A stretch of 64,000 nucleotides of DNA, from the IMG/VR virus record IMGVR_UViG_3300017971_000190, positions 1 to 64,000 of that record. One strand, written 5' to 3'. Position 1 is the stretch's first letter; each line of letters opens with the position of its first letter. Shown one piece after another: positions 1-64,000 of this stretch. The position numbers were made by a program, and so were the translations under genes. The notes beneath the pieces are model-generated. The model saw only the letters and a list, made by a program, of their open reading frames with translations. It did not search any database and was not told the origin of the DNA.

Positions 1-212
1 ACAACTGAAATGTAATTGATGTTTGCCTTTGATATGGCTGAGGCCTACGTTGAGTAGGAGAGTTCTACCGGTGGGGTCGGGTACCGGGTAGACAACTGAA
101 ATGTAATTGATGTTTGCCTTTGATATGGCTGAGGCCTACGTTGAGTAGGAGAGTTCTACCGGTGGGGTCGGGTACCGGGTAGACAACTGAAATGTAATCG
201 ATGTTTGCCTTT
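1..212 (+). repeat. 91-bp tandem repeat, 2 full copies plus a 30-bp partial copy
   Basis: 1-91 equals 92-182; 183-212 repeats the first 30 nt with one mismatch; the unit contains hairpins cctac/gtagg and tctacc..ggtaga. Confidence 0.9.
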
Positions 213-213
213 C

Positions 214-333
214 GTGGGTTTACACAGACTGTGGCTCGCAGAATCTGGGGAAGTAATTGGCGGTGAAGGAAGAAAATGAGCTTGGGGCATCTGGTGAAAC
301 ATCCAGACCGACTTTAACTGCCCGCCAACCCAC
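214..333 (+). ncRNA. Unidentified ~120-nt structured RNA, copy 1 (family A)
   Basis: Closed by gtggg/cccac; shares cagactgtggctcgcagaatctg and other blocks with 1307-1426; compensatory helix ttggcgg/ccgccaa. Confidence 0.75.
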
Positions 334-341
334 ATAATTTT

Positions 342-432
342 TGAGGGGCTGATGACGGTCAGAGATTGCGACTTTAAACCACAAGTCGCTAGAATTAATA
401 ACTGTGGGTTCGAGTCCCACCCCCTCGTTCCA
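342..432 (+). tRNA. Aberrant tRNA-like RNA (10-nt anticodon-position loop containing CTTTAAA)
   Basis: Acceptor tgagggg/cccctcg, T-arm gtggg-TTCGAGT-cccac, encoded CCA; helix gcgact/agtcgc has a 10-nt loop. Confidence 0.5.
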
Positions 433-716
433 GCAAGTTCCTAGAACATCTAAGAAGCTGTGATTGTATTGGGTCAGTGGCCTGTGCAGTACACAGTGGA
501 GACGGTTCGTTTAAGGAACGAGCTGCCTTTAGTCGAGATCCCGCGTTGGCGACTAGAGGGTTGGCAGTACCAATGCAGGGGTGCGAGGTGGGTAAGTCGG
601 TCTGGTAGATTTTACCTGTTTGTAATCCAGCGACACCACTTCAATAAATGGGACTAACAGGTCTCAACCATCTTTCGTTGTCACAAGTCGGTTGAGTATT
701 CACAAGATGACAACTA

Positions 717-781
717 GGAGTGAGGACACTAGCTTGAGTGCTTCAACGGTTTCGGCTCAAGTCCATAGCCCTTCTCCGAAA
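717..781 (+). ncRNA. Stem-loop/pseudoknot element (cttgag..ctcaag family)
   Basis: Stem 733-738/756-761; loop tttcgg complementary to downstream ccgaaa 776-781. Confidence 0.4.
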
Positions 782-966
782 AATTGATTGAAAACCGTTT
801 ACGCCTACACGGAGTTGGGGGTTCTACAGTTGTAGGAAGAGCTTAAAAACCCAAAGTAACAGGTGGGGCTACCGGGATGTATCTTTCCCTTTCAGTGTAA
901 GCCTGTTGCGGTAGGGAGAGTGGTGGACACGCTTGCCCCAACCCTCTACCCGAATTTTTCGTTTTT

Positions 967-1233
967 GGTAAATGGAAGGTTGGCCTAAAAGCAGCCATCC
1001 TTTAAAGAGTGAGGCGAAGACCTGTTGCTCGGATTTTTGCTGTGAGAGGCTTGGGTACGGTTAATCTCACAGGTTCCACGCGAGTCAAAAACGTAAAGTC
1101 GCTTTTTACGTAAATAGATTTGGGAGTGGCTCTCCCTAGCGTGCTGAAACAGGAGTACTTTCGGTTAAGTGAGGAGGCACCCCGGAGACGGTAAGGCCGA
1201 ATCCCTCTTTGGCGTAGCAGCACACCATTTACC
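967..1233 (+). ncRNA. 23S rRNA GTPase-associated centre (H43-H44, L11-binding domain) mimic with a 201-nt insertion
   Basis: 975-1010 + 1212-1225 align without gaps to E. coli 23S 1055-1104 (GAAGGTTGGCCTAAAAGCAGCCATCCTTTAAAGAGT|GCGTAGCAGCACAC); closed by a 9-bp stem ggtaaatgg/ccatttacc. Confidence 0.85.
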
Positions 1234-1306
1234 TTTTTCAGCCCCGTACCAAGTGTCCTATGGAGTTCGGGTTTAAATACTCCTCTTGGTACGCATTTTC
1301 AACCTT

Positions 1307-1426
1307 GTGGGTGTACTCAGACTGTGGCTCGCAGAATCTGAGGCAGTAATTGGTAAGAGATGAAGCTAATGAGCTTGACACCTGTAAAATAAGTTGCAGG
1401 GTGACTAAAACTGCTTACCAGCCCAC
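1307..1426 (+). ncRNA. Unidentified ~120-nt structured RNA, copy 2 (family A)
   Basis: Paralog of 214-333; helix changed to tggtaag/cttacca; closed by gtggg/cccac and followed by a T-run. Confidence 0.75.
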
Positions 1427-1514
1427 ATTTTTTGAGTTGCCCCCTAAGCACTGGTCTAACGATCCTGCTTAGGTGATCGGGGAGTGGATGGTACCTGAAG
1501 CTCCCCACTTTTTT

Positions 1515-1601
1515 GGAAGATGAACGGGAAGGCCGGGCATTAGTGCACAGTGTCGTACCGGTTCGACTCCGGTTTGGAAATCCAAGTTCTTGGCATCTTC
1601 C
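1515..1601 (+). ncRNA. tRNA-like RNA with T-arm but rearranged architecture
   Basis: 8-bp closing stem ggaagatg/catcttcc; T-arm accgg-TTCGACT-ccggt followed by an extra hairpin ttgga/tccaa before the 3' strand. Confidence 0.5.
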
Positions 1602-1708
1602 TTGAAAAACCGCCAGAGGAATTACACGTTATAATCTGGCCTCTACAGAGAGTAAAAAATGTGAGGTTGTGAGTGCTTTTCCAAAAACTCTCACCCGACA
1701 TAAGTTGG

Positions 1709-1804
1709 ATTTAGTGTCTTGTGCAGTCATAGATGGGAGGCGTTGAACTCTGGTCACCAGGTTGGAGGGAGCCAACAGTGAAATACCATCCATTGGCATT
1801 AAAT
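1709..1804 (+). ncRNA. 23S rRNA L1 stalk (H76-H78) mimic
   Basis: TGTGCAGTCATAGATGGGAGGCGTTGAA...GGAGCCAACAGTGAAATACCATCC matches 23S ~2109-2179 (UGUGUAGGAUAGGUGGGAGGCUUUGAA...GGAGCCGACCUUGAAAUACCACCC); 10-bp H76-like stem atttagtgtc/ggcattaaat. Confidence 0.85.
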
Positions 1805-1982
1805 TGTATAAATACAACAATTTGTGTTGGGTAATTTTCAGTTGCAACCCCTGGGTTCTGAGGTATTTGCCGGTAGCCTGCAGAACAGGGAAGTCCCGTA
1901 GCCGGATGGGTTTGGTAGTAGAACCTCTGACCCTTTTAATTGAGTCAGTAGCTGTACACTAAGAAAAAACTACCACTTTTTC

Positions 1983-2050
1983 GGAGCCTGTAATTTAAAT
2001 GGAAAAAGAAGCGTTAGCCTATTTCTAGGCTCGAATCCTAGCAGGTTCCT
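1983..2050 (+). tRNA. Degenerate tRNA-like RNA (8-bp acceptor, CTCGAAT T-loop)
   Basis: ggagcctg/caggttcc plus ctagg-CTCGAAT-cctag; D and anticodon arms weak. Confidence 0.4.
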
Positions 2051-2192
2051 TAAAGGGTGTAGTCTCCCTCCTGGGGAAACATTTCCTGGGTTATTTGGCC
2101 ATAAAAGACTACAACGCAAATCGAAAGTGCTTGTTGAATTGATTTGTGTAATCCGAACAAGCAGTTGTGAGTGCTTCTATAAACTCTCATTT

Positions 2193-2296
2193 GTGAGGTT
2201 CCTGGTTGTCCAAGGATGTAAACAGGTGAGTGCTTGGGTGTGTATTCTCGCTCAAGACTGGGCAGGCGAATTGACGCTAGCGAAGCTTGGCCTCAC
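2193..2296 (+). ncRNA. Closed structured RNA
   Basis: gtgagg/cctcac closing stem, internal cttggg/ctcaag stem, followed by a T-run. Confidence 0.4.
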
Positions 2297-2304
2297 ATTT
2301 TTAA

Positions 2305-2414
2305 TCCCTATGATAGAGGATCTACTGATCATTCTAGAACGGTCGGTTGGCAGAAAAAGCTTGTTGGACCCAACTTGTTTTTCTGTTGTCCTGGTTCGAT
2401 CCCAGGATGGGGAA
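2305..2414 (+). tRNA. Aberrant tRNA-like RNA with a very long variable arm and TTCTAGAA loop
   Basis: Acceptor tccctat/atgggga; D-arm taga-gga-tcta; 6-bp stem ctgatc/ggtcgg with a 10-nt loop; variable arm cagaaaaa/tttttctg; T-arm cctgg-TTCGATC-ccagg. Confidence 0.55.
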
Positions 2415-2451
2415 CTAAAGCACTTGGTTGTGAGTGATTCCTAAAACTCTC

Positions 2452-2575
2452 GGTTGTTGGTATACCAGGGTACTAACAATCTTAACACCTGGAAAAGCGT
2501 TTTGGTAGTTATCGTCAATAAATTGCTCTACTTGAGTGACGCCGGGCTCTCCTCAAGTGGTAAAACCCGGCAACC
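2452..2575 (+). ncRNA. Structured RNA with H-type pseudoknot
   Basis: ggttg/caacc ends; stem cttgag 2531/ctcaag 2552; loop gccggg 2541 pairs with cccggc 2566. Confidence 0.55.
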
Positions 2576-2587
2576 TTTTTATTTTTC

Positions 2588-2616
2588 TTGACTTCCTTCT
2601 TTTAGCACAGCATAAT
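2588..2616 (+). promoter_or_regulatory. Sigma70-like promoter
   Basis: TTGACT-17-CATAAT upstream of the ORF at 2649. Confidence 0.55.
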
Positions 2617-2648
2617 AATTGGTGTTAAACAGCTAAAAGGAGTCACAA

Positions 2649-3140
2649 ATGGTGCAGCAACACAAAATCCGAGAAGGCGTCCCCTACACCGATGGTAAAT
2701 CCATCAGAGTTATTGTTGATACTGAAGCTGGGAGTTTTGAGAACGGCACACCCGTGTATTATAGAACCACCCGAGACCTTTTCAAGGAAGTACACGAATG
2801 CTCTTTGGGAGCGTTTGCTCGGTGGGCAACACTGCAACACGAAGAGCTGTCAGATCAAATCGTACTGGCTATTCGCCCAAATAACGGAGCAGATGTTCTC
2901 CCAGACAATCTAGAAACCAGGGTGACAAGGATTTTGAAGACCGAGATTCTGAAAATTGAAGCCGGTTTGGGAACCGTTTCTTTTAATAAAAACGTAATTC
3001 CAGCCAAACTGCTGAGACAGTTGATTCAGGATTACGAAACACTCTACGGCTCAGAAACGCTTAATATCGAAGTAGTTTTCAGTCTTTTCCTTGACGGTGC
3101 GGTGGACCGCACGGAATTCCGGTTTAAGTCTGAACAATAA
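2649..3140 (+). CDS. Hypothetical protein (163 aa)
   Basis: ORF with SD aaaaggag. Confidence 0.75.
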   Translation: MVQQHKIREGVPYTDGKSIRVIVDTEAGSFENGTPVYYRTTRDLFKEVHECSLGAFARWATLQHEELSDQIVLAIRPNNGADVLPDNLETRVTRILKTEILKIEAGLGTVSFNKNVIPAKLLRQLIQDYETLYGSETLNIEVVFSLFLDGAVDRTEFRFKSEQ

Positions 3141-3230
3141 AGGGAGTTCGAGCTAGCGCTTCTTCCTGAGGGGCTTTGGTCCTGAAAATTCTAGCACACA
3201 CACGCTTTTATCAAGAAAGGAGATAGGATT

Positions 3231-3266
3231 ATGAAGCGCATTCCTGTTAACCTAATCAACCTCTAA
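3231..3266 (+). CDS. Putative 11-aa mini-peptide MKRIPVNLINL
   Basis: Strong SD aaaggag upstream of ATG. Confidence 0.3.
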   Translation: MKRIPVNLINL

Positions 3267-3297
3267 CCCTCCCACTTAAAGCTGAGTTAGCACTCAG

Positions 3298-3368
3298 GTC
3301 CGGTTGGTGGACGTACCAGAGGAAGTATTCTGTGTTCGTTGGTACCGACACAGGGTATTAAACCGGAC
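3298..3368 (+). ncRNA. Closed structured RNA
   Basis: gtccggtt/aaccggac stem; internal tattctgtgt/acacagggta helix. Confidence 0.45.
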
Positions 3369-3372
3369 ATCT

Positions 3373-3444
3373 GGCCCCATCGTTCAATGGTTAGGACACA
3401 GGATTTTCATTCCTGAGATCGGGTTTCGACTACCCGTGGGGTCA
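3373..3444 (+). tRNA. tRNA-Glu(TTC)
   Basis: Cloverleaf; anticodon arm cagga-ttTTCat-tcctg; T-stem has T53-A61. Confidence 0.9.
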
Positions 3445-3474
3445 ATAAACTATTAAAAGAAAGGTCATACTACA

Positions 3475-3663
3475 ATGGTGGAAAAGGAAAACAGTTTCTA
3501 CAAAGAACAATTTTCTATTTTGCAAAGGCGTCTTCGTGGTTCCATAGAAGAAGCAAAGAAGGAAGGAGACACGAAGAGAGAGATTGCTCTTCTGAGGGTA
3601 GGTTGTGACGTTGCGAACATTTTGAAGGGTGTGAACATAAATTACAACCCTCCTGGTTACTAA
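3475..3663 (+). CDS. Hypothetical protein (62 aa)
   Basis: ORF with SD aaagg between tRNAs. Confidence 0.6.
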   Translation: MVEKENSFYKEQFSILQRRLRGSIEEAKKEGDTKREIALLRVGCDVANILKGVNINYNPPGY

Positions 3664-3670
3664 AAGTTTA

Positions 3671-3743
3671 GGGCTCGTCGTCTAATTGGTAAGGCTCCAA
3701 GCTCATAACTTGGTCATTCGGGTTTCGATCACCCGCGAGCCCA
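3671..3743 (+). tRNA. tRNA with CAT anticodon (Met or Ile2)
   Basis: Cloverleaf; ccaag-ctCATaa-cttgg; G1-C72 paired, so not an initiator; T53-A61. Confidence 0.88.
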
Positions 3744-3826
3744 CTATGTTACTGACTACCTGAGACCGCAGCTCAAAGGTTAGTAGCAGAACACCTCAAT
3801 TAAGTGACGGTAGAACACTGAGGTGT

Positions 3827-3988
3827 GTGCAAGCAGGTACTACCGGGAAACTATTTTCTACCCTGTAACCACGTAGTTCCGAGGAGCACAAAAGAATGAT
3901 CCACCTTTTGTCCCTACCTGGAACTTAGCGTAGTTTCCCGCGTCTTTGGCGAAAGCCGTACTGCGTTGAGGATCAAACCTGCTTGCAC
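3827..3988 (+). ncRNA. ~160-nt multi-helix structured RNA
   Basis: 12-bp closing stem gtgcaagcaggt/acctgcttgcac; nested cgggaaacta/tagtttcccg, agttcc/ggaact, acaaaag/cttttgt, ggc-GAAA-gcc. Confidence 0.65.
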
Positions 3989-4000
3989 TTTTTCTTTTTT

Positions 4001-4082
4001 GCCCACATGGTGGAACAGGTAGACACGCGAATTTTAGGTGTTCGTGGCTAACGCCGTGGGAGTTCGAGTCTCTCTGTGGGCA
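4001..4082 (+). tRNA. tRNA-Leu(TAG)
   Basis: Class II cloverleaf; cgaat-ttTAGgt-gttcg; variable arm; A73. Confidence 0.92.
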
Positions 4083-4217
4083 CTAGGTCATTCTAATTTT
4101 AAGTCCTGGTAATGGTGCTAGGCAAACGTGACAAGCTTTCCATCCTTCACGTTCGAGAAAAGTTAGAATGACCTTAAATTTGTTGGGAGTTTGAGCTAAA
4201 CAAAAGAGGTACTTAAA

Positions 4218-4550
4218 ATGATTTTCACCTATGAGATAAAACGTCACAGTGTGGATTTCCTTTTCGAGGACGGCAGCTTTCATTCAATAGTGGTGGGACA
4301 AGGGCCTGGTTACTGGTACCGAATCATTTCAAAATTGAGAGAGTTGGGAAAAGAGATAAATCCGGAAGACTTTGACCAGGGTATAGAACGTCTATACTAC
4401 GATTACGCCACCGAGGAACTGAGAGGAAAAACAGAAAAGCAGAAAGAATTGGGATACTTTACCTGTCCCCAGTGCAACGTGATTTATCCTTGTCGTTCTT
4501 TCAAATATCAAAATCCTTGCGACAACTGTCGTTATGTAAAAATTACCTAG
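4218..4550 (+). CDS. Hypothetical protein, C-terminal CxxC..CxxC Zn ribbon
   Basis: ORF with SD gaggt. Confidence 0.7.
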   Translation: MIFTYEIKRHSVDFLFEDGSFHSIVVGQGPGYWYRIISKLRELGKEINPEDFDQGIERLYYDYATEELRGKTEKQKELGYFTCPQCNVIYPCRSFKYQNPCDNCRYVKIT

Positions 4551-4639
4551 TCACTTCGTGGTTAGGAGTGGGGCAATGGAATTGAGAAACCCCCTAGAGG
4601 TTATTGGGCAAAAAAGAAAGCAGGAAAGATAGATTAATA

Positions 4640-4700
4640 GTTCACATGGTAGTTTAGGTACCAGCGGGAAACCGTGTAGGTTCGAGTCCTACTGTGGGCA
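4640..4700 (+). tRNA. D-armless 61-nt derivative of tRNA-Leu(TAG)
   Basis: Acceptor gttcaca/tgtgggc, TTTAGGT retained, variable hairpin gcgg/ccgt, T-arm gtagg-TTCGAGT-cctac; the 3' end matches that of 4001-4082. Confidence 0.65.
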
Positions 4701-4703
4701 CTA

Positions 4704-4874
4704 GTTGGTAGTTCTGGGAGACCTTGGTGAAACACTCCATGGGAACCCACGGTAAAAACGAGACGTGGTAGGTTGTGTAGGTAACTACAGAGCCCTTCTA
4801 TCTAGTTACTCCTTGAGGGTAACGGGGGTAGTCGGATCTTGTTTTTAGAAACAAGGCCCACCTGAACTACCAAC
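4704..4874 (+). ncRNA. ~170-nt structured RNA
   Basis: 11-bp closing stem gttggtagttc/gaactaccaac with several internal hairpins. Confidence 0.6.
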
Positions 4875-5059
4875 AACTTCTTCCTAAGCACTTCGTGTTT
4901 GGGAGTGGGGCACTGGCATTTTAAAGTCCAACTCCATGTGGTTAGGGCAAACCAGTTCAAGACTTGGGCCTTTTGGCTAGCCCAGATGTATTTCTGATTG
5001 CCGACAAGTTACAGGCTGGTTGATACCAATTACCACGAAAGAAAGAGCTAGCCACTATG

Positions 5060-5144
5060 GGAAGGATGACCGAGCGGCTGAAGGTACACGCCTGCTAAGC
5101 GTGCGTAGGGAAACCTACCGAGGGTTCGAATCCCTCTCCTTCCG
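5060..5144 (+). tRNA. tRNA-Ser(GCT)
   Basis: Class II cloverleaf; cacgc-ctGCTaa-gcgtg; G73. Confidence 0.95.
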
Positions 5145-5248
5145 ACGCAGTTGGCCCCGCTGCACATCCTATCGAGAATAATTACCACAGATGTGTGTAC
5201 ACAAAGATGCTAGGATCTTTATTTGTGGTGGTTATTCTAGGGGCAATT

Positions 5249-5378
5249 GGCAGAGTGGCGAAACGAAAAGAGGCCCATACTAGTTAACCTCTTTCTTTGG
5301 TAAACGCGCGGTAACTCCGTGATTGGTCAATCAGTTAACTGGTTCACTATCTTCCAGGTTCAAATCCTGGCTCTGTCA
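5249..5378 (+). tRNA. tRNA-like RNA with a hairpin inserted in the D-loop and a degenerate anticodon arm
   Basis: ggcagag/ctctgtc; Leu/Ser-type D-arm tggcgaaac..tggtaaacgc split by aaagagg/cctcttt; T-arm ccagg-TTCAAAT-cctgg. Confidence 0.55.
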
Positions 5379-5461
5379 AGATGCTATCGCATACACTGCC
5401 TTCAAAAAGTGTATTGACAAATTAAAAAATGTTGTCACAAGACTACTAGGAGGTATTAATC

Positions 5462-5632
5462 ATGGAAAGACTTATTTATCGCTTTATTCCTAACGTTGAG
5501 ACCTTAATTGAGCAATACGAGTTGGAAGGTTTCGAGGTGCGGGGATACAGTGAGTACAGTTCTGACGGGATTCCTAGGGTGGCTGAGATGGTCAAGTGGG
5601 TTTCTGATAAACCGTCTCAAGAAAAGGAATGA
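5462..5632 (+). CDS. Hypothetical protein (56 aa; below the ORF-track cutoff)
   Basis: SD aggaggt, ATG..TGA open frame. Confidence 0.65.
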   Translation: MERLIYRFIPNVETLIEQYELEGFEVRGYSEYSSDGIPRVAEMVKWVSDKPSQEKE

Positions 5633-5657
5633 TTTTTGATTTTCTTCTCTTTCTTTT

Positions 5658-5732
5658 CGGGGAATAACTCAGTCTGGTAGAGTGCCTGCTTTGGGAGCAG
5701 GAAGTTCGCAGGTTCGAATCCTGTTTCCCCGA
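5658..5732 (+). tRNA. tRNA-Pro(TGG)
   Basis: Cloverleaf; C1-G72; cctgc-ttTGGga-gcagg. Confidence 0.95.
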
Positions 5733-5798
5733 TTAAGTTTATTTTTCAAAGTACACGAAAAATAAACTACCTCACTGGTACAGAGGTTAAAGTACTGT

Positions 5799-5959
5799 GG
5801 ACAAGTGTTGTGCAGAGGGTAGCACAGAGAGTAAGCTAACGAAAAGCGAAACCTGCCGTGCGAGAAGAGCAGGTCCACGGTGTAATCGGAATGCCTCTAG
5901 TGTGGTGCACCACAGCTAGTTTTAATGCCAATGAGAGGTTCGATTCCTCTCCTTGTCCA
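5799..5959 (+). ncRNA. tRNA-like termini enclosing a ~125-nt pseudoknotted insert
   Basis: ggacaag/cttgtcc plus T-arm gagagg-TTCGATT-cctctc; acctgc/gcaggt stem whose loop ccgtg pairs with cacgg. Confidence 0.55.
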
Positions 5960-5981
5960 AATGTTGGGTTGGTACTTTACC

Positions 5982-6180
5982 AACGACAACAGCTTTCTTC
6001 GGGAGCCCGGAAGAAAGGCTTAACCAGCGCCAGTGAGCTTCAATGGGTCGTGCACACACCGCGTTGAAGATGACTCTGGGGTAGTAGGAAGGTGCACAGA
6101 ACGGCAAACTAGGCTTTTCCTAGGTTGGCTTCTAGGCACCGATCCCTCCTTCAGTGGTGTGTGGGGCTTGGTTGTTCGTT
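5982..6180 (+). ncRNA. ~200-nt structured RNA with GTGCAC loop
   Basis: acgacaac/gttgttcgt ends; agctttcttc/gaagaaaggct hairpin; cttcaa/ttgaag stem; gtgcac at 6050 and 6092. Confidence 0.5.
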
Positions 6181-6219
6181 CACACAGGGCTCAATTTTAA
6201 AAATTATTAAAGGTGAAAA

Positions 6220-6417
6220 ATGAAGCTAACTAAAAAACAAGAAAAATTGGTAAAAGAGGTTATTGGAGACGGCACCGATTTTCCAAAATTTACAAACGAC
6301 CCTTATGTTAATCACAGAGTAGACATGCTTGTTTGTGACTGTCCACCTTGGGAGGAGTTGAGTAAGGAAGAGCAAGATTTGTATTTTGAGGAAGTAGAAG
6401 CTTCTAAAATGGAATAA
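6220..6417 (+). CDS. Hypothetical protein (65 aa)
   Basis: ORF with SD aaggtg. Confidence 0.65.
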   Translation: MKLTKKQEKLVKEVIGDGTDFPKFTNDPYVNHRVDMLVCDCPPWEELSKEEQDLYFEEVEASKME

Positions 6418-6438
6418 TTATTAATAGTATTGTTTCTT

Positions 6439-6510
6439 TGAGGCGTAGGCAAACGGTAAGCCACGAATTTTTGGTGTTCGGCATTGGAGGTTCGAATCCT
6501 CCCGCCTCAA
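6439..6510 (+). tRNA. tRNA-Gln(TTG)
   Basis: Cloverleaf; T1-A72; cgaat-ttTTGgt-gttcg. Confidence 0.88.
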
Positions 6511-6512
6511 AA

Positions 6513-6662
6513 ATGAAAAAAGAAAAACCTTTGAAGGATTTACTGCCGAATCCATGTTGTTGCAGTTTTCCCATGGAACCATTGAAAGTAACAAAACCAC
6601 TTAGAGAAAAATTGTGGAAGTGTCTCAAGTGTGGTAAGTTGATCTATAAATACAAAAACTAG
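6513..6662 (+). CDS. Small Cys-rich hypothetical protein (49 aa)
   Basis: ATG after tRNA-Gln; CC..CxxC. Confidence 0.45.
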   Translation: MKKEKPLKDLLPNPCCCSFPMEPLKVTKPLREKLWKCLKCGKLIYKYKN

Positions 6663-6665
6663 TGC

Positions 6666-6755
6666 GGAGTGTATAGTGTTTAAATGGCAACACGGCTAGT
6701 GGCTAACGGGTCATACCTGCCAGGCAAAAGTGGGTTCAAATCCTGCAACACTCCA
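6666..6755 (+). tRNA. Degenerate tRNA-like RNA
   Basis: ggagtgt/acactcc, D-arm gtgtt/aacac, TTCAAAT loop; anticodon arm poorly paired. Confidence 0.4.
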
Positions 6756-6824
6756 TATAATGTTTAGCGAGAGACAAGCAGTTGGGCTCTCGTGGCGACT
6801 TTGTAGAGGGTGTACAATTTTTCT

Positions 6825-6897
6825 GGGCGATTAACTCAGTTGGCAGAGTGCAATCTTTACGCGGTTGAAGTCACAGGTTCAAACCCTGTATCGCCCA
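6825..6897 (+). tRNA. tRNA-Val(TAC)
   Basis: Cloverleaf; caatc-ttTACgc-ggttg. Confidence 0.9.
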
Positions 6898-6905
6898 AAA
6901 AGAAG

Positions 6906-6934
6906 TTGACTTTACCACTACTCTGTGTTAGCCT
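6906..6934 (+). promoter_or_regulatory. Sigma70-like promoter
   Basis: TTGACT-17-TAGCCT with TG upstream of the -10. Confidence 0.45.
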
Positions 6935-7072
6935 TTTCTTAATCCGTGAGAGATCAGGCTCAACTGCTCTCACGGGGTTGTCAACGGGGTGGGCCAATCC
7001 CCTGACGGCGGGAGCTGCGTTTCCTTTTGGAAGCAGTCTCCCGTTTTAATTTTAGAAAGGAAACAAAGCACC

Positions 7073-7273
7073 ATGGTAGAAGAAAAAGAAACCTACGAAG
7101 CTATCAATTTTGGTTGGGACGGTGATGATTTTGTAACCGAAGATGTTACAGGCAAAATTCGTCGCTATCACGGTGCCAAAATTACCGACGTTAAGCGAGA
7201 GTGTTCTGTGGAAGTTCAAGACGGTAAAGTGATTGGACACTTTTCGTTTCAATTACCGAAAAAGAAAGGCTAA
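7073..7273 (+). CDS. Hypothetical protein
   Basis: SD aaagg; start re-assigned to ATG 7073. Confidence 0.65.
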   Translation: MVEEKETYEAINFGWDGDDFVTEDVTGKIRRYHGAKITDVKRECSVEVQDGKVIGHFSFQLPKKKG

Positions 7274-7277
7274 GAGA

Positions 7278-7565
7278 ATGACTATGGTAAAAGAACACGA
7301 ACTTAAGTATGGGGTAGATGGTTGCCTCTTAACCTGGCAAAACCCTTTTCCTGAAGAAGTAACCTGTGCTTGTTGTGGAAAAGAAGGTGCACGTTTAGCT
7401 TTTGTTCTACAAGAATCAGGCAAAAAGGAGCACGCTTGTAATTTATATCAAAACGATCCGGATGGAGAGGGATTTTGGGTGCACGATTCAGCTGCTTTTG
7501 CAGTTTATTTGTGCAGAGATATTAATTGCCCTGAAAAAGCTACCGCTAAGTGGAATCAAGCTTAA
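7278..7565 (+). CDS. Hypothetical Cys-containing protein
   Basis: ORF directly after the previous gene. Confidence 0.65.
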   Translation: MTMVKEHELKYGVDGCLLTWQNPFPEEVTCACCGKEGARLAFVLQESGKKEHACNLYQNDPDGEGFWVHDSAAFAVYLCRDINCPEKATAKWNQA

Positions 7566-7574
7566 AATATTTTT

Positions 7575-7647
7575 GGGTCCTTAGCTCAGCTGGTAGAGCA
7601 CCGGACTTTTAATCCGTAGGTCTTCGGTTCAAACCCGAAAGGACTCA
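7575..7647 (+). tRNA. tRNA-Lys(TTT)
   Basis: Cloverleaf; ccgga-ctTTTaa-tccgt. Confidence 0.92.
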
Positions 7648-7699
7648 TTAGTTCACCCATCAGAATAGTAAGTTTTAAGGAGAAAGATCATGAAGAAGA

Positions 7700-8377
7700 T
7701 TGTGCCTTCAAATTGTTGTAAACAGAATCAAGTATTTAAACTTAAACGAAAGAAGAACTGTTTTGAAAACATACCCAAGTATGGTTTATCCTCCCTTTGG
7801 AGGATTGAAGGAGTACCTTCACACCTTTGCTAAGTTGGACGGCAGCAATCTCAGATTTGAATGGAGCAAGAAAAAAGGTTGGTACAAAGTTGGAACCCGG
7901 CATCGTCTTGTAGACGAAAGTGATTCTATTTTTGGAAAAGCTCCCCTTATTTTTCAAGAAACTTTGGCTGACCAGTGCGAGAAAATTTGTAGAGATAATC
8001 GTTGGCAGAGAGCTGTGATTTTCTGCGAGTACTATGGACCACAAAGCTTTGCTGGCCTGCATGAAATTGGAGGTACGATGACGCTAACGGTTATAGACGT
8101 AGCTCCTTACAAAAAAGGCATTTTACCACCTACTGATTTTCTAAAACTGTTTGGAGAATTAGGGCCGCATTACCTGGGATACTTGAAGTGGAATTTTAAT
8201 TTCATAAATCGAGTTCATCAGGGTTTAGAGCCTGAAGCTAGTTTTGAAGGAGTAGTTGGTAAAGCTAAAGGGAAAGGAAATACACTACTTCTCTACAAAA
8301 CCAAAACTCAAGCCTGGAAAGATGAAGTTAAAAAACGATACAGTAAGAAGGAAGCAGAAAAAATAATTCATAGCTAA
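7700..8377 (+). CDS. ATP-dependent RNA ligase (Rnl2-like nucleotidyltransferase)
   Basis: Motifs KLDGSN (I), FCEYYG (III), FEGVV (IV), YKTK (V). Confidence 0.75.
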   Translation: MCLQIVVNRIKYLNLNERRTVLKTYPSMVYPPFGGLKEYLHTFAKLDGSNLRFEWSKKKGWYKVGTRHRLVDESDSIFGKAPLIFQETLADQCEKICRDNRWQRAVIFCEYYGPQSFAGLHEIGGTMTLTVIDVAPYKKGILPPTDFLKLFGELGPHYLGYLKWNFNFINRVHQGLEPEASFEGVVGKAKGKGNTLLLYKTKTQAWKDEVKKRYSKKEAEKIIHS

Positions 8378-8414
8378 GGTAAACATCGATTAACTTTTCA
8401 GAAAGGAAAGCCCT

Positions 8415-8651
8415 ATGTCTATTGTGCGCAAAGCCACTGTTAAGGGTGAAGTGGAAACACCCGCGTGTGAAAAGTGTGGAGAACCCCTAAAGCTGGGTAC
8501 ACGAAAACCCGTTTTTAACCCTTTTCACGAGGGAGCCAAAAAACTAGGCAACGGGTTAATTTGTGAGACCCCCGTTGCTCATGATTATTGGTTTTCCCCT
8601 TGTTCGCATTGCACACCTCCTCATGTAGTAATTAGAAAATTGGTATGCTGA
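8415..8651 (+). CDS. Hypothetical Zn-binding protein
   Basis: CxxC..CxxC; SD. Confidence 0.6.
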   Translation: MSIVRKATVKGEVETPACEKCGEPLKLGTRKPVFNPFHEGAKKLGNGLICETPVAHDYWFSPCSHCTPPHVVIRKLVC

Positions 8652-8652
8652 T

Positions 8653-8946
8653 TTGTCTTCCCGCCGCACCACCAAAAAAGAAAAACATCAGGCCATTTTT
8701 CTTGGTCTCTACACCAATGAAACTGGTTCTGATGTTGTCTACGTTTGGGAAGTTTGTAACGATCTCAAACCTGTTAAAGATTTTGCTGTTTGCTACACCC
8801 CTATTGTTAAAAATGGTAAGATGCTTCGTGGTACTTTTGAACGCATAGCTGATTGGAAAGGGTTTCCTTATTACGGCGGTCAGGAAGAATTTCTAAAACA
8901 TTTTCCTCATAGAGTGGAAAAAATTAAAATAGAGTTTGAGGAGTAG
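8653..8946 (+). CDS. Hypothetical protein, GLYT..G..VYV domain family
   Basis: Similar to both halves of 10125-10562. Confidence 0.65.
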   Translation: MSSRRTTKKEKHQAIFLGLYTNETGSDVVYVWEVCNDLKPVKDFAVCYTPIVKNGKMLRGTFERIADWKGFPYYGGQEEFLKHFPHRVEKIKIEFEE

Positions 8947-8951
8947 TTGTT

Positions 8952-9395
8952 TTGGCTCATCAATTAAATTGGCCTAGTATCAAGTATTTTCTTAAAGATT
9001 ACCTACTAGCTTTGGTCTACGAAGACTACAAACGGTGGCCTTATTGTTGTCAGGGTTTTCTTAAAAAAGAAAGCTACAGTGACTTTTTTTCTGGATTCAA
9101 GACTATTCTAACTAAAGGCTACGTGCCTTATGAAATTAGTGATCTTTGTGATCATCTTGCTCCTTTAATTCTTCCACGTCTCCAACGATTCAGAAAAGTT
9201 GTCTACAGTCATCCGGCTGATATGACTTTCGAAGAGTGGGAAGAAAAATTGGACAAAATGCTCTTTTCTTTTCAATTTGTTGTAGATAGAAGAGGCGATG
9301 ATGTTGGAGCTGACGACGAGAGTACGGCTACGCACAGTCAAGTAGAAGAAGGTTTTCAACTTTTTGGTGCTTATTTTCGCCACCTTTGGCTTTGA
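8952..9395 (+). CDS. Hypothetical protein
   Basis: 147-aa ORF in gene string. Confidence 0.65.
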   Translation: MAHQLNWPSIKYFLKDYLLALVYEDYKRWPYCCQGFLKKESYSDFFSGFKTILTKGYVPYEISDLCDHLAPLILPRLQRFRKVVYSHPADMTFEEWEEKLDKMLFSFQFVVDRRGDDVGADDESTATHSQVEEGFQLFGAYFRHLWL

Positions 9396-9403
9396 AAAAG
9401 TTG

Positions 9404-9431
9404 TTGACAACTTGTTAGCACTGTGTAATAC
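9404..9431 (+). promoter_or_regulatory. Sigma70-like promoter
   Basis: TTGACA-16-TAATAC with TGTG. Confidence 0.45.
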
Positions 9432-9442
9432 TACTTTTTGTC

Positions 9443-9652
9443 ATGCCATTTTTGTACAAAGTCTCCTACCGTGGTGAGAGAAAGCTGGTAGAAGCCAATT
9501 TTCCTCACCAAGCTTTGAAAAAAGCCTTTCCTGGTTTTAAATTTGAAGCAGGTCTTAGGACCAATGCAGCTCCTCTTACCTTCGTTTATAGTGGACGCAC
9601 TGAAGAAGAGGGCCATGCTGTAGTAGAAGAGCAAGAGGAGTGGTTAACGTGA
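9443..9652 (+). CDS. Hypothetical protein
   Basis: ORF after promoter. Confidence 0.55.
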   Translation: MPFLYKVSYRGERKLVEANFPHQALKKAFPGFKFEAGLRTNAAPLTFVYSGRTEEEGHAVVEEQEEWLT

Positions 9653-9903
9653 GTAGGGTAGAAGTCAAAGGAAATGGTCGGTACAGTATGGCCTTTGGTG
9701 TTGACCTCTTTCCCTCCATTGGGGCCTTTGTTCAGGTGTGGGACCATACAAAGTACGACATGCCTGACGGCGACAACCTTGTTGAAGAACACGACCGGAG
9801 CACTACGGGTGGATTTAATCTCACTGAAGAGTTTGTAATTCAACTGGCTCGCCGGTACGATATTGATCTAGACCCCAGAGAAGTGTGGGAAGTTTTTGAC
9901 TAA
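9640..9903 (+). CDS. Hypothetical protein
   Basis: Overlapping gene string; true start probably GTG 9649. Confidence 0.6.
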   Translation: MVNVSRVEVKGNGRYSMAFGVDLFPSIGAFVQVWDHTKYDMPDGDNLVEEHDRSTTGGFNLTEEFVIQLARRYDIDLDPREVWEVFD

Positions 9904-10099
9904 ACGAGAAAAAATCATAAGGGGCCTTATTAGAGATAGTACCGATTGGGCTGTCCATCATATTTTGGAGCTGGAAAAAGAAAATGCAGCTCTTCGTGAG
10001 GAAATTGAAGAGTTGGAAGATAGATGTGATTGGACTGATACACACGGTCAAAAGTGTGACTGTATAGAATGCAAAGTACCAGGAGCTGACGAGCTTTAA
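9896..10099 (+). CDS. Hypothetical coiled-coil/Cys protein
   Basis: ORF in gene string. Confidence 0.55.
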   Translation: MTKREKIIRGLIRDSTDWAVHHILELEKENAALREEIEELEDRCDWTDTHGQKCDCIECKVPGADEL

Positions 10100-10124
10100 C
10101 CAAATTTCAAGGAGAACAAACCTT

Positions 10125-10562
10125 ATGAGAAATTCAATTGCCAAAGGGCTTTATACCAACAACAGTGGGAGGCAAACTGTTTATCTTTTCGATTCTTGGC
10201 AAGACAACTGGTTAAACCCTCCTAAATTTACTGTGGATTACGAGGACGTTAAAACTGGAGACCAAGAAGAAATTCCTCTTGATCTATTTAAAATACGTTT
10301 TCCTCATAAAATTGACAAAATAGAAGTACAGTTCAAAGATGTGAATAAAAAATTCGACTGTGAAGCTAAGCCCTCTTTTGGTCTTTACACTGATCACAGG
10401 GGCAGAAGTGTGGTTTACGTTTATGATGTTTGGGGTACCAAGTACAGAAACGGTGTTGAGTACGCCAACGTCAAAAATAATGAGAGAATAGATTTATCGT
10501 GGGAAGAGTTCAACAAGAAGTACCCTCACAAGGTGGAAAAAGTTCTGATTGAGTTCAAGTAA
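10125..10562 (+). CDS. Hypothetical protein with two tandem GLYT..G..VY domains
   Basis: Internal duplication visible in translation; SD aggag. Confidence 0.75.
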   Translation: MRNSIAKGLYTNNSGRQTVYLFDSWQDNWLNPPKFTVDYEDVKTGDQEEIPLDLFKIRFPHKIDKIEVQFKDVNKKFDCEAKPSFGLYTDHRGRSVVYVYDVWGTKYRNGVEYANVKNNERIDLSWEEFNKKYPHKVEKVLIEFK

Positions 10563-10740
10563 CTCAGTCGGAGGGTCGTGCACGGCTGGCCCTTAGCGCA
10601 ATCTGAGTTAAGAAAATGGGCTGCCAGATGACATCGCTCATGAGACTGATCCTCTCGAAACCCCCGTTTTCTTGTAATAATTTTCTACGGCAGTGATCCC
10701 GGTTGTCTCAGACCCTGCAATCCGTGTGTTTTAAGATGCC
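10561..10740 (+). ncRNA. Structured intergenic region
   Basis: Stems aactcag/ctgagtt and aagaaaatggg/cccgttttctt; shares gggtcgtgcac with 6045-6055. Confidence 0.35.
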
Positions 10741-10745
10741 CTCTC

Positions 10746-11033
10746 ATGCTGACTAAATTGCTATCTAAACTTGGAATTTCCTACAGTTTTAATTTTGAAA
10801 CTGAAGAAAGTAGACGAGAAGAACACGCTATTTTGCGAGCTTGGGAAAGATTTAGTATCAGACTAACTCCCTCTGACCTGGAAACAATCACTGCACAGCT
10901 TAAAAAAGAGAACCCTAAACCCATCAAAAATAAAAGCAGAAACAGAAGTGTATACGAGATTACTTATTTTGGTGTGCCGATGAAGGTACTCTGCAACAAC
11001 ACTTCTAAATTGATTTACACTTTTTTAAGGTGA
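10746..11033 (+). CDS. Hypothetical protein
   Basis: 95-aa ORF. Confidence 0.6.
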   Translation: MLTKLLSKLGISYSFNFETEESRREEHAILRAWERFSIRLTPSDLETITAQLKKENPKPIKNKSRNRSVYEITYFGVPMKVLCNNTSKLIYTFLR

Positions 11034-11037
11034 AGAG

Positions 11038-11238
11038 ATGGATGCAGATAAAACCAGCATATGTCATATCGAGTACGATGACGAAACCAACTCTTGGGTT
11101 TGTATTCATTGTAAAGATAAGTTTACAGAAGTTAGAAAGCCTCCCAAAACTACAGCGTTAGATATAGCTGTTCCTCTACTTGGAGCTGCTGCTGCTTTTT
11201 TCTTGATAATTGTAGTCCCAATTATCAGATTTAGATAA
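11038..11238 (+). CDS. Small Zn-ribbon protein with C-terminal TM helix
   Basis: CxxC plus hydrophobic tail. Confidence 0.55.
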   Translation: MDADKTSICHIEYDDETNSWVCIHCKDKFTEVRKPPKTTALDIAVPLLGAAAAFFLIIVVPIIRFR

Positions 11239-11247
11239 TTTTTAAAG

Positions 11248-11276
11248 TTGACAACGCAAAGAAAATCTGCTAAATT
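11248..11276 (+). promoter_or_regulatory. Sigma70-like promoter
   Basis: TTGACA-17-TAAATT. Confidence 0.6.
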
Positions 11277-11303
11277 TTAGAAATCGAAAGGAAAGTGTGA
11301 CCC

Positions 11304-11627
11304 GTGTGTTATTTTCAGGACATTGCTGTAAAAAAAGTTGTAGTAGAAGTCATTTCCGAGCTGGTGGGAAAGCGTAAGCGCTTCACCGGTTGGGAAGTGA
11401 ATCAAAAATTACAAAACCGCAAAGGCTTTGCTCACCTTCCCCCACCCTGGCAGATCAGCTCCTATGTACGGGAACTGTTTAATGGGCATAACAGTGCTTT
11501 TTCAGGTTATGCCTGTTATCCAGTTGATGGAGGCCCCTTGCTCTATTTCCCAATTCCGTACTATGTGAGAAATCATGTCGAAAAAATCCAAAAAGAAATC
11601 CAAACGGAAGGCCAAACCGAAAAGTAA
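11304..11627 (+). CDS. Hypothetical protein
   Basis: SD aaagg, GTG start. Confidence 0.6.
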   Translation: MCYFQDIAVKKVVVEVISELVGKRKRFTGWEVNQKLQNRKGFAHLPPPWQISSYVRELFNGHNSAFSGYACYPVDGGPLLYFPIPYYVRNHVEKIQKEIQTEGQTEK

Positions 11628-12426
11628 CCCTTCTGTTTCGATGCCCAGTGTTCAGGAACTTTTTGGTTCCAGTTGTCGTTATCGCCTTAGCAGTTCTTTT
11701 CGTGGACCTCAATTAGAAGGTTACGAATTCTTATGTGCTTTCGAAAACAAAGTACACTCTTACCACACCCCCACAATGCAGAAGCTTGGCAATATTAAAC
11801 AAGCTTGGCATGGTACCAATAAGGCTGCACTTAAAAGCATTGCTGTGGATGGATTACTCACGCCTTTTCAGCGTCGAAAGCGAGATCGCTGGACTAGCAT
11901 ACACGGTATGTTTGGACCAGGAATTTATTTAGCTCCTAACATTGAAAAAGCGGCTATGTTCGCATGGCAGCATAAGCATTTGAAGTTTGTTCTTCAATGC
12001 TATGTTGCTTTGGGAAAACCTCATTTTGCTACTCAAACAGGAAACTATTACGAAACAGCTGAAATGGAAGACAAGCATAGTGTCATAGGTGGAAGAGGAT
12101 CACTGACTGGAGCTTGGGGTGGTAGACTCTTAAACGAAGAGTGGGTAATTTTCGATAATCAACAAGCTACTGTAGACATGGTACTCGTGTACAGATGCGT
12201 GGAAACTCCTAAGGCTACCCCATTTCGAGGCTCGATTGGACGACGATTTTATAACAGTAGTAGAGAACCACAAGGTGTTGTTCGTTACCACCCTTGCAAA
12301 CGAAATGGCAAGCTTTGTCGCAATGCTTTTGGCTCTGGTGGCTGTGTGGAAAAAGGTATAACTACTGGAGCGAGTGCCTTTTCAGATTACTGCAGAGATT
12401 ATCAAGTATCCTTGATTCACAAATAA
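11575..12426 (+). CDS. PARP-like (H-Y-E class) ADP-ribosyltransferase domain protein
   Basis: WHGT, GMFGPGIYLA, VALGK, NEEWVIF motifs. Confidence 0.8.
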   Translation: MSKKSKKKSKRKAKPKSNPSVSMPSVQELFGSSCRYRLSSSFRGPQLEGYEFLCAFENKVHSYHTPTMQKLGNIKQAWHGTNKAALKSIAVDGLLTPFQRRKRDRWTSIHGMFGPGIYLAPNIEKAAMFAWQHKHLKFVLQCYVALGKPHFATQTGNYYETAEMEDKHSVIGGRGSLTGAWGGRLLNEEWVIFDNQQATVDMVLVYRCVETPKATPFRGSIGRRFYNSSREPQGVVRYHPCKRNGKLCRNAFGSGGCVEKGITTGASAFSDYCRDYQVSLIHK

Positions 12427-12441
12427 AATAAGGGGTTTTAA

Positions 12442-12627
12442 ATGAGATATCGGGACAGGCCAGAAAACCGCCTTTGTACTGGACACAGAGCTTCTCGTCC
12501 AGAAAAATATGTGTGCTCGGTTTGTAAAAAAGAGAGGCATCGAATTGAGATGAGCCGAACAAGGGACATTTGTTTAGAGTGTATTTTTAAAGAAGAGGAA
12601 AATATCAATGAGCACAGCTTTGAGTAA
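12442..12627 (+). CDS. Small Cys/His Zn-binding protein
   Basis: CxxC pairs. Confidence 0.5.
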   Translation: MRYRDRPENRLCTGHRASRPEKYVCSVCKKERHRIEMSRTRDICLECIFKEEENINEHSFE

Positions 12628-13171
12628 AGACGATTTCAAAATTGTTTACTTTCATCTTCCCTCTCAAAATGAAGAGGAAGAACCTCCTAAAGGGGTTGTA
12701 GTAGTTCACTTATCTACAGGTCTTTCTGGAATCGGAGAAGACCCTAAATTAAATACCAGAGACAACATCCTAGTTGCTCTTAAAAAGATGGCACATCTAG
12801 CAAAAATTCCTCCAGGTGAAGTTGAGAGTTTTTTCTCTTGTCCGACCTGTCACCTGGAAAGACTACCTTATTTTGAAAATTGGAAAAGTGACCATAGTTA
12901 TGAATATGGTAGAATCTTTACTGCTAATGATCATCCCGCTAAAGCTAAGGATGTTAAATTTAAGCCTACTCCTATTTGTGCTGCCATAGTTTTCAAAAAT
13001 GAAAAGGATACATATTGGTTTTGGGATGTAGTCCCAACAGGAGAAGAGGATCATGAAGATCCTCTAGGTTTTTCTCACTTTGTTGAAGATGCTATTAAAG
13101 AAGCAGAAAAGGCAGCTCTTGAGATTGTGAATAAGTCTCTTAAAGCTGATGAACTCGGACCTCGGAATTAA
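12608..13171 (+). CDS. Hypothetical protein
   Basis: 187-aa ORF, SD gagg. Confidence 0.7.
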   Translation: MSTALSKDDFKIVYFHLPSQNEEEEPPKGVVVVHLSTGLSGIGEDPKLNTRDNILVALKKMAHLAKIPPGEVESFFSCPTCHLERLPYFENWKSDHSYEYGRIFTANDHPAKAKDVKFKPTPICAAIVFKNEKDTYWFWDVVPTGEEDHEDPLGFSHFVEDAIKEAEKAALEIVNKSLKADELGPRN

Positions 13172-13172
13172 A

Positions 13173-13715
13173 ATGCCAGCAAAACCCACTGTTAAGAGTA
13201 CCATTAAAAAACATGTGCTTGAAAGTTTGTTAGAGGGTGGTAATGTAATCTTGCACATAAACCCCAAAGTTAAAGAAAAAGTTGTACTTCCACCTGATTT
13301 GGATGAAGCTTTTAATGTCGTTCTCTGTATTGGCCTGAATACTCCCTATCCAATTCCAGATTTAACCCTTTCTGATATAGGAGTCGAAGCTACACTGACT
13401 ATTAATCGAGAAGAGTATTTTTGTTCTTTACCTTGGAAATCGATTTATTATATGGGATTAGTAGGAGATATTGGGAGAGGTTGGCCAGAAGATGCTCCTA
13501 TGGCATTGCTTCATCATTGGCATCTACGATTGGCCCAACCCTTTGAAGAGCTTAGAAATGAATTAGAAAATGAGGGTGTCTCTACAGTTTATGAAGAATC
13601 AGAACCAGCTAAAAAGAAATACCCTTTTACAATTATTTCTGGAGACGGAGAGGCATCTTCCTCTCACCCCGTAGATTCACATTTCCTAACTTTACTTACT
13701 CCTTCCTCTGATTAA
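13173..13715 (+). CDS. sspB: SspB-like ClpXP specificity-enhancing adaptor
   Basis: KKHVLESLLEGG.VILHINP..VVLP..L..L..G.NTPYPIPDL.LSD.GV.ATLT.N..EYFC.LPWKSIY fits the delta/myxobacterial SspB fold; acidic flexible tail. Confidence 0.7.
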   Translation: MPAKPTVKSTIKKHVLESLLEGGNVILHINPKVKEKVVLPPDLDEAFNVVLCIGLNTPYPIPDLTLSDIGVEATLTINREEYFCSLPWKSIYYMGLVGDIGRGWPEDAPMALLHHWHLRLAQPFEELRNELENEGVSTVYEESEPAKKKYPFTIISGDGEASSSHPVDSHFLTLLTPSSD

Positions 13716-13729
13716 TTGTCTTTTCTTCC

Positions 13730-13758
13730 TTGACAAAACTAGTTTTTCAGTCATAAAA
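13730..13758 (+). promoter_or_regulatory. Variant promoter TTGACA-16-CATAAA
   Basis: Shares TTCAGTCAYAAAA with 15419-15431. Confidence 0.4.
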
Positions 13759-13801
13759 ATAGGAGGGAAATGTAATTTATCCTTTAGAAGGAGAAAGAAC
13801 C

Positions 13802-15319
13802 ATGTTGATTTTCAGAAGTTTTTTGCTCACCTTTTTCGTTTTCTTTTTGACTGCTTGTGGGGCTGGAAGTGGGGTCAGTAACGATATCCCTGACTCAGCG
13901 GTTGGAAATGATGCTGTTTCCAACAACAATAACAACAACGGAAACGAAAATACCAACAGCAACTCCAATTCAAATCCTGTTTGTGGTAATGGGAATATTG
14001 AGGAGGGGGAAATTTGTGATGATGGAGCTGCCAACAGCGATACGGAACCTAACGCCTGCCGAACTACTTGCACTCTACCTTCTTGCGGTGATGGTGTTGT
14101 TGATGACGACGAAGCCTGTGACGATTCGAACCTGGGTGGTTCTACTTGCGCCAGTGAGGGCTTCACAGCCGGTCTGCTAAGTTGCGCTTCGAGTTGCGAG
14201 TTGGATTTTACAAACTGTACAACTTGCGGTAACGGAGTAGCTGAAGGCTCTGACCCAGCGTGGCCGGGTTACGAGGTTTGTGACGGTACGGACCTTAGGA
14301 GTCTGAGCTGCACCGATTTTGGTCTCCCAGCTGGGGTATTGGCTTGTTCTGCGTGCACTTGGAACACCTCTGGTTGCGTCGGAGCGGCAACTTGTGGAAA
14401 CGGAACAGTGGAAGCGTGGGAAGGTTGTGACGACGGTAACACCACCCCTTGCGATGGTTGCAGCTCGACGTGTCAGGTAGAAGAGTGCGGTAACGGGGTG
14501 GTGGAGTGCTCGGAAACCTGTGACGATGCCAACAGTTCCAACGAAGATGCCTGTCTCAATATCTGCGTTCTCAATACTTGTGGAGATGGGTACATCAACG
14601 TTGGTGTTGAAACCTGTGATGACGGAAATAACAACGTCAACGACGCTTGTCCAGATGGACCAGCGGGTACTTGTCAAATTACCACTTGCGGTGATGGTTT
14701 CACTAATTTAAATACAGAGACTTGCGACGACGGCAACGGCAACAACGAAGATGCCTGTCCTGATGGTGTTGGCGGAACGTGCCTTGCCGCTTCTTGTGGA
14801 GATGGTTTTGTTCAGACGGGGGTTGAGAACTGCGATCCTGGTTTGGACCCTATCTGCAATGGTGATTGTACTGGTTCCTGTGGTGATGGAGTTTGGAACA
14901 GTACTTACGAGATTTGTGATCCGTCAGTATCTGGACATGAAATGTGTAATCCTGACTGTGCGGGTTATTGTGGAGATGGGATTTTGCGATCTCAGTGGGA
15001 AGACTGTGATCCTGGAATTTCTGGTGGTCCGCCATGTTTCTATCCTGAATGCACCTTGTCTGTTTGTGGTGATGGGATTTGTGATTGGAATAATGAGTCT
15101 CATAGTAGTTGTCCAGGAGATTGCCCTTGTAGTAATCCTACCGATACTTATTGTGGTGGACAGTGCTGGCCCCCAGCCAATGGCGAATACCCAACCTGTT
15201 GTTCTGATGGAATTGCAATGTACAACGATTTTCCGGGCGGTTATTATATTGTACATTGTGGTGACTGCTCGATCACCTGTAGTAGCACACAAGATTGTGT
15301 TTCTGGTCAGTGCGTTTAA
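13802..15319 (+). CDS. Lipoprotein with Myxococcus-type Cys-rich (DUF4215-like) repeats
   Basis: Lipobox LTAC; many CGNG/CGDG..E.CDDG repeats; poly-Asn linker. Confidence 0.85.
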
Positions 15320-15401
15320 AAATTATTTCTCTCCTTTCTTTTTAATTTTCAACAATTAAATAAATGAGGGAAGAAAAATAAAAATAAAAGTCAAAAAAGT
15401 C

Positions 15402-15431
15402 TTGACGAAAATACTTTCTTCAGTCACAAAA
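15402..15431 (+). promoter_or_regulatory. Variant promoter TTGACG-17-CACAAA
   Basis: Same TTCAGTCAYAAAA motif as at 13746. Confidence 0.4.
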
Positions 15432-15509
15432 TATATTGTGAGAGACAGAAAAACAAAAAACTCAACTGGAGAAATTAAAACTCCTACAAACCCAGAAAGG
15501 ACTGAAACC

Positions 15510-16031
15510 ATGAAGACCAAGACCAACAAGACGAGCATCATCGAGACCATCACCACCGCGCTGACGGACCTGCGTGCACAGCGAGACGATCTGAACAAGC
15601 AGATCTCCGAGCTGGAGGGAATGCTTTCCCATTACGAGTCGGAGCTGCACCGTGTCATCGCCTCCCTGAAGGGAACCAAGAAGGCCAAGCGCACCGTCAA
15701 GCGTGGTCCCGGTCGTCCCAAGGGCAGCAAGAACAAGGCGAAGACGAGCACTCGTCGCGGCCCCGGTCGCCCGAAGGGTTCGAAGAACAAGGCGAAGACG
15801 GCGAAGACCGAGAAGACGGTCGAGAAGAAGTCAGCCGCTCCGCTGAAGGCGGTCATCGTCTCCATGCTCCGCGAGTACGGCGAGCCCGTGCACGTCAACG
15901 AGCTGCAGCATCGGCTGGAGACCGAGGGTGTGACCGACAACGCCAAGACGGTCGCCGTCACCCTGTCCGCCCTGAAGAAGAAGGGTGAGGTCAAGAAGGG
16001 TGACGAGGTGGGCTTCTGGGCCGTCGCGTAA
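15510..16031 (+). CDS. Basic DNA-binding protein: coiled coil + 2 AT-hook-like RGPGRPKG repeats + C-terminal winged-helix-like domain
   Basis: SD aaagg before ATG 15510; Lys/Arg-rich; codons end almost exclusively in G/C. Confidence 0.8.
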   Translation: MKTKTNKTSIIETITTALTDLRAQRDDLNKQISELEGMLSHYESELHRVIASLKGTKKAKRTVKRGPGRPKGSKNKAKTSTRRGPGRPKGSKNKAKTAKTEKTVEKKSAAPLKAVIVSMLREYGEPVHVNELQHRLETEGVTDNAKTVAVTLSALKKKGEVKKGDEVGFWAVA

Positions 16032-16054
16032 TTCCTGCCACTTTCCTTCCCCCT

Positions 16055-16092
16055 GAAGGCCCTGGGAATTTTCCTGGGGCCTTCACCTTTTT
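16055..16092 (+). terminator. Intrinsic terminator
   Basis: gaaggccctgggaa/ttcctggggccttc hairpin followed by a T-rich tract. Confidence 0.75.
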
Positions 16093-16117
16093 GGCCCTCT
16101 CTTTGTAAAATACCCCC

Positions 16118-16510
16118 ATGAAAATTTTAGTGTGTGGTTCTAGGAATTGGGATAGACGAAAACCAATTTGGGAAGCTCTTGGAGCTGTTAAGAAAAAGAA
16201 AAATGTGACCGTTATACATGGAACTGCTAAAGGAGCTGATACACTGGCTGGGGAAATTGGGTGGGAGTTAGGATTTAATATAGAAAAATACCCAGCTAAT
16301 TGGGAAAAGTATGGTAAAGCTGCTGGTCCTCTTCGTAATCAAAAAATGATTGATAAAAATCCTGATGTGGTGTTGGCTTTTACAGAAGACTTAGATTCTT
16401 CACGTGGGACAGCTGATACAGTACGACGTGCAAAAAAAGCAGGTATTCCCGTTTTTGTTTATCCAAAAACTAAAAATTGGTACAAACGCTGGAAGAAAAT
16501 AAAAAGTTGA
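16118..16510 (+). CDS. SLOG-superfamily YspA/DUF2493-like protein
   Basis: ILVCGSR, VIHG.AKGAD, W..YGKAAGP.RN..M, VLAF, RGT.DTV..A motifs. Confidence 0.85.
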   Translation: MKILVCGSRNWDRRKPIWEALGAVKKKKNVTVIHGTAKGADTLAGEIGWELGFNIEKYPANWEKYGKAAGPLRNQKMIDKNPDVVLAFTEDLDSSRGTADTVRRAKKAGIPVFVYPKTKNWYKRWKKIKS

Positions 16511-16535
16511 CACTCTTGTTACCTTGTGCTAGCGT
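16507..16535 (+). promoter_or_regulatory. Sigma70-like promoter
   Basis: TTGACA-17-TAGCGT with TGTG. Confidence 0.55.
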
Positions 16536-16555
16536 AGTCTAATTGGAGGTGGTAG

Positions 16556-16783
16556 GTGAGTATTCGAGCTAGAAGTGACGGTCGGGCCGATATGTACCTT
16601 TGTGATGCTGAAGGTTGTCACACCCGACGAGCTAGTTCTGTAGGAACTCCTAGAGGTTGGGTTCAAGGTGAGCATGGTTACTACCACCTCTGTACTTTCT
16701 GTAAACATCTTAAACCTCGCTACGACCAAATTGTTAGAGTTCACGGTGTAAAAGCTTTGACCGGCAGAAAAGGACCAGGTTGA
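16556..16783 (+). CDS. Small Cys/His-rich hypothetical protein
   Basis: SD ggaggt. Confidence 0.6.
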   Translation: MSIRARSDGRADMYLCDAEGCHTRRASSVGTPRGWVQGEHGYYHLCTFCKHLKPRYDQIVRVHGVKALTGRKGPG

Positions 16784-16784
16784 A

Positions 16785-17273
16785 ATGGATAGACTTACTG
16801 AAACAGTTCCATATCAAATTCTTCCAACTACTTTTAAACGCTGTCAGCTTTGTGGTTACACAAGTGATGATATTTGCGAATTCAGGTTGTGGTGTGAATG
16901 TGATGAAAATGACAAACCTGAGCCCTATAATATTTTGATTGCTTGTAAAAGTGATGATTGCTTTCAAATAATTAAAGAGCACGAGCGTCTTTATTTTGAA
17001 CTCTCTTGGAGTACTGGTGAACCAGGTCATTTTATCTTGCTTTGTGGAGATTGTCCTCATAGAGATGGAACACACTGTACTCATCCAGATTTAAAGATTA
17101 ATGGTGGGAATGGTTTACTTCTTCATAGAGCTGGAGATCCAATTTTCCGCGCTAATATTTGCTACCATGACGATAATGCAGAATACGGATTAAAGTGCGG
17201 AAAATTGAAAGCTCCTTTTGTAGGGTGTGCTGGTTTGCCATCAGATCACGATAATCACATTAAAGATATGTAA
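16785..17273 (+). CDS. Cys-rich hypothetical protein
   Basis: 162-aa ORF. Confidence 0.7.
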   Translation: MDRLTETVPYQILPTTFKRCQLCGYTSDDICEFRLWCECDENDKPEPYNILIACKSDDCFQIIKEHERLYFELSWSTGEPGHFILLCGDCPHRDGTHCTHPDLKINGGNGLLLHRAGDPIFRANICYHDDNAEYGLKCGKLKAPFVGCAGLPSDHDNHIKDM

Positions 17274-17546
17274 ATGCAGACTAAATCCAAAGACGACGTT
17301 GTTTGGGAAGGTGGAATTAACGATGCTCACCATTGGTTACCTAATGGTTTGCATGTACGAATTACAGCAATCACTCTTCCTAGTGGTCCAAGTATCTTTA
17401 TTTGGGATGTGAGTGACCCCTTAATCCGGGCTCCAGTGGCAGCTAGTATTTACGAGTTTCAATTGGAGAACCACCCTAAAACTTTTGAGGTGGCTGCAAG
17501 TCAAGCTCTACACGCCGCTTCTAAAATCAAACCTTACGGGAGTTGA
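17274..17546 (+). CDS. Hypothetical protein
   Basis: Abutting gene. Confidence 0.6.
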   Translation: MQTKSKDDVVWEGGINDAHHWLPNGLHVRITAITLPSGPSIFIWDVSDPLIRAPVAASIYEFQLENHPKTFEVAASQALHAASKIKPYGS

Positions 17547-17761
17547 TCTTGCCTTATCAAAAACATCAACATAAGTGGACTTTTTTGAATGCCGCAGGAG
17601 CTAAAAAATTCTCCTGGTGCAAAGGATGTGGTTCATTGAGAGTAGAAACTTTGTTTGGAAAAGTTTCTTATCGTCTGAGCAATTCTTATAAAGCTTCACT
17701 GCCCAAAGTAGCTGATGGATTACCAACACAAGAGGAGAAAGAAACTGGTGCAGAAGATTAA
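17543..17761 (+). CDS. Hypothetical protein
   Basis: 4-nt overlap with the previous gene. Confidence 0.5.
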   Translation: MILPYQKHQHKWTFLNAAGAKKFSWCKGCGSLRVETLFGKVSYRLSNSYKASLPKVADGLPTQEEKETGAED

Positions 17762-17904
17762 AAAGAAAAGCGTGTGGTCTAAAAAAGGAGAGACTACTCC
17801 GTCTGTGCGTGTAAGTAGAATAAGAAAAGAAGAGATTTGTTTTTATCCCTACTTTGGTGGTGGGGCTGAACAAAAGCTAAACCGAGATCAATTTCTCCAT
17901 TTTT

Positions 17905-18135
17905 ATGAGCTTTGTGAGGGTTAACGTGGCTACTACTAAATTTACACACGAGGGAGATCTTCTCAACACAGTTTCTAGCCATGATTTGGTAATTGATACT
18001 GTTCGTTTACGAAAAGTTGGAGCCTGTTGGGTGGACGAAAAAGGTAGAAAGTTTGATTTAAAAACAGGCTATGATACTAAGCGTGCTTGGGGGTTGGTGA
18101 AGTTAGATTTGGCTTCGGTCAAAAAAATGAAATAA
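17905..18135 (+). CDS. Hypothetical protein
   Basis: ORF in gene string. Confidence 0.5.
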   Translation: MSFVRVNVATTKFTHEGDLLNTVSSHDLVIDTVRLRKVGACWVDEKGRKFDLKTGYDTKRAWGLVKLDLASVKKMK

Positions 18136-18557
18136 TGAGTAAACTACCCGTTCAACCTACATTGCCTGGTACAAGAATTAACCCTAACGCAGTATTGTGT
18201 CCATACTGTGGCAAAAGAGCTGTACTCACCACCAGTAAAGAGATTTACGGTAAAGATTATGGACCAGTCTACCTGTGTAAATGCAAGAAGGAGTGGGCTT
18301 ACGTTGGATGTCATCCTGGTACCACCAAACCTTTGGGAAGATTAGCTGATGCTCAATTGCGAGCTGCTAAAAAAGGGGCTCACAGGGTTTTTGATAAACT
18401 TTGGAAACGCAAAGGTGGGAATAGAAAAAAAGCTTACGCTTGGTTGGCTAAGCAATTAGATATACCTGGAAAAGAGTGTCATATTGGGGAAATGGATGTA
18501 GATCTGTGTATGAGAGTAATTGAGGTTTGTAAAAAGAAACTTCACGGAGAGTCGTAA
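18135..18557 (+). CDS. DUF3268-like zinc-finger protein
   Basis: CPYCG..YG..YLC..C..AYVGCH.GT..PLG.LAD..LR..AH..FD.LW..AY.WLA..L..CHIG pattern. Confidence 0.85.
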   Translation: MSKLPVQPTLPGTRINPNAVLCPYCGKRAVLTTSKEIYGKDYGPVYLCKCKKEWAYVGCHPGTTKPLGRLADAQLRAAKKGAHRVFDKLWKRKGGNRKKAYAWLAKQLDIPGKECHIGEMDVDLCMRVIEVCKKKLHGES

Positions 18558-18561
18558 ATAA

Positions 18562-19065
18562 ATGATGACACCAATTTGCTTAAATGATTGGTTTGAGGCT
18601 AATAAACCAAAGGTAGGATTGTTCTGGGAAAAAGCTGCGTATAAACAAATTGAATTTTTTAGACATTTAGTTTTGGCGGTTTGTTTAAACGAACATCAGT
18701 CCAGTCTAGAAGAATTAGATTCAGCACGTCCTGTAGTAATTGGAGAACATACCTCTAAATCTATAAAATTGCCGGTAGTTGAATTTCGTAGTAAGAATGG
18801 TATAATTTTTACCATTCGAGATAATTTTTTAAACTATAAAATTTCTGTATCTTCCCCATTTCCTGTGGAAGTTGATTTCTTTGATTTATTCAATCCAAAA
18901 CCAAACGAATGTTTGCATCCTGTTTATTTTGAAGGTTTTCCACCCCATAAAATTTTTGGATCTTTTAGCGAAAATAATAAACAATTCTCAGCACATCTTC
19001 TTTTAAAAGAGGAAGTGTACCTTTTAATTTGGATAATAGTCCGAACTTTGGCAGACAAAGAATAA
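18562..19065 (+). CDS. Hypothetical protein
   Basis: 167-aa ORF. Confidence 0.7.
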   Translation: MMTPICLNDWFEANKPKVGLFWEKAAYKQIEFFRHLVLAVCLNEHQSSLEELDSARPVVIGEHTSKSIKLPVVEFRSKNGIIFTIRDNFLNYKISVSSPFPVEVDFFDLFNPKPNECLHPVYFEGFPPHKIFGSFSENNKQFSAHLLLKEEVYLLIWIIVRTLADKE

Positions 19066-19080
19066 TTAAGGAGTAGTACC

Positions 19081-19431
19081 ATGCCAATTTGGATGTATTT
19101 TATACTGATATTTTGCTTCCTTTTTGGTCTAGGTTTTCGTTATCTATCTATTAAATGTCGTCTTCGTTTTTATGTTTTTCTTTGGCCTGTTTTAGGTTTT
19201 CTCCTTCCACTTCCTGCATCAGCTACAAAATTTATGTGGAGACCTGTTGCTTTTTGCTTAGCCTATGTAGCTGGTGTTATCGTAGGGTCTTTCCTTTTTA
19301 GAAAAGTTAAACCACTACCAGATCCAATTAAAGAATTGATTAAAGATATTAAAGCAAATGGAAAAATAATAGTTGTAGGTGAAGCTACAGGTGAAATTGT
19401 AGAAACTAAAGATTTTAGTAGAGAGGACTAA
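19081..19431 (+). CDS. Membrane protein (about 3 TM)
   Basis: Hydrophobic segments; SD aaggag. Confidence 0.7.
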   Translation: MPIWMYFILIFCFLFGLGFRYLSIKCRLRFYVFLWPVLGFLLPLPASATKFMWRPVAFCLAYVAGVIVGSFLFRKVKPLPDPIKELIKDIKANGKIIVVGEATGEIVETKDFSRED

Positions 19432-19433
19432 AA

Positions 19434-19700
19434 ATGTATATTCCAGTCCGGTGTGCTCTTTGTGGTGAAGAAGCAGATCAAGATGACTATACTCGTTCAA
19501 TTCTAACACGCAGTGTTTGTGACTCTTGCTACAATGTATTTATGGAACTGAAGCGAACAGTTGAAAATAAAGAAGGAAATTCTGAAGAAACTAATTATGC
19601 GGCAAAATTGTACAATCTTGCTTGGAATAAAATTACAGCAGGAAAAGTAAGTGGATTCGATTGGCTCTTTACCTACGCCGAAGAGAAATGGGGAGAATAG
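19434..19700 (+). CDS. Zn-binding hypothetical protein
   Basis: CxxC..CxxC. Confidence 0.6.
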   Translation: MYIPVRCALCGEEADQDDYTRSILTRSVCDSCYNVFMELKRTVENKEGNSEETNYAAKLYNLAWNKITAGKVSGFDWLFTYAEEKWGE

Positions 19701-20035
19701 ATACCATGCTGACAGACGGTGAAAAGATGGTTTGGGCAGCTGCATTTGTAAGTGTTTATATGGAGGGAGGCAGAAGTATTGGACGCTGTATAACAGCAGC
19801 TACAAAAGCAGTTACAAAATTAAAAGAGGGTTCTTCTCATTTTTGCCAAACCTCGGGAAATCCTGAGGCTAATTCTATGCTGCAAGAAATGTTAGGGAAG
19901 ACAGGAGAATCTACAAGCTTTACTTGTTATTCTTGCGAAACGATTGTAATATGTTCGCCTGAAGAAGCACACCTTACAGGTCCTAAACTTTGTGGAGACT
20001 GTCTTCAGAAGGAGTACGATAAACATGACACCTAA
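19661..20035 (+). CDS. Hypothetical protein with C-terminal Zn ribbon
   Basis: ORF in gene string; start uncertain. Confidence 0.6.
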   Translation: MALYLRRREMGRIDTMLTDGEKMVWAAAFVSVYMEGGRSIGRCITAATKAVTKLKEGSSHFCQTSGNPEANSMLQEMLGKTGESTSFTCYSCETIVICSPEEAHLTGPKLCGDCLQKEYDKHDT

Positions 20036-20264
20036 ACCTGTTTTTGAAGTGCAAACTAGAGATGTTAGTGGAGAATTGAGGTGGTGGTCTACTCTCAAAG
20101 AAGCTCTAGCCTACGCTAAAGAAAATGAGACAGTTTGGAAAATCAGTTTTCCTGTGGGACCCCCCGAAAATGGTGAGCGTTGTCGTTTTGTGCGCAGTGA
20201 AGAGGGCTGTTGGTTTTACGAAGATATTGTAGCTGCTGTGCAAGCCGAGCTGGAGAAAAAATGA
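20025..20264 (+). CDS. Hypothetical protein
   Basis: SD aaggag before ATG 20025. Confidence 0.6.
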   Translation: MTPKPVFEVQTRDVSGELRWWSTLKEALAYAKENETVWKISFPVGPPENGERCRFVRSEEGCWFYEDIVAAVQAELEKK

Positions 20265-20491
20265 ATCGTTCAGACCAGCTTTTGACAATTACTTGTCCAA
20301 TTTGTGGTACTGGTATTGCTACAGCTTGTCATCTCGTGTTCGAAGATGATGACCCCATAGAATATACAAGTGCTATAGCTTGCTGTGAAGAAAATTGCGG
20401 TCATAGGGTGAGTACTTCCTCAAACAAAAGTATGGATGATGCAATGTTTAAAGCTTGGGAACATTATGTTTCCGATGGGAGTAAAAAATGA
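20261..20491 (+). CDS. Zn-ribbon protein
   Basis: CPIC..CC..C; SD ggag. Confidence 0.55.
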   Translation: MNRSDQLLTITCPICGTGIATACHLVFEDDDPIEYTSAIACCEENCGHRVSTSSNKSMDDAMFKAWEHYVSDGSKK

Positions 20492-20672
20492 CATATTTAT
20501 CTCCGATTCTGAAACCACTTAGCAAGACGGCCATTAGGTTTCGTTTTAAAGTAAGTGAGAAAGAATTAGAATAATTAATTACTAGTGGACAATTTCCTCC
20601 TCCAGATGGAGTATATGGTGAAAAACTATTCCAAGTTCCTGTATGGAAACAAAGATACACTGAATAATTTTT

Positions 20673-21050
20673 TTGCGATCTACAGAAAGAAAAATTGAAA
20701 TGGGAGCAGTAAACATACCACCCGAAGAAATCAAAATAGTTCCTGTGGATTGTGGGTCTATTAGAAAACCTAGTTGTCCTCATGAAGAGTGTGATTATCG
20801 CTTAGACACAGCAATTGTTGGCTGTAACCTGACTGGTAAAACAAATGTTCGTTTTGGTTTTTGGTGTAATCACTGTAAAACCTTTTTTAGGTATACAGCC
20901 GATGTTTTTGATGCCAGTGGTCACTACTGGCTTCTTTGCCGTGCTATTGAAGACACCCATTTGGTTACATTTACAGGCGATGAAAACTCTTTAAAAGAAG
21001 AGTACTACGACCAAACCTTCAACAAAAAAGAGGAGAAACAAAATGGATAG
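20673..21050 (+). CDS. Zn-binding hypothetical protein
   Basis: CP..C..WCNHC; start probably ATG ~20700. Confidence 0.6.
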   Translation: MRSTERKIEMGAVNIPPEEIKIVPVDCGSIRKPSCPHEECDYRLDTAIVGCNLTGKTNVRFGFWCNHCKTFFRYTADVFDASGHYWLLCRAIEDTHLVTFTGDENSLKEEYYDQTFNKKEEKQNG

Positions 21051-21342
21051 TGTACAGTATGTTGGCGCTGGCAAAGAAGAAACCAAAAAAGCTATTGTAG
21101 CTGCTAAAGCAAAATTGAACTTGGGACAACATTGGACTCTCAAAGCAGATCATGAGGATATGCTTCCTATTTATCCTACCGATATTTTAATTCTAAGCAC
21201 CTCAGATTTTTCTTTTGGAGGAGTTGTGAGTCTTTGTCTAGCCCCATCCAAATTAGAAGGTAGACATTTTCCAGCAAGAGCTGATATCATTCTAGACTAC
21301 TATAAGCTAGTTTATGACCCTTATGAAAAAGAGGCAGTTTAA
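21043..21342 (+). CDS. Hypothetical protein
   Basis: SD aggag. Confidence 0.65.
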   Translation: MDSVQYVGAGKEETKKAIVAAKAKLNLGQHWTLKADHEDMLPIYPTDILILSTSDFSFGGVVSLCLAPSKLEGRHFPARADIILDYYKLVYDPYEKEAV

Positions 21343-21956
21343 TGTCTCACCCGCCAAATTGTCCTGGAGACATTGGTGTTTGTTCTTTTTGTGGCAACAC
21401 AGATGCTGACGGACGACGCCTTATTCAGGGTCCTCTGGTAGTCATTTGTGAAGAGTGTGTAGGCACTTGTCAAATTCAATTGAGACAATGGCCTTTTACT
21501 CACGGCGTAAGAAACGTCTACATAAGCTCCAGCTGGAAAAATAGAGAGAATGTCAGAGAGCTAGCCACTCAATTAACTGAGGCTGGTTACGACGTTTACG
21601 ACTTCACCAACCCAGCTTGCAGAAAAAGCCCAGAGATTCCACCCGAGAAATTTCCTGAACAATTCGATCCCGCGAAACACCGATACAAGGATTACATAAG
21701 CTCTGTTCCAGCTTGGCGCGAAGCTGTAGAAGGTAATCGAGAAGCGCTTGACAATTGCGATGCAGTTGTGTTACTACTACCCTGTGGGTTAGATGCCCAT
21801 GCGGACGCTTTCTATGCTTTAGGAAAAGACAAGTACCTAATCGTTTGCGGACAACCCCGAGCTGGAGATAGAACCCCAACTCACCTTTGGGCAGACAAAA
21901 TTGTCTCTGATTTTGCTTCTGTACTCTCTATTTTGAAGGAACTTAAAAATGGTTGA
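21342..21956 (+). CDS. ClpX-type C4 zinc-binding domain fused to a nucleoside-deoxyribosyltransferase/TIR-like Rossmann domain
   Basis: CSFCG..RRLIQGP.V.ICEECV..C; then VYISSSW..RE..L..AGYDVYDF..ALDNCDAVVLLLPCG.DAH.D..YA.G..K. Confidence 0.75.
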   Translation: MSHPPNCPGDIGVCSFCGNTDADGRRLIQGPLVVICEECVGTCQIQLRQWPFTHGVRNVYISSSWKNRENVRELATQLTEAGYDVYDFTNPACRKSPEIPPEKFPEQFDPAKHRYKDYISSVPAWREAVEGNREALDNCDAVVLLLPCGLDAHADAFYALGKDKYLIVCGQPRAGDRTPTHLWADKIVSDFASVLSILKELKNG

Positions 21957-22254
21957 TGACTTGCTCAGTGCTCAAGAAATTGCTCATATTGTAAATAAGA
22001 CCACAGCTCTTCGTTATAACATGTCAGAAGTTATTGGAGATTCTCTTAAAAAGAGTCCTATCTTTGCCCATTTTGTAGAAGGGGAAGTTAACAAGTACTT
22101 TGAACAATTTTTGGATTGTCCCTCTTGTCAAAGTGTAGACGAGGAACTCTTTCAACGATGTCTTAGTCGTCGTAATGCTGTAGTGAAAAGGTTGATTAAA
22201 AAATTTGCCGAGGTAACAGCTTTTAAAATGAAACATATTGCTGCAAAGGGCTGA
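21949..22254 (+). CDS. Hypothetical protein
   Basis: SD aagga. Confidence 0.65.
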   Translation: MVDDLLSAQEIAHIVNKTTALRYNMSEVIGDSLKKSPIFAHFVEGEVNKYFEQFLDCPSCQSVDEELFQRCLSRRNAVVKRLIKKFAEVTAFKMKHIAAKG

Positions 22255-22257
22255 TAA

Positions 22258-22479
22258 ATGTCAACTACAACAAACTACAATTGTGACTATGGACTCTGTA
22301 CCATTTTCGCAGAAGACAATAAAATCTTTCGCTTTTCAGGGGATTCTAAATACCTTCGATTTGGGCCTGAAAATGGACTTATTAGACTTTGGTGTGCTCA
22401 GTGTGGTGACACCATTTGCCTTCTAAGCTCCTCTACTAAAAAGGCTTCTTTGTCTGTATACTGTTTGGAAGGAATCTAA
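22258..22479 (+). CDS. Zn-ribbon protein (paralog of the N-terminus of 22484-23155)
   Basis: Y.C..G..F.F..LR..EN..WC..C..I. Confidence 0.55.
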   Translation: MSTTTNYNCDYGLCTIFAEDNKIFRFSGDSKYLRFGPENGLIRLWCAQCGDTICLLSSSTKKASLSVYCLEGI

Positions 22480-22483
22480 GAGA

Positions 22484-23155
22484 ATGACTCTTTATACTTG
22501 TGAGTGTGGGGCTGTTGTCATCAAAACTGGTAACACTGATTTTAAATTTGAGGATAGATATGACAAATTACGTTGTACGGTAGAAAATGAACAACTCAAA
22601 TTTTGGTGTATTAATTGTAAGGGTGTGATTAACTTTCCCTTTCCAATTTTGGCTAGAGAAGGGCTCATTAAAGTTGGTACTTTTATGTCCGAGTACGAAG
22701 AAGATCCAGGGAGGTATGCTCCTCAAGCTGTGGTAGATGTTGTTCGTCAAATTATAGAATATTTTACACCACCAAGTAAAGGTGCTAAATCCAAAAAGTT
22801 TAAAGAATTACCTTCTTCAAAATATGAAGTACTGCAAGAGGGATCAAATTTTGAATACGATGTGCTTGCAGAACCTGGGGAAGAAGAATCCATTAATTAT
22901 CATTCTGTTTGGGTGGGGTTTTCTAGTGGAGTAAATAATGTAACACGTTTGATAGTTTCTAAAACAAAACCAGAAACTGATCACTGTGAATTTTTTAAAG
23001 GTCCCTTCAATGTTCAGATTCTAACTAAACCAGACGAAAAACCTGTTAATCCAACTGGTAAAACCTACAAATACAAGAAGAAAGAAAAATCAAATCACTC
23101 TTTGCAAGAGCTTAAAGATACTCACGTGGGAGCTGCTTGGGAGTGTACACGATAG
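22484..23155 (+). CDS. Hypothetical protein, N-terminal Zn ribbon
   Basis: 223-aa ORF. Confidence 0.75.
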   Translation: MTLYTCECGAVVIKTGNTDFKFEDRYDKLRCTVENEQLKFWCINCKGVINFPFPILAREGLIKVGTFMSEYEEDPGRYAPQAVVDVVRQIIEYFTPPSKGAKSKKFKELPSSKYEVLQEGSNFEYDVLAEPGEEESINYHSVWVGFSSGVNNVTRLIVSKTKPETDHCEFFKGPFNVQILTKPDEKPVNPTGKTYKYKKKEKSNHSLQELKDTHVGAAWECTR

Positions 23156-23280
23156 GATAAACGAAGACGGTTCTCCTTCTTGGAATCAGGATGAGTCCCA
23201 ATTCCGCTGGCACTTGTTAAATGCTGTAGGTGCTCTTTACGATTATTTTATTGACAAACAAAAAGAGGAGAGTAAAGGCC

Positions 23281-23496
23281 ATGAAGATTGACGAAATTTG
23301 GGTGGTAACCAGTGTTGCTACCGATTATTCGGTAAGAACTGAAGTGTATGGCGATGAAGAAACATCTCTGGCAGATGCCAAGTATAATAAAGAAAGAGAA
23401 GATTGGAAAGCTGTGTGGGTAGATCATGTAGTTTTATCTGATTGGGTGGATCAAGATGGTGCTATGAGGGAGGATAAATATGCTTATGACGGTTGA
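23281..23496 (+). CDS. Hypothetical acidic protein
   Basis: SD gaggag, ATG 23281. Confidence 0.6.
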   Translation: MKIDEIWVVTSVATDYSVRTEVYGDEETSLADAKYNKEREDWKAVWVDHVVLSDWVDQDGAMREDKYAYDG

Positions 23497-24292
23497 AAAT
23501 AATCTAGCCCAACAAACGCTTAAAAAGATGACTTCAGTTTGGGATGATCCTGGTTTTCACCTCGTTCTAATTTCCAAAGGTGTATCTCTCCCATCTTTTT
23601 TTGGAGTAGATCGTTGGTTTGTTTACTCCTACGATACTTTCAAAAAGTTAGAGAAAGAACACAAGCTGCGAACAATTATCAGAGACCGTCCACCAAATCT
23701 AGGATATGTAATTACTAATGTTCCCTCTTTTAGAAACAAAGCGGAAAAAATAGTCATAAGAGATTTAGATCATCTACTTCCCCAACATGTTATCAGTAGA
23801 GCTACAACTATTAGTGAACTTTTTTACAATGATCTCCTTTACGTAGCAAAAGCTAGATATGAAATCGAGCCTGGTACTATTTTTCCATGTAGAAATAGCG
23901 ATTGGATAATCGTCAATTCTGGGACTAAGCAAACAAACTATTCCTCTACTAGACCTTTTGTTTTTGATAACCTTTACTATTTAATTCACCATGGCGCCTC
24001 TATTTTAAACAATATTCAGGACAGGTGTACAGGACCACAAATTAAAATACTAAAAAACTTGCTTCAATCTTGTCAAATGGGAAATAGTTTTGGAACTTGG
24101 ATCAAGACTTGTAAACGTTATCCAACCAACAGTCTTAAATCTCTTGAAAAGTTAGGACTTGTAGAGGTTAAAGAAAGTTGGAAAACGGTGAATCACAAAG
24201 ATGGTTCTTTTCACACTGAACCAGACAATAAATTTAAACTCACGCCCCTAGGACAAGTTTTTCTAGATTGTGCAGTAGTTGTCGAAAGATAA
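23480..24292 (+). CDS. Hypothetical protein (C-terminal winged-helix-like)
   Basis: 270-aa ORF. Confidence 0.7.
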   Translation: MLMTVENNLAQQTLKKMTSVWDDPGFHLVLISKGVSLPSFFGVDRWFVYSYDTFKKLEKEHKLRTIIRDRPPNLGYVITNVPSFRNKAEKIVIRDLDHLLPQHVISRATTISELFYNDLLYVAKARYEIEPGTIFPCRNSDWIIVNSGTKQTNYSSTRPFVFDNLYYLIHHGASILNNIQDRCTGPQIKILKNLLQSCQMGNSFGTWIKTCKRYPTNSLKSLEKLGLVEVKESWKTVNHKDGSFHTEPDNKFKLTPLGQVFLDCAVVVER

Positions 24293-24346
24293 AGATTTGT
24301 GGGTTAGCATGTTTAAAGGATGTGTTGACGCCTCTACTGGATTATC

Positions 24347-24775
24347 TTGAAGAAAAGCAGGAGAAAAAAGAAAATGACTAAAAAGGAAAAGAAGATTAAG
24401 CAACCTGTGAATTCAGAAGTTAGGAAGGCAATTCAAAAAAGATACTACAATTCTCTAACTGAAGAAGTGGCACCTATTTCAGCTGCTCAATTTAAAGTAT
24501 TAAGAACCCTTAGTGCACAAACTTGGGGCACTCGAAATTGGAGAAGCGTAAAAAGCTTTTGCCAAACTTATGATTACCAAGAGAAGACAATCGAAGCTCT
24601 TGTTTCTAAAAAATTAGCTAAGTTCAAATACCCAAATCTGTACAAAAATTCAGATTTTTCTAGACAGTGGAAAAACAAAGAAGTGATGATTACCAATTTA
24701 GGCCAACAAATTACAGAGTACATGGCTGCTGTAGAAAAGATTAGAATTGGTATTTCTATTCGGAAGCTTAAGTGA
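24347..24775 (+). CDS. Basic hypothetical protein
   Basis: ORF; start probably ATG 24374. Confidence 0.65.
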   Translation: MKKSRRKKKMTKKEKKIKQPVNSEVRKAIQKRYYNSLTEEVAPISAAQFKVLRTLSAQTWGTRNWRSVKSFCQTYDYQEKTIEALVSKKLAKFKYPNLYKNSDFSRQWKNKEVMITNLGQQITEYMAAVEKIRIGISIRKLK

Positions 24776-24913
24776 CTATGCAACAAACTTGGGTCATTAT
24801 TTTTATTTGTGCTCTCGTAAGTTGGAGTTGTATTAGCCCGGTAATTATTTTTGCGGCTTGGGATCGCGGAAAAGCTCACGGACGTGTAGAGGGCAGGAAG
24901 GAAATACTAGATC

Positions 24914-25288
24914 GTGTTAAGTCTGAAAGCAATCAAAAATAAAATAGTTGACACCTACTACTTTTTCAATCTGGTCTACCAGGTTTTTAAAAAGTGGAGA
25001 AAAGAAAGACGTTGCCCAACTTGCGGAGCTAAGACGTGGGCCGGAAAAATACCAGTAGCCACAGTTACTTTAACAAGTGGAAAAGAGGTACCAATTGAAT
25101 TGGTAGTTAGAGGCTGTGAAAACAACTGTCCTTACCACATGGACCAGACCACCATAGATCTAGAAGGAGAGCAGTTAACCATTGACGAATTTTTGTACGT
25201 AGCAGAAAGGCTTGACAAAAAGAAAGCCTTGTGGTACTTTCGAGACTTGTTCAAGCAGACACAGGCTCAACATAAAAGAGCCAACTAA
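24914..25288 (+). CDS. Hypothetical Zn-binding protein
   Basis: CPTC..C..CPYH. Confidence 0.65.
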   Translation: MLSLKAIKNKIVDTYYFFNLVYQVFKKWRKERRCPTCGAKTWAGKIPVATVTLTSGKEVPIELVVRGCENNCPYHMDQTTIDLEGEQLTIDEFLYVAERLDKKKALWYFRDLFKQTQAQHKRAN

Positions 25289-25303
25289 CTAGACGATGAA
25301 AGG

Positions 25304-25579
25304 ATGACGAAAAAGATGACTAGTAAAGCTGAATTTGGTAATGAAACTGTACGTTTTGCTTTTGATGCCAATGACGAAATTGGTCAAATTTCTAACCTAC
25401 TAGATGTTTTCACTCTTTCCGGCTCTCCTGAAATGAGAGAGCTGCTGGAGTGGGATGCTAAAAATGATGATAAACTGAAGAACAAGGTACGCAGTTTCCA
25501 GCTCAACACCATTGAAACTCTCATTGAAATGACGCAGCAAATTAAAAGTAAAAAGCTTGGTATGAGATCCGGCCGCTAG
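25304..25579 (+). CDS. Hypothetical protein
   Basis: ORF. Confidence 0.65.
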   Translation: MTKKMTSKAEFGNETVRFAFDANDEIGQISNLLDVFTLSGSPEMRELLEWDAKNDDKLKNKVRSFQLNTIETLIEMTQQIKSKKLGMRSGR

Positions 25580-25690
25580 AACCCTTCCTCCTCTCCCTCC
25601 GTCCCTTCCTTTTTAAAATTTTGTGCTGTGGGGTTTGTAAACAAGTAGGTGTGGTGAGGTCGATCAACAACATAGAAAAGGAGATTCACC

Positions 25691-25900
25691 ACGAGCAAAA
25701 TTTCTAAATATGAAGAAACCTACAGTGCTCTCAATAGATGCCTTCAACATCTTGTTGAGATGCAAATTATGACCGGTCTTGAAAACGCTGCGTTATTCAC
25801 AAGTGAATTTAGAGAACAGTTAACTGGTCTTCTAAAGGATACAGCTGAGTTAATGAAAATAACCGGATCTAATTTAAAACTAGAACTTGAGGCCCTGTAA
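25691..25900 (+). CDS. 69-aa ORF with apparent ACG start
   Basis: SD aaaggag 7 nt upstream of ACG; in-frame TAG at 25673 excludes an upstream start. Confidence 0.45.
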   Translation, partial: TSKISKYEETYSALNRCLQHLVEMQIMTGLENAALFTSEFREQLTGLLKDTAELMKITGSNLKLELEAL

Positions 25901-26073
25901 GTATGTAAGACTCTTTTTTGCCTTCCTTCTTTCCCTCCCTTTTCCTTCCAAACAAAGTTAGTTTCTACTAGACCGGTAGAAAAGCCGTAATAGATGTGTA
26001 AGAGTGTATTCTCCTACACTAACTACTTTTCTATCGTTCACAACACATTTGTAGTTGCAGGGGCAAACAACTC

Positions 26074-27606
26074 ATGAGTAGTGCAATTCTATACGACCAA
26101 TTTAAAGCTTTTTTAAAACAACTGGTCAATGATCCAGATGTTATGCGAAAACACAGCGCTCTTTCTGATGACAGCTACCGTCAAGATATTCTAGACCGCA
26201 TTGACGCTCAAAATCCAGAAACTAGTATTGTGCAAGACGTTACTAACGCTCTCACACCCACTTACGGAATGATGAGTAAGGACCCTAGCCACAGAACTAT
26301 TGTTTTTGATTCCATTGGTTTCATCACCAAACTAAGTGCTTTTCGAGAAGGTACAGTTAGTAACCCTTCTAAGTTTTTCCGTCGCCCCTCTACAGATGCT
26401 TATGGTGTTCGTTATATTTTAGCTGACCGTGGAACTGGTCTCATACTGCTCAATCCTGAGCTGGAAGTTTTAAGCCGCTTTCCTACATTTGGTCCAATTG
26501 TAGTTGAAGAGTATAATGATCCCTCTGCTGTCTGTGTCTTTAACGTAGGTGGTACAGATTACCTGGCTGTTACGAGTTATAGTCACCATATTTGCCAAAT
26601 CTATCTCTATGACCCTCCCTACACCTATCAAGCTACAATTGGTTCTTTGGATACTCCTGGAGCTACACCGGCTCTTCTCTACAATCCTGTTGGAGTAGCA
26701 GTAGACGAAACAAATAGTCTACTCTACATTTTGAACGAAAACGGAACTCCAGCTGGGGCTACCCTTGACAGAGGTTTTGTAACTGTTTTTGACGTCAGCA
26801 ATCCTGCTGCTCCGGTCAACACCGGAATTCCCATGTATTATGGAAATACTGGTAGTCTTTTAGATAGCGAAGTAGATAGCGCTGCTGATATTTTCTTTGA
26901 CAACAATTCTAATTTACTTTGGTTGACAAATGGACCTGCTAAAAATGAAGCCGCTGCTTTTACCACAAGTAGCGGTATTTTGCTCTCTTCATACATTGAA
27001 TCAAGTGGCGCTGGATATACTCTAAGAACCCCCAAACAGATTTATATTCAAACGCAACTGGGGGGCTATAAACGGATTTTTATTGCCAATGGAGCTACAG
27101 GTACAATTGAGGTATTTGACCAGGTTAGCTTACAACATTTAGGAAGTTACGGTTACCGAGCCAGTGAAGATGAACTGAGTGGCTATGACCGCCTAAGTGA
27201 AGATATTTATGGCGCAATTGGATTTCCTCAAGCTGTAGTTGCAGATACAGTTACTTTGGATGGGAAAGAAGCCGATGTTTTCGTTGTTGGTGATTCTATT
27301 AATCGACGCCTTCACCGATTTAATACTAATGCTTACACCGAAAACAATTGGGTCAATTTTGAGCTTTTGGAATTGGATGTTCCAGTCAGTCTTTACGGGT
27401 GGAGTTTTTCTGGAACCATTCCTCCAGACATGATGACAGTTTACTACCGTTTTGATGAAACGGAAGAGTTTAGAGAACTGCCTCAAGAAACCAATACTCC
27501 ACCTAGTAGCACCTTCCAATTCAGAGTAGCTGTACACCTAGACACCCGTCGTTTTGTGCGCCCGTGGAAACTAGATAAACTTCGCATTCACGCTACGCAG
27601 GTTTAA
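26074..27606 (+). CDS. NHL/beta-propeller-like protein, probably virion-associated
   Basis: Repeats NP.GVAVD, P.QIY, P.AV; first gene of the large-gene module. Confidence 0.7.
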   Translation: MSSAILYDQFKAFLKQLVNDPDVMRKHSALSDDSYRQDILDRIDAQNPETSIVQDVTNALTPTYGMMSKDPSHRTIVFDSIGFITKLSAFREGTVSNPSKFFRRPSTDAYGVRYILADRGTGLILLNPELEVLSRFPTFGPIVVEEYNDPSAVCVFNVGGTDYLAVTSYSHHICQIYLYDPPYTYQATIGSLDTPGATPALLYNPVGVAVDETNSLLYILNENGTPAGATLDRGFVTVFDVSNPAAPVNTGIPMYYGNTGSLLDSEVDSAADIFFDNNSNLLWLTNGPAKNEAAAFTTSSGILLSSYIESSGAGYTLRTPKQIYIQTQLGGYKRIFIANGATGTIEVFDQVSLQHLGSYGYRASEDELSGYDRLSEDIYGAIGFPQAVVADTVTLDGKEADVFVVGDSINRRLHRFNTNAYTENNWVNFELLELDVPVSLYGWSFSGTIPPDMMTVYYRFDETEEFRELPQETNTPPSSTFQFRVAVHLDTRRFVRPWKLDKLRIHATQV

Positions 27607-27610
27607 AACA

Positions 27611-28147
27611 ATGACACTTAGAAGACGACGCAGAAGAATTAGGACCATAGTAGCTGATAAAGAGAAGCAACAACTGACTCTTCTTAACGGATACGCTCGT
27701 CTTTTGGCTCAATGTCAAAAAATAAAAGGTAGTGAAGAAGCTTGTCAGCAACAAGCCAAAAAACTGGATGATCTCATAGCTACCGTTCCAGACAGTATTA
27801 ACGATGAAACTATTAACTCCATTTTAGAAAATAATGGTTTAGATGGTTGGAAATTGAAGGCTGCTAGTTTTAGAAGAAGAACTTCTACTGCATCTCCTAA
27901 AAGTGTTCAGCTCCAACTTAAAAAGTTGGCAGTTAATTTGAAAGTCATTTCCGGATTATCTACTGAATTATTAGATCGTGTTAATGCCGAAAGACAATTA
28001 CGAAAATGGGGTGATCCGTCTTACGAAACATTTTACGGAGCGGAGTGGGACGAGTTTTTAAATCGCACAAAAGAGTTACTAAACGAGGCTCATGGTTATT
28101 TATCCGAAAGTGAAGCCACTTTTGATTATTATGAAATTGGGGAGTAA
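27611..28147 (+). CDS. Hypothetical helical protein
   Basis: 178-aa ORF. Confidence 0.75.
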   Translation: MTLRRRRRRIRTIVADKEKQQLTLLNGYARLLAQCQKIKGSEEACQQQAKKLDDLIATVPDSINDETINSILENNGLDGWKLKAASFRRRTSTASPKSVQLQLKKLAVNLKVISGLSTELLDRVNAERQLRKWGDPSYETFYGAEWDEFLNRTKELLNEAHGYLSESEATFDYYEIGE

Positions 28148-28153
28148 GTAAAC

Positions 28154-28444
28154 GTGACACAATTAAATTACCAAGTACTACCCACTCCTTCTGTTGAGGT
28201 TGCTATTGTAACCGCTAAAACAGATGGTGTCATAACTCAAATTAAGGTGTGGTTGCAAACTCTCACATCACTAAGTGACCCAATCGCTTTTATTACTGTT
28301 AATAATCTGAAACCAAATATTTTAGCTTTAGCTGGTGTTACCGACGATACCGATGATTATTTCAACCTACTAACCGAAGTGGATGACTACACAGAAGGTG
28401 ACTACTACATTTATGAAGTACGCCTAAGTCACACAGAAAACTAG
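28154..28444 (+). CDS. Hypothetical acidic protein
   Basis: 96-aa ORF, GTG start. Confidence 0.65.
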   Translation: MTQLNYQVLPTPSVEVAIVTAKTDGVITQIKVWLQTLTSLSDPIAFITVNNLKPNILALAGVTDDTDDYFNLLTEVDDYTEGDYYIYEVRLSHTEN

Positions 28445-28453
28445 AACGTTCCA

Positions 28454-29572
28454 ATGGCAATATCTATTTTAAGCCAAGTTGAATCTTCAACTAAAGTTTA
28501 CGTCATAACCGTAAATCTTACTAGTTTTGACCCTATTGTAGACCCTGTTAGCTATGTCTCCCAACCAACTGTTTGGATGGATGTTCTAGCAATTGCGGGT
28601 TTACCTGAATTACTTTTCATTGGGGCAGAGCTTATAGACCAAGGTTATATAGGGAGAGAATACTATTACAAGCTAAGCATGACTTTTGACCGCACTCACG
28701 TTGTAGCTACAGGTCACAGTCACGATAGTTCAACTATTTTCCACCCTCTCAATAATGCCTACTTAGACGGCCCTTGGATTGAAGTTGTAGATAATTTAGG
28801 CCCTGTAGATATTAGAAGAGACGCTACCGGTACAACTGATTACTTAAGAGTTAGAGAAGAAAATGGAGATGATTATTTTAAAGTAGATAAAGATGGTTAT
28901 CTTCAATTTGGAAATCATGTTCGATTTTTAAGAGATTGTGAATTCGATATTGGTTCCGTAGATGATGGAGCTACTCTTCGTAGACCACGAGATATTTATG
29001 TTTGCAGAAATGTGGACATGGGTGGAAATTTGACTGTGGGAGGAAATGGAACATTTCAGGATTTTCTCCAGGCTACACACTACGAATTTACTTCACAAGC
29101 TGCCAATCCAGATTCAGACCCAGCTAGCAGGCATATTTACTGGAACAGCGTTGATAATACTCTTAGAGGTTGGGATGGGAGCGTTGAATTTATTTTAGGA
29201 GGGGGTAGCACACCTCTTGGCTTAACAGGAATTTATACGTGCCCCTCCTCTGTTGCAGTTGGAAATGTGGTTTCTATAATTGGCGGAACAACTGTTGATA
29301 AAGCAGATGCTACCATTTTAGGTCTACGCCCAGTAATTGGTGTTGTTGTTTCTAAAATAGATCCAACTACAGCCGTTGTCCAACTTTACGGAGAGGCTGG
29401 AGTTTTTGCTGGTTCTCTTGTACCTGGGGAGCTTTATTTCTTAGGAAAAGTTCCTGGTACACTTACCAATAGTTTAGCTGGTTACGTATCTGGAGATACT
29501 GTCCAATTGGTGGGAGTGGCAAAAGATGCGAACACTCTTACTTTGAGATTTGAGTCACGAGTACATCTCTAA
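28454..29572 (+). CDS. Putative virion fibre/decoration protein, C-terminal DUF2190-like domain
   Basis: C-terminus V.I.G..KADA..IGVV..V..YG..G.L.PG..YFL..PG.LT..V..VG.A. Confidence 0.65.
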   Translation: MAISILSQVESSTKVYVITVNLTSFDPIVDPVSYVSQPTVWMDVLAIAGLPELLFIGAELIDQGYIGREYYYKLSMTFDRTHVVATGHSHDSSTIFHPLNNAYLDGPWIEVVDNLGPVDIRRDATGTTDYLRVREENGDDYFKVDKDGYLQFGNHVRFLRDCEFDIGSVDDGATLRRPRDIYVCRNVDMGGNLTVGGNGTFQDFLQATHYEFTSQAANPDSDPASRHIYWNSVDNTLRGWDGSVEFILGGGSTPLGLTGIYTCPSSVAVGNVVSIIGGTTVDKADATILGLRPVIGVVVSKIDPTTAVVQLYGEAGVFAGSLVPGELYFLGKVPGTLTNSLAGYVSGDTVQLVGVAKDANTLTLRFESRVHL

Positions 29573-30074
29573 AAAAATAGAGAAAAAGGAAAACAGGAGG
29601 TACCTGGAAATCATGGCGAAGTTTAAACTACGACCGGAGTTAATTACTCCACTAACCAACGCAGGCTTTATTGATGATGTTACCGGTCTTATGAAGTACA
29701 GAATCCCTTACAAACAAAATCGTATTACCGGTTTGACTATGTATGAGCTTATGTTTGATCCTGCTAAAGTGATCCATGTGAATAATGACTATGCCGCTTC
29801 TGTTTTACGTCTTCGGAAATCTCCTAAAATTAAAAGTGGAGGAGATTGGTTGGTAGACGACGGAACAGTTCCGTGGTTTATTGAACTTTCTGAAGATGAT
29901 GTTACGGCTACTCATGTAGTACACGAAGAAGGAACAGAAGTTCTTCCTAGAAAAGACAGAAGACTAATTAAAAAGTATAAAAAGGCAAGTGGAGAAATAA
30001 TTCCTGACCAAATTGACGTAGCTACGATGGCTACTCACGTCGCAGCTGCGAAAACATTTTTTGCGAATCAATAG
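29550..30074 (+). CDS. Hypothetical protein
   Basis: ORF; start probably ATG 29613. Confidence 0.7.
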   Translation: MSHEYISKKIEKKENRRYLEIMAKFKLRPELITPLTNAGFIDDVTGLMKYRIPYKQNRITGLTMYELMFDPAKVIHVNNDYAASVLRLRKSPKIKSGGDWLVDDGTVPWFIELSEDDVTATHVVHEEGTEVLPRKDRRLIKKYKKASGEIIPDQIDVATMATHVAAAKTFFANQ

Positions 30075-30108
30075 GTTTCAAACAACATAAAGAAAGGGAC
30101 AAGAAACC

Positions 30109-32604
30109 ATGGCAGACGCACGACCACTTTATCTTAACGGCGGAACTGTAACACGGTATGGTTCAGCAGATGCTATCCAAATCGAAACCATTAAAAGCAT
30201 CGATGGACCTGGAACTAACACTGTGGCCCTTTTCACAGATTTGGGCAGTGGTGATACTATTCAAATTGGGGGTGCTAGTTCTTTAGCTCAAATTCAGGGT
30301 GATCTTCAGGTAGATGGTGATGAAACTGTTGTAGGTGATACAGTTCTTTCGGGTGATACTCAGATTGGTGATGCCGCTTCGGATACACTAGATGTTCAAG
30401 CAGATATTATTAGTGATCTTAATTTCGACGGAACAGACCAAGCGGTTACCAATGACAGTACTGGTACTTTAGGACTTCTTAAATCTGGTACTAGTGGAGA
30501 TGTTACCGTTGGTAACTCTGCTACTGCTGGTAACGTTGTTTTAACCAGTACTAATGGTGTCGTCCAGGTTGCTAGTGGTGCACTGGATATCAATACTAGC
30601 ATTGACGCTGATGTAACCACAGCTGATGTACTTGCTAGTGGGGCCATTAGTTTAGATGCTGGTGCAGCTTCCAACTTCACTACAACTGTTGGCGCTCTTA
30701 CTCTCGATGGTGCTGGCGGTGTCAACATTGCTGGTAATGCAGCTGAAATTGATCTCACTACAACCGGCGCAATCGATATTAATGGTAATGGTGTTACTAT
30801 TGATGGTAGTACTGACGTAAATATCGGTTCTAATGCCATTTGGACAGATGGGTCTCAGGTTGCCATTAACAACAATACCGGTACTGGTGACTGGGTAATG
30901 TCTGTTGATGGTATTGATGGAACCAATGATACTGAAACTATTTTACTATCTGGATTTAATGGTGAAACCGCTGGTATTCATGTTTACAACGGTGATCCGA
31001 CCAATAACGTTACTCCTCAGGGTATTGGTGATATTTGTTTAAATACATCAGGTGGTACGGTATATTTTGCAAATAATACTACTTCTGCTGACTGGGTTGC
31101 TGTTGGTAGTGCTACCGGTAATAGTCTCCAGCAAGCTTACGATGTTGGTACATCTATTCAGCTGAGCGATGCTAAAGGTGACATGACTATCGATACCGAT
31201 GACACCGTTACGGTAGCGAATTTCATCGTGCAAAATGAAGCTCAAACTGCACAGTATCTTGCCACTGATGCTACCAATGCTCAGCTCGAATTAGGTCATG
31301 CTAATATTACTGTTGGCATGATTGGTAAAATTGATACCGACGTTACTTTCGAAACCAGTGGTGGGGCGAAAACAATTACCGGTGATGGTACCAATGGTCT
31401 CACGGTAACAGCAGGTGCTTCTACAGCACTTACTCTTACTTCTCCTGTTGCAGCTACTTGGTCTACAACTGCTGGTATTCTCACTCTTGACGGTGCGGGT
31501 GGGGTTGCTGTTCAGGGTAACGCTGGGGAAATTGATCTCACCACTACCGGTGTTGTAGATATTAACGGTACAGGTGGTGTTACGATTGATTCTGTTTCTA
31601 CCGATATCGCTCTTACGACCACAACTGCTGGCGATCTGGACTTCAACAGTGCTAATGATATTTTAGCTGATGCTACAGCTGGTATTTCTCTCGACGCTGG
31701 TGCAGCGTCTAATTTCACTACCAGTGGTGGCGCTCTTACTCTCGACGGAGCAACTGGAGTAAATATTGCTGGTAACGCGAGTGAAATTGATCTCACTACA
31801 ACTGGTGTCGTAGACATTAACGGTACAGGTGGTGTCACGATTGATTCCACAAGTACTGATATTGCTCTTACAACTACAACTGCTGGTGACTTAGACTTTA
31901 ATAGTGCCAATGATGTTTTGGTAGACGCCGCAGCTGGTATTTCTCTTGACGCTGGCGCAACTTCTAATTTCTCCACCAGTGCTGGTGATATTGACATTAG
32001 TGCTGCTGCTGCTCTTGACTTGGACGCTGTTGCTGGTAATGTTACTGTTGATGCTGCTGCAACGTACGACATTGCGCTTACAGTTGCAGACAATGCTGCT
32101 AGTGATATTACTTTTGATGCTCACGGTGCAGCGGCTCCAATTCCGATTAACTCGGCTACAGATCCAGATTTAGACACTACAGCTCAGAACATTGTTGGCG
32201 CTATTAATGAGCTGTACGCTGCCAGTTCTGATGTAGCCATTTCGGTTACTACTGGTGAAGCGTATAGTGTGGGTGATGCTATTTATCTGAGTACTGCTGA
32301 TGGCAAGGCGTATAAAACGGACGCCGACGCTGCTGCGTCTTCCGTGTTTGTTGGTATTGCCCAAGATGCTTCTACTGGTATAGATGAAACTCACACTGTT
32401 ATTGTTAATGGTGAAGTTACGTCTAGCACGGATTTTGCTGCTATGGCAAATGGTGATGTTCTTTATTTAGACACCACTACTGCTGGTGGGCTTACCACCA
32501 CTCCTCCTAGTGCTGAAGGTGATACCGTTCTTAAGGTTGGTATCGTTTCTGACCAGGCTAACGACAAATTCGTTATTCAGGTTGGCGTACCGTTCCTTCT
32601 GTAG
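30109..32604 (+). CDS. Putative fibre protein with ~78-aa tandem repeats and C-terminal DUF2190-like domain
   Basis: G/A/T/D-rich; ISLDAGAASNFTT..GALTLDGA.GVNIAGNA.EIDLTTTG repeated; TTAQNIVGAINEL fibre motif. Confidence 0.8.
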   Translation: MADARPLYLNGGTVTRYGSADAIQIETIKSIDGPGTNTVALFTDLGSGDTIQIGGASSLAQIQGDLQVDGDETVVGDTVLSGDTQIGDAASDTLDVQADIISDLNFDGTDQAVTNDSTGTLGLLKSGTSGDVTVGNSATAGNVVLTSTNGVVQVASGALDINTSIDADVTTADVLASGAISLDAGAASNFTTTVGALTLDGAGGVNIAGNAAEIDLTTTGAIDINGNGVTIDGSTDVNIGSNAIWTDGSQVAINNNTGTGDWVMSVDGIDGTNDTETILLSGFNGETAGIHVYNGDPTNNVTPQGIGDICLNTSGGTVYFANNTTSADWVAVGSATGNSLQQAYDVGTSIQLSDAKGDMTIDTDDTVTVANFIVQNEAQTAQYLATDATNAQLELGHANITVGMIGKIDTDVTFETSGGAKTITGDGTNGLTVTAGASTALTLTSPVAATWSTTAGILTLDGAGGVAVQGNAGEIDLTTTGVVDINGTGGVTIDSVSTDIALTTTTAGDLDFNSANDILADATAGISLDAGAASNFTTSGGALTLDGATGVNIAGNASEIDLTTTGVVDINGTGGVTIDSTSTDIALTTTTAGDLDFNSANDVLVDAAAGISLDAGATSNFSTSAGDIDISAAAALDLDAVAGNVTVDAAATYDIALTVADNAASDITFDAHGAAAPIPINSATDPDLDTTAQNIVGAINELYAASSDVAISVTTGEAYSVGDAIYLSTADGKAYKTDADAAASSVFVGIAQDASTGIDETHTVIVNGEVTSSTDFAAMANGDVLYLDTTTAGGLTTTPPSAEGDTVLKVGIVSDQANDKFVIQVGVPFLL

Positions 32605-32623
32605 TTTTTTGTAACCTTAATCG

Positions 32624-32658
32624 CGAGGGGGCAAGCTTTTGGGTTTGCCTCCTCGTTT
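32624..32658 (+). terminator. Hairpin/putative intrinsic terminator
   Basis: cgagggggcaag/tttgcctcctcg followed by ttt. Confidence 0.55.
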
Positions 32659-32688
32659 AAGTTTGCAAAAAGGGAAGGTTAAAGTCGC

Positions 32689-35600
32689 ATGAGTGGACAG
32701 CAAAAGCCCCTTCGTTTTAACCCTAGTACAGGTAGTTTTACCAATTTTCAAGGGGATGACGTTCTTTGGCTGAATTATACGGAAAATACCGGCTACATAA
32801 CTCAGCTCCAAAAAAGTACTAACGACGTTTTTTCTATTAATAATAAAGGTGAGGTGGTAATTGATATTCAAGCCTCCTCTACAGAACCAGCTCTTAAAGT
32901 TGCAGGTCGTCCTACTGAAGCCAATATTTTAAATCTTTACGACAATACTGCTGGTGATGACTTACTTAGCCTTACCAAAACTGTAAACGGAAGTTCTTTT
33001 GCTGCGGATTTAATTACTAATAGCACCAACCACGCTGACTCCGAAGGTCTCCGGGTCACACATGATGTAAATAATGATACTCCTCTTGGGAAGGTGTTGG
33101 CTCTTGGTTATAGTAATACTGCTGGTAGCTGGGTAGAACAATTTAATTTTACTCCTGAAGGGGCCTTTACCCTTAACGATAATGGTGGAGCAGATATTCT
33201 CTGGACCAATGACGGTGGTGGGGACATTGGAGCTAGTGGCGCTACTCGTCCTGGAAATGTTTTTGCTGAGATTTCTGTTGTGGCTGGGGTTGCTACGACG
33301 CTTAAAGATAATTATTTTAATATTGGTCCTAATACTAGTGATGGAAATCGACAAATAAATGCCCTTCAAAACGGAACGGGTGATAGTGATAGTCCAGCCA
33401 TTAAATATGATCAATCTACACAAAAATGGCAGGTAAAGCAAACTGGTGGTGGTTCCTTTGTAGATATTAATACCGGAGCTGGTAACGATCTTGATCAAGC
33501 GTATGACGCTTTTGGTGGTGCTGGACAAGTAGATGTTGATGCAGGTACACTGACTTGGCAGTGCACCAGTCCTTATGATTTTTATATTAGGTCAAGCGCT
33601 TCTCGTTGGTTCTGGGCCGATAGTAGTGCAGACACTATCTATATGGAAACTACGTCAAATACTAATGGCTGGGGGAACATTGATATAAGAGCTAAAGGTA
33701 ATTATGGTAATGTTACTTTAGCAGCTGAAGGAGCCCTTAGCGGAGACGTTATATTTGACGCTCAAATTGGTATTCAAGGAACAGCTGGAAGTGGTATAAG
33801 TTTTAGTGCTGGTAGTGCATCTTCATTTTCTACTACAAGTGGAGCTATGACGGTTAGTACTGATACTGGTTTATTAACTGCGGAAGGTGCCAACGTTGAT
33901 ATTACCGCCGATGGCAGTACTGGAACTATTTCATTAGAGTGTAGTACAGTACACGACAGTGCAAATATCCTCTTTGCAGCTCATGGTAGTGGAGATATCC
34001 CGTTTAATTCATCTGTTCCTGGGCAAACTACTTTAGCTACATCTGCGCAAAATATTATCGGTGCTATTAATGAAGTAAACAGTGGTGGAGCAATTACATG
34101 GGATGATATTTATGCTAATTCTAATTCTTTAAATATAGATAGTTCAACATTAGTTTTTTCTCAAACAAGTACATCTGGGATAGGATTTAAGGTGGATCGC
34201 GCTTTAGGAAGCGCTAGCACAGATTCACCTATTATGCAGATATATAATATTCCTAATGTAAGTACCGATGACCAGCCTGGTTTCCAATCTTATTATAGAG
34301 ATGACTTGGGAATGGCTGGGGATACAGTCAAAACTATTGAAGCTGCTTTTGAATCTGCTTCTGGTGTAACTGGAGGTTCTGTAAAACTATTTAATACTAA
34401 ATTAACTCTCAATGCAGGGGATAGTGGCGGTACTTTTTATGGTTATTTTGCTGACGGTTCTACAACTGGTAGTTGGACAGCATATGGATTTTACGCTGAC
34501 TCAGATTGGGATTATGGTCTATATTCAGTATCGGATATTTTAGTCACTAAAACTGTATCAGGGGCACAATCTGAACAAGATTTTATAGGTTCTTCTGTTG
34601 TTAGTAGTGGAAGAAGTGACGCGGAACGAATTTCACTATTTCGTGGTGACGTTACAGATAATGCAGGAGACAGTGGTACAGAAGAATATGCTGGTATATA
34701 TCTTACTACAACTAACAACGGTTCCGGTTCCAAAATAGGTGTTTTGTTAGGTTCAGACTGGGATTATGGAATTTATAGCACTTCTGATGTTCGGGTACAT
34801 AAATCTTTAACTGGCAACCAACCAGAGCAAAACTTTATTCTATCTTCTATTACTAGTACTGGATCCGGAAGATCAGACGCCGAAAATATTAGTTTATTTA
34901 AAGCAGACATTACAGACAATGCAAGTGATAGTGCTTCAGCAGAGTATACTGCTGTTTATTTAGACACAACTGACCTTGGTAGTGCTGCAAAATGGGGATT
35001 GAGGGTTAACAGTGGATTTGACTTAGGCGTAACCTCTGCGTCCCCTGGACGATTTAGTTTAAGTCAGCTTACTGCTTCTGTTGATGCTTTCACAGTAAGT
35101 CTTTCTTCTGGTGGAATGTCTAGCACTCTAGTCAAAGGTGTTAAATCTATTTATTCTGGTGATGCAGGAGATGCTGGTACAGCAGTTATTTACGGTTTCT
35201 CTGCTGAAGCCGATACAGTTGGAAGTGCTTCTAAGTATGCTTTTTATAGCGATGCTAATTGGGCGTACAGTTTTTACGGATTGTCTCCTTCTTTAATTTC
35301 TGTAACCCCTACTGCAGCTGCTGGAGGAGCGTACATTGTTTCTTCCAGTAGTTACAGTGCTGCTTCTGCTGCATTAGGCGCTAGCGATATTGTCAGTGTA
35401 AGTAAATCAACTATTACACCAAATGCCGGTGATAATGGTGCAGCTAAATATTATGGATTCCATGCTGCTGGGTCCGGTACTGGTAATGCTACTAAATACG
35501 GGTTTTATGCTGATGCAAATTGGGATTATGGTCTATATTTTGAATCTCCAACAAACGTAACAACAACTCCTAGTTCTGCTCCAGGGGGGACATATATTAC

Positions 35601-37305
35601 CAGCAATAGTACATATAATGCAAATTCTGCTGCACTTGGATTAGGAGATATTGTTAAAGTAATTAATACATCAATTGCAGCAAATGCTGGTGATAATGCT
35701 TCCTCAATTTACTATGGACTTTACGCAGAAGGTAGTACAACAGGAAGTGCGTATAAAGCAGGAGTATTTGTCGATTCTAATTGGAATGCTGGTATTTATG
35801 CAACCAGTCCAGTAATTGTTAGTACAGAAGCAGCAAGTGGAGTTGGATCCACTGGACATTGGTCAACATATAGTAGAATAGCTCCAGCTACTACCTTAGC
35901 TAGTAATGATGAAGTTTCAGCCTTCACTGCTGATATAAACGATGACTCTGGTGATGCTGGAGCATTCTATTATGGCCTTTATGTTAAATGTAGTGGAGAT
36001 GCTGGAGCAGCTTCAAAAAGAGGAATTTATTTTGATACTAATTGGCCGAGTGATCATCATGCTACTTGGATTAACTCTGGTTTGCATTATTGGGCAGAAG
36101 ATTTTGGAACCGTCACATCAAATACAGATCATTTAGACGTAAATCTCAGCGGTCTTTTAAATTCTTCAATTGATGGTCGTTGTATTAATTTAGATATTAC
36201 TCCTGATTCAGGGCAATCTGATGGTAGTAGTTGGTATGGTGTTAGAGCCAATATGGTAAATGCCAATGCTAACGATGCTGTTGGGTCTTTTGCTTTTCAT
36301 GCTAATGATAATTGGCATTATGGTCTTTATGTAGGAAATGATCTTAGTAAACAACAAGCTCCTAATGAGGGGACGGTCCACGTTGAATCCACGTCTAGTT
36401 CGCTGATAGCTAGTGGGGATTACTATGGGTATAGTTATTACCACACCAGACATGTTTCTGATACAGGAGGAAATCTTAGTTGTTTCTATGCTCAAGCTAA
36501 TACTGCTGTAGCAATTGGGAGCACACTAACACTTACTGGAATAGAAGTTGGGGATAATCTGAACTATGGTATAACTACTGGAGCCGAAACTAATATTTTT
36601 GCAAGAGGAGCGTCTGATTGGACTAGTTCCATATTACCTGTTGTAGCTATCGGTAGTTCTAATTCAAGTAACACTGCTGCTAGTCTTTATGTTGGTAATG
36701 CGTCTACTAGTGCAGCTGGCAAATGTCTCGAAATTGATCATAGTTATGACGGAGGTAATACTCAAGATACTAAACGAGCTGTTATTCTTTCTAATACAAG
36801 TCGTAATAGGAGATCTGTTGATATAGATTTATGGCAGTCACTAATAGCTGACGGAACTAGTTATTCTGACTACTATATGAATAGTAGCAGCACTGGAGGA
36901 ACAGCACATAGATGGAGAACCAATGCTGGAGATCCTTTTAATAAAGTACTCCATATTCCGCTTTTACTTCCACATGCTAGTACACTACAAAATGTAATAT
37001 TTTTGTTCGATGAATATAATGGGAACTCAGCTACTGAGAGTGAACGTCCTTTCCTGCAAATATTTAAGCAAGCAGTAAATAGCCCTAGTGCTACTCAATT
37101 AGGATCTACCACCTATGTAGCGTATAGTACTGGTACTGAAAGCTTGACTATTACTATTAGCAGTCTCAATGAAACAGTGGATAACACTTCTTACACATAT
37201 TTTGCCAGATTTACGAGTGGAGACAATACGCATGGAGCCATATTTGGAAATGGGTGTCAATATGATTATGACATCACAGATTTAGGGGCAGCACCTGGAC
37301 TGTAG
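32689..37305 (+). CDS. Long tail fibre/adhesin-like protein (1538 aa)
   Basis: S/G/T-rich; TSAQNIIGAINEV motif; repeated YG.YAD..WDYG.Y units. Confidence 0.8.
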   Translation: MSGQQKPLRFNPSTGSFTNFQGDDVLWLNYTENTGYITQLQKSTNDVFSINNKGEVVIDIQASSTEPALKVAGRPTEANILNLYDNTAGDDLLSLTKTVNGSSFAADLITNSTNHADSEGLRVTHDVNNDTPLGKVLALGYSNTAGSWVEQFNFTPEGAFTLNDNGGADILWTNDGGGDIGASGATRPGNVFAEISVVAGVATTLKDNYFNIGPNTSDGNRQINALQNGTGDSDSPAIKYDQSTQKWQVKQTGGGSFVDINTGAGNDLDQAYDAFGGAGQVDVDAGTLTWQCTSPYDFYIRSSASRWFWADSSADTIYMETTSNTNGWGNIDIRAKGNYGNVTLAAEGALSGDVIFDAQIGIQGTAGSGISFSAGSASSFSTTSGAMTVSTDTGLLTAEGANVDITADGSTGTISLECSTVHDSANILFAAHGSGDIPFNSSVPGQTTLATSAQNIIGAINEVNSGGAITWDDIYANSNSLNIDSSTLVFSQTSTSGIGFKVDRALGSASTDSPIMQIYNIPNVSTDDQPGFQSYYRDDLGMAGDTVKTIEAAFESASGVTGGSVKLFNTKLTLNAGDSGGTFYGYFADGSTTGSWTAYGFYADSDWDYGLYSVSDILVTKTVSGAQSEQDFIGSSVVSSGRSDAERISLFRGDVTDNAGDSGTEEYAGIYLTTTNNGSGSKIGVLLGSDWDYGIYSTSDVRVHKSLTGNQPEQNFILSSITSTGSGRSDAENISLFKADITDNASDSASAEYTAVYLDTTDLGSAAKWGLRVNSGFDLGVTSASPGRFSLSQLTASVDAFTVSLSSGGMSSTLVKGVKSIYSGDAGDAGTAVIYGFSAEADTVGSASKYAFYSDANWAYSFYGLSPSLISVTPTAAAGGAYIVSSSSYSAASAALGASDIVSVSKSTITPNAGDNGAAKYYGFHAAGSGTGNATKYGFYADANWDYGLYFESPTNVTTTPSSAPGGTYITSNSTYNANSAALGLGDIVKVINTSIAANAGDNASSIYYGLYAEGSTTGSAYKAGVFVDSNWNAGIYATSPVIVSTEAASGVGSTGHWSTYSRIAPATTLASNDEVSAFTADINDDSGDAGAFYYGLYVKCSGDAGAASKRGIYFDTNWPSDHHATWINSGLHYWAEDFGTVTSNTDHLDVNLSGLLNSSIDGRCINLDITPDSGQSDGSSWYGVRANMVNANANDAVGSFAFHANDNWHYGLYVGNDLSKQQAPNEGTVHVESTSSSLIASGDYYGYSYYHTRHVSDTGGNLSCFYAQANTAVAIGSTLTLTGIEVGDNLNYGITTGAETNIFARGASDWTSSILPVVAIGSSNSSNTAASLYVGNASTSAAGKCLEIDHSYDGGNTQDTKRAVILSNTSRNRRSVDIDLWQSLIADGTSYSDYYMNSSSTGGTAHRWRTNAGDPFNKVLHIPLLLPHASTLQNVIFLFDEYNGNSATESERPFLQIFKQAVNSPSATQLGSTTYVAYSTGTESLTITISSLNETVDNTSYTYFARFTSGDNTHGAIFGNGCQYDYDITDLGAAPGL

Positions 37306-37315
37306 GAGTAATTCA

Positions 37316-37810
37316 ATGCTAATAGACAGAACAACAGCAAATACACTTATAAAACAAAGTCTCGTAGTTCTAGATTTAAAAGGTAAAGTATGTAAAGACG
37401 TAAAGACTTTTGACACTAGTAATATGGAAATTGTATTTGGAGATTTAAGTACTGATACCGGAAGCGAGTTCTATTTTGTGGTAGCTAATGATGCTGATAA
37501 AAATGATTTAGAAGGTCAAATAGATACATCTATACATTTTTCTATAATTGTAAATGAAAATGGTCCTCCTAAAAGGTCTTTAGATGAAACTGATACAGCA
37601 GAATTTTTAAGTGTTATATCAAAAATAGAAAGTACCATATGTCAGTGTTCAAACTGTGATACTAATTTTTTGGTGCACGTGGACTCACAACGAAATGTGT
37701 GGGTGATGGATAAACCAAATGCATCTGATACATTTTTTACTATGACAAAAGTTACTGGTTCGTTAAACTGTGATAACTGTGGTTCGGCTATCACAGTTTT
37801 ATTTCCTTAG
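37316..37810 (+). CDS. Hypothetical protein with C-terminal Zn ribbon
   Basis: SD aggag; CxCxxC..CxxC. Confidence 0.7.
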   Translation: MLIDRTTANTLIKQSLVVLDLKGKVCKDVKTFDTSNMEIVFGDLSTDTGSEFYFVVANDADKNDLEGQIDTSIHFSIIVNENGPPKRSLDETDTAEFLSVISKIESTICQCSNCDTNFLVHVDSQRNVWVMDKPNASDTFFTMTKVTGSLNCDNCGSAITVLFP

Positions 37811-37857
37811 TTTGTAAATACCTTATAGTTGAAGACAAACAAAACAGGAGAAAAACC

Positions 37858-38637
37858 ATGAAAAAACTTAGTATATGTCTTCTAGTATCCATCTTTATTT
37901 TAATGTTTGGTGTCGTTGCAGTTAATGCTCAATCAGTTATGACACCACCTAAAACTACGGGTATGAAAGCGGTTCCAGTAATGAAATCAGCTCCTCGTCC
38001 TGTTGTGATGAGAGCAATTTCAAAACCAAAGCCGAAGGTTATGAAGCCTGTTCCAAAACCGGTTGCTCCGGTGGCTGTCGCTGCGATGCCAGTCCCGTCA
38101 ATGGTTGCTGTTCCGGCCACTCAACCAGCAGCCAGGCTATCGGATACAAAACCCGATGCCAAGCCTACCGTAAAAGCTGCGCCTGTTGAAAAACAAGACA
38201 ACTGGTGGCAAACTTTACTTGGTGGATTGATTAATATTGCACTTCTTTTTGTTCTTGGTATTTTGACAGTACTAGGTAAATTCTTTATTCAATGGTTAGC
38301 TACTAAAGTTAAAATATCAGATCATGAAAAAGTTGCTGCTATGCAAGGGCTTTATACTTCAGCAATTGAAATGGGGGTTAATTTTGCTACCCAAAAAGCT
38401 AATCAACTAAATAATAATCCTGATGCAAAAAGCCAGCGTATTAAATGGGCTACAGATAAAGCTACGGAAATGATTAAAGCCTTTAACCTTCCAGAAAAAA
38501 CAGCTGGTTGGATAGAAGATGCTATTGAAGCCAAGCTTGGAGAAAAAAATGGTACAAAAACTGTAGAATCTGAAGATGCTGAAAAACCCGCAAAAGAAAA
38601 GTCTGAAGAAAAAGCAAAAGATAACGACAACAGCTAA
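37858..38637 (+). CDS. Exported/membrane protein with Pro-rich linker (holin-like candidate)
   Basis: Signal peptide, P/A/K-rich linker, internal TM helix. Confidence 0.6.
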   Translation: MKKLSICLLVSIFILMFGVVAVNAQSVMTPPKTTGMKAVPVMKSAPRPVVMRAISKPKPKVMKPVPKPVAPVAVAAMPVPSMVAVPATQPAARLSDTKPDAKPTVKAAPVEKQDNWWQTLLGGLINIALLFVLGILTVLGKFFIQWLATKVKISDHEKVAAMQGLYTSAIEMGVNFATQKANQLNNNPDAKSQRIKWATDKATEMIKAFNLPEKTAGWIEDAIEAKLGEKNGTKTVESEDAEKPAKEKSEEKAKDNDNS

Positions 38638-38670
38638 ACATTTTTGCTAATTATTAATTAGGAGTCAGTC

Positions 38671-39084
38671 ATGCCAGATGTAATCCCACCTCTTCCTGAA
38701 AAACAAAAAGAAGTAAAAAATACCGTATCTTCTGGGGAAGATAAAAAGACGGTAGAAATACCTAAAGAGTTAAAAGAGGATCTGAAGAAAGAAACAGGAT
38801 CTCTTTGGAAAAAAGCACTGTGGTGGGTCTTAGGTATTTTAGGAGTAGTTGGTTCTATTATTGGTATTGTTTGTTTGCTTAAGGAAAAAGGACCACTTAG
38901 TGCTGCTGAAGATGTAATTAAAATTAGTAAAAGAGAAATTGCAAAAAGTGATATTGAAGCTAAAATAAAATTAGCAGAAGCAAAAAAAGCTGAGACAGAA
39001 GTCATAGTGAAGCTTAAAAAAATCAAGGAAGAAAAAGATGAAGTCAAAGCTCTTGAAGAACTCAACAAGTTGTTGGGGCCGTGA
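38671..39084 (+). CDS. Membrane-anchored coiled-coil protein (i-spanin-like)
   Basis: One TM helix followed by a charged coiled coil. Confidence 0.5.
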   Translation: MPDVIPPLPEKQKEVKNTVSSGEDKKTVEIPKELKEDLKKETGSLWKKALWWVLGILGVVGSIIGIVCLLKEKGPLSAAEDVIKISKREIAKSDIEAKIKLAEAKKAETEVIVKLKKIKEEKDEVKALEELNKLLGP

Positions 39085-39637
39085 GTTAAAAAAGCTCAAT
39101 ACTAATCTAACTCCGTTTGTTTTAATTATAATTGGGCTGTTTATAACAGGGATAAGTTTACTTTTTAGTGGGTGCCTTAAAATTCCGTCGATTAAAACAT
39201 ATGAACAAGCTAAAAAAGAAGTAGAAGCTAAAGGTTCCCAAGTTACACCCCCCATTGAAATCAGAGAAAGTTATAAACCAGGGCAGTCTAAAGTAATCCC
39301 TAAAGATTCTACAGCCCCTTATAATGGTATTTTGATTGATAAAGATAGAGCTACTTATTTGGCTGCTATTAAAGCAGAAAGAGATCGGCGTAGATCTGAG
39401 TTGGAAACAACTTTGAAAAAAGCTGCTATTGACAAATTAATTTACGATAGCACCCTCGAAAACATTAAAGCACGTGCGAATTATATGAAATGGTGGCACG
39501 ATAACAAAGGTTGGATTGGTTTCGTTTTAGGAGGAACTTTAATTGGTGGACTCGTGGTAGGTATAGTTTATGCTTTAACAAATGGTAAGGGAGTGAATGC
39601 ATCTACCAACACAATGGTTCTACAATCTATCAAGTAG
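39038..39637 (+). CDS. Putative lipoprotein (spanin-like)
   Basis: Lipobox-like LFSGC; overlaps the previous gene; C-terminal TM helix. Confidence 0.5.
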   Translation: MKSKLLKNSTSCWGRELKKLNTNLTPFVLIIIGLFITGISLLFSGCLKIPSIKTYEQAKKEVEAKGSQVTPPIEIRESYKPGQSKVIPKDSTAPYNGILIDKDRATYLAAIKAERDRRRSELETTLKKAAIDKLIYDSTLENIKARANYMKWWHDNKGWIGFVLGGTLIGGLVVGIVYALTNGKGVNASTNTMVLQSIK

Positions 39638-39720
39638 AAAGAGTTTAATTATAGAACTTTGTGTGTGGTTTATAGCAACTATACTTTTAGGGATAGCTGT
39701 TTACTTTTTGGAGCGGTAAA

Positions 39721-39921
39721 ATGGACTCTGTAGATCTTAATTGGAAAATGTGTTGTAGGGGTAGCGGTAATTGTCCCGAAGTAAGTGTGACCAGTATTAA
39801 AGAAATTATTACTGTTTTTATTAAAGACGATGCTGGGGACTCTGTAAGACTAACTTTAGACCAATTAGACTCAATAAATATCCAAGTTGCATCTATCATT
39901 CCTCACTATTTCTCTAAATAA
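39721..39921 (+). CDS. Hypothetical protein
   Basis: SD ggag. Confidence 0.55.
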   Translation: MDSVDLNWKMCCRGSGNCPEVSVTSIKEIITVFIKDDAGDSVRLTLDQLDSINIQVASIIPHYFSK

Positions 39922-40342
39922 GATGATTAATCCGTTAACCCAATTGCTAACCTTTCTTTGGTTTTCTTTTTTCTGCTTCGGTTTTGCAGTTTTATTGGCT
40001 GATGCCCATATTCTCGGTTGTAATGTTTACGACTATGAAGAAAAAGGCTCTCGTATAGCACGACATATTGGAATTATTCCGGTAAGATGTTACTTATTTC
40101 ACTTTAAGTTTTTTAGAGAGCTTTTTCGTTGTTATTTTTGTACTGGAGTTTGGTGTGGAGTTTTAACTCATGTACTATTTCGTGATTTTTATGGGGAAGT
40201 GTATTGGCTCTGGCACGAATCCACTCCATTAAAATGGTTTGAAGGTATTTTAATTGCCGCAATTAGTGGGGCTTTTATTTGTTATGGAATAGACCTCATT
40301 TTTAAATGTTTAGAACGTTACAGTACCAGTTTGGAAGATTAA
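39887..40342 (+). CDS. Membrane protein with CYFC motif
   Basis: About 3 TM helices; start probably ATG ~39923. Confidence 0.65.
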   Translation: MHLSFLTISLNKMINPLTQLLTFLWFSFFCFGFAVLLADAHILGCNVYDYEEKGSRIARHIGIIPVRCYLFHFKFFRELFRCYFCTGVWCGVLTHVLFRDFYGEVYWLWHESTPLKWFEGILIAAISGAFICYGIDLIFKCLERYSTSLED

Positions 40343-40345
40343 AAA

Positions 40346-42460
40346 TTGCCTAGTTTTCTCCGTACAGTTGAAGATGTCATAACGCGCCAGATGTACACTG
40401 GTGCGCAAATGCACATTGTGCCTCGTGGACTTGTGTATCCACTTGATATTGGGGGTTTAGGAAAAGTTAGATTTGGTAAAAAAGTGGGAAATTTACTCCC
40501 ACTTTTAACACCAGACAACAGTTATGAACTAGTAGAAGATGCAATTTATTTGACTGATAGTTTAGTAGTGGAACGTAATCCTATGTGGATAGATGTTGGG
40601 GGTTATGTTTACGTAGCAGAAAGGGAATTACACAAAGTTGATGACGTTGTAGACGACACAATCTATATTGAAGGAAAATTACTGGCAGATCATGTTACAG
40701 GACAGAGAGTTTATCATTATAGCAATCCAATTAAAATAGAGGGAAGCTATGATGTTGGTCAAGATGTTATTGTTGTAGATAGTTCTTATTTTATGGTCAG
40801 AGGTGATGTTATTTCCATTCCTAAAGCTACTGTAGGAGTGGACGTTACAATTACCACCTTTGTTGATTATAAAGTAATTGATCTTTTAGGGGTAAGTGTA
40901 GTTAACGGAATTTATCAATACCAATTAACTTTAGACAGAAGATTGGTACATGCTTTAGCTGATGAAACAATTGTGCAATTAAAAGCCAATTTAGCATACC
41001 AATCTAAAATACTGAATGTTCCTTCTACAAGCGGCTTTCAACGAAGAGTTAGTGGTCCTTTTGTTGTAGATTGGGTTAGTGCTCCTCTTCGTAATAAATT
41101 AGAGCTGGACGAGACTCAAACACTTTATCTTTACACTACTGCAAGATCTCAGCTTGAAGATCCTCGCGTTGTTGAAAAAAATAGCGTTATTTTGAGAGAA
41201 CCTATTAGAGCAGATCAATTTCTTTTTTGGGATAAAGTTGATGGAGGGATTAACTATGATAATGGTCTAAAAAGATTTGTTATGTTACCAAATAAAAATG
41301 GTGAATGGAGAATTAAACATAAGTGTGTACCATTGTTAGATCCTCCTTCAAAAACTGCTACTGGTGTTATTGCAACAGTAGATCCAGGATTGTTAAATAA
41401 CAATGAAGGTTTTATTTTAGATGATAGCGAAGATACAGTTATTTTTGAATATGAAGTAAATGGTGCATATGTTCCTACACCTAGTTCAGCGGCTTCTGGT
41501 TCTATTAGTGTTGGAGGTATGCCTACAAATAATCAATGGATACAATTGGACGATGGATTTGGGACCATACTGCAATTTGAGTTTAAAGTCAACTCATCTT
41601 TTTCTCATACTATAGGATTTTATACGCTTGACGTTTCTAGTGCTGTTGTGCCTACAGATGTAGCAATTTTAATTCAAGAATTTATTAACAATTTGAGTGG
41701 TTTTCAGATAACAGCTATAGCGGCTGGAATTCTTATTAATTTAAATCATGAACATGTAAGTACACGAGGAAATAAACTTGTTGTTCTTGACGGGACTTTA
41801 GTTGGTTGGCTTGCTACCGGAATGAGTGGTGGTACAGATGATGTTAAAACAATAGACATAACAGCTGCTACTACAGATATGGAAGTTGCTCAACTTACTA
41901 GTGCAGCAATTAATTCTCAACAAATGTATATTAAAGCAGATTGGCCTGTGTTAGTTCCTAGTATGCTTCTAACAACGTCTATTGAAGGTATAGCTGCAAA
42001 TAAACCTATTGTTAAAAATGTAGCTGCACCTGGTTTTTCTGTGTCAGGAATGAGTGGTGGTTATGGTGGAATGCAATGGAATGTCTCTATTAAGCCTATT
42101 ACAGATGCCCTTTTCAGAATCCGGTTTTATCCGAACGATTGGACAAGTTATAATCTAACAGGTGGAGTTGATAATAATATTTCTGTATTTATTGATGCGA
42201 ATGATGACCCTGTTGAAATGATTGATATGTTAATTTCTACAGATCCACACAGTGAAGTTCTAATGAAAGAATGGGCTTTAACTGGGCCTAGAGTAGGCGC
42301 ACTTAAATATGAGTATGTAGCTCGTCATTTTGGTGCCTACGATTTTGTTAGTACAACTCTTTTATTGAAACAAATGTTTCAAAGCATTGATGACGTTGCC
42401 TCTATACATGATGCAGGATTTGCTCTTGATAGCGGTTTCGTTAAAGCAGGTAATCCTTAA
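40346..42460 (+). CDS. Putative virion structural protein (704 aa)
   Basis: Large beta-rich ORF with internal duplicated GF.LDD..T..FEF..N units. Confidence 0.7.
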   Translation: MPSFLRTVEDVITRQMYTGAQMHIVPRGLVYPLDIGGLGKVRFGKKVGNLLPLLTPDNSYELVEDAIYLTDSLVVERNPMWIDVGGYVYVAERELHKVDDVVDDTIYIEGKLLADHVTGQRVYHYSNPIKIEGSYDVGQDVIVVDSSYFMVRGDVISIPKATVGVDVTITTFVDYKVIDLLGVSVVNGIYQYQLTLDRRLVHALADETIVQLKANLAYQSKILNVPSTSGFQRRVSGPFVVDWVSAPLRNKLELDETQTLYLYTTARSQLEDPRVVEKNSVILREPIRADQFLFWDKVDGGINYDNGLKRFVMLPNKNGEWRIKHKCVPLLDPPSKTATGVIATVDPGLLNNNEGFILDDSEDTVIFEYEVNGAYVPTPSSAASGSISVGGMPTNNQWIQLDDGFGTILQFEFKVNSSFSHTIGFYTLDVSSAVVPTDVAILIQEFINNLSGFQITAIAAGILINLNHEHVSTRGNKLVVLDGTLVGWLATGMSGGTDDVKTIDITAATTDMEVAQLTSAAINSQQMYIKADWPVLVPSMLLTTSIEGIAANKPIVKNVAAPGFSVSGMSGGYGGMQWNVSIKPITDALFRIRFYPNDWTSYNLTGGVDNNISVFIDANDDPVEMIDMLISTDPHSEVLMKEWALTGPRVGALKYEYVARHFGAYDFVSTTLLLKQMFQSIDDVASIHDAGFALDSGFVKAGNP

Positions 42461-42470
42461 GGTGATTTAG

Positions 42471-44741
42471 ATGGCAACTGGAATTCCTCATCTCACTTTT
42501 GCTATTCGCCAAGCTTTAGATAGATTGGCATGGCAGCATGGTATTTATGATCAAGAATTTCTTGAAAGGATGAAATTCTGTTTTGGGCATCCTTCTTATT
42601 TTACTAACTCTTATTATGGAATTGTAGCCCAAGAAGATCCAGCTAGCAATATATCTGGGGGACCTGAGCCTTTAGTAGTTTCCACCAACGCTAGTAATCA
42701 AGACACTACTACTATTGATGTAAATCCTGGGGCCATTATTACTAAAAGTGGAAATTGGGCTGTTCTTTCTGTGCATGCTCGGCAAATAAGTCTAGCCAAT
42801 ACAAGTCCTGGAATTCCAAATGTCGTTTATATGGTCTATACACTGCAACCGGCAGATGTAACAAGAAATGACTACGAAAAACAAATAACCCCTCTTTATG
42901 CTCGTTTAGGGGATTTAGCAGCTTCAGAATTAGACAATGTTGTACTGGGGGGTTTAGAAGAATCTCAGATTTATGTAGACGATGTAGATACTTATTTAGG
43001 CTATGCTGAAGAAGCAAGCGTAGAGTATGTTCCACTTGCTATTGTTACTGTACAAGAAACTGTGGACCAGACAACCGGCTTAACTGTTACATCTTTAGTA
43101 ATCGATCACACTAGAGACAATTATACTTGGAATAGACCGTGGTTTTCAGCACAAGATGTTGAGCATAGAAGTAAACTAGGTTCTGGAACACAAACAGATA
43201 ATAATACACACGCACTTGGAATTGGAGATATTGATGACAACGGTTATACTCTCTACAAACTTTTACTTAATCATGGCATGATTAAAGCTGATGACAAAAG
43301 CGTTGCAAAAGTTCCCGGATATCGTTGTGAAGCTGCTGTTTTAACTGATCAACTTTTAACTGATGATACACAAGGAACGGTTACAGGATTTCCCTCTAAA
43401 AAATATGCAGAACTTCCTTATTTTCCTGTTAGACTTGGAAAATGTTGGATACAAAGTTCGGGTGAAGAACGAGCTGCACTTATTGTAACAGGAACAAACA
43501 AAATTGTTTTTGTAGGAGAAGATCCTCCTAGTGGAGAGACACTAAACATATATTTTACTCGGGTAGAAGCCTGTGAACCTCCCTCTGGTTCTGACGAAAT
43601 TGTTTTCTCTACTTCTAATCCAACTGATGGTGAAATGATTATTGCTGGGGGTCAAGGTAAAAATCAGTTAGCAAATACACAAGAAAGTTTTTCAGACTCT
43701 CAAAAGTTCCCTATGAGGTATCTTCTTTATGTAGACGGGGAAGCGGCTATTCGTAGAACACCTCAAGTAATTTATTGCTACAAAACTTTGGCTTCTATCG
43801 GTACACAAGATGCTCCTACTATTGACCAGTATGCTCCTGGTCATATTATGGTAGGGCTTACAAAAGCAGCTACCGTTGCTACGATGGTAATTAAAATTCA
43901 TATTTATGGTACTGATGAAAACGGAGCTTCTATTGATGAGGTAGTAGAATTCATTGGTACAAATTGGTCTGATTTTACTATTCCCTCAACAACCGTTCCT
44001 CTCAGCTCGGTTCAAGTAACTGATGCTATTTTTGCTTCTGTAACGAATATTGTAGTTGATGAAGCTACTGATGAGGGTCCAAACGCAGCTATTATGCTGT
44101 GGGTAATTAATACTCCCTATGATTCTTATGATAAAGTTAGTGATGGTTGTTTAATTTCTGACGTCATGTGGGACGGTTTGAGAATGGCAACCGTTTATGA
44201 CAAAAGAATAATTGAGACAACAGTTCGAGATTTTCAAAGTGGCGATATTGGAAAAGACGGTTTTTACTATTGGATCAATCTTCTAGCAGGAAATAAAACT
44301 ACTCTTTACGTAGAGGATTTCAAACGCCCACTTTATCACTGTTTGCAACAGACTAAAGAGTATTTAACATCAGGATTTAATGTAAACAAAAATAAATATA
44401 TGCCTTATAATAATTTCAACAAATTGCAGGTACATTTAGAAGGAATATATAGAACTAGAGCTTTACCTGTTTTTGATGGGTCATCTTCAATTTGGACAGC
44501 TTCATTTTTACCTCAGCAGAAAACAACAGGTACAAATCCTTTTGCTGCCACTCCTCCTCGTTTCCGATACAGGTTAGCCAATGGTACGTGGGGAAGTACA
44601 TGGCACTATATGAATCCTGTAGCTGGCATACCAAATACTTTTAGTTGGGAAACAATTGAGAGTGGATCTCCTGTAATACCTGTGGAAATTCAACTAGAAT
44701 TAAATCCTTTTCCTTATGTCGCCATGGTTGTATTTGGATAA
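42471..44741 (+). CDS. Putative virion structural protein (756 aa)
   Basis: Large ORF in the structural module. Confidence 0.7.
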   Translation: MATGIPHLTFAIRQALDRLAWQHGIYDQEFLERMKFCFGHPSYFTNSYYGIVAQEDPASNISGGPEPLVVSTNASNQDTTTIDVNPGAIITKSGNWAVLSVHARQISLANTSPGIPNVVYMVYTLQPADVTRNDYEKQITPLYARLGDLAASELDNVVLGGLEESQIYVDDVDTYLGYAEEASVEYVPLAIVTVQETVDQTTGLTVTSLVIDHTRDNYTWNRPWFSAQDVEHRSKLGSGTQTDNNTHALGIGDIDDNGYTLYKLLLNHGMIKADDKSVAKVPGYRCEAAVLTDQLLTDDTQGTVTGFPSKKYAELPYFPVRLGKCWIQSSGEERAALIVTGTNKIVFVGEDPPSGETLNIYFTRVEACEPPSGSDEIVFSTSNPTDGEMIIAGGQGKNQLANTQESFSDSQKFPMRYLLYVDGEAAIRRTPQVIYCYKTLASIGTQDAPTIDQYAPGHIMVGLTKAATVATMVIKIHIYGTDENGASIDEVVEFIGTNWSDFTIPSTTVPLSSVQVTDAIFASVTNIVVDEATDEGPNAAIMLWVINTPYDSYDKVSDGCLISDVMWDGLRMATVYDKRIIETTVRDFQSGDIGKDGFYYWINLLAGNKTTLYVEDFKRPLYHCLQQTKEYLTSGFNVNKNKYMPYNNFNKLQVHLEGIYRTRALPVFDGSSSIWTASFLPQQKTTGTNPFAATPPRFRYRLANGTWGSTWHYMNPVAGIPNTFSWETIESGSPVIPVEIQLELNPFPYVAMVVFG

Positions 44742-44758
44742 ACGGAGAAACTTTTAAG

Positions 44759-45682
44759 ATGCCACAAATTCGTTATTGGGATTATTTATCTCCTGTCCCT
44801 TCTGCATGGGACAATATTGTCAATCGTGTACTTAATAATGCAGGTGTGTATGAAGGTTTAGATTTAGACGTCAACAGCTCGAATCAGTTGATTGCTACCG
44901 TGGGTTTTGGTCTCCAACCTGATGGTGTAATTTGGGAAGAAACCACTGATGTAGAGATTGATTTTTCTCCTACTGTCGCTCAAGATTATACTATTGTCGC
45001 TATTCATGAAAATGAAGAAAGACCTGGAGGGGCTCCTGTTACGTATGAAGCCTTAGCAGGCATTTTTACGACTTACAACGATGCAGTTATTCTTGGTTGG
45101 GTTTACTATCCTGGAGGTGGTGTTCCTGTAACCATAGATTATATTCTTAAGGCTCCTAAAGCTCTTCCAAATGAAAGAATTATCGAAAAACAAGATTTAG
45201 CACCCATTGTTCTCATTCCTGAATTTCCTCGTAGTTACTATGATATTGGTGCTAGTGGTGTTAATACTACGTTTACTCCATTAGAGTGGACAACTGTTGG
45301 TACTTTCCTTATGTATCAAAAATGCGCTAACAGTGCAGCAGCTCCAGGCGCACAACAAATTGTTCAACATTTCCAGTTTTATAGAGACACTGCTCCGCGT
45401 CCGATCAGTTTTGATTTTTGGGTTAATATTCCAGCTGCTCCTTTGACAAATCTGACAGTTCAGATTTATGGATCTGATCAAGTACTTGTGCCCATTATTA
45501 GTGGTAGTCCTATTACTGGTACTGGAAGCTGGGAAAAGAAAACAGTGGTGGTGCATCGTTACAATGGTGTTTTTGATCAAGATGAACCCTATACTATGCG
45601 CCTTATCTTTAATCTCGGCATTGGACAGGAAATAAAATTGGGTAGGATCAAAGCAAATTTCTGGCCTTATCCAATTTTGTAG
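44759..45682 (+). CDS. Putative virion structural protein (307 aa)
   Basis: ORF in the structural module. Confidence 0.65.
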   Translation: MPQIRYWDYLSPVPSAWDNIVNRVLNNAGVYEGLDLDVNSSNQLIATVGFGLQPDGVIWEETTDVEIDFSPTVAQDYTIVAIHENEERPGGAPVTYEALAGIFTTYNDAVILGWVYYPGGGVPVTIDYILKAPKALPNERIIEKQDLAPIVLIPEFPRSYYDIGASGVNTTFTPLEWTTVGTFLMYQKCANSAAAPGAQQIVQHFQFYRDTAPRPISFDFWVNIPAAPLTNLTVQIYGSDQVLVPIISGSPITGTGSWEKKTVVVHRYNGVFDQDEPYTMRLIFNLGIGQEIKLGRIKANFWPYPIL

Positions 45683-45696
45683 CTAATTAGAAAGGT

Positions 45697-46266
45697 TTGT
45701 TGTTCCTCATGATCACTCTCGTTAAATTTATTCGCAACAAGCAAAAAGAAGACAAAAATAAATTTGTTACTCGCACTTTGGGAAAAGTGGGAGTAATCCA
45801 TAGTACTATTTATCATGCTATGGAAGAAAAACCCAAGAATGATGAATTTTGGTATGTAGAAATTTTAGATGAAGTTGGAAAAGGGCTAGCTACAGGCTGT
45901 TTTATTCTTCGTCCTATTAAACGTGTCTCTACTGTTGACAGGTTTGGACGAAAAGTGCCAGATATTGTAAGATTAATTCCTGGAACATATGATACTGAAC
46001 GGAGAGGAAATACTATTTATGTCTATCCTAGACAAGTTTTAAATAAAGAATTAACTGGACCACACTGGATTTTAGATGTAAGCACTAAAACTCACCTCGC
46101 AAGCCTGCATAAAGAAAGAGAAGCTGATTCTACCAAGTATAATATTAATAGCATGGTAGTAGTTTTTGATGAACCTTACCTTCCTATTGTTGCTAAAAAA
46201 GATGAGCCAATTTTAGATATTGAAGACGTAGACGAGGAAGAAAATATTGATTTTGGAGAACCGTGA
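45697..46266 (+). CDS. Hypothetical protein
   Basis: 189-aa ORF, acidic tail. Confidence 0.7.
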   Translation: MLFLMITLVKFIRNKQKEDKNKFVTRTLGKVGVIHSTIYHAMEEKPKNDEFWYVEILDEVGKGLATGCFILRPIKRVSTVDRFGRKVPDIVRLIPGTYDTERRGNTIYVYPRQVLNKELTGPHWILDVSTKTHLASLHKEREADSTKYNINSMVVVFDEPYLPIVAKKDEPILDIEDVDEEENIDFGEP

Positions 46267-46682
46267 CAATCATGCGTCATATTAAAGGAGTTCACCTCAT
46301 TATTGACGGTTATGTTGGCTGTGAAGACGTTTTTTCACAGCCTTTTATTTTTGATTTAATTTATAGACTAGTAGATAATTTAGAAATGAAAATATTGACT
46401 GAGCCACTTTGTAAAGAGGTTCCAGTTGATTGGGACAAATTAAATAGTGAAAATGATGAGGGTGGTACATCCTATTTTTGCATGATTACTACATCTCACA
46501 TTTCTCTCCATATTTGGCCCCTTCGAAAAGCATTTATGATGGATATTTTTTCTTGTGTTCCTTTCGAGGTTGAGTTAGCAAAAAATTTGGTAATTGACTC
46601 TTTAGGAGTAACCGAGTATACTAAAAATGTTCTGTTCAGAACTGATCCTCGCATGGAAGAAAAATTAATCAGCCAAAGGTAA
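46263..46682 (+). CDS. speD: S-adenosylmethionine decarboxylase-family proenzyme
   Basis: G.HLIIDGY..GG.S..MITTSHISLHIWP..MDIFSC. Confidence 0.8.
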   Translation: MTIMRHIKGVHLIIDGYVGCEDVFSQPFIFDLIYRLVDNLEMKILTEPLCKEVPVDWDKLNSENDEGGTSYFCMITTSHISLHIWPLRKAFMMDIFSCVPFEVELAKNLVIDSLGVTEYTKNVLFRTDPRMEEKLISQR

Positions 46683-46689
46683 AAGTAGT

Positions 46690-47073
46690 ATGAGCCGCTG
46701 TTGTTGTGGACGAGGGAGACCTTCCCGTGTGGCAGGTGGCCCCCCAGTTTGTAAAGCTCTAGAAGAGAGTGGAAGTTCCTTTTTGGTGTGGCCTATACGT
46801 ACTGGTTCAGGCTTACACTTGGCTGTGAAATTACCCGTTGGAAAACAAATCAAACAGGTGGATCTTTTTTCATTTTTGACCAGTGTAAATTGCAATGGTC
46901 CTACAGCAACTTGGTTGAAAAGAGAAATTTCTTTTATTCAAAATGCTGTGCAGAAAAAAGAAGAATTGTTTTATGGGTACACGTCATCAGGAATATCCGT
47001 CAATAAATTAGTGCAAATCTCTAGGAGAGCTACACGTGACCAAGAAAAATTACCAACTAACTCCTCTCGGTAA
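46690..47073 (+). CDS. Hypothetical protein
   Basis: 127-aa ORF. Confidence 0.55.
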   Translation: MSRCCCGRGRPSRVAGGPPVCKALEESGSSFLVWPIRTGSGLHLAVKLPVGKQIKQVDLFSFLTSVNCNGPTATWLKREISFIQNAVQKKEELFYGYTSSGISVNKLVQISRRATRDQEKLPTNSSR

Positions 47074-50071
47074 GCGCTGCAAAGGGTGCCCTCTTCAACC
47101 CAAAAACCTCACACAGGTTGCTACTGAAACACATGGGGGTAAAACCCGCATTCTTTTAATTGCGGAAGCTCCTGGTAGAACTGAAGACCAAACGGGTAGG
47201 CCAGTAACAGGTGTAACAGGTCAAATAGAACGACGAGTAATTAAACAATTAAATGGGGGAACAGAAAAAGGAATTGCTTACGCAAATATTGTTCGTTGTC
47301 GTCCTACCAAACGAGAAAAAAATAAAAAAACAGGAAAAAGTTTTCTTAAAGACAGACCGCCTATTGATGAAGAAATACGCTGCTGCAAAAAATATTTATT
47401 AAAAGATATTGAACGTATTAATCCTCAGTATATAGTTCTAGTGGGTTCTATAGCAGCTCATATTTTAGCCTGCAAACCTGAATCTAAAGATGTTGTGGGG
47501 AGTGATTTATCAATATCACAATTGCGTGGTCTAGATTATGTAGTTCATACTCCTTCCGGAAAAACTTATCCGGCAACAGTTACTTTTCATTTTTCAAATG
47601 TTAGCCGCAATCCTCAAAGAGGAGGAGTATTTAAAGAAGATATTCAAAAAGCTTTTATTAGAACAGATCCGAAAGCCAAGGATTACAGTAAGCGTGGTAA
47701 AGAGACAATTATCCTAGATACGGTTCCGAAAGTCAAGAAACTTTTACACAAGCTTCAGCACAAACTGACAAAAAAACATATTGTAGCACTAGACTATGAA
47801 ACTGCAGGCTTAGAACGGATAGATCCTACTCTTCTTACTATTGGATTTGCTTACAGTCCCAATAAATCTTATGTAATCCCTTATGAACACAAGGATACGC
47901 CATTTACCGGAAAAGAAATTAGACAAGTTAGAAAATTACTTCAGAAATTATTCAAAGGTCCGGTTAGTTTTGGAGCCTTGGTTGCTCACAATTTGAAATT
48001 CGAGGCAGCAATTACTAAGGAAGTATTTGGAGTTAGTTTACTCAATGTTCCGACTGAGTGTACACTGCTTAGAAGTCATAGTATTAATGAAAATAGAACT
48101 GTGCTTGGCAAAGAGCCTTTTTCTCTGAAAACTCTTGATAAAGAATGGTTAAGTTTTTATCATTATGAAGATCCAGATATTGCCCCCATTGTAGACCTAC
48201 GTAATTTGGGGCGATTATCAGAAGCTCCTCTTTATGAATTGTGTCAGTACAATGGAATGGATTGTTATGTAGAATGGAGACTTTACCGCTACCAAAATTA
48301 CCGAGCCAGAAAAGAAAATTACGTTAAAACACTTCGTAGACTTCACCGAACTCTTAAAGGACCGGCTTCTGTTTTTGCTGCCCAACTTGAGCGAAATGGT
48401 ATTAGAGTAAATAAACCTCAGATTAGATTTTTAAGAGGAGAGGAATCTCCAATTTTAACACGCATTGCTGAAATCGAAGAGGAACTTTATGGGTTTGAAA
48501 GTTGTATAAAAGCCAATGAGTTACTTCTAGAAGAGGAGAGTAGGGTCCGTGGTATGCGCCCTATTTTCAAAGCTCCATGGGTTTTTAAGCTTAGTAAACC
48601 CAGGGCTAAGGAAATACTTTATCTAGATGTTCTCAAATTAAAACCTGTTTCTCACACAACTAAAGGTAGACCTCAAATAAATAAGCCCTTTTATGAAGAA
48701 TATGTGGGAGTACCTGAAATAGATTTACTTGCAGAATGGTCTGGTTTAGAACAAATTAGAGGAACCTATGTAGAAGGTCTTTATAAACGACTACAAAACG
48801 ATCCAGACATGAGGGATGGAAGAGTACGGGGAAATTTGGTTTTAGGAACTGCTAAAACAGGCAGAACCAGTTTTCAAAATCCAAACATGCAAAATATTCC
48901 TAAAGGGAAGACAGAGCATGCCAAAGGAATTAAACGTCTTTATGTAGCAGCTCCTGGTAGACTGCTAATGTGTATGGACTATAGTCAAGCTGAAGTACGT
49001 TGGATGGCTCAAATTGCTAACGATAGTGGACTCATTAGGGCATTTGGCCAAGTTCAAGAGGTTGTAGACGATTTTCTTAAAAATCCTACAAAAGAAAATG
49101 CAATCAGGCTAGCTACAGAAGGGGATTTTCATAAAAGAACTGCAAGTCAGGCATTTGAAATTCCACTCCTAGAGGTGGGTAAAAATGAACGTAATGCTGC
49201 GAAAAGCATTATGTTTGGTAATATTTATGGACGTGGAGATCAAGCTTTAGCAACTGCACTGGGAAAAACAATTCAGGAAGCCAGAGACTTTAAAAAGAGA
49301 TTCTTTAATCAATTTCCAGAAGCTTCTCAGTGGTTAAAAGATATTGAGTTACAAGGTTATAAAGACGGTTATGTAGAAAGTCCTATTGGACAACGAAGAC
49401 ACCTTATTACTAGTTTTCTGTTAGATGAAAAATTTGAAGACCGTGTAGAAACATACGAAAAAGAAAAAAGAAAAGTAGAAAAATTAAGGTCTAAAGGCCG
49501 TAGAATTTACGCTAAAAGGATACTAAAAGAGGGTGATAGAGACTGGCTGGGTTTTCGAGGATACGAACGTAGAATCAGTAGAAATAGCCCCATTCAAAGT
49601 GTAGCAAGTGATACAAATCTTTTAGCTTGTGTCGAAATTAGTCGCTATATTGAGAAAAATAAAAAAGAATGGTGGCTTTGTAATGTAGTTCATGATAGTA
49701 TTATTGCCGACGTTCCGTTTGAAGATGCTGAAGAATATACAGAAGTAGCTCAAAGTATTATGGAAAGTGGATATTTGTTTAAACCTTTTGGTTTCACTCC
49801 AGATGTAAAATTCGTTTCAGATGTGAGTGTGGGTGTTAATTGGGGTGATCAATACGACGTCAGCCCCGTCAAAACATGGGATTTAGAGTGTCCACGTTGC
49901 AAACGACGAGCGGAGAAAAAAGATAAAAAGTACAAAACTAAAGAAGTTTATATCAAACGGCCTAAAAAATGTCCAGATTGTGGTAGTAAAAAGCACAAGT
50001 GTACCTTCACAGCTGGACCTTTACCTTTTATTCTCAAACGGTTAGATAGAGAACACGGATTTACCAGTTGA
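47036..50071 (+). CDS. polA: Family A DNA polymerase with N-terminal family-4 UDG-like domain, 3'-5' exonuclease and C-terminal Zn finger
   Basis: UDG: CxxC, AEAPG..ED, NIVRCRP; Exo: DYET, HNLKFE, YNGMD; Pol: DYSQAEVR, RNAAKSIMFGNIYG, VHDS. Confidence 0.93.
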   Translation: MTKKNYQLTPLGKRCKGCPLQPKNLTQVATETHGGKTRILLIAEAPGRTEDQTGRPVTGVTGQIERRVIKQLNGGTEKGIAYANIVRCRPTKREKNKKTGKSFLKDRPPIDEEIRCCKKYLLKDIERINPQYIVLVGSIAAHILACKPESKDVVGSDLSISQLRGLDYVVHTPSGKTYPATVTFHFSNVSRNPQRGGVFKEDIQKAFIRTDPKAKDYSKRGKETIILDTVPKVKKLLHKLQHKLTKKHIVALDYETAGLERIDPTLLTIGFAYSPNKSYVIPYEHKDTPFTGKEIRQVRKLLQKLFKGPVSFGALVAHNLKFEAAITKEVFGVSLLNVPTECTLLRSHSINENRTVLGKEPFSLKTLDKEWLSFYHYEDPDIAPIVDLRNLGRLSEAPLYELCQYNGMDCYVEWRLYRYQNYRARKENYVKTLRRLHRTLKGPASVFAAQLERNGIRVNKPQIRFLRGEESPILTRIAEIEEELYGFESCIKANELLLEEESRVRGMRPIFKAPWVFKLSKPRAKEILYLDVLKLKPVSHTTKGRPQINKPFYEEYVGVPEIDLLAEWSGLEQIRGTYVEGLYKRLQNDPDMRDGRVRGNLVLGTAKTGRTSFQNPNMQNIPKGKTEHAKGIKRLYVAAPGRLLMCMDYSQAEVRWMAQIANDSGLIRAFGQVQEVVDDFLKNPTKENAIRLATEGDFHKRTASQAFEIPLLEVGKNERNAAKSIMFGNIYGRGDQALATALGKTIQEARDFKKRFFNQFPEASQWLKDIELQGYKDGYVESPIGQRRHLITSFLLDEKFEDRVETYEKEKRKVEKLRSKGRRIYAKRILKEGDRDWLGFRGYERRISRNSPIQSVASDTNLLACVEISRYIEKNKKEWWLCNVVHDSIIADVPFEDAEEYTEVAQSIMESGYLFKPFGFTPDVKFVSDVSVGVNWGDQYDVSPVKTWDLECPRCKRRAEKKDKKYKTKEVYIKRPKKCPDCGSKKHKCTFTAGPLPFILKRLDREHGFTS

Positions 50072-50096
50072 CAAAAGTAGCACCTTGTGATAAAGT
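50068..50096 (+). promoter_or_regulatory. Sigma70-like promoter
   Basis: TTGACA-17-TAAAGT with TGTG. Confidence 0.6.
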
Positions 50097-50151
50097 GAGG
50101 TGTTCAAATGGATAAATGCGAAGAAAAACAAGTAGTTAAGGAAAAACAAGA

Positions 50152-50370
50152 ATGCCTAAGTTTTGCAAAAGACCTACAATAATTGAGGCAGTTCGTTTAA
50201 CTGAAAGAGTCACCATAAAAACTCTTGAAGGGACTATGATAGGGGAGGTTGGAGATTGGCTTATCACTGGAGTAAGAGGTGAGCAATATCCTTGTAAAGA
50301 TGACATCTTTCGTGAAACTTACGAACCGGTTGATGCTGAAGCAGAAAGGTTATGGTATAAGAAATGTTAA
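50152..50370 (+). CDS. Conserved phage protein (TLEG.M..GDW.I.G..GE.YPCK..IF..TY family)
   Basis: Recognisable motif. Confidence 0.8.
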
Positions 50371-50594
50371 GTAAGGGTAAATGTAATTTATGGCTACAAC
50401 CTTCCAATATCCCTAAAAAGAAAACCATTTATTTTCTCGAAGATTTTTCTAAACATTGGGGCAACCATCTTCCCTTTAAACCACAGAAAAATACTGTAGA
50501 AAGTACATTGGAGTTTAGAAGAAGCTGGATTTGGCCTCCTCACTACAAGCATGTCAGACCAATCCCGATTAGTCTGAGAAAGGTAATTTACTAA
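50364..50594 (+). CDS. Hypothetical protein
   Basis: ORF. Confidence 0.45.
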
Positions 50595-50596
50595 CC

Positions 50597-51394
50597 ATGA
50601 AAACTGTAATGAGCCATCCAATTCCTCATAATCTTGAAGAGTGTTTCGCTCAGCTCGAAACAATGTTCGAGGACGAAGAACAAAAAGAGCGATTTAAAGA
50701 GCCGGACAGAAAAGGTAAATGCTCAGCTTACAAGTATCATCATGGTGTTGGTAGATGGATTAGAAATAACTGGGGATTTTGGAAAAAAGAAGGACCACTT
50801 TACGATTGGATGGTAAGCATTGGTCTTCATCATGCAGATGACATGAGTGGTTTGATTCTAGACGCTTTTTGGTACCATCTTAACGGTTGTGCTTTTTCAG
50901 TAGAGGAAAAGGTTAATCATTATCGTGAGTACTGGAAAAATATGGAGGAGCTTGACGTACCAGGTGGAACTGCTCTAAACTACACACCTGAAGCAACAGT
51001 TAGAACTTCAAAAGTTACATTCTCCACCAAGAAAAATTTTCGTGTTAAAGAAACACATGGTACTAGAGTTATAGCTAAAGAACGTATTAGACAAATTTAC
51101 GATGAAGGTTTTACTACCGAACACGACATTCAAAATCACCCCAACGAAGAGCTACTGAAAGCTGCTATTTGCTATGCTGTTGCTGGTTTGAAAACCCCCT
51201 TTGATTTACCTGATGATCTTTGGCCTTTTGACAAAAGTTGGGATAAGCGAGACAAAAATCCTTCCATCCGAAATTTAGAATTGGCTGGCGCTCTCATTGC
51301 TGCTGAAATTGATAGACGCCACACTACTTATATTGACGAAAGTTGTAGCGAAGAACAGGAGATTAGTTGTGAGGAAGAGTCTAAAATTAAGTAA
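50597..51394 (+). CDS. Two-domain protein: DUF6794-like N-terminus + conserved phage ER.RQI..EG..HD..L..AA.CYA..WP..AGALIAAEIDR domain
   Basis: HHGVGRWIRNNWG..HADDMS..IL motif and the C-terminal motif. Confidence 0.75.
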   Translation: MKTVMSHPIPHNLEECFAQLETMFEDEEQKERFKEPDRKGKCSAYKYHHGVGRWIRNNWGFWKKEGPLYDWMVSIGLHHADDMSGLILDAFWYHLNGCAFSVEEKVNHYREYWKNMEELDVPGGTALNYTPEATVRTSKVTFSTKKNFRVKETHGTRVIAKERIRQIYDEGFTTEHDIQNHPNEELLKAAICYAVAGLKTPFDLPDDLWPFDKSWDKRDKNPSIRNLELAGALIAAEIDRRHTTYIDESCSEEQEISCEEESKIK

Positions 51395-51770
51395 ACAACA
51401 AAAAGAAAACATTACTAACCTTTATGGGCAATTTAAAACACTAGAAGATGAGTACGTAAAAAGCAAGAACGTGCTAGAACGAGAGTTTGATAAACTTGTT
51501 GCTTCCATACTTGAAAATCATTTACCTCTTCGAACTAAATTTAAAAGTACACGATATGATGATGATCCAACTGCTACTTATGTGGTTCTGCGTCATTTTA
51601 TTCCTATTTATCTTAAAAATAAGAACTGGTTTTCTAATTTACCTAAGAGGTATTTAGAAGCAAACGCCGCTTTTAAATACAAAAAGCTGGACAAACGAGG
51701 TCATCCTAATGGCCTCACGAAACAAATGGAGTTGCGAGATTTTAAAAAGCTTTGCAAGATTGTGGAGTAG
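51369..51770 (+). CDS. Hypothetical protein, paralog 1 of 3
   Basis: Shared coiled coil, P.GTKF, LD..G.PNG..F.K.C.IV. Confidence 0.65.
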   Translation: MRKSLKLSKQQKENITNLYGQFKTLEDEYVKSKNVLEREFDKLVASILENHLPLRTKFKSTRYDDDPTATYVVLRHFIPIYLKNKNWFSNLPKRYLEANAAFKYKKLDKRGHPNGLTKQMELRDFKKLCKIVE

Positions 51771-52168
51771 CCACCATGCAAATTAAGAATGTAAAATTTA
51801 GCCATTTACTTGGTTTGCGAGATAAACTCAGACAGTTAAGAATTGATTTTAGAAAAGAAGAACGTAAATTAGATGATGAGTTTCAAAGAACAGCTAAAAA
51901 GATTGTTCAAGAAAAAGTGCCAGTAGGGACTAAATTTAAATTCAAAGAACGTTCTTATAATTCTTTCGAAGTTACAGAAATTCTACGGGTAGAAGGAGAT
52001 CTGTTTCATGATACGCTTACTGTTGAAGAATTTTTAACTAGACATGTTATTCTTACTTATCGTATGCTTGACTCAGAAGGTAATCATGTTCAAGGGACTA
52101 ATCTAATCAATCTACAACAATTTTTTGGCAAATGTGAGATTGTGGGAAGCGGAACAACTTCAAATTAA
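51752..52168 (+). CDS. Hypothetical protein, paralog 2 of 3
   Basis: As above. Confidence 0.65.
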   Translation: MQDCGVATMQIKNVKFSHLLGLRDKLRQLRIDFRKEERKLDDEFQRTAKKIVQEKVPVGTKFKFKERSYNSFEVTEILRVEGDLFHDTLTVEEFLTRHVILTYRMLDSEGNHVQGTNLINLQQFFGKCEIVGSGTTSN

Positions 52169-52196
52169 GACACCCACCAGATTGTGAGGTAAAAAC

Positions 52197-52625
52197 ATGA
52201 AAAAGATTAGATATCGGAAACTGACTAAGAAACAAAAAGAAGAACTCAGATCCAAAATAGAAGTGTTAGAAAACTTTGAGAAGGAATACAGAGCAAAACG
52301 ACATCAACTCGCTAAAAACTGTGGTCACATTTTAAATCAGATAGTTGGTGCAGGTACAGTTCCTGTAGGTACGCATTTTAGAAAGGACTTTAAATTCTCT
52401 AAAAAAGAGTCAAACAAAATACGTATTGTAACTAGTTTAAATATAAGTCTTAGTAGTAGTAGTAATTACATTGCAACAGTAAAGCATATAATTGAAACCG
52501 GTAAGTATAATCCTGAAAATGTTTACGTTATTTTTAAAACCTTGGATAGGTTGGGTCGCCCCAATGGTTCTGAAAAGTCAGTTCGTTGGCATCTTTTTAA
52601 AAGATGGTGTGAAATTGTAAAGTAG
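52197..52625 (+). CDS. Hypothetical protein, paralog 3 of 3
   Basis: As above. Confidence 0.7.
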   Translation: MKKIRYRKLTKKQKEELRSKIEVLENFEKEYRAKRHQLAKNCGHILNQIVGAGTVPVGTHFRKDFKFSKKESNKIRIVTSLNISLSSSSNYIATVKHIIETGKYNPENVYVIFKTLDRLGRPNGSEKSVRWHLFKRWCEIVK

Positions 52626-52663
52626 CTCCCACCACTTCTTGTAGGAAAGGCAAAATTCTCCCC

Positions 52664-54559
52664 ATGGCTCCGAGAAAAAAGAAAAAAGGGTACAGTGCTG
52701 ACGATATCGATGTACTTCTCGATCTTGACGGAATTAAAAAACGCCCTGGAATGTACATTTCGGATACCAATACTACTGGGTATCATCAAATTCTAAAAGA
52801 AGTAATTGATAACGGAATTGACGAATATACAGACGGACACGCAGACAAGATTTCAATTCGCATCAATACTCAAAAACAAATTGCAGAGGTGAGGGACAAT
52901 GGCCGTGGCATCCCTATTTCTAAACACAAGGTTGCAAAAATCCCTACCCTTACAGCCATATTCACCAAGCTCCACAGCGGTGGCAAATTCGGAGGAGCAT
53001 ATACTAGTGCTACAAGTGGTCTTCACGGAATTGGTGTCAAGGCTACTAACGCGCTATCAACACAGCTCGACGTGTGGACCTGTTGGAACGGCACTGTTTA
53101 CCATCAGCGGTTTAAGCACGGGGAAATAGCCAGCGAGCTGAAGAAAGACCCCAAAAAGAAATTAAAATCTGGTACCATTATTAAATTTCAACCAGACCCC
53201 ACTATTTTTGGGAAGACCAAGTTTAATCCCAAAAGAATCAAAGAGCAGCTTAGAGATATTCCCTTCCTTTGCCCTGGCTTAACCATCACCCTCAAAGTAG
53301 ATAAAGAGGAGCCTAAAGTATTTAGTAGCGATCAAGGTCTAGTAGACATGCTTACCACTGCTACTGAAGCTGCTGGTATTGAGCTGCTCCATAAACCACT
53401 CTTTGCTTCTTCCCCTATCTGTGATTTTGTTTTAGCCTGGTCAGGGGATGCTGATGGAGAAGCTTGGAAAAGCTTCGTCAATGTCTCCCCTACCCCTCAA
53501 CACGGAACCCATGTGGCTGGGCTGAAAAAAGCCATTCAAAAAGTACTCCTGGTTACCAAAGAAGCTAAGAAAGAAAAACTGCGTGGAGATGATCTTCGGG
53601 ATGGTCTAATTGCCATTATTCATGCCAAGGTAATTGAACCCCAATTTCAGGGCCAGACTAAAGTCAAGCTCAACAATAAAGAAACAGAAGATGAAGTTTA
53701 CACGCTAGCTATTACGCATCTCAAAAAATTCGCCGCCAACAATCCAGATGTAATTAAGTATATTGTCAACAAAGCTGTTAAACTACGGTCAGCAAGAAAT
53801 CAGTTCAAAGCACAAAAAGCAGCCATAAGATCTGTTAAGGTTACCCGTGGTGCTAAGGGATTGCTTCCTGGAAAATTGTGTGAAGCTCCTGATTGCCCAC
53901 CTGCGTACCGAGAGCTGTTTATTGTTGAGGGGGATAGTGCTAGTGGCCCTGTTAAGCGGTCCAGAGTAAAGTGTGAAGTTGGAAAAAGTAAGAAAAAAGT
54001 TCATTTTCAAGAGGTTTTGCCTCTGCGAGGAAAAACTCTTAATACAGCTCGTGTAGGAGATCTTGAAAAAGTTATTAATAACAAAGAAATAAGTGCTATT
54101 ATTCAAGCTATTGGTACTGGTATAGGAGATGCATTTAATTTGAGTAAATGTCGATACAGGGGTATTTTCCTTTTAGCTGATGCTGATCCTGATGGTCGCC
54201 ATATTAGTAGTATTCTCCTTGCCTTCTTTGCCCGGTACATGCCTGAGCTTATTGAAGCCGGTATGATTTTCATTGTTAAAAATCCTCTCTTCATGGGTGT
54301 AAGTGCCAAAGACCGCGCTTTTGGGATGACTAAAGCTGAAGTAAAAAAGAAACTTGGGAATCCTAAGAACGTCAGACTAACTCGCTATAAAGGATTAGGG
54401 GAGGCTTCAACAGAAGCTATGCGAACTACCTGTATGGCTCCAGAAACCCGTCAGGTAATTAAAGTTCGTTGGGGTGGGGAAAAGGATCGTCAGCTTGTTC
54501 TCAAATATATGGGTAATGACAGCTCGATTAGAAAAAGGTTGTTGGGGGTCGTAGAATAA
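52664..54559 (+). CDS. gyrB: Type IIA topoisomerase subunit B (GyrB/ParE)
   Basis: KRPGMYI, EVIDNGIDE, DNGRGIP, LHSGGKF, GLHGIG, VEGDSA, PLRGK, DADPDG, RYKGLGE. Confidence 0.95.
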   Translation: MAPRKKKKGYSADDIDVLLDLDGIKKRPGMYISDTNTTGYHQILKEVIDNGIDEYTDGHADKISIRINTQKQIAEVRDNGRGIPISKHKVAKIPTLTAIFTKLHSGGKFGGAYTSATSGLHGIGVKATNALSTQLDVWTCWNGTVYHQRFKHGEIASELKKDPKKKLKSGTIIKFQPDPTIFGKTKFNPKRIKEQLRDIPFLCPGLTITLKVDKEEPKVFSSDQGLVDMLTTATEAAGIELLHKPLFASSPICDFVLAWSGDADGEAWKSFVNVSPTPQHGTHVAGLKKAIQKVLLVTKEAKKEKLRGDDLRDGLIAIIHAKVIEPQFQGQTKVKLNNKETEDEVYTLAITHLKKFAANNPDVIKYIVNKAVKLRSARNQFKAQKAAIRSVKVTRGAKGLLPGKLCEAPDCPPAYRELFIVEGDSASGPVKRSRVKCEVGKSKKKVHFQEVLPLRGKTLNTARVGDLEKVINNKEISAIIQAIGTGIGDAFNLSKCRYRGIFLLADADPDGRHISSILLAFFARYMPELIEAGMIFIVKNPLFMGVSAKDRAFGMTKAEVKKKLGNPKNVRLTRYKGLGEASTEAMRTTCMAPETRQVIKVRWGGEKDRQLVLKYMGNDSSIRKRLLGVVE

Positions 54560-54560
54560 C

Positions 54561-55046
54561 GTGGCTACTTACTGTGAAACTTGTAAAACTTGCAACGGCC
54601 AAAAAAATTGGCCAAAGGGTTCTATTACAAATTGTCCTACTTGTAATGGTTTAGGTTTTATTCCAATTTCTTTACCGTGTCCAAAGTGCGGAGTAGTTCA
54701 CCACCATAAAAATGGTACCTATAATTGTGATTGCAGCTCTAAAATTTACCATAGTCTCAATCGATGGTTAAAGCATGTAGCCTCCTTAAATGCTAGAAAA
54801 ATAGAACCTCTTAGTACCACTATTACTGAAGATGATTTTTGGGCTCATGTTTCTGCTAAAGTGAGAGAGCTTCGTAAGTCTAAATCTTTAAGTCAAGCTC
54901 AGCTAGCCGATGATCTTGGATACACTAGTAGAACTAGTTTTGTCAATTTTGAAGCTGGCAGACAACGGGTACCTGCTTACGTTCTTTTTCATATTGCTTA
55001 TTTGTTAGATGTTAAATTGGAAGAGCTTTTACCATCAGTGGAGTAA
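54561..55046 (+). CDS. XRE-family HTH protein with N-terminal CxxCxG Zn-finger region
   Basis: LR..LSQAQLA..LG..R..FE.G. Confidence 0.75.
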   Translation: MATYCETCKTCNGQKNWPKGSITNCPTCNGLGFIPISLPCPKCGVVHHHKNGTYNCDCSSKIYHSLNRWLKHVASLNARKIEPLSTTITEDDFWAHVSAKVRELRKSKSLSQAQLADDLGYTSRTSFVNFEAGRQRVPAYVLFHIAYLLDVKLEELLPSVE

Positions 55047-55051
55047 AACCA

Positions 55052-55345
55052 TTGTCTAAAAAAGAAGAAATTACCACTTATACCTACACTGATGGTAAGG
55101 TGTCTACTATTGATATAAGTGCAGCAAAAGAAGCTGGTTGGGGTAGTGCTACCGTACATTGCAGCGGAAATCCTCCTCCAGCTGTTACTAAAATCGAAAT
55201 GGAAGAAGTAGACCTTAGTACTCTTACCCTTCCGTTTTGCAATTTGTGTGGGGACAGAACAACACTTTTTAAACCGGTGGGATTTTGTTTCGACCCGATA
55301 CAACCAGATAAAATTCATTATTTTTTTACTCAAACCAGTTTGTGA
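55052..55345 (+). CDS. Hypothetical protein
   Basis: 97-aa ORF. Confidence 0.5.
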   Translation: MSKKEEITTYTYTDGKVSTIDISAAKEAGWGSATVHCSGNPPPAVTKIEMEEVDLSTLTLPFCNLCGDRTTLFKPVGFCFDPIQPDKIHYFFTQTSL

Positions 55346-55600
55346 ACCATGCTCGCACATAATGTTTGACTGGGACGACGAAATTTTGTATACTGACGTG
55401 TTTGGTAAAACAGCCTATCGGTTTAAGAAGGAAAAATGACGTGCACACAGCAAAAGTAGAAATAACCCTGTTAGAAACTAGGTTGGAAGAAATACAGAGT
55501 AGTGGTGCGTCTGGTGTAATTATTGCTCCCTACTTACTGGATAAAATAGTGCGCGATTTAAAAGCTTTCTCTCGTCAAGAAGTTAGAAAAGGAAACAAAA

Positions 55601-56023
55601 GTGCAAACGTTCTTGCCATATGAGGATTTCTACAAATCTGCTCAGTGTCTTGACCGATTAAGATTAGGAAAACAGCGGGTAGAAGTGAAGCAGATTTTAA
55701 TTGCTCTCTTTGACTCTGATTATGGTTGGCAGAATCATCCTGCTGTTCTTATGTGGAAAGGCCACGAAAAATTCTTAGTCCAGTATGGTCTCGCAATCTG
55801 TACAACATGGATTGAAAGAGGTTACAAAGACAAGTGTAAACCACAAATAAAAACACTGGGAAAGTTGTTTAGGAAAAGTACGGAACCACCTTGGTTGGGA
55901 TTAAAAAAGTTCCATCTTTCCCATCGTTCCAATTTGGTACGTAAAAATCCAAAGCACTATGGTCCACTGTGGCCAACTATTAAACCAGATTTGCCTTACT
56001 ACTGGCCGACGAAGGAAAATTAA
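55601..56023 (+). CDS. Pyrimidine-dimer DNA glycosylase-like protein (MSMEG_6728 family)
   Basis: MQTFLPY..LD..RLGKQRVE..W.NHPA..MW.G..SHRSNLVRK..Y.WP. Confidence 0.88.
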   Translation: MQTFLPYEDFYKSAQCLDRLRLGKQRVEVKQILIALFDSDYGWQNHPAVLMWKGHEKFLVQYGLAICTTWIERGYKDKCKPQIKTLGKLFRKSTEPPWLGLKKFHLSHRSNLVRKNPKHYGPLWPTIKPDLPYYWPTKEN

Positions 56024-56268
56024 TGTCACAAGTTCATAAAGACTTTCTTTACTGTCCGTTTTGTTTAATGGAAGGAATACTAAAACCAATTGAAAACGGT
56101 ACGTGTTTGGACACTTTATTGGGAGGACATGGTACAAAAGTACAAGGTTTAGAATTAAGCTGGAATGAAGTGCAGTTTATAGCGCTTAATTACGTACTAA
56201 GTTCTGCCTCTAAAAAAGATTTAGAAATTGGAGTTAAATTAGCATTAAGCGGAAGAAACCCGAAGTGA
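56023..56268 (+). CDS. Hypothetical protein
   Basis: CPFC; abutting gene. Confidence 0.55.
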   Translation: MSQVHKDFLYCPFCLMEGILKPIENGTCLDTLLGGHGTKVQGLELSWNEVQFIALNYVLSSASKKDLEIGVKLALSGRNPK

Positions 56269-58521
56269 GTGAGGAGAAACACCTTGGCTAAGAAAGCTAC
56301 CACTACTGAAGTTGTTGACATTCAAGCTGCCTTGGATGAAGTGGACGTTGTCAAACGAGTACGTACTCACAAAATCGTAAAGAGAGACTTACGGTTATTC
56401 GGTCATTACACTATCGAAAATAGGGCTCTTCCTCGTGTATATGATGGACTTAAGCCAGTACAACGGAGAATTCTCTGGACTCTTTGGAATTTGAGACGCC
56501 ACAGTAAGTCTATTCCGGTTAAATGTGCCACAGTTACTGGAAAAGCAATGGGGGAGCTGCATCCTCACGGTGATGCAGCTATTTATGACGCTCTAGTTAA
56601 GATGGGGTGGTTTCGTTACCCCCTTGTTCAGAAGCATGGTAATTTCGGTGATTCCTATGGGTTGGAGGATGACCCTCCTGCTGCTATGCGTTACACTGAG
56701 ACGCAACTGGAGGCTTTTGGGGATCGCTTCTTTGACGACATTGATGTAATGCCTCTAGCGAAGAGCTTTACAGATGAGCACGAAGAACCCCTTCTGCTTC
56801 CAGCTAGAGTACCTATTACACTGATTAACGGTTGCTCCGGTATTGCTGTAGCTATTGCAACGGATATTCCTCCTCACAATCTAAGAGAGGTAATCGACGC
56901 CACTATTTATTTAGTAGAAAATCCGGATTGTGATCCAGTAGATTTGTTACCCTTTATTAAAGGTCCAGATTACGGTGAAGCAGCTTTAACATCTCCTCGT
57001 GAGGACGTGGAAGCACTTTATCTAACAGGAGAGGGAAAACTCTCTTACGAATGTATTTACTACATTGAAGAAGGGAAGAAAAGTAACAAGTTAATTATTA
57101 CTTCCAAAGCTCCTGGCTTGAGACTGGGGAAGCTGATAAAAGAGACGACAGACCTTCACGAGAAAAAGCTTCTGGTCAGCCCAATTAATGATGAAGGTAC
57201 GATGGAGAACCCGACGTGCCTTACTATTGAGTTCACAGATTTTTCAATTATTAGGGATCGTATTTTTCCACTTCTTAAAACCAACCAAAGCTATCGTTTT
57301 TACGCTCTCGATTCTGAAAATCATCCTCACCGTTACAACCTTCACGGAATTCTAGAAGAGTTTATCGAATTTCGTCGTCAGATTGAAGAGGCTGTTCTAA
57401 ACCGAGAAAAAGCTGCTGTTGAGAAAAAGTTAGGCACCGATGAAGCTAAACTAGTAGCTATTAACAACATTGATTTTGTTGTTGAGGTGATGAAGACTAG
57501 TACCACTATTGAGATAGCTCTTCAGAAACTGATGAAGAAGCTACACATTGAGGAGTGGCAAGCTGAAGTAATTGTCAACAGTCAAATCCGTTCTCTAATG
57601 AAATTGAACAGCAAGTCTGTTCAGAATCGTATTGAAGGGTTTAAAGAACGTCTGGACGAAATTACTGAAGATTTAGGACAGATTGATGTTGTAGTAATTC
57701 GTCGTCTCAAAGAAATGTTAATCTACGCAGATAAAAGAGGTACGCAAATTGGATCCTCTTCTCTAAATCTCAGTGAGACCGCTACAGAGACAAAAGGCTA
57801 CAATTATTTGGCTGTAGATGAAAAAGGAAAGCTTGACCGATTTGAAGAGCTTCCGCTTGACAGTAAAGCAGCTTGGAAGTACGTGGATTTTATAAAATCA
57901 GCTGATCCTCTTGTTATGATGACTGGGGATAATAGAGGCCAGACTGTTTCTATTTCCTACCTGGATAAATTCTCCAGCGGTCAATCTAAAGTAATTGGAA
58001 TGGTTCCAGCTGACGAATCTAAAGCAATTGTGGTGGTAGCTAAAGACGGCTCCTATGTAGCATTTGATCCTCAAAGTATTAAAAAAGACAGATTCAATCT
58101 ATTTAGAAAATTGGAAAGTTCTTTAGTGCGAGCTGTTCCACTCATGCACCCTAAAGATGAACTTATAGTATTGTATAACGATGACAGTGCTACTACACAT
58201 ACTATCACTGATTTGAAAATTACCAGACCTAATGTTGGTGCAAAAAGACTGCGACATAAAGCTAAAGGAAGAGAAGTTATAGACGTATTTGTAAAACGAC
58301 CTAGTGAGTTTCTACTAACAACTGCTGGAGATGAAGTTGGTAGTGGCGAGCTGGATGAGGTTGGAAGCTCCCTCTTTGTGGTGGGGAAGAAGAATCTGGT
58401 AGTTGTTAAAGGTGGTAAGAGGTACCAGTGTACAGAAGATGACGTTCTAGATTTGTTTGAAAGTGGTAAGAATATCACAACCATTATTCCAATTAAAAGA
58501 AAGATTAGAAAGCAAAAATAA
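56269..58521 (+). CDS. gyrA: Type IIA topoisomerase subunit A (GyrA/ParC)
   Basis: RALP..DGLKPVQRRIL, HPHGD..IY, GNFG, AAMRYTE (catalytic Tyr); no clear GyrA-box; start possibly TTG 56284. Confidence 0.93.
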   Translation: MRRNTLAKKATTTEVVDIQAALDEVDVVKRVRTHKIVKRDLRLFGHYTIENRALPRVYDGLKPVQRRILWTLWNLRRHSKSIPVKCATVTGKAMGELHPHGDAAIYDALVKMGWFRYPLVQKHGNFGDSYGLEDDPPAAMRYTETQLEAFGDRFFDDIDVMPLAKSFTDEHEEPLLLPARVPITLINGCSGIAVAIATDIPPHNLREVIDATIYLVENPDCDPVDLLPFIKGPDYGEAALTSPREDVEALYLTGEGKLSYECIYYIEEGKKSNKLIITSKAPGLRLGKLIKETTDLHEKKLLVSPINDEGTMENPTCLTIEFTDFSIIRDRIFPLLKTNQSYRFYALDSENHPHRYNLHGILEEFIEFRRQIEEAVLNREKAAVEKKLGTDEAKLVAINNIDFVVEVMKTSTTIEIALQKLMKKLHIEEWQAEVIVNSQIRSLMKLNSKSVQNRIEGFKERLDEITEDLGQIDVVVIRRLKEMLIYADKRGTQIGSSSLNLSETATETKGYNYLAVDEKGKLDRFEELPLDSKAAWKYVDFIKSADPLVMMTGDNRGQTVSISYLDKFSSGQSKVIGMVPADESKAIVVVAKDGSYVAFDPQSIKKDRFNLFRKLESSLVRAVPLMHPKDELIVLYNDDSATTHTITDLKITRPNVGAKRLRHKAKGREVIDVFVKRPSEFLLTTAGDEVGSGELDEVGSSLFVVGKKNLVVVKGGKRYQCTEDDVLDLFESGKNITTIIPIKRKIRKQK

Positions 58522-59145
58522 ATGACAGGAAAATTAATTGCATTTGAGGGGGCTGATGAAAGTGGGACCACCACACAAGTGAAAGCTGTGGCTGACTACT
58601 TCTCTGGAAAGTTAGAAAAACCAGTACATACTACTTTTGAGCCTTCCTCTTTTCCAATAGGAAAAGTTATTAAAAGTTGGTTGCGAAAAGAGCTACCTCG
58701 TCCTAGTGAGAGAGTGCTAGCCACTTCGTTTATGGTGGACAGATTGCACCATTGGGAAAGTCAAATTAAGCCAATACTGATGGATGGTAGACACGTATTT
58801 ACAGATCGTTTTAGTCTTTCTACTTTTGTGTACCAAAGTGTTAAGCAACCTTTAAAGTGGTTGCAAAAGCTGGATTATTTTCTAGGAGTTCCATTTCCAG
58901 ATTTGACTTTGATTTTAGATCTTCCTGTAGATGTAGCTTTTGAGCGCATATCTAAGCGTGGTGAAGAAAAAGAAATATATGAGGAAAAAGAGTTTCAAAA
59001 AATAGTTGCAAATGGTTATCGTACTCTTCCCTCGGAATTAGATATGCCTTATAAAATTGTTGATGTTTCTCAGTCCGAAAGGGAAGTGACAGAGGACATC
59101 ATAAGTATTCTCCAACCAATTTTGTCTTATGCCGGGATCGCATAG
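58522..59145 (+). CDS. tmk: Thymidylate (dNMP) kinase
   Basis: IAFEGADESGTTTQ P-loop variant, T.EP, DRF, PDLTLILD. Confidence 0.9.
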   Translation: MTGKLIAFEGADESGTTTQVKAVADYFSGKLEKPVHTTFEPSSFPIGKVIKSWLRKELPRPSERVLATSFMVDRLHHWESQIKPILMDGRHVFTDRFSLSTFVYQSVKQPLKWLQKLDYFLGVPFPDLTLILDLPVDVAFERISKRGEEKEIYEEKEFQKIVANGYRTLPSELDMPYKIVDVSQSEREVTEDIISILQPILSYAGIA

Positions 59146-59211
59146 CGGTCGAGTGCACCACTCTTGTAAGGTGGAATTTAAACGTCGTAGGTTCGAATCC
59201 TACTCCCGGCT
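59131..59211 (+). tRNA. tRNA-Thr(TGT) with enlarged variable region
   Basis: gccggga/tcccggc; ccact-ctTGTaa-ggtgg; T-arm gtagg-TTCGAAT-cctac. Confidence 0.8.
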
Positions 59212-59236
59212 AAAACAACCCTTAAAAGGAACAATC

Positions 59237-59629
59237 ATGAATAAAGAAAGACGCCTTCCTATTTTGTATCATATTCAGCACGTAGAAGAAGGAGTTCCTG
59301 TTTCCGAGCTTCCAGAGGGGCATGGTATTGCTGACAGTATTTTCATCGGTTCTGTTATTAACGACGAGGAAGATGAAAGTAAACGTAACTTTTCTTTTAT
59401 GGGAATTGATGGTCAAGCTGGTGATCAAATGTCGCCAGAGGAAGTTTTTGAAATTTGGACTATGATGGCTTTTATGATGAAGGAAAATAACTTCTTTGAA
59501 GAGGAAGACCCTCGTCACAGTATTATTCACAAAACCCTTGAAGAGAATGAGAAGTTCACTTCTTCCTATGTAGAAACAGAAGAGGAAAAAGAAGTAATGG
59601 AAAAAGAACCCAGTCGAATTATTCACTGA
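59237..59629 (+). CDS. Acidic hypothetical protein
   Basis: SD aaagga, ATG ~59237. Confidence 0.7.
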   Translation: MNKERRLPILYHIQHVEEGVPVSELPEGHGIADSIFIGSVINDEEDESKRNFSFMGIDGQAGDQMSPEEVFEIWTMMAFMMKENNFFEEEDPRHSIIHKTLEENEKFTSSYVETEEEKEVMEKEPSRIIH

Positions 59630-59643
59630 GGAGATAAAACACA

Positions 59644-61131
59644 ATGTCCAAAGTAGAAAGAATCAGACTCAACAAATATGTTGAAGTACCACTAGAAACA
59701 AATAGTATTAGTAGTCGTGTTACCGTCAGACTTCAACCGGGAGCTGAGGGATTTCTTATTTATTCTACGATAGAGAGTGATCTTCCTACTGCAAAGTTTG
59801 ATGTGGATTTAGAAAAGTCTAGAATTAGTGTAAGTACAACTTCTCTTCCATCTTCTGCTTACACAGTTTTAGAAGAAGTAGCTCCAGCTGTTGAAGAACC
59901 AACAGCCACAGTGGAAGAACCAAAAATTGAAGGTCCACAACCAAAGGAAGATAAACATATGGAACCTTACAGGCTTAGTTTCTTCGCAATCAAAAAAGGA
60001 ATGCACAGACCCGCTACCAACATGTTCCAACTGGTAGCGTCTAAGCTAGCAGAAACAACAGGCGAGCCTTGGCAATTAAATACTGATGGAATATTTGGAC
60101 CAGGAACAGATGACGTAGCTGAAGCAATTCAAAAATATTATAAACTAACTCCAGTTGATCGCTGGATTGGCAAAGGTAGCTGGAGAGCAATGACTGCTAA
60201 TCTTCCAGAAGATTGGCGAGCACCTTTAAGACTAAGAATTGCAGAATGTCAATGCACTTTCGAAAGTGGTAAAAAAGGCTACGGTTACTATGGGGCTATT
60301 TTTAGAGAAGGTTGGTTTAATTTTGGGATTTGGAATTGCAATCGTGGTAGTGCTAAGAGGATGCTTAAATTAGGTGGAGCACCAAATCATTTAATTAAAG
60401 TTATTGATCAAGCTGATGCTGCTTATCGTGCTTATAAAGAAGCAGATAAAAGTGGTCAGGCTGAAGAAAAAGTGAAGCAGTTAAAAACTACAGCTTACAA
60501 TATTGCTTCTGAAGTAGGAGAATGGTACGGCTCTAAGGCAGGAAGAGAAGCTCAAGTTGGAGTTTATTTCCTTCGTGAAACTCTAAAGCCTAGTATTAAG
60601 AATTTGGTTAATGTGGGATTCGATATTAAGAACTTCGGTATCGACAATCTAGATGACCTAGACAGTGTAGACAAGATCCCGAATCAGTTAGATCCATTTT
60701 ACGAACGTCTGTTGACTCTTTCTTGTGACATCACGATCAACAGTGGTCCTGGAGGGTTTCAGCCAAAGAAGACCCCAAGAGCTTGGGGTGGTCATGGGGA
60801 TGAGGCTTGGCCAGAGGATCGTCTTCCTGACAAAGAATCTGTTAAACATATTTACAGTGAAGTATGGGGAAAAGAAATCCCTGATGATTACACGTTCTTC
60901 TATAGCAGCACCAGAGACACTTATAGACAGGCTTTAAAGCGTTGTTTATGGGAACTTTGTGAAACAGACGAACAACGTATTGAACTGATTGCTGAGCTTC
61001 AATCTCGCTGTATTGTGAGTACATGGAGAAGCATGGTAATTAAACGTCGTCGTTGTGTGGCTCGCAAAGAGGGAGGAAGCTTTCAATTAAGTTATTATTG
61101 CTTATCAGAGCACTTTGGTTTAGGTGTTTGA
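59644..61131 (+). CDS. Peptidoglycan-binding-domain protein, endolysin candidate
   Basis: DGIFGPGTDD.A.AIQ.YY.LT.VD..IG..SW PG_binding_1-like motif followed by a large domain. Confidence 0.6.
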   Translation: MSKVERIRLNKYVEVPLETNSISSRVTVRLQPGAEGFLIYSTIESDLPTAKFDVDLEKSRISVSTTSLPSSAYTVLEEVAPAVEEPTATVEEPKIEGPQPKEDKHMEPYRLSFFAIKKGMHRPATNMFQLVASKLAETTGEPWQLNTDGIFGPGTDDVAEAIQKYYKLTPVDRWIGKGSWRAMTANLPEDWRAPLRLRIAECQCTFESGKKGYGYYGAIFREGWFNFGIWNCNRGSAKRMLKLGGAPNHLIKVIDQADAAYRAYKEADKSGQAEEKVKQLKTTAYNIASEVGEWYGSKAGREAQVGVYFLRETLKPSIKNLVNVGFDIKNFGIDNLDDLDSVDKIPNQLDPFYERLLTLSCDITINSGPGGFQPKKTPRAWGGHGDEAWPEDRLPDKESVKHIYSEVWGKEIPDDYTFFYSSTRDTYRQALKRCLWELCETDEQRIELIAELQSRCIVSTWRSMVIKRRRCVARKEGGSFQLSYYCLSEHFGLGV

Positions 61132-61510
61132 AATGACAAAGCCAATATCTATTTTGGTCGTTGATGATGACCAGAGTATGGCAGAATTGGCTTGTGAGAT
61201 CTTAAATGCCTCCAATTTTAAAACCACTTACGCAAAAAATGGAGTTATTGCTCTCGCTCTTTTATCGATATCAACGTCGTTTGATCTTGTGCTTACTGAT
61301 TTAGATATGCCGTATATTAACGGTATTGAATTGATAAAACAAATCAAAACAAGTTTTCCTCGTGTGAAAACCATTCTCATGACAGGTGGAAGTCACAAAG
61401 GTGTGCAAATTCCTGAGGACATTGATTATTTGGAAAAACCTTTCGACTTAGAAGGTCTTTTAAGTCGAGTCAATTTGGAATTAGAAAAAACAACAGGAGA
61501 AAAACCATGA
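61124..61510 (+). CDS. Single-domain response regulator receiver (CheY-like)
   Basis: ILVVDDD, DLVLTDLDMP..NG, LMTG, EKPF. Confidence 0.92.
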   Translation: MFEMTKPISILVVDDDQSMAELACEILNASNFKTTYAKNGVIALALLSISTSFDLVLTDLDMPYINGIELIKQIKTSFPRVKTILMTGGSHKGVQIPEDIDYLEKPFDLEGLLSRVNLELEKTTGEKP

Positions 61511-62166
61511 AGCGGATTGCATCTTTAATTTTGGTAAGTTTATTTGTTTTATCTTTAGTGGGTTGTCCTACTCCAGATCCAGCAAATCCAAAGGCTAAGT
61601 ACCAGGCAGCTTTTACTACTATTGCTGTTGCTAAAGCTACCGTTACAGCTGCCTACGGCGTATGGAAGGGAGTAGAAGCAAACAAATACCAAGAGTGTAC
61701 AAAAAGGGTTTGTGTTAAACTTCACCCTGTTAAAACCAGCACTGAATTTAAAAGTTGTATGGCTACTGACCAGAGTGGTGTAGACGAGTTCAAAACTTGC
61801 TATGGGGACATGGGTAAGGCAAAAGCTATTATTGATAAAGCTGTTCCGCTTACGCTTTCTTTATTAGATGATACAAAAGACGCCATTGAATTTGCAGTAG
61901 AGTATGAGGTTGCTAAAGAGGCTAAGGAAGCGCAAAAAGATCCTGCTAAGCTTAAAGAATTTTGTGACAAGGCTTTTCCGGCTAAAACTGGAGATCAGTA
62001 TCAGCTTTGCTTGGATGGGAAAGATGTTAAAAAAGCAGACTGGAAAGGTTTTCTAGTAGCCCGCTGTTGTACTGTAGACAAAGCATTTGCCTTCATGCCT
62101 GATGCGTGGGCTAAGTATGTGGAGCCAATTCGAGTTTGGTTTAGAGCTTACGGTAATTGCAAGTAA
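61507..62166 (+). CDS. Lipoprotein of unknown function
   Basis: Lipobox LVGC; SD aggag. Confidence 0.75.
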   Translation: MKRIASLILVSLFVLSLVGCPTPDPANPKAKYQAAFTTIAVAKATVTAAYGVWKGVEANKYQECTKRVCVKLHPVKTSTEFKSCMATDQSGVDEFKTCYGDMGKAKAIIDKAVPLTLSLLDDTKDAIEFAVEYEVAKEAKEAQKDPAKLKEFCDKAFPAKTGDQYQLCLDGKDVKKADWKGFLVARCCTVDKAFAFMPDAWAKYVEPIRVWFRAYGNCK

Positions 62167-62254
62167 CAAACACAGTTTAATTACCCTTTCTTTTTTCTTT
62201 AGCTCCCTTTTGTAAAACTAATTTGTTGGTCAATTAAAGTAGGAGAAGACCCAT

Positions 62255-62599
62255 ATGGAACAGCCTACATGTGTTTATTTGGTTTACTGTGATAATTTGT
62301 TTACAGGATTGACTGACTTACCGACACTAGAAAGAATATTTCTCAGTCAAGAAAAGGCGGAAGCTTACTTGGCTAAAAACCCTCGTCCTGGACAAATTGA
62401 AAAGTGGTTTCTAGAAGATTTTTTCGAGAAAAACTCTGAAAATAAGAGGGTAAGTACAATAAATACAAAAGATACTTACGATCACGAAGTCCTTGCAAAA
62501 GAAAATGAAGAAATTAAAGAGAGAACTAAACGCTTACGGGAAGCAGATCAAAAAAGGAAGAATCAGCGGATAAAACACCGTACCCCTAACTGGACGTGA
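62255..62599 (+). CDS. Hypothetical protein
   Basis: SD aggag. Confidence 0.65.
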   Translation: MEQPTCVYLVYCDNLFTGLTDLPTLERIFLSQEKAEAYLAKNPRPGQIEKWFLEDFFEKNSENKRVSTINTKDTYDHEVLAKENEEIKERTKRLREADQKRKNQRIKHRTPNWT

Positions 62600-63414
62600 A
62601 CAAAATGTTTAAAGAAACAGCTTACCACCGCTACCTTTGGTACGTACTGCGACATAAATGGTACGTGGCGTTAGAATGTTGGAAGGAAGGTTTGTACTGG
62701 GCAGCTCTAGTGCACGACTGGAGCAAGTTTTTACCTGACGAATTTATCCCTTATGCTCGTCATTTTCATGGGCCACAAGCTAAAGAAAACTTGTCTGCTG
62801 AAAAAGGTAAAAGCGGTTACAAGAAACCAGTGAAGACGAATGATTCTTCTTTCGATCAAGCGTGGCTTCGGCACACTAGACGTAACCCTCACCATCCCGA
62901 ATACTGGGTTATGGGGAGAGTAGGAGAAGAAGCTACACCATTCCCTATGCCAGAAAAGTATGTACGTGAAATGGTCTGTGACTGGCGTGGGGCTGGGCGA
63001 GCACAAAATAATCCAGTACCTACTCACGAATGGTATCTATCTAATTTAGACCGACTACTTCTACATCCTCAAACTCAAGCTTTGATAGAAGATACTCTAG
63101 ATGTATTTAGAACGGTTATTGGGACCGCTGAAAATACTGCTAAAGGTGGAGAAACAGTTAGAGTTCTTACTGCTGCTAGTGGTTTTAACAGGGTAGAGGT
63201 TGATTTTCAAGTTGCTCCCAGTTTTACTGTAGAAAGTGGGGATTTAGTTTGTTTGCATAATAGTAATAAAGAGGTAAGACCTTTTATCCGTTATAAATAT
63301 GATAAACCGAAAATGATTACTAGATTAATGTCAAGCGCAATTCGAAAAGTTGGAATTTTTAATATCGATTACGCAGCACTGCTTATAGACCAAACCGAAA
63401 ATAAGGAAATTTAA
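62596..63414 (+). CDS. DUF5662-like HD-type domain protein with C-terminal extension
   Basis: HK..V..HDWSKF..H..NPHHPEYW..MP..EMVCDW.GA. Confidence 0.8.
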   Translation: MNKMFKETAYHRYLWYVLRHKWYVALECWKEGLYWAALVHDWSKFLPDEFIPYARHFHGPQAKENLSAEKGKSGYKKPVKTNDSSFDQAWLRHTRRNPHHPEYWVMGRVGEEATPFPMPEKYVREMVCDWRGAGRAQNNPVPTHEWYLSNLDRLLLHPQTQALIEDTLDVFRTVIGTAENTAKGGETVRVLTAASGFNRVEVDFQVAPSFTVESGDLVCLHNSNKEVRPFIRYKYDKPKMITRLMSSAIRKVGIFNIDYAALLIDQTENKEI

Positions 63415-64000
63415 ATGTCGTCACAGCGTTTCAGTCTTCTCAGCAAACCAGCAATTTTACACTACTTAGAAGCTGATGACATAATTATTGATCCTTTTGA
63501 TCCTGAAAATGTTGGAACAAACAGTTACGACGTTCGATTAGGTCGTCATATTTGGAGAGAACATCGGTTAGATGTTTCTCTTCCTTCTATTCACCAAAAA
63601 TATCTTTATAACCCTTATGATCAAGGACATGTAGAAACACTTTGGCACAAAGAGGAAGCTAGACCAGCCAAAGAAGTTTTAGAAATAAGCTTCATGCGTG
63701 GACATATTAAGGGTATTGATCCAGAGGATTTAATAGTTCTCATCAAACCAGGTGAGAGCATTTTAGCTCACACTCAAGAATTTATTGGTAGTCTTAGTCC
63801 CTTTATAACCACTAAAATGTTTGCTCGTAGCTCAACAGGTAGAAATTTCCTTCATGTATGTGCTGATGCTGGTGTTGGAGATGTAGGATTTGCAAATTTT
63901 TGGACCATGGAAATTTTTAATCGTAGTCGTTATCATACTATTCCTTTAGTGGTAGGTAGACGGTATGCTCAAATGACTTTCTTTGAAATTGAACCAATAG
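63415..64000 (+). CDS. dcd: dCTP deaminase (runs off the window end)
   Basis: Manual translation: L..II.PF....NSYDVRLG..PG..LAHTQEFIG..ARSSTGR..AG.GD.GF..MEI.N..Q..F; frame open to 64000. Confidence 0.88.
   Translation, partial: MSSQRFSLLSKPAILHYLEADDIIIDPFDPENVGTNSYDVRLGRHIWREHRLDVSLPSIHQKYLYNPYDQGHVETLWHKEEARPAKEVLEISFMRGHIKGIDPEDLIVLIKPGESILAHTQEFIGSLSPFITTKMFARSSTGRNFLHVCADAGVGDVGFANFWTMEIFNRSRYHTIPLVVGRRYAQMTFFEIEPI

What the first reader, a model, noticed from the sequence alone, without database searches (positions are those of the whole stretch)
4640..4700. 61-nt D-armless paralog of the phage's own tRNA-Leu(TAG)
It retains the acceptor 3' strand, A73, the T-arm, a variable hairpin and TTTAGGT. 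The D-arm is deleted, and a new tggt/acca stem was gained that re-closes the anticodon hairpin. That repair argues for function. LeuRS identity relies on A73 and shape rather than the anticodon, so it could be a charged or decoy mini-tRNA.
Basis: partly seen in the sequence, partly recalled or inferred. Interest (0 to 1): 0.6.

Follow-up and report, generated by a model that had tools for sequence, protein, structure and literature searches.

The report
D-armless remnant of a tRNA-Leu gene
A 61-base piece of a large phage's tRNA gene cluster is a leucine tRNA gene that has lost its D arm; it still folds neatly, but it most likely cannot be charged or decode, and nothing here shows it has a job of its own.

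Summary
Window 4640-4700 (+) is a 61-nt tRNA-derived element. It has a 7-bp acceptor stem (two G·U pairs), A73, a canonical T arm, a short variable hairpin with a GAAA loop and the motif TTTAGGT. It has no D arm. It folds into a closed four-helix junction of 21 pairs with no mismatch.

- The "new" TGGT/ACCA stem needs no repair by selection. ACCAG is an ordinary 3' anticodon-stem strand of tRNA-Leu genes. Its natural partner CTGGT contains the same TGGT as tRNA positions 8-11, so deleting the D arm re-closes the hairpin by itself.
- The phage's own tRNA-Leu(TAG) is not its closest relative (44/61 identical). A tRNA-Leu(TAG) from an unrelated phage contig scores 50/61, though by a more gap-permissive alignment.
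- Charging by LeuRS is unlikely. Bacterial LeuRS needs A73 plus D-loop/T-loop tertiary elements, and the anticodon and variable arms are dispensable. The element keeps the dispensable parts and lacks the essential one.
- The re-closed 7-nt loop puts UUA, not UAG, in the anticodon position. The genome uses the standard code, with TAA its commonest stop.

I found no ortholog, but the close relatives' DNA could not be read. Most likely this is a deletion remnant that is still cut out by RNase P. A selected role as a tRNA mimic is not excluded.

The parts
4640..4646 (+). Acceptor-stem 5' strand (GTTCACA)
   Evidence: Pairs with 4693-4699. The two C-to-T differences from tRNA-Leu keep G·U pairs.
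4647..4663 (+). Anticodon-like hairpin: 5-bp stem TGGTA/TACCA and 7-nt loop GTTTAGG. The old loop letters TTTAGGT lie at 4653-4659.
   Evidence: Minimum-energy and centroid fold. The register is shifted by one base, so UUA and not UAG sits in the anticodon position.
4664..4675 (+). Variable-arm hairpin, 4 bp with a GAAA tetraloop
4676..4692 (+). T arm: GTAGG / TTCGAGT / CCTAC
   Evidence: The T loop is identical to that of tRNA-Leu. Three stem pairs differ on both sides and stay paired.
4693..4700 (+). Acceptor-stem 3' strand plus discriminator A73. No CCA is encoded; CTAG follows, as it does after tRNA-Leu.
   Evidence: family D5/D6.
4001..4083 (+). Canonical tRNA-Leu(TAG), the comparator
   Evidence: ARAGORN; Rfam 46.9 bits.
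4218..4550 (+). Small ORF (110 aa, two CxxC pairs, good Shine-Dalgarno site) that ends 89 nt upstream of the element. It is an ORFan.
4546..4583 (+). Repeat D1a. By eye it forms a 9-bp hairpin with a UUC loop. The second copy is at 4883-4920 (84% identical), and by eye its differences keep the pairing.
   Evidence: Only two copies exist in the genome.
4605..4619 (+). 15-nt perfect inverted copy of 3991-4005, which is the leader plus the first 5 nt of tRNA-Leu
   Evidence: I12. It marks local rearrangement, or a possible long-range RNA helix.
4701..4880 (+). Structured domain directly 3' of the element, closed by an 11-bp stem (4704-4726 / 4852-4874)
   Evidence: -67.7 kcal/mol, z = -3.7, 0 of 200 shuffles fold as well. 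No Rfam match.

Best explanation
The element is what remains of a second tRNA-Leu(UAG)-type gene in the phage's tRNA cluster, after one or two internal deletions removed the D arm and the 5' anticodon-stem strand.

The letters TGGT or GGT occur at tRNA positions 8-11, in the D loop (GGTAG), and in the usual tRNA-Leu 5' anticodon-stem strand CTGGT. Because of this, the deletion left TGGT(A) next to the old loop and opposite the old 3' strand ACCAG. The hairpin closed by itself and a tidy four-helix junction resulted.

Inferred from established enzymology, not shown here: the element is co-transcribed with the (+)-strand cluster. It keeps an intact acceptor/T-arm minihelix, so RNase P should cut at 4639/4640 and the host CCA-adding enzyme should tail it.

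It is not expected to be leucylated or to decode. Any role it has would be passive. It could act as a processing mark between the mRNA of ORF 4218-4550 and the structured RNA at 4701-4880.
For: - The anatomy and fold are confirmed.
- ACCAG is an ordinary tRNA-Leu strand. CTGGT is the commonest 5' strand among 54 distinct tRNA-Leu genes (6 of 54), partnered by ACCAG (2), GCCAG (3) or TCCAG (1), and this includes tRNA-Leu(tag) genes. TGGT at positions 8-11 is shared by the element and by 11 of the 54 genes.
- The own tRNA-Leu is not the closest relative. The structure-preserving differences (8 stem changes with all 12 pairs kept, simulated P about 5e-4; no change in 19 loop positions, P about 0.005) therefore reflect two functional tRNA-Leu lineages. 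They are not evidence of selection after the deletion.
- LeuRS needs the D-loop elements that are missing (PMC9976931).
- The genome uses the standard code and TAA is the commonest stop (98 of 173 long ORFs). A UUA anticodon would therefore be harmful.
- There are signs of local rearrangement: an inverted 15-nt copy of the tRNA-Leu leader 21 nt upstream, the flanks do not otherwise align, and the adjacent ORF has no homolog among 5.8 billion proteins.
- No ortholog turned up in 1.1 Mb of related or tRNA-rich phage loci, in IMG/VR or in GTDB genomes.
- Another short uncalled tRNA remnant exists in an unrelated phage cluster (L055 2355-2408).
Against: - The element shows no decay at all: 21 of 21 pairs are intact, the T loop is canonical and A73 is kept. 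Either the deletion is recent or the element is maintained.
- The simple TGGT-to-TGGT slip predicts CATGGT followed directly by TTTAGGT. The sequence has two extra bases (AG). A second event, or a breakpoint in the D-loop GGTAG, must be assumed.
- The surrounding 8 kb is rich in other well-formed, uncalled tRNA-like elements. One of them (6666-6755) is conserved with covariation in a distant phage, so this lineage does keep non-canonical tRNA-like RNAs.
- In 6 of 8 cases a small ORF in the cluster ends 3-89 nt before the next tRNA or tRNA-like 5' end. This element is one of those cases. That would fit a selected punctuation role.
Confidence: 0.55

Rival explanations
1. A selected, non-decoding tRNA mimic. 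The D-armless RNA is excised by RNase P, gets a CCA tail and accumulates. It then acts as a decoy or competitor for a host nuclease or other factor that recognises the tRNA-Leu(UAG) anticodon loop or the acceptor/T minihelix. Alternatively it is an obligatory processing handle for the neighbouring mRNA and the 171-nt structured RNA.
For: - The junction is perfect and the loops are intact.
- The cluster lies beside an RNA-ligase-family gene (7781-8377). The window protein matches PF09414 at only 16.3 bits (E 0.011, below the cut-off of 27), its homologs reach 27.9 bits, and the KxDGSN, EGVVxK and KxKT motifs are present. Homologs of this gene sit next to tRNA clusters in many phage contigs. In some they sit beside Ro60/TROVE, Thg1 and RtcB, which is a context of tRNA damage and repair.
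- Another non-canonical tRNA-like element of the same cluster is conserved with covariation.
- ORFs in the cluster are regularly followed closely by a tRNA or tRNA-like element.
- Phage tRNAs are known to counter anticodon nucleases (PMC10264068, PMC11555353).
Against: - No ortholog, no expression data and no known nuclease partner.
- The stem that looked like an adaptive repair is explained without selection.
- The loop register is shifted by one base relative to a real anticodon loop.
- The adjacent ORF is lineage-specific.
Confidence: 0.3
2. A working D-armless tRNA. It would be charged (with leucine or another amino acid) and used on the ribosome. It would read either CUN codons through UAG in a 9-nt loop, or UAA through UUA in the 7-nt loop, as an ochre suppressor.
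For: - A73, a 12-bp acceptor/T helix and a 7-nt loop with U at the second position and a purine at the sixth.
- D-armless tRNAs do function in animal mitochondria (my own knowledge).
Against: - Bacterial LeuRS determinants in the D loop are absent.
- There is no linker between the acceptor and anticodon stems, so an L shape is doubtful (inference).
- The loop starts with G at position 32.
- The genome shows no recoding, and TAA is its main stop.
- The Rfam tRNA score is below the gathering score. ARAGORN does not call it, even in mitochondrial mode.
Confidence: 0.04
3. An attachment-site relic. The phage would carry the 3' part of a host tRNA-Leu gene as an integration site, or it would be a displaced gene end left by an inserted element.
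For: - Integrative elements typically carry a tRNA 3' part that runs from the anticodon loop to the end (PMC9897764, on tRNA gene fragments).
- The stretch from TTTAGGT to the 3' end is contiguous tRNA sequence.
Against: - The element also keeps the 5' acceptor strand and positions 8-11, so it is an internal deletion and not a 3' fragment.
- The 25-nt T-arm plus acceptor string has no exact match in 185,579 species genomes.
- The neighbouring ORFs scanned against Pfam (2649-3140, 4218-4550, 7233-7565, 7781-8377 and others) gave no integrase domain.
Confidence: 0.03

Closest known systems
tRNA gene fragments and pseudogenes in prokaryotic and phage genomes (van der Gulik et al. 2023, PMC9897764)
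   Same: A partial, non-canonical tRNA-derived sequence beside intact tRNA genes. Standard callers miss it or score it low.
   Different: Those fragments are mostly 5' or 3' ends produced by integration or by CRISPR activity. This one is an internal deletion that keeps both ends and closes into a four-helix junction.
D-armless mitochondrial tRNAs of animals, such as tRNA-Ser(AGY) and nematode tRNAs
   Same: Acceptor, anticodon and T arms are present and the D arm is missing.
   Different: [quoted passage not shown] This element has no linker and a type-II variable hairpin. It sits in a phage of a host presumed bacterial. ARAGORN's mitochondrial mode does not call it.
mascRNA / MEN-beta tRNA-like small RNAs (Rfam RF01684)
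   Same: A tRNA-like RNA of about 61 nt whose main known property is recognition by RNase P, RNase Z and the CCA-adding enzyme. It serves as a processing signal for a neighbouring transcript and is not aminoacylated (my own knowledge).
   Different: Those are eukaryotic. There is no sequence or model match here at E up to 5. Processing of this element has not been shown.
RNAC and RNAD, the small stable RNAs encoded in the phage T4 tRNA gene cluster
   Same: Non-tRNA small RNAs transcribed from within a phage tRNA cluster, of unknown role (PMC3014915).
   Different: No sequence relation was tested or is expected. The T4 RNAs are known to be expressed, and this element is not.
Minimal E. coli tRNA-Leu substrates (Larkin et al. 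2002, as reviewed in PMC9976931)
   Same: Truncated tRNA-Leu molecules with A73.
   Different: The active minimal substrates lack the anticodon and variable arms but keep the D/T-loop interaction. This element is the reverse case.

Membership tests
Canonical bacterial tRNA (Rfam RF00005) | Score at or above the family's gathering score (29 bits) | tested here: not met
   20.1 bits, E = 1.7. The eight true tRNAs of the cluster score 46.9-68.3 bits.
Canonical bacterial tRNA (Rfam RF00005) | D arm with G18G19 able to contact the T loop | tested here: not met
   A 19-nt gap covers the D arm. The fold has no D arm. ARAGORN makes no call.
Canonical bacterial tRNA (Rfam RF00005) | 7-bp acceptor stem, 5-bp T stem and a T loop of the form TTCRANY | tested here: met
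tRNA-Leu identity set (bacterial LeuRS) | Discriminator A73 | tested here: met
   A at 4700.
tRNA-Leu identity set (bacterial LeuRS) | A15-U48, G18G19, A20a and the D/T-loop tertiary contacts | tested here: not met
   The D loop is absent. The requirement is taken from PMC9976931.
D-armless mitochondrial-type tRNA | Recognised by a detector of D-replacement-loop tRNAs | tested here: not met
   ARAGORN run with -mt, -mtx, -mtd and -mt -ps did not report 4640-4700.
mascRNA/menRNA (RF01684), bacterial Y RNA YrlA (RF02553), tmRNA | Match to the covariance model or a detector call | tested here: not met
   There is no such match at E up to 5 in 2500-9000. ARAGORN finds no tmRNA. The genome has no TROVE/Ro60 gene and no Y-RNA motif.
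Suppressor tRNA of a recoded phage | The genome shows in-frame use of the matching stop codon | tested here: not met
   The standard code gives 89% ORF coverage. TAA is the commonest stop of long ORFs.
RNase P / CCA-adding enzyme substrate (minihelix class) | Cleavage at the 5' end and CCA addition | not testable with these tools
   Only the structural prerequisite, a 12-bp acceptor/T helix with a T loop, is met.

The most novel reading that the evidence does not exclude
The element is a maintained D-armless tRNA mimic. It would be one of a set of non-canonical tRNA-like RNAs that phages with RNA-ligase-linked tRNA islands keep alongside their real tRNAs. It would be excised by RNase P and CCA-tailed. 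It would then serve as a decoy for a defence nuclease directed at tRNA-Leu(UAG), or as the processing handle of the adjacent 171-nt structured RNA.
Probability: 0.25. Interest if true: 0.7.

Novelty: new member of a known kind. Interest (0 to 1): 0.3.

Why it matters
If it is only a deletion remnant, its value is as a clean example. It shows how repeated GGT/TGGT letters inside tRNA-Leu let a D-arm deletion heal into a perfect junction that looks designed. That is a warning against reading such tidiness as selection.

If it is maintained, it would be the first D-armless tRNA mimic in a phage. It would add to the current picture of phage tRNAs as tools against tRNA-cleaving defences.

The wider region may deserve more attention than the element itself. 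It is an 8-kb low-coding array of tRNAs, small zinc-ribbon-like ORFs and at least five other uncalled tRNA-like RNAs, next to an RNA-ligase-family gene. One of those RNAs is conserved in a phage that encodes Ro60.

Tried and rejected
Ortholog hunt:
- The exact 22-mer of the hairpin gave nothing in IMG/VR.
- The T-loop plus acceptor pattern with a free T stem found 18 IMG/VR loci. 16 are full-length tRNAs, mostly tRNA-Leu, and 2 look like chance matches.
- The 25-mer gave nothing in GTDB genomes.
- A covariance model of the element (R1) was run over 1.06 Mb of loci and then over L106-L110 with filters off. It matched only full tRNAs or parts of larger tRNA-like RNAs.
- blastn of window 1-8400 against all held loci matched only canonical tRNAs, the element at 6694-6743 and the ligase gene. 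The finding's 3' end matched only a tRNA-Leu gene.

Relatives:
- Nothing close exists in INPHARED.
- The topoisomerase protein and the adjacent ORF found no close relative in IMG/VR.
- The adjacent ORF has no homolog at all.
- Three other assemblies of the same phage are identical over 10.4 kb, so they show no polymorphism.
- Ligase relatives at 80-90% identity exist (P0003, P0004). One sits on a 1-kb contig and the others could not be delivered as DNA.

Ideas rejected:
- Ochre suppressor.
- Y-RNA module.
- tmRNA.
- attP relic.
- Coding on either strand: no ORF of 40 aa or more overlaps 4640-4700.
- Sigma-70 promoter and terminator scans were not above shuffles.

Full report
**Setting.** The window is the first 64 kb of a single 221,679-bp phage contig. 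The contig is JGI Ga0180438_10000059 and CheckV rates it 63% complete. The genome is 39% G+C and uses the standard code. Most of its large proteins have no PHROG family.

Positions 1-8400 have low coding density. All features there lie on the + strand. They are eight canonical tRNAs (Glu, Met, Leu-TAG, Ser, Pro, Gln, Val, Lys), several small ORFs with Shine-Dalgarno sites, and long structured spacers.

**The observation.**
- It has a 7-bp acceptor stem. The two differences from tRNA-Leu are C-to-T changes that keep G·U pairs.
- A73 is present.
- The T arm has a T loop identical to that of tRNA-Leu. Three stem pairs are changed on both sides.
- A 4-bp variable hairpin carries a GAAA loop.
- The letters TTTAGGT are present.
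- There is no D arm. The alignment with tRNA-Leu shows one 19-nt gap.
- On its own and within 346 nt of context it folds into a closed four-helix junction. That junction has 21 pairs, no mismatch and no unpaired junction base.

The element is not a chance resemblance. The local alignment with tRNA-Leu beats all 500 shuffles. The Rfam tRNA model aligns over its full length at 20.1 bits, which is below the gathering score of 29. ARAGORN does not call it in any mode.

**Where the stem comes from.**
- CTGGT is the commonest 5' strand (6 of 54 genes).
- Its partners are ACCAG (2), GCCAG (3) and TCCAG (1). These include tRNA-Leu(tag) genes.
- The element's ACCAG is therefore an ordinary tRNA-Leu strand.
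- Its natural partner contains TGGT. The same four letters stand at tRNA positions 8-11 in the element, in the own tRNA-Leu and in 11 of the 54 genes.
- GGTAG is also the usual D-loop core in this family.

Removing the D arm from such a gene therefore places TGGT(A) opposite (T)ACCA automatically. No new mutation is needed, and the repeats themselves favour deletion by slippage.

One detail does not fit. A single TGGT-to-TGGT slip would give TGGT followed directly by TTTAGGT, but two extra bases (AG) are present. That requires either a second event or a breakpoint in the D-loop GGTAG.

**Relation to the phage's own tRNA-Leu.**
- The two share the acceptor sequence, the anticodon-loop letters, the T loop and the trailer CTAG.
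- All five anticodon-stem pairs and three T-stem pairs differ, and identity is 44/61.
- A tRNA-Leu(tag) of an unrelated IMG/VR contig (L008) reaches 50/61 by a more gap-permissive alignment. It also scores higher than the own gene with a covariance model of the element, 44.7 against 33.9 bits.
- The acceptor and the 5' sequence are common to many phage tRNA-Leu genes.

The ancestor was therefore a second, distinct tRNA-Leu(UAG)-type gene, not a recent copy of the present one.

This affects how the substitution pattern should be read. Eight stem differences keep all 12 pairs (simulated P about 5e-4). There is no difference in 19 loop positions (P about 0.005). That is the signature of two working tRNA lineages diverging under constraint. 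It says nothing about selection after the D arm was lost.

**Could it be charged or decode?**
- In E. coli, LeuRS needs A73 together with A15-U48, G18G19, A20a and the D/T-loop contacts. Constructs without the anticodon arm and the variable arm remain active (PMC9976931). The element keeps the dispensable arms and lacks the required ones.
- In the stable fold the loop is GTTTAGG. That puts UUA, an ochre anticodon, in the anticodon position.
- The genome shows no recoding, and TAA is its commonest stop (98 of 173 long ORFs).
- There is no linker between the acceptor stem and the hairpin, so an L shape is doubtful. This last point is inference.

**What it probably still does.** The acceptor/T-arm minihelix is intact. 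From established knowledge of RNase P and of CCA-adding enzymes, which accept minihelices, the element should be cut at its 5' end and tailed. None of the phage's tRNA genes inspected (Glu, Met, Leu) encodes CCA.

In the cluster, small ORFs end 3-89 nt before the next tRNA or tRNA-like 5' end in 6 of 8 cases. ORF 4218-4550 is followed by this element. A passive punctuation role is therefore plausible, but it has not been shown.

**Conservation.** I found no ortholog. The searches were:
- exact and degenerate patterns in IMG/VR;
- a 25-mer in GTDB genomes;
- a covariance model over about 1.1 Mb of related or tRNA-rich phage loci;
- blastn of window 1-8400 against all held loci.

The test is weak, for three reasons.
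- Three other assemblies of the same phage are identical.
- The nearest relatives whose DNA I could read share only 56-66% identity in the neighbouring ligase protein.
- The relatives at 80-90% identity could not be delivered as DNA.

The adjacent ORF has no homolog among 5.8 billion proteins. A 15-nt perfect inverted copy of the tRNA-Leu leader lies 21 nt upstream of the element. Apart from one repeated hairpin element, the flanks of the element and of tRNA-Leu cannot be aligned. The segment looks rearranged and lineage-specific.

**Context that keeps a functional reading open.**
- The same 8 kb holds at least five further uncalled tRNA-like elements with 7-bp acceptor stems and canonical T arms. 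They lie at 342-428, 2305-2414, 5249-5378, 5799-5958 and 6666-6755.
- The last of these has an ortholog in a Logan contig (L107). The two share a nearly invariant 32-nt core, and their acceptor and T stems covary.
- In L107 that ortholog lies among other tRNA-like RNAs and three Y-RNA-like modules. These sit upstream of genes for Ro60/TROVE, PARG, the ligase and Thg1.
- The gene at 7781-8377 belongs to the RNA-ligase family. It carries the KxDGSN, EGVVxK and KxKT motifs. PF09414 scores 16.3 bits for the window protein, which is below the cut-off of 27, and up to 27.9 bits for homologs.
- Homologs of this gene sit beside tRNA clusters in many phage contigs.
- This phage contig has no TROVE, Thg1, RtcB or CCA-adding gene and no Y-RNA motif.

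**Verdict.**
The element is a D-armless derivative of a tRNA-Leu(UAG)-type gene. The "repair" argument fails, close paralogy with the own gene is doubtful, and charging is unlikely.
- Most likely (0.55) it is a deletion remnant that is still processed and has no shown function of its own.
- A maintained tRNA mimic, acting as decoy or processing handle, remains possible (0.3).
- A working tRNA is unlikely (0.04), as is an attachment-site relic (0.03).

Noticed in passing
window 6666-6755; L107 4177-4263: An uncalled 90-nt tRNA-like RNA with acceptor, D and T arms and an odd central region. It is conserved in a distant phage (ligase 66% identical). The 32-nt core at window 6694-6725 is identical apart from 2 nt, and 4 pairs in the acceptor and T stems change on both sides and stay paired. 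In L107 it lies among Y-RNA-like modules upstream of a Ro60/TROVE gene. No other member turned up in 1.09 Mb of loci or in IMG/VR.
   Followed up: partly
window 342-428, 2305-2414, 5249-5378, 5799-5958: Four more uncalled tRNA-like elements of 87, 110, 130 and 160 nt. Each has a 7-bp acceptor stem and a canonical T arm around large inserts. 342-428 weakly matches tRNA-Sec (23 bits, E 0.24). 5799-5958 has a D arm, a 6-bp T stem and an insert of about 100 nt.
   Followed up: partly
window 7781-8377; genome 89787-90251: A divergent RNA-ligase-family gene lies directly after the tRNA cluster. Its homologs sit next to tRNA clusters in many phage contigs, and in some they sit beside Ro60, PARG, Thg1 or RtcB. 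A second, clearer RNA ligase (PF09414, 101 bits) lies elsewhere in the genome.
   Followed up: partly
L107 3640-4460: A phage contig encodes a Ro60/TROVE protein. Upstream of that gene lie three modules that by eye carry the Y-RNA hallmarks (GGACCGAAG, GGGTTATC, CAACTTGTTC), interleaved with tRNA-like RNAs. Rfam gives weak YrlA, sbRNA and mascRNA hits there.
   Followed up: partly
window 4546-4583 and 4883-4920: A 38-nt repeat (84% identical) with only two copies in the genome. By eye it forms a 9-bp hairpin with a UUC loop, and the differences between the copies keep the pairing. One copy lies upstream of the finding and the other upstream of tRNA-Ser.
   Followed up: partly
window 3991-4005 and 4605-4619: A perfect 15-nt inverted repeat. 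One arm is the leader plus the first 5 nt of tRNA-Leu. The other arm lies 21 nt upstream of the finding, and the match extends with a 7-nt gap. It is either a rearrangement scar or a long-range RNA helix.
   Followed up: no
window 4084-4176 and 4701-4880: Strongly structured spacers lie directly 3' of tRNA-Leu (z = -5.1) and of the finding (z = -3.7). Neither matches an Rfam family.
   Followed up: no
window 3475-7565: The cluster holds small ORFs with Shine-Dalgarno sites, several of them with CxxC pairs (4218-4550, 6513-6662, 7279-7565). In 6 of 8 cases an ORF ends 3-89 nt before the next tRNA or tRNA-like 5' end. This resembles tRNA punctuation of a polycistronic transcript.
   Followed up: partly
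window 1-212: A 91-bp tandem repeat of 2.3 copies (99% matches) lies at the contig start. Other assemblies of the same phage differ from the window only there.
   Followed up: no
window 11575-12426: An ORF carries a poly(ADP-ribose) polymerase catalytic domain (PF00644, 49 bits). The related phage L106 has a PARG gene beside its ligase.
   Followed up: no
window 59131-59211: A tRNA-Thr(TGT) of 81 nt, unusually long for this isotype. It stands alone, far from the cluster.
   Followed up: no
L055 2355-2408: Another short (54-nt) uncalled tRNA remnant, with an intact acceptor stem and a 4-bp T stem, in an unrelated phage tRNA cluster.
   Followed up: no

What the first reader, a model, noticed from the sequence alone, without database searches (positions are those of the whole stretch)
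13173..21956. Two parts of the ClpXP adaptor interface encoded by a phage: SspB and a ClpX Zn-domain fusion
Known: SspB tethers substrates to the ClpX zinc-binding domain. Seen: an SspB-like gene (13173) and a ClpX-like C4 domain fused to an NDT/TIR-like domain (21342). Inference: redirected proteolysis, adaptor sequestration, or protease-gated control of a nucleotide-cleaving enzyme. The phage SspB tail ends TPSSD rather than a typical ClpX-binding peptide.
Basis: partly seen in the sequence, partly recalled or inferred. Interest (0 to 1): 0.62.

Follow-up and report, generated by a model that had tools for sequence, protein, structure and literature searches.

The report
Phage SspB adaptor plus ClpX zinc-domain fusion
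An uncultured marine or sediment jumbo phage encodes a divergent copy of the bacterial protease adaptor SspB and, 8 kb away, the ClpX zinc domain that SspB normally docks on, fused to a nucleotide-sugar-cleaving type enzyme; both domain calls hold, but nothing yet shows that the two proteins work together.

Summary
Both observations are real. The ORF at 13173-13715 (+) matches no curated SspB model directly. It is still a divergent SspB-family protein. A profile of its small clade finds 1590 relatives, and 28 of 34 sampled are Pfam SspB. A wider profile hits E. coli SspB. In two structure searches the top matches are all SspB. TPSSD is preceded by a clade-invariant F-L-T-L-L (F-L-R-L-L in one relative), which aligns with the LRVVK-type ClpX-binding motif of relatives. 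The tether motif is therefore atypical, not absent.

The ORF at 21342-21956 (+) carries a genuine ClpX C4 zinc-binding domain (ZBD) with all four Cys ligands. It is joined to a confidently modelled nucleoside-2-deoxyribosyltransferase (NDT)/DNPH1-fold domain from a large, mostly viral family of stand-alone proteins. In that domain the usual catalytic Glu is an invariant Asp.

Both genes recur about 10 kb apart on a related contig. Another relative has the same ZBD at the same position, fused to a different C-terminal domain. The ZBD therefore looks like a portable module.

The record holds no ClpP, ClpX ATPase or tmRNA, so any action goes through the host's ClpXP. No functional link was shown. 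Four other SspB-bearing virus records lack a ZBD.

The parts
13173..13715 (+). Divergent SspB-family adaptor gene (180 aa from 13173; residue numbers in this report follow the 188-aa frame starting at 13149)
   Evidence: Transitive profile homology to PF04386. SspB fold by Foldseek and by exhaustive VIA-align. Language-model neighbours are SspB clusters, mostly Uroviricota.
13194..13496 (+). SspB substrate-binding domain (residues about 16-116: helix 17-30, then five strands)
   Evidence: This region is matched by 1590 homologues. Model secondary structure. Aligned to SspB chains over model residues 13-109.
13683..13697 (+). XB-like tether motif F-L-T-L-L (residues 179-183), followed by TPSSD
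   Evidence: F179, L180, L182 and L183 are invariant in the clade; one relative has FLRLL. The motif aligns with the C-terminal LRLVK/LRVVK of relatives. 108 of 152 nearest homologues carry L-[RK]-h-h in the last 20 residues, and 100 of them have exactly one residue after it.
21342..21956 (+). Gene for the fusion of a ClpX-type zinc-binding domain and an NDT-fold domain (204 aa)
   Evidence: The same architecture occurs in two relatives, P0006 and P0007.
21366..21491 (+). ClpX C4 zinc-binding domain (residues about 9-50; Cys14, Cys17, Cys36, Cys39)
   Evidence: PF06689 E 1.7e-10. 2ds5 E 2e-7, with about 50% identity over 40 residues. It is the only ZBD in the 221-kb record.
21507..21953 (+). 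NDT/DNPH1-superfamily domain (residues 56-204) with Asp155 where related phage NDTs have the Glu of the E-L-G motif
   Evidence: AF2 pLDDT mostly above 90. Z 16.5 to 7o62_B, and 13-15 to other NDTs and DNPH1. phrog_12607 E 1.7e-13. About 230 stand-alone homologues at 50-70% identity. Asp/Glu alignment.
12608..13171 (+). 187-aa ORF with no family match, translationally coupled to the SspB-like gene (context; possible partner or cargo)
   Evidence: Its stop TAA is followed by one base and then the ATG at 13173. An upstream neighbour of 184-189 aa is conserved in relatives. It is not SspB-like.
21043..21342 (+). 99-aa ORF whose stop overlaps the start of the fusion gene (TAATG) (context)
   Evidence: No family match.

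Best explanation
Two early-region genes of an uncultured jumbo phage copy the two sides of the bacterial ClpX-adaptor docking interface. Because the record has no protease of its own, they most likely act on the host's ClpXP.

The SspB-like protein would bind a cargo peptide with its SspB-type domain. It would dock on ClpX-type zinc-binding domains through its conserved FLTLL motif, acting as a phage adaptor or a competing anti-adaptor.

The ZBD on the second protein would be a portable docking handle for XB-type tails. It would pull SspB-type tails (the phage's own, the host's, or both) away from ClpX, or tie them to whatever enzyme is fused behind it. Here that enzyme is an NDT-fold nucleotide or nucleoside N-glycosidase-like protein.

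Shown: the domain identities, the conserved motif, the recurrence of the pair in a relative, the payload swap behind the ZBD, and the absence of ClpP, ClpX ATPase and tmRNA from the record.

Inferred: every binding event, the direction of the effect on proteolysis, and the enzyme's substrate.
For: - SspB family and fold.
- The XB-like motif is conserved while the flanking tail varies. The published ZBD-binding consensus is L-K-x-h, similar to the SspB motif (PMC7226468), and XB works at any position (PMC12373786).
- The ZBD is about 50% identical to E. coli ClpX residues 9-48, with all four Cys.
- The ZBD is kept at 82% identity while the C-terminal domain is replaced at the same syntenic position in a relative (P0273). 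This argues that the ZBD has a function independent of its payload.
- About 230 stand-alone NDT-like homologues do without a ZBD, so the enzyme fold does not need one.
- Both genes lie on one related 60-kb contig about 10 kb apart.
- No ClpP, AAA_2 or tmRNA in the 221-kb record.
- Phage SspB homologues have been proposed before as ClpXP adaptors or competitors (PMC5587285; bioRxiv 10.1101/2023.02.24.529968).
Against: - There is no experimental or computational evidence that the two proteins bind.
- The genes are 8 kb apart, with about 20 unrelated small ORFs between them.
- Co-occurrence is seen only in close kin, so it is a single evolutionary event.
- Four other SspB-bearing virus records, one complete at 185 kb, have no ZBD.
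- The motif lacks the basic residue of L-R/K-h-h in four of the five clade tails seen and is not C-terminal, so it may bind a ZBD weakly or not at all.
- ZBDs are stable dimers (my knowledge; PMC12373786 calls the domain dimeric), so plain dimerisation would also explain a portable ZBD.
- The record is only about 63% complete, so the absence of ClpP or ClpX is not proven.
- The host is unknown.
Confidence: 0.4

Rival explanations
1. The functions are unrelated. The SspB-like protein acts alone on host ClpXP, as an adaptor or as a competitive inhibitor of host SspB. The ZBD in the fusion is only a zinc-stabilised dimerisation module for the enzyme behind it. Finding both in one genome is incidental.
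For: NDT and DNPH1 enzymes work as dimers or higher oligomers (my knowledge), and the ZBD is dimeric (PMC12373786). The genes are 8 kb apart in different translationally coupled strings. Other phage SspB carriers lack a ZBD. zf-C4_ClpX occurs as an accessory domain on unrelated proteins such as cyanobacterial sigma factors (PMC11119718).
Against: Hundreds of stand-alone NDT-like homologues need no ZBD. The same ZBD is also fused to a coiled-coil plus zinc-ribbon domain. The only known peptide ligand class of ZBDs is the tail type that the same genome encodes.
Confidence: 0.35
2. The ZBD fusion is a pure decoy. It soaks up the tails of host adaptors and N-domain-dependent substrates and so shuts down adaptor-dependent ClpXP delivery, for instance to protect phage proteins or block protease-triggered defences. 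The phage SspB-like protein escapes the decoy because its tether motif has changed.
For: The ZBD closely resembles ClpX. The phage tail has lost both basic residues of the canonical motif, and the phage ZBD helix lacks several acidic residues of the E. coli helix, as read from the alignment. Phage-encoded inhibitors of host AAA+ proteases exist (T4 PinA against Lon; my knowledge).
Against: A decoy needs no enzyme fused to it. No binding data exist. The charge argument rests on one alignment, without knowledge of the contact residues.
Confidence: 0.15
3. The ZBD forms mixed dimers with the N-domain of host ClpX. This would park the fused enzyme on the protease or poison ClpX N-domain function.
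For: About 50% identity to the ClpX N-domain over 40 residues. The N-domain is a dimer (PMC12373786).
Against: ZBD dimers are very stable and would probably have to mix during synthesis (my knowledge). The host ClpX is unknown. Nothing here tests this idea.
Confidence: 0.05

Closest known systems
Bacterial SspB (E. coli, H. influenzae, Caulobacter SspB-alpha; PF04386)
   Same: Same fold for the substrate-binding domain. Same layout: folded domain, low-confidence linker, then a short hydrophobic motif near the C-terminus. A shared h-h-I-x-G-D/E block in the linker.
   Different: It does not reach the Pfam model directly. The tether motif is FLTLL rather than L-R/K-V-V-K and is followed by 5-8 further residues. 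The linker has clade-invariant blocks (HHWH, VSTVY) of unknown role. It is encoded by a phage.
Phage-encoded SspB homologues: Pseudomonas phage pf16 gp18 and Erwinia jumbo phage RAY gp039
   Same: These are phage copies of SspB, proposed to act as a ClpXP adaptor or as a competitor of host SspB. RAY gp039 is cytoplasmic (PMC5587285; bioRxiv 10.1101/2023.02.24.529968). Atlas clusters of SspB-like proteins are largely viral.
   Different: pf16 gp18 is reported as close to its host's SspB, whereas this clade is far from any Pfam-recognisable SspB. tblastn of the 180-aa protein against the 50,697-record phage collection found nothing at E<=0.01. None of those reports mentions a ZBD partner.
ClpX N-terminal zinc-binding domain (PF06689; PDB 2ds5, 2ds8, 1ovx)
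   Same: C4 ligands at identical positions, about 50% identity over residues 9-48, N-terminal location.
   Different: No AAA+ module follows it. Several acidic helix residues of E. coli are replaced. It has a conserved His-Pro-Pro-Asn-Cys-Pro-Gly leader of its own.
Nucleoside 2-deoxyribosyltransferases, DNPH1 and MilB/BcmB N-glycosidases, and phage 'nucleoside deoxyribosyltransferase' genes (phrog_12607; mycobacteriophage Nilo gp81)
   Same: Same fold, Z 13-16.5 over about 125 residues. 34% identity to the mycobacteriophage genes. The L-P-C-x-x-x-A-H block before the catalytic position is conserved.
   Different: Pfam NDT models score below their cut-offs. Asp155 stands where the relatives have the Glu of E-L-G. 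A conserved insertion of about 28 residues, rich in Pro and Glu, follows strand 2. The substrate is unknown.
zf-C4_ClpX as an accessory domain on non-ClpX proteins (for example cyanobacterial sigma-70 factors)
   Same: A ClpX-type zinc finger attached to an unrelated functional domain (PMC11119718).
   Different: Different partner domains, cellular rather than viral, and the function is unknown there too.

Membership tests
SspB (PF04386) | Direct match to the curated family model | tested here: not met
   No hit at E up to 10 in Pfam or NCBIfam, or with PF04386 run over the record.
SspB (PF04386) | Homology to recognised members through intermediate sequences | tested here: met
   The clade profile finds 1590 proteins at E<=1e-3. 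28 of 34 aligned members hit PF04386. The 34-sequence profile hits E. coli SspB at E 2.6e-4 and Agrobacterium 2nys at 6.5e-4.
SspB (PF04386) | Fold of the substrate-binding domain | tested here: met
   The top 16 Foldseek hits are SspB, with TM by target up to 0.69. VIA-align against 48,161 chains gives Z>=8 for only four chains, all SspB. Caveat: the model's mean pLDDT is 52.
SspB (PF04386) | C-terminal ClpX-binding (XB) motif L-R/K-h-h | tested here: inconclusive
   FLTLL aligns with the motif and is conserved, and one relative has FLRLL. The basic residue is missing and 5 residues follow the motif. 100 of 152 relatives have the canonical near-terminal form.
SspB (PF04386) | Binds the ClpX N-domain and stimulates degradation of a bound cargo | not testable with these tools
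   Needs biochemistry.
ClpX zinc-binding domain (PF06689) | Match above the curated cut-off, with four Cys ligands | tested here: met
   41 bits against a cut-off of 27 and 43.6 bits in the genome scan. Cys14/17/36/39 align with the ligands of 2ds5.
ClpX (full protein, TIGR00382 / PRK05342) | AAA+ ATPase module after the zinc domain | tested here: not met
   Only residues 13-49 match, at 24-26 bits against cut-offs of about 360-370. There is no AAA_2 anywhere in the record.
ClpX zinc-binding domain (PF06689) | Dimerises and binds XB-type peptides | not testable with these tools
   Needs biochemistry or a better-calibrated complex prediction.
Nucleoside 2-deoxyribosyltransferase superfamily (PF05014 / PF15891) | Match above the curated cut-off | tested here: not met
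   PF15891 scores 14.1 bits against a cut-off of 30. phrog_12607, the phage NDT family, does match at E 1.7e-13.
Nucleoside 2-deoxyribosyltransferase superfamily (PF05014 / PF15891) | Fold | tested here: met
   Z 16.5, rmsd 2.4 over 126 residues to 7o62_B. Other NDTs and DNPH1 score 13-15. Model pLDDT is above 90 over most of the domain.
Nucleoside 2-deoxyribosyltransferase superfamily (PF05014 / PF15891) | Catalytic Glu nucleophile in the E-x-G motif | tested here: not met
   Asp155, invariant in 29 of 29 sequences, aligns with the Glu of H-L-E-L-G in Nilo gp81, RR1-B and L015. That this Glu is the nucleophile is from my knowledge of the family.
TIR domain (PF13676) | Match above the cut-off, and best structural neighbour | tested here: not met
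   19.9 bits against a cut-off of 28, covering only residues 59-87. TIR structures (SARM1, SPARTA) score Z about 12.5, below the NDTs.

The most novel reading that the evidence does not exclude
The phage carries its own private tether system. The FLTLL tail of its SspB-like protein has co-evolved with the phage ZBD: both lost the charges of the LRVVK/ClpX pair. ZBD modules would then serve as interchangeable handles on different payloads, an NDT-fold enzyme in one phage and a coiled-coil zinc-ribbon protein in a sister phage. The SspB-like dimer would bridge these payloads to each other, or to host ClpX for timed destruction, while the free ZBDs blunt host adaptor traffic.
Probability: 0.15. 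Interest if true: 0.8.

Novelty: new variant of a known kind. Interest (0 to 1): 0.5.

Why it matters
Adaptor-mediated delivery to ClpXP controls stress responses, antitoxin turnover and the fate of some phage proteins. Phage SspB copies have been noticed but never explained. No phage protein that mimics the ClpX docking domain turned up in the papers I searched.

If the ZBD handle binds adaptor tails, it would be a new way for a virus to rewire or jam a host AAA+ protease. It would also be a natural counterpart to engineered degrader peptides that use the XB-ZBD contact. The payload swap behind a constant ZBD gives two natural constructs to compare.

Separately, the Asp-for-Glu NDT-fold family is large, mostly viral and uncharacterised.

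Tried and rejected
- **Complex prediction** (two copies of ZBD residues 1-56 plus SspB-like tail residues 150-188): score 0.16 against a mark of 0.34, no verdict. It is not evidence either way.
- **First model of the SspB-like protein:** mean pLDDT only 52. I used it for fold searches, where the signal was nevertheless specific. No second model was possible.
- **Close relatives of the SspB-like clade in IMG/VR:** none found besides the window's own record.
- **L015:** it looked like a distant ZBD-NDT fusion by tblastn, but its ORF has no ZBD.
- **Host inference failed.**
  - The alignments were too diverse for a genome-contig scan.
  - The DNA polymerase is only about 24% identical to cultured phages.
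  - The nearest SspB-like homologues sit on short phage-like contigs.
- **Other phage proteins with XB-like C-termini:** no convincing case. Three short uncalled ORFs of 60-66 aa (two of them outside the window) carry L-T-h-h near their ends; none has FL[TR]LL in its last 15 residues.
- **Upstream 187-aa ORF as a second SspB:** rejected.
- **PADLOC:** no meaningful hit.
- **Profile of the NDT-like family against PDB sequences:** nothing.
- **Terminase_6N and HK97 capsid Pfam models:** neither found in the record. The viral label therefore rests on the IMG/VR classification, the tRNA array, the polymerase and topoisomerase genes, and the single-strand array of small genes.
- **ZBD residues that contact the XB peptide:** I could not find them in the open papers, so conservation of the binding surface was not assessed.
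- **Other:** Read laying was not used. No RNA run holds the stretch.


Full report
**Setting.** The window is the first 64 kb of an IMG/VR virus record of 221,679 bases, classed as linear and about 63% complete. The same fusion protein also occurs on a contig of 298 kb. Runs that hold the stretch are sediment and seawater metagenomes. Genes run almost entirely on the + strand. There is a tRNA array near the start, followed by a long string of small ORFs, many with CxxC pairs. Further on lie a family A DNA polymerase and topoisomerase II subunits. The polymerase is only about 24% identical to any cultured phage, so the host is unknown. Most large ORFs match no Pfam or PHROG family.

**The SspB-like gene (13173-13715, +).** The upstream ORF stops at 13169-13171 and the ATG follows one base later. 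Homologues begin at the equivalent position. Direct searches were blank: Pfam, NCBIfam, PHROGs and PDB sequences, including a permissive Pfam run and PF04386 run over the whole record. The word search found only three relatives.

A profile of those four sequences, run against 1.8 billion representatives, found 1590 proteins at E<=1e-3. All matched over residues about 18-116. Of 34 aligned sequences, 28 match Pfam SspB on their own. The 34-sequence profile hits E. coli SspB end to end at E 2.6e-4, and the Agrobacterium homologue 2nys.

The AlphaFold model is poor (mean pLDDT 52), yet its helix-plus-five-strand core gives specific results. The top 16 Foldseek hits are all SspB. In an exhaustive alignment to 48,161 chains, only four reach Z>=8: the E. 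coli, Haemophilus, Agrobacterium and Caulobacter SspB structures, at Z 8.1-8.9. The next chain scores 6.2. Language-model neighbours are SspB clusters whose known members are mostly phages. I conclude that this is a true but divergent SspB-family protein.

**The tail.** The alignments say otherwise. Among the 152 nearest homologues, 108 have L-[RK]-h-h within the last 20 residues, and 100 of those have exactly one residue after it, the classical LRVVK ending. The window's clade aligns F-L-T-L-L to that motif. F179, L180, L182 and L183 are invariant across clade members that are only 45-68% identical overall. One member has F-L-R-L-L, which fits the canonical pattern.

Published peptide-array work gives L-K-x-h as the ZBD-binding consensus (PMC7226468). 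Engineered degraders show that the XB motif works wherever it sits in a chain (PMC12373786). The tether is therefore present but atypical: no basic residues, and a short Ser/Pro/acidic extension. Other phage SspB genes that I retrieved have the canonical ending, LRAVP, or an internal LRSIK with a trailing extension. The linker also holds clade-invariant blocks (HHWH, VSTVY, and P-F-x-I-I-x-G-D/E) whose role I cannot explain.

**The fusion (21342-21956, +).** Residues 14-44 match the ClpX C4 zinc finger at 41 bits against a cut-off of 27. Residues 9-48 align without gaps to residues 9-48 of the E. coli ClpX N-domain structures, at about 50% identity, with Cys14, 17, 36 and 39 on the zinc ligands. 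NCBIfam ClpX models match only this stretch. It is the record's only ZBD.

The rest of the protein (residues 56-204) belongs to a large family. About 230 proteins were found by the word search. Most are stand-alone proteins of 145-160 aa, 50-70% identical, with no Pfam assignment. Atlas clusters for this family are 69-100% viral. The alignment-based model is confident (mean pLDDT 87, and above 90 over most of this domain). Its best structural neighbours are nucleoside 2-deoxyribosyltransferases (Z 16.5 to 7o62_B), then DNPH1, YtoQ and MilB. TIR domains come about four Z units lower. PHROGs places it in a 'nucleoside deoxyribosyltransferase' family at E 1.7e-13. Mycobacteriophage genes with that annotation are 34% identical.

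Aligned with those genes, the window's family has an invariant Asp (Asp155, in H-A-D-A-F) where they have the Glu of H-L-E-L-G. From my knowledge of NDT and DNPH1 enzymes, that Glu is the nucleophile. A carboxylate is kept, so I expect an active enzyme with an altered active site. The substrate is unknown. Neighbours of the stand-alone homologues in 13 IMG/VR loci are ordinary replication, DNA-modification and nucleotide-metabolism genes: PAPS reductase, DNA methylases, DnaB, ThyX and dCMP deaminase.

**How the two genes relate.** They are 8 kb apart, with about 20 small ORFs of unknown function between them. Each is translationally coupled to a different upstream ORF. On a related 60,262-base contig both genes are present about 10 kb apart, in the same order and with the same landmarks: the DUF4215 protein, the YAcAr protein and DUF3268. 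This shows conservation within the clade, not independent recurrence.

A search restricted to the ZBD found one more protein, P0273. Its ZBD is 82% identical, but its C-terminal part is a coiled coil plus a zinc ribbon (weak Lar-like hit). It lies at the same syntenic position in another relative from the same samples. That C-terminal part has no counterpart in the window's genome. So the ZBD is the constant part and the payload is exchangeable. Together with the hundreds of NDT-like homologues that lack a ZBD, this argues that the ZBD brings a function of its own.

In the other direction, four further virus records with SspB-like genes, one of them complete at 185 kb, have no ZBD. No cultured phage in the collection has either the fusion or a recognisable copy of this SspB clade. 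The record has no ClpP, no ClpX-type ATPase and no tmRNA, so any effect on proteolysis must go through the host machine. The caveat is that about a third of the genome is missing.

**Mechanism.** Two activities of a ClpX N-domain are established: dimerisation, and binding of short XB-type peptides from adaptors and some substrates (PMC9963277, PMC7226468, PMC12373786).

My preferred reading, at about 0.4, is that both phage proteins address this interface. The SspB-like protein would act as an adaptor or anti-adaptor that docks through FLTLL. The ZBD would act as a portable receptor for such tails, either sequestering them or tying them to the fused enzyme.

The main rival, at about 0.35, is that the two are functionally unrelated and the ZBD merely dimerises its payload. 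A pure-decoy reading and a heterodimer-with-ClpX reading are less likely but not excluded.

One observation is suggestive, though I cannot evaluate it without the contact map. The phage tail has lost the two basic residues of LRVVK. The phage ZBD helix has lost several acidic residues present in E. coli (Asp41, Asp45, Glu50 and Glu51 by the alignment). This would fit a matched pair.

**Comparison with what is known.** Phage SspB homologues have been reported in Pseudomonas phage pf16, where a competitive role against host SspB was proposed from modelling (PMC5587285). Another is in Erwinia jumbo phage RAY, where the protein is cytoplasmic and called a putative ClpXP adaptor (bioRxiv 10.1101/2023.02.24.529968). 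Neither was tested biochemically in those papers. ClpX-type zinc fingers on non-ClpX proteins are known from cyanobacterial sigma factors (PMC11119718). PHROGs holds a few small phage families that match the domain.

What I did not find anywhere is a ZBD fused to an NDT-fold enzyme, a ZBD with exchangeable payloads, or a phage carrying both an SspB-like gene and a ZBD. I therefore rate this as a new variant of a known kind, of moderate interest. The combination is unusual and directly testable, but the link between the parts is so far only an inference.

**Limits.** The SspB-like model is of low confidence. The host and its ClpX and SspB are unknown. Co-occurrence rests on one lineage. The contact residues of the ZBD-XB interface were not available to me. 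No expression data exist for this stretch.

Noticed in passing
window 12608-13171 (+): A 187-aa ORF with no family match is translationally coupled to the SspB-like gene (TAA, one base, then ATG). Relatives keep it as the immediate upstream neighbour. It is a candidate partner or cargo of the adaptor.
   Followed up: partly
window 11575-12426 (+): A phage-encoded PARP-catalytic-domain protein (PF00644, E 6e-13, residues 69-206). It has a very basic N-terminus and a Cys-rich C-terminus.
   Followed up: no
window 16118-16510 (+): A YAcAr (YspA/cpYpsA-related SLOG) protein (PF10686, E 4e-17). With the PARP-like and NDT-fold genes, this makes three nucleotide- or NAD-type domains within 10 kb.
   Followed up: no
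window 13802-15319 (+): A 505-aa Cys-rich repeat protein (DUF4215, five repeats) with a lipoprotein-like N-terminus. Local GC is 0.51 against about 0.39 on either side. It is conserved directly downstream of the SspB-like gene in relatives.
   Followed up: partly
window 15402-16031 (+): A 209-aa protein with a coiled coil, two near-identical AT-hook-like repeats (G-P-G-R-P-K-G-S-K-N-K-A-K) and a weak winged-helix C-terminus. It may be a DNA-binding or nucleoid-associated protein.
   Followed up: no
window 21507-21953 (+), residue 155 of the fusion: In this large, mostly viral NDT-fold family the Glu of the E-L-G motif is an invariant Asp, and a conserved Pro/Glu-rich insertion of about 28 residues follows strand 2. 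The family has no Pfam model that reaches its cut-off.
   Followed up: partly
P0273, on ENA contigs of 7,939 and 1,120 bases from samples ERZ23498365 and ERZ23498357 (no DNA held): A sister phage has the same ZBD (82% identical) fused to a coiled coil plus a zinc ribbon (weak Lar-like hit) in place of the NDT-fold domain, at the same syntenic position.
   Followed up: partly
window 3372-7648 and 59131-59211: An array of eight tRNA genes (Glu, Met, Leu, Ser, Pro, Gln, Val, Lys) and a lone tRNA-Thr. Two more (Arg, Tyr) lie at about 128 kb in the record. There is no tmRNA.
   Followed up: yes
window 18087-18557 (+) and the small ORFs from 16.5 to 23 kb: A DUF3268 zinc-finger protein (E 7.5e-39), present in two copies in a relative, and many small ORFs with paired CxxC motifs and no family match.
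   Followed up: no
window 26074-46266 (+): A run of large ORFs (510, 372, 831, 1538, 704, 756 and 307 aa) with no significant Pfam or PHROG match. These may be structural or RNA-polymerase-like genes of a very divergent jumbo phage.
   Followed up: partly
window 13149-13715 (+), residues 122-125 and 145-148 of the SspB-like protein: There are clade-invariant blocks in the supposed flexible linker, H-H-W-H and V-S-T-V-Y. They are unusual for an SspB linker and unexplained.
   Followed up: no
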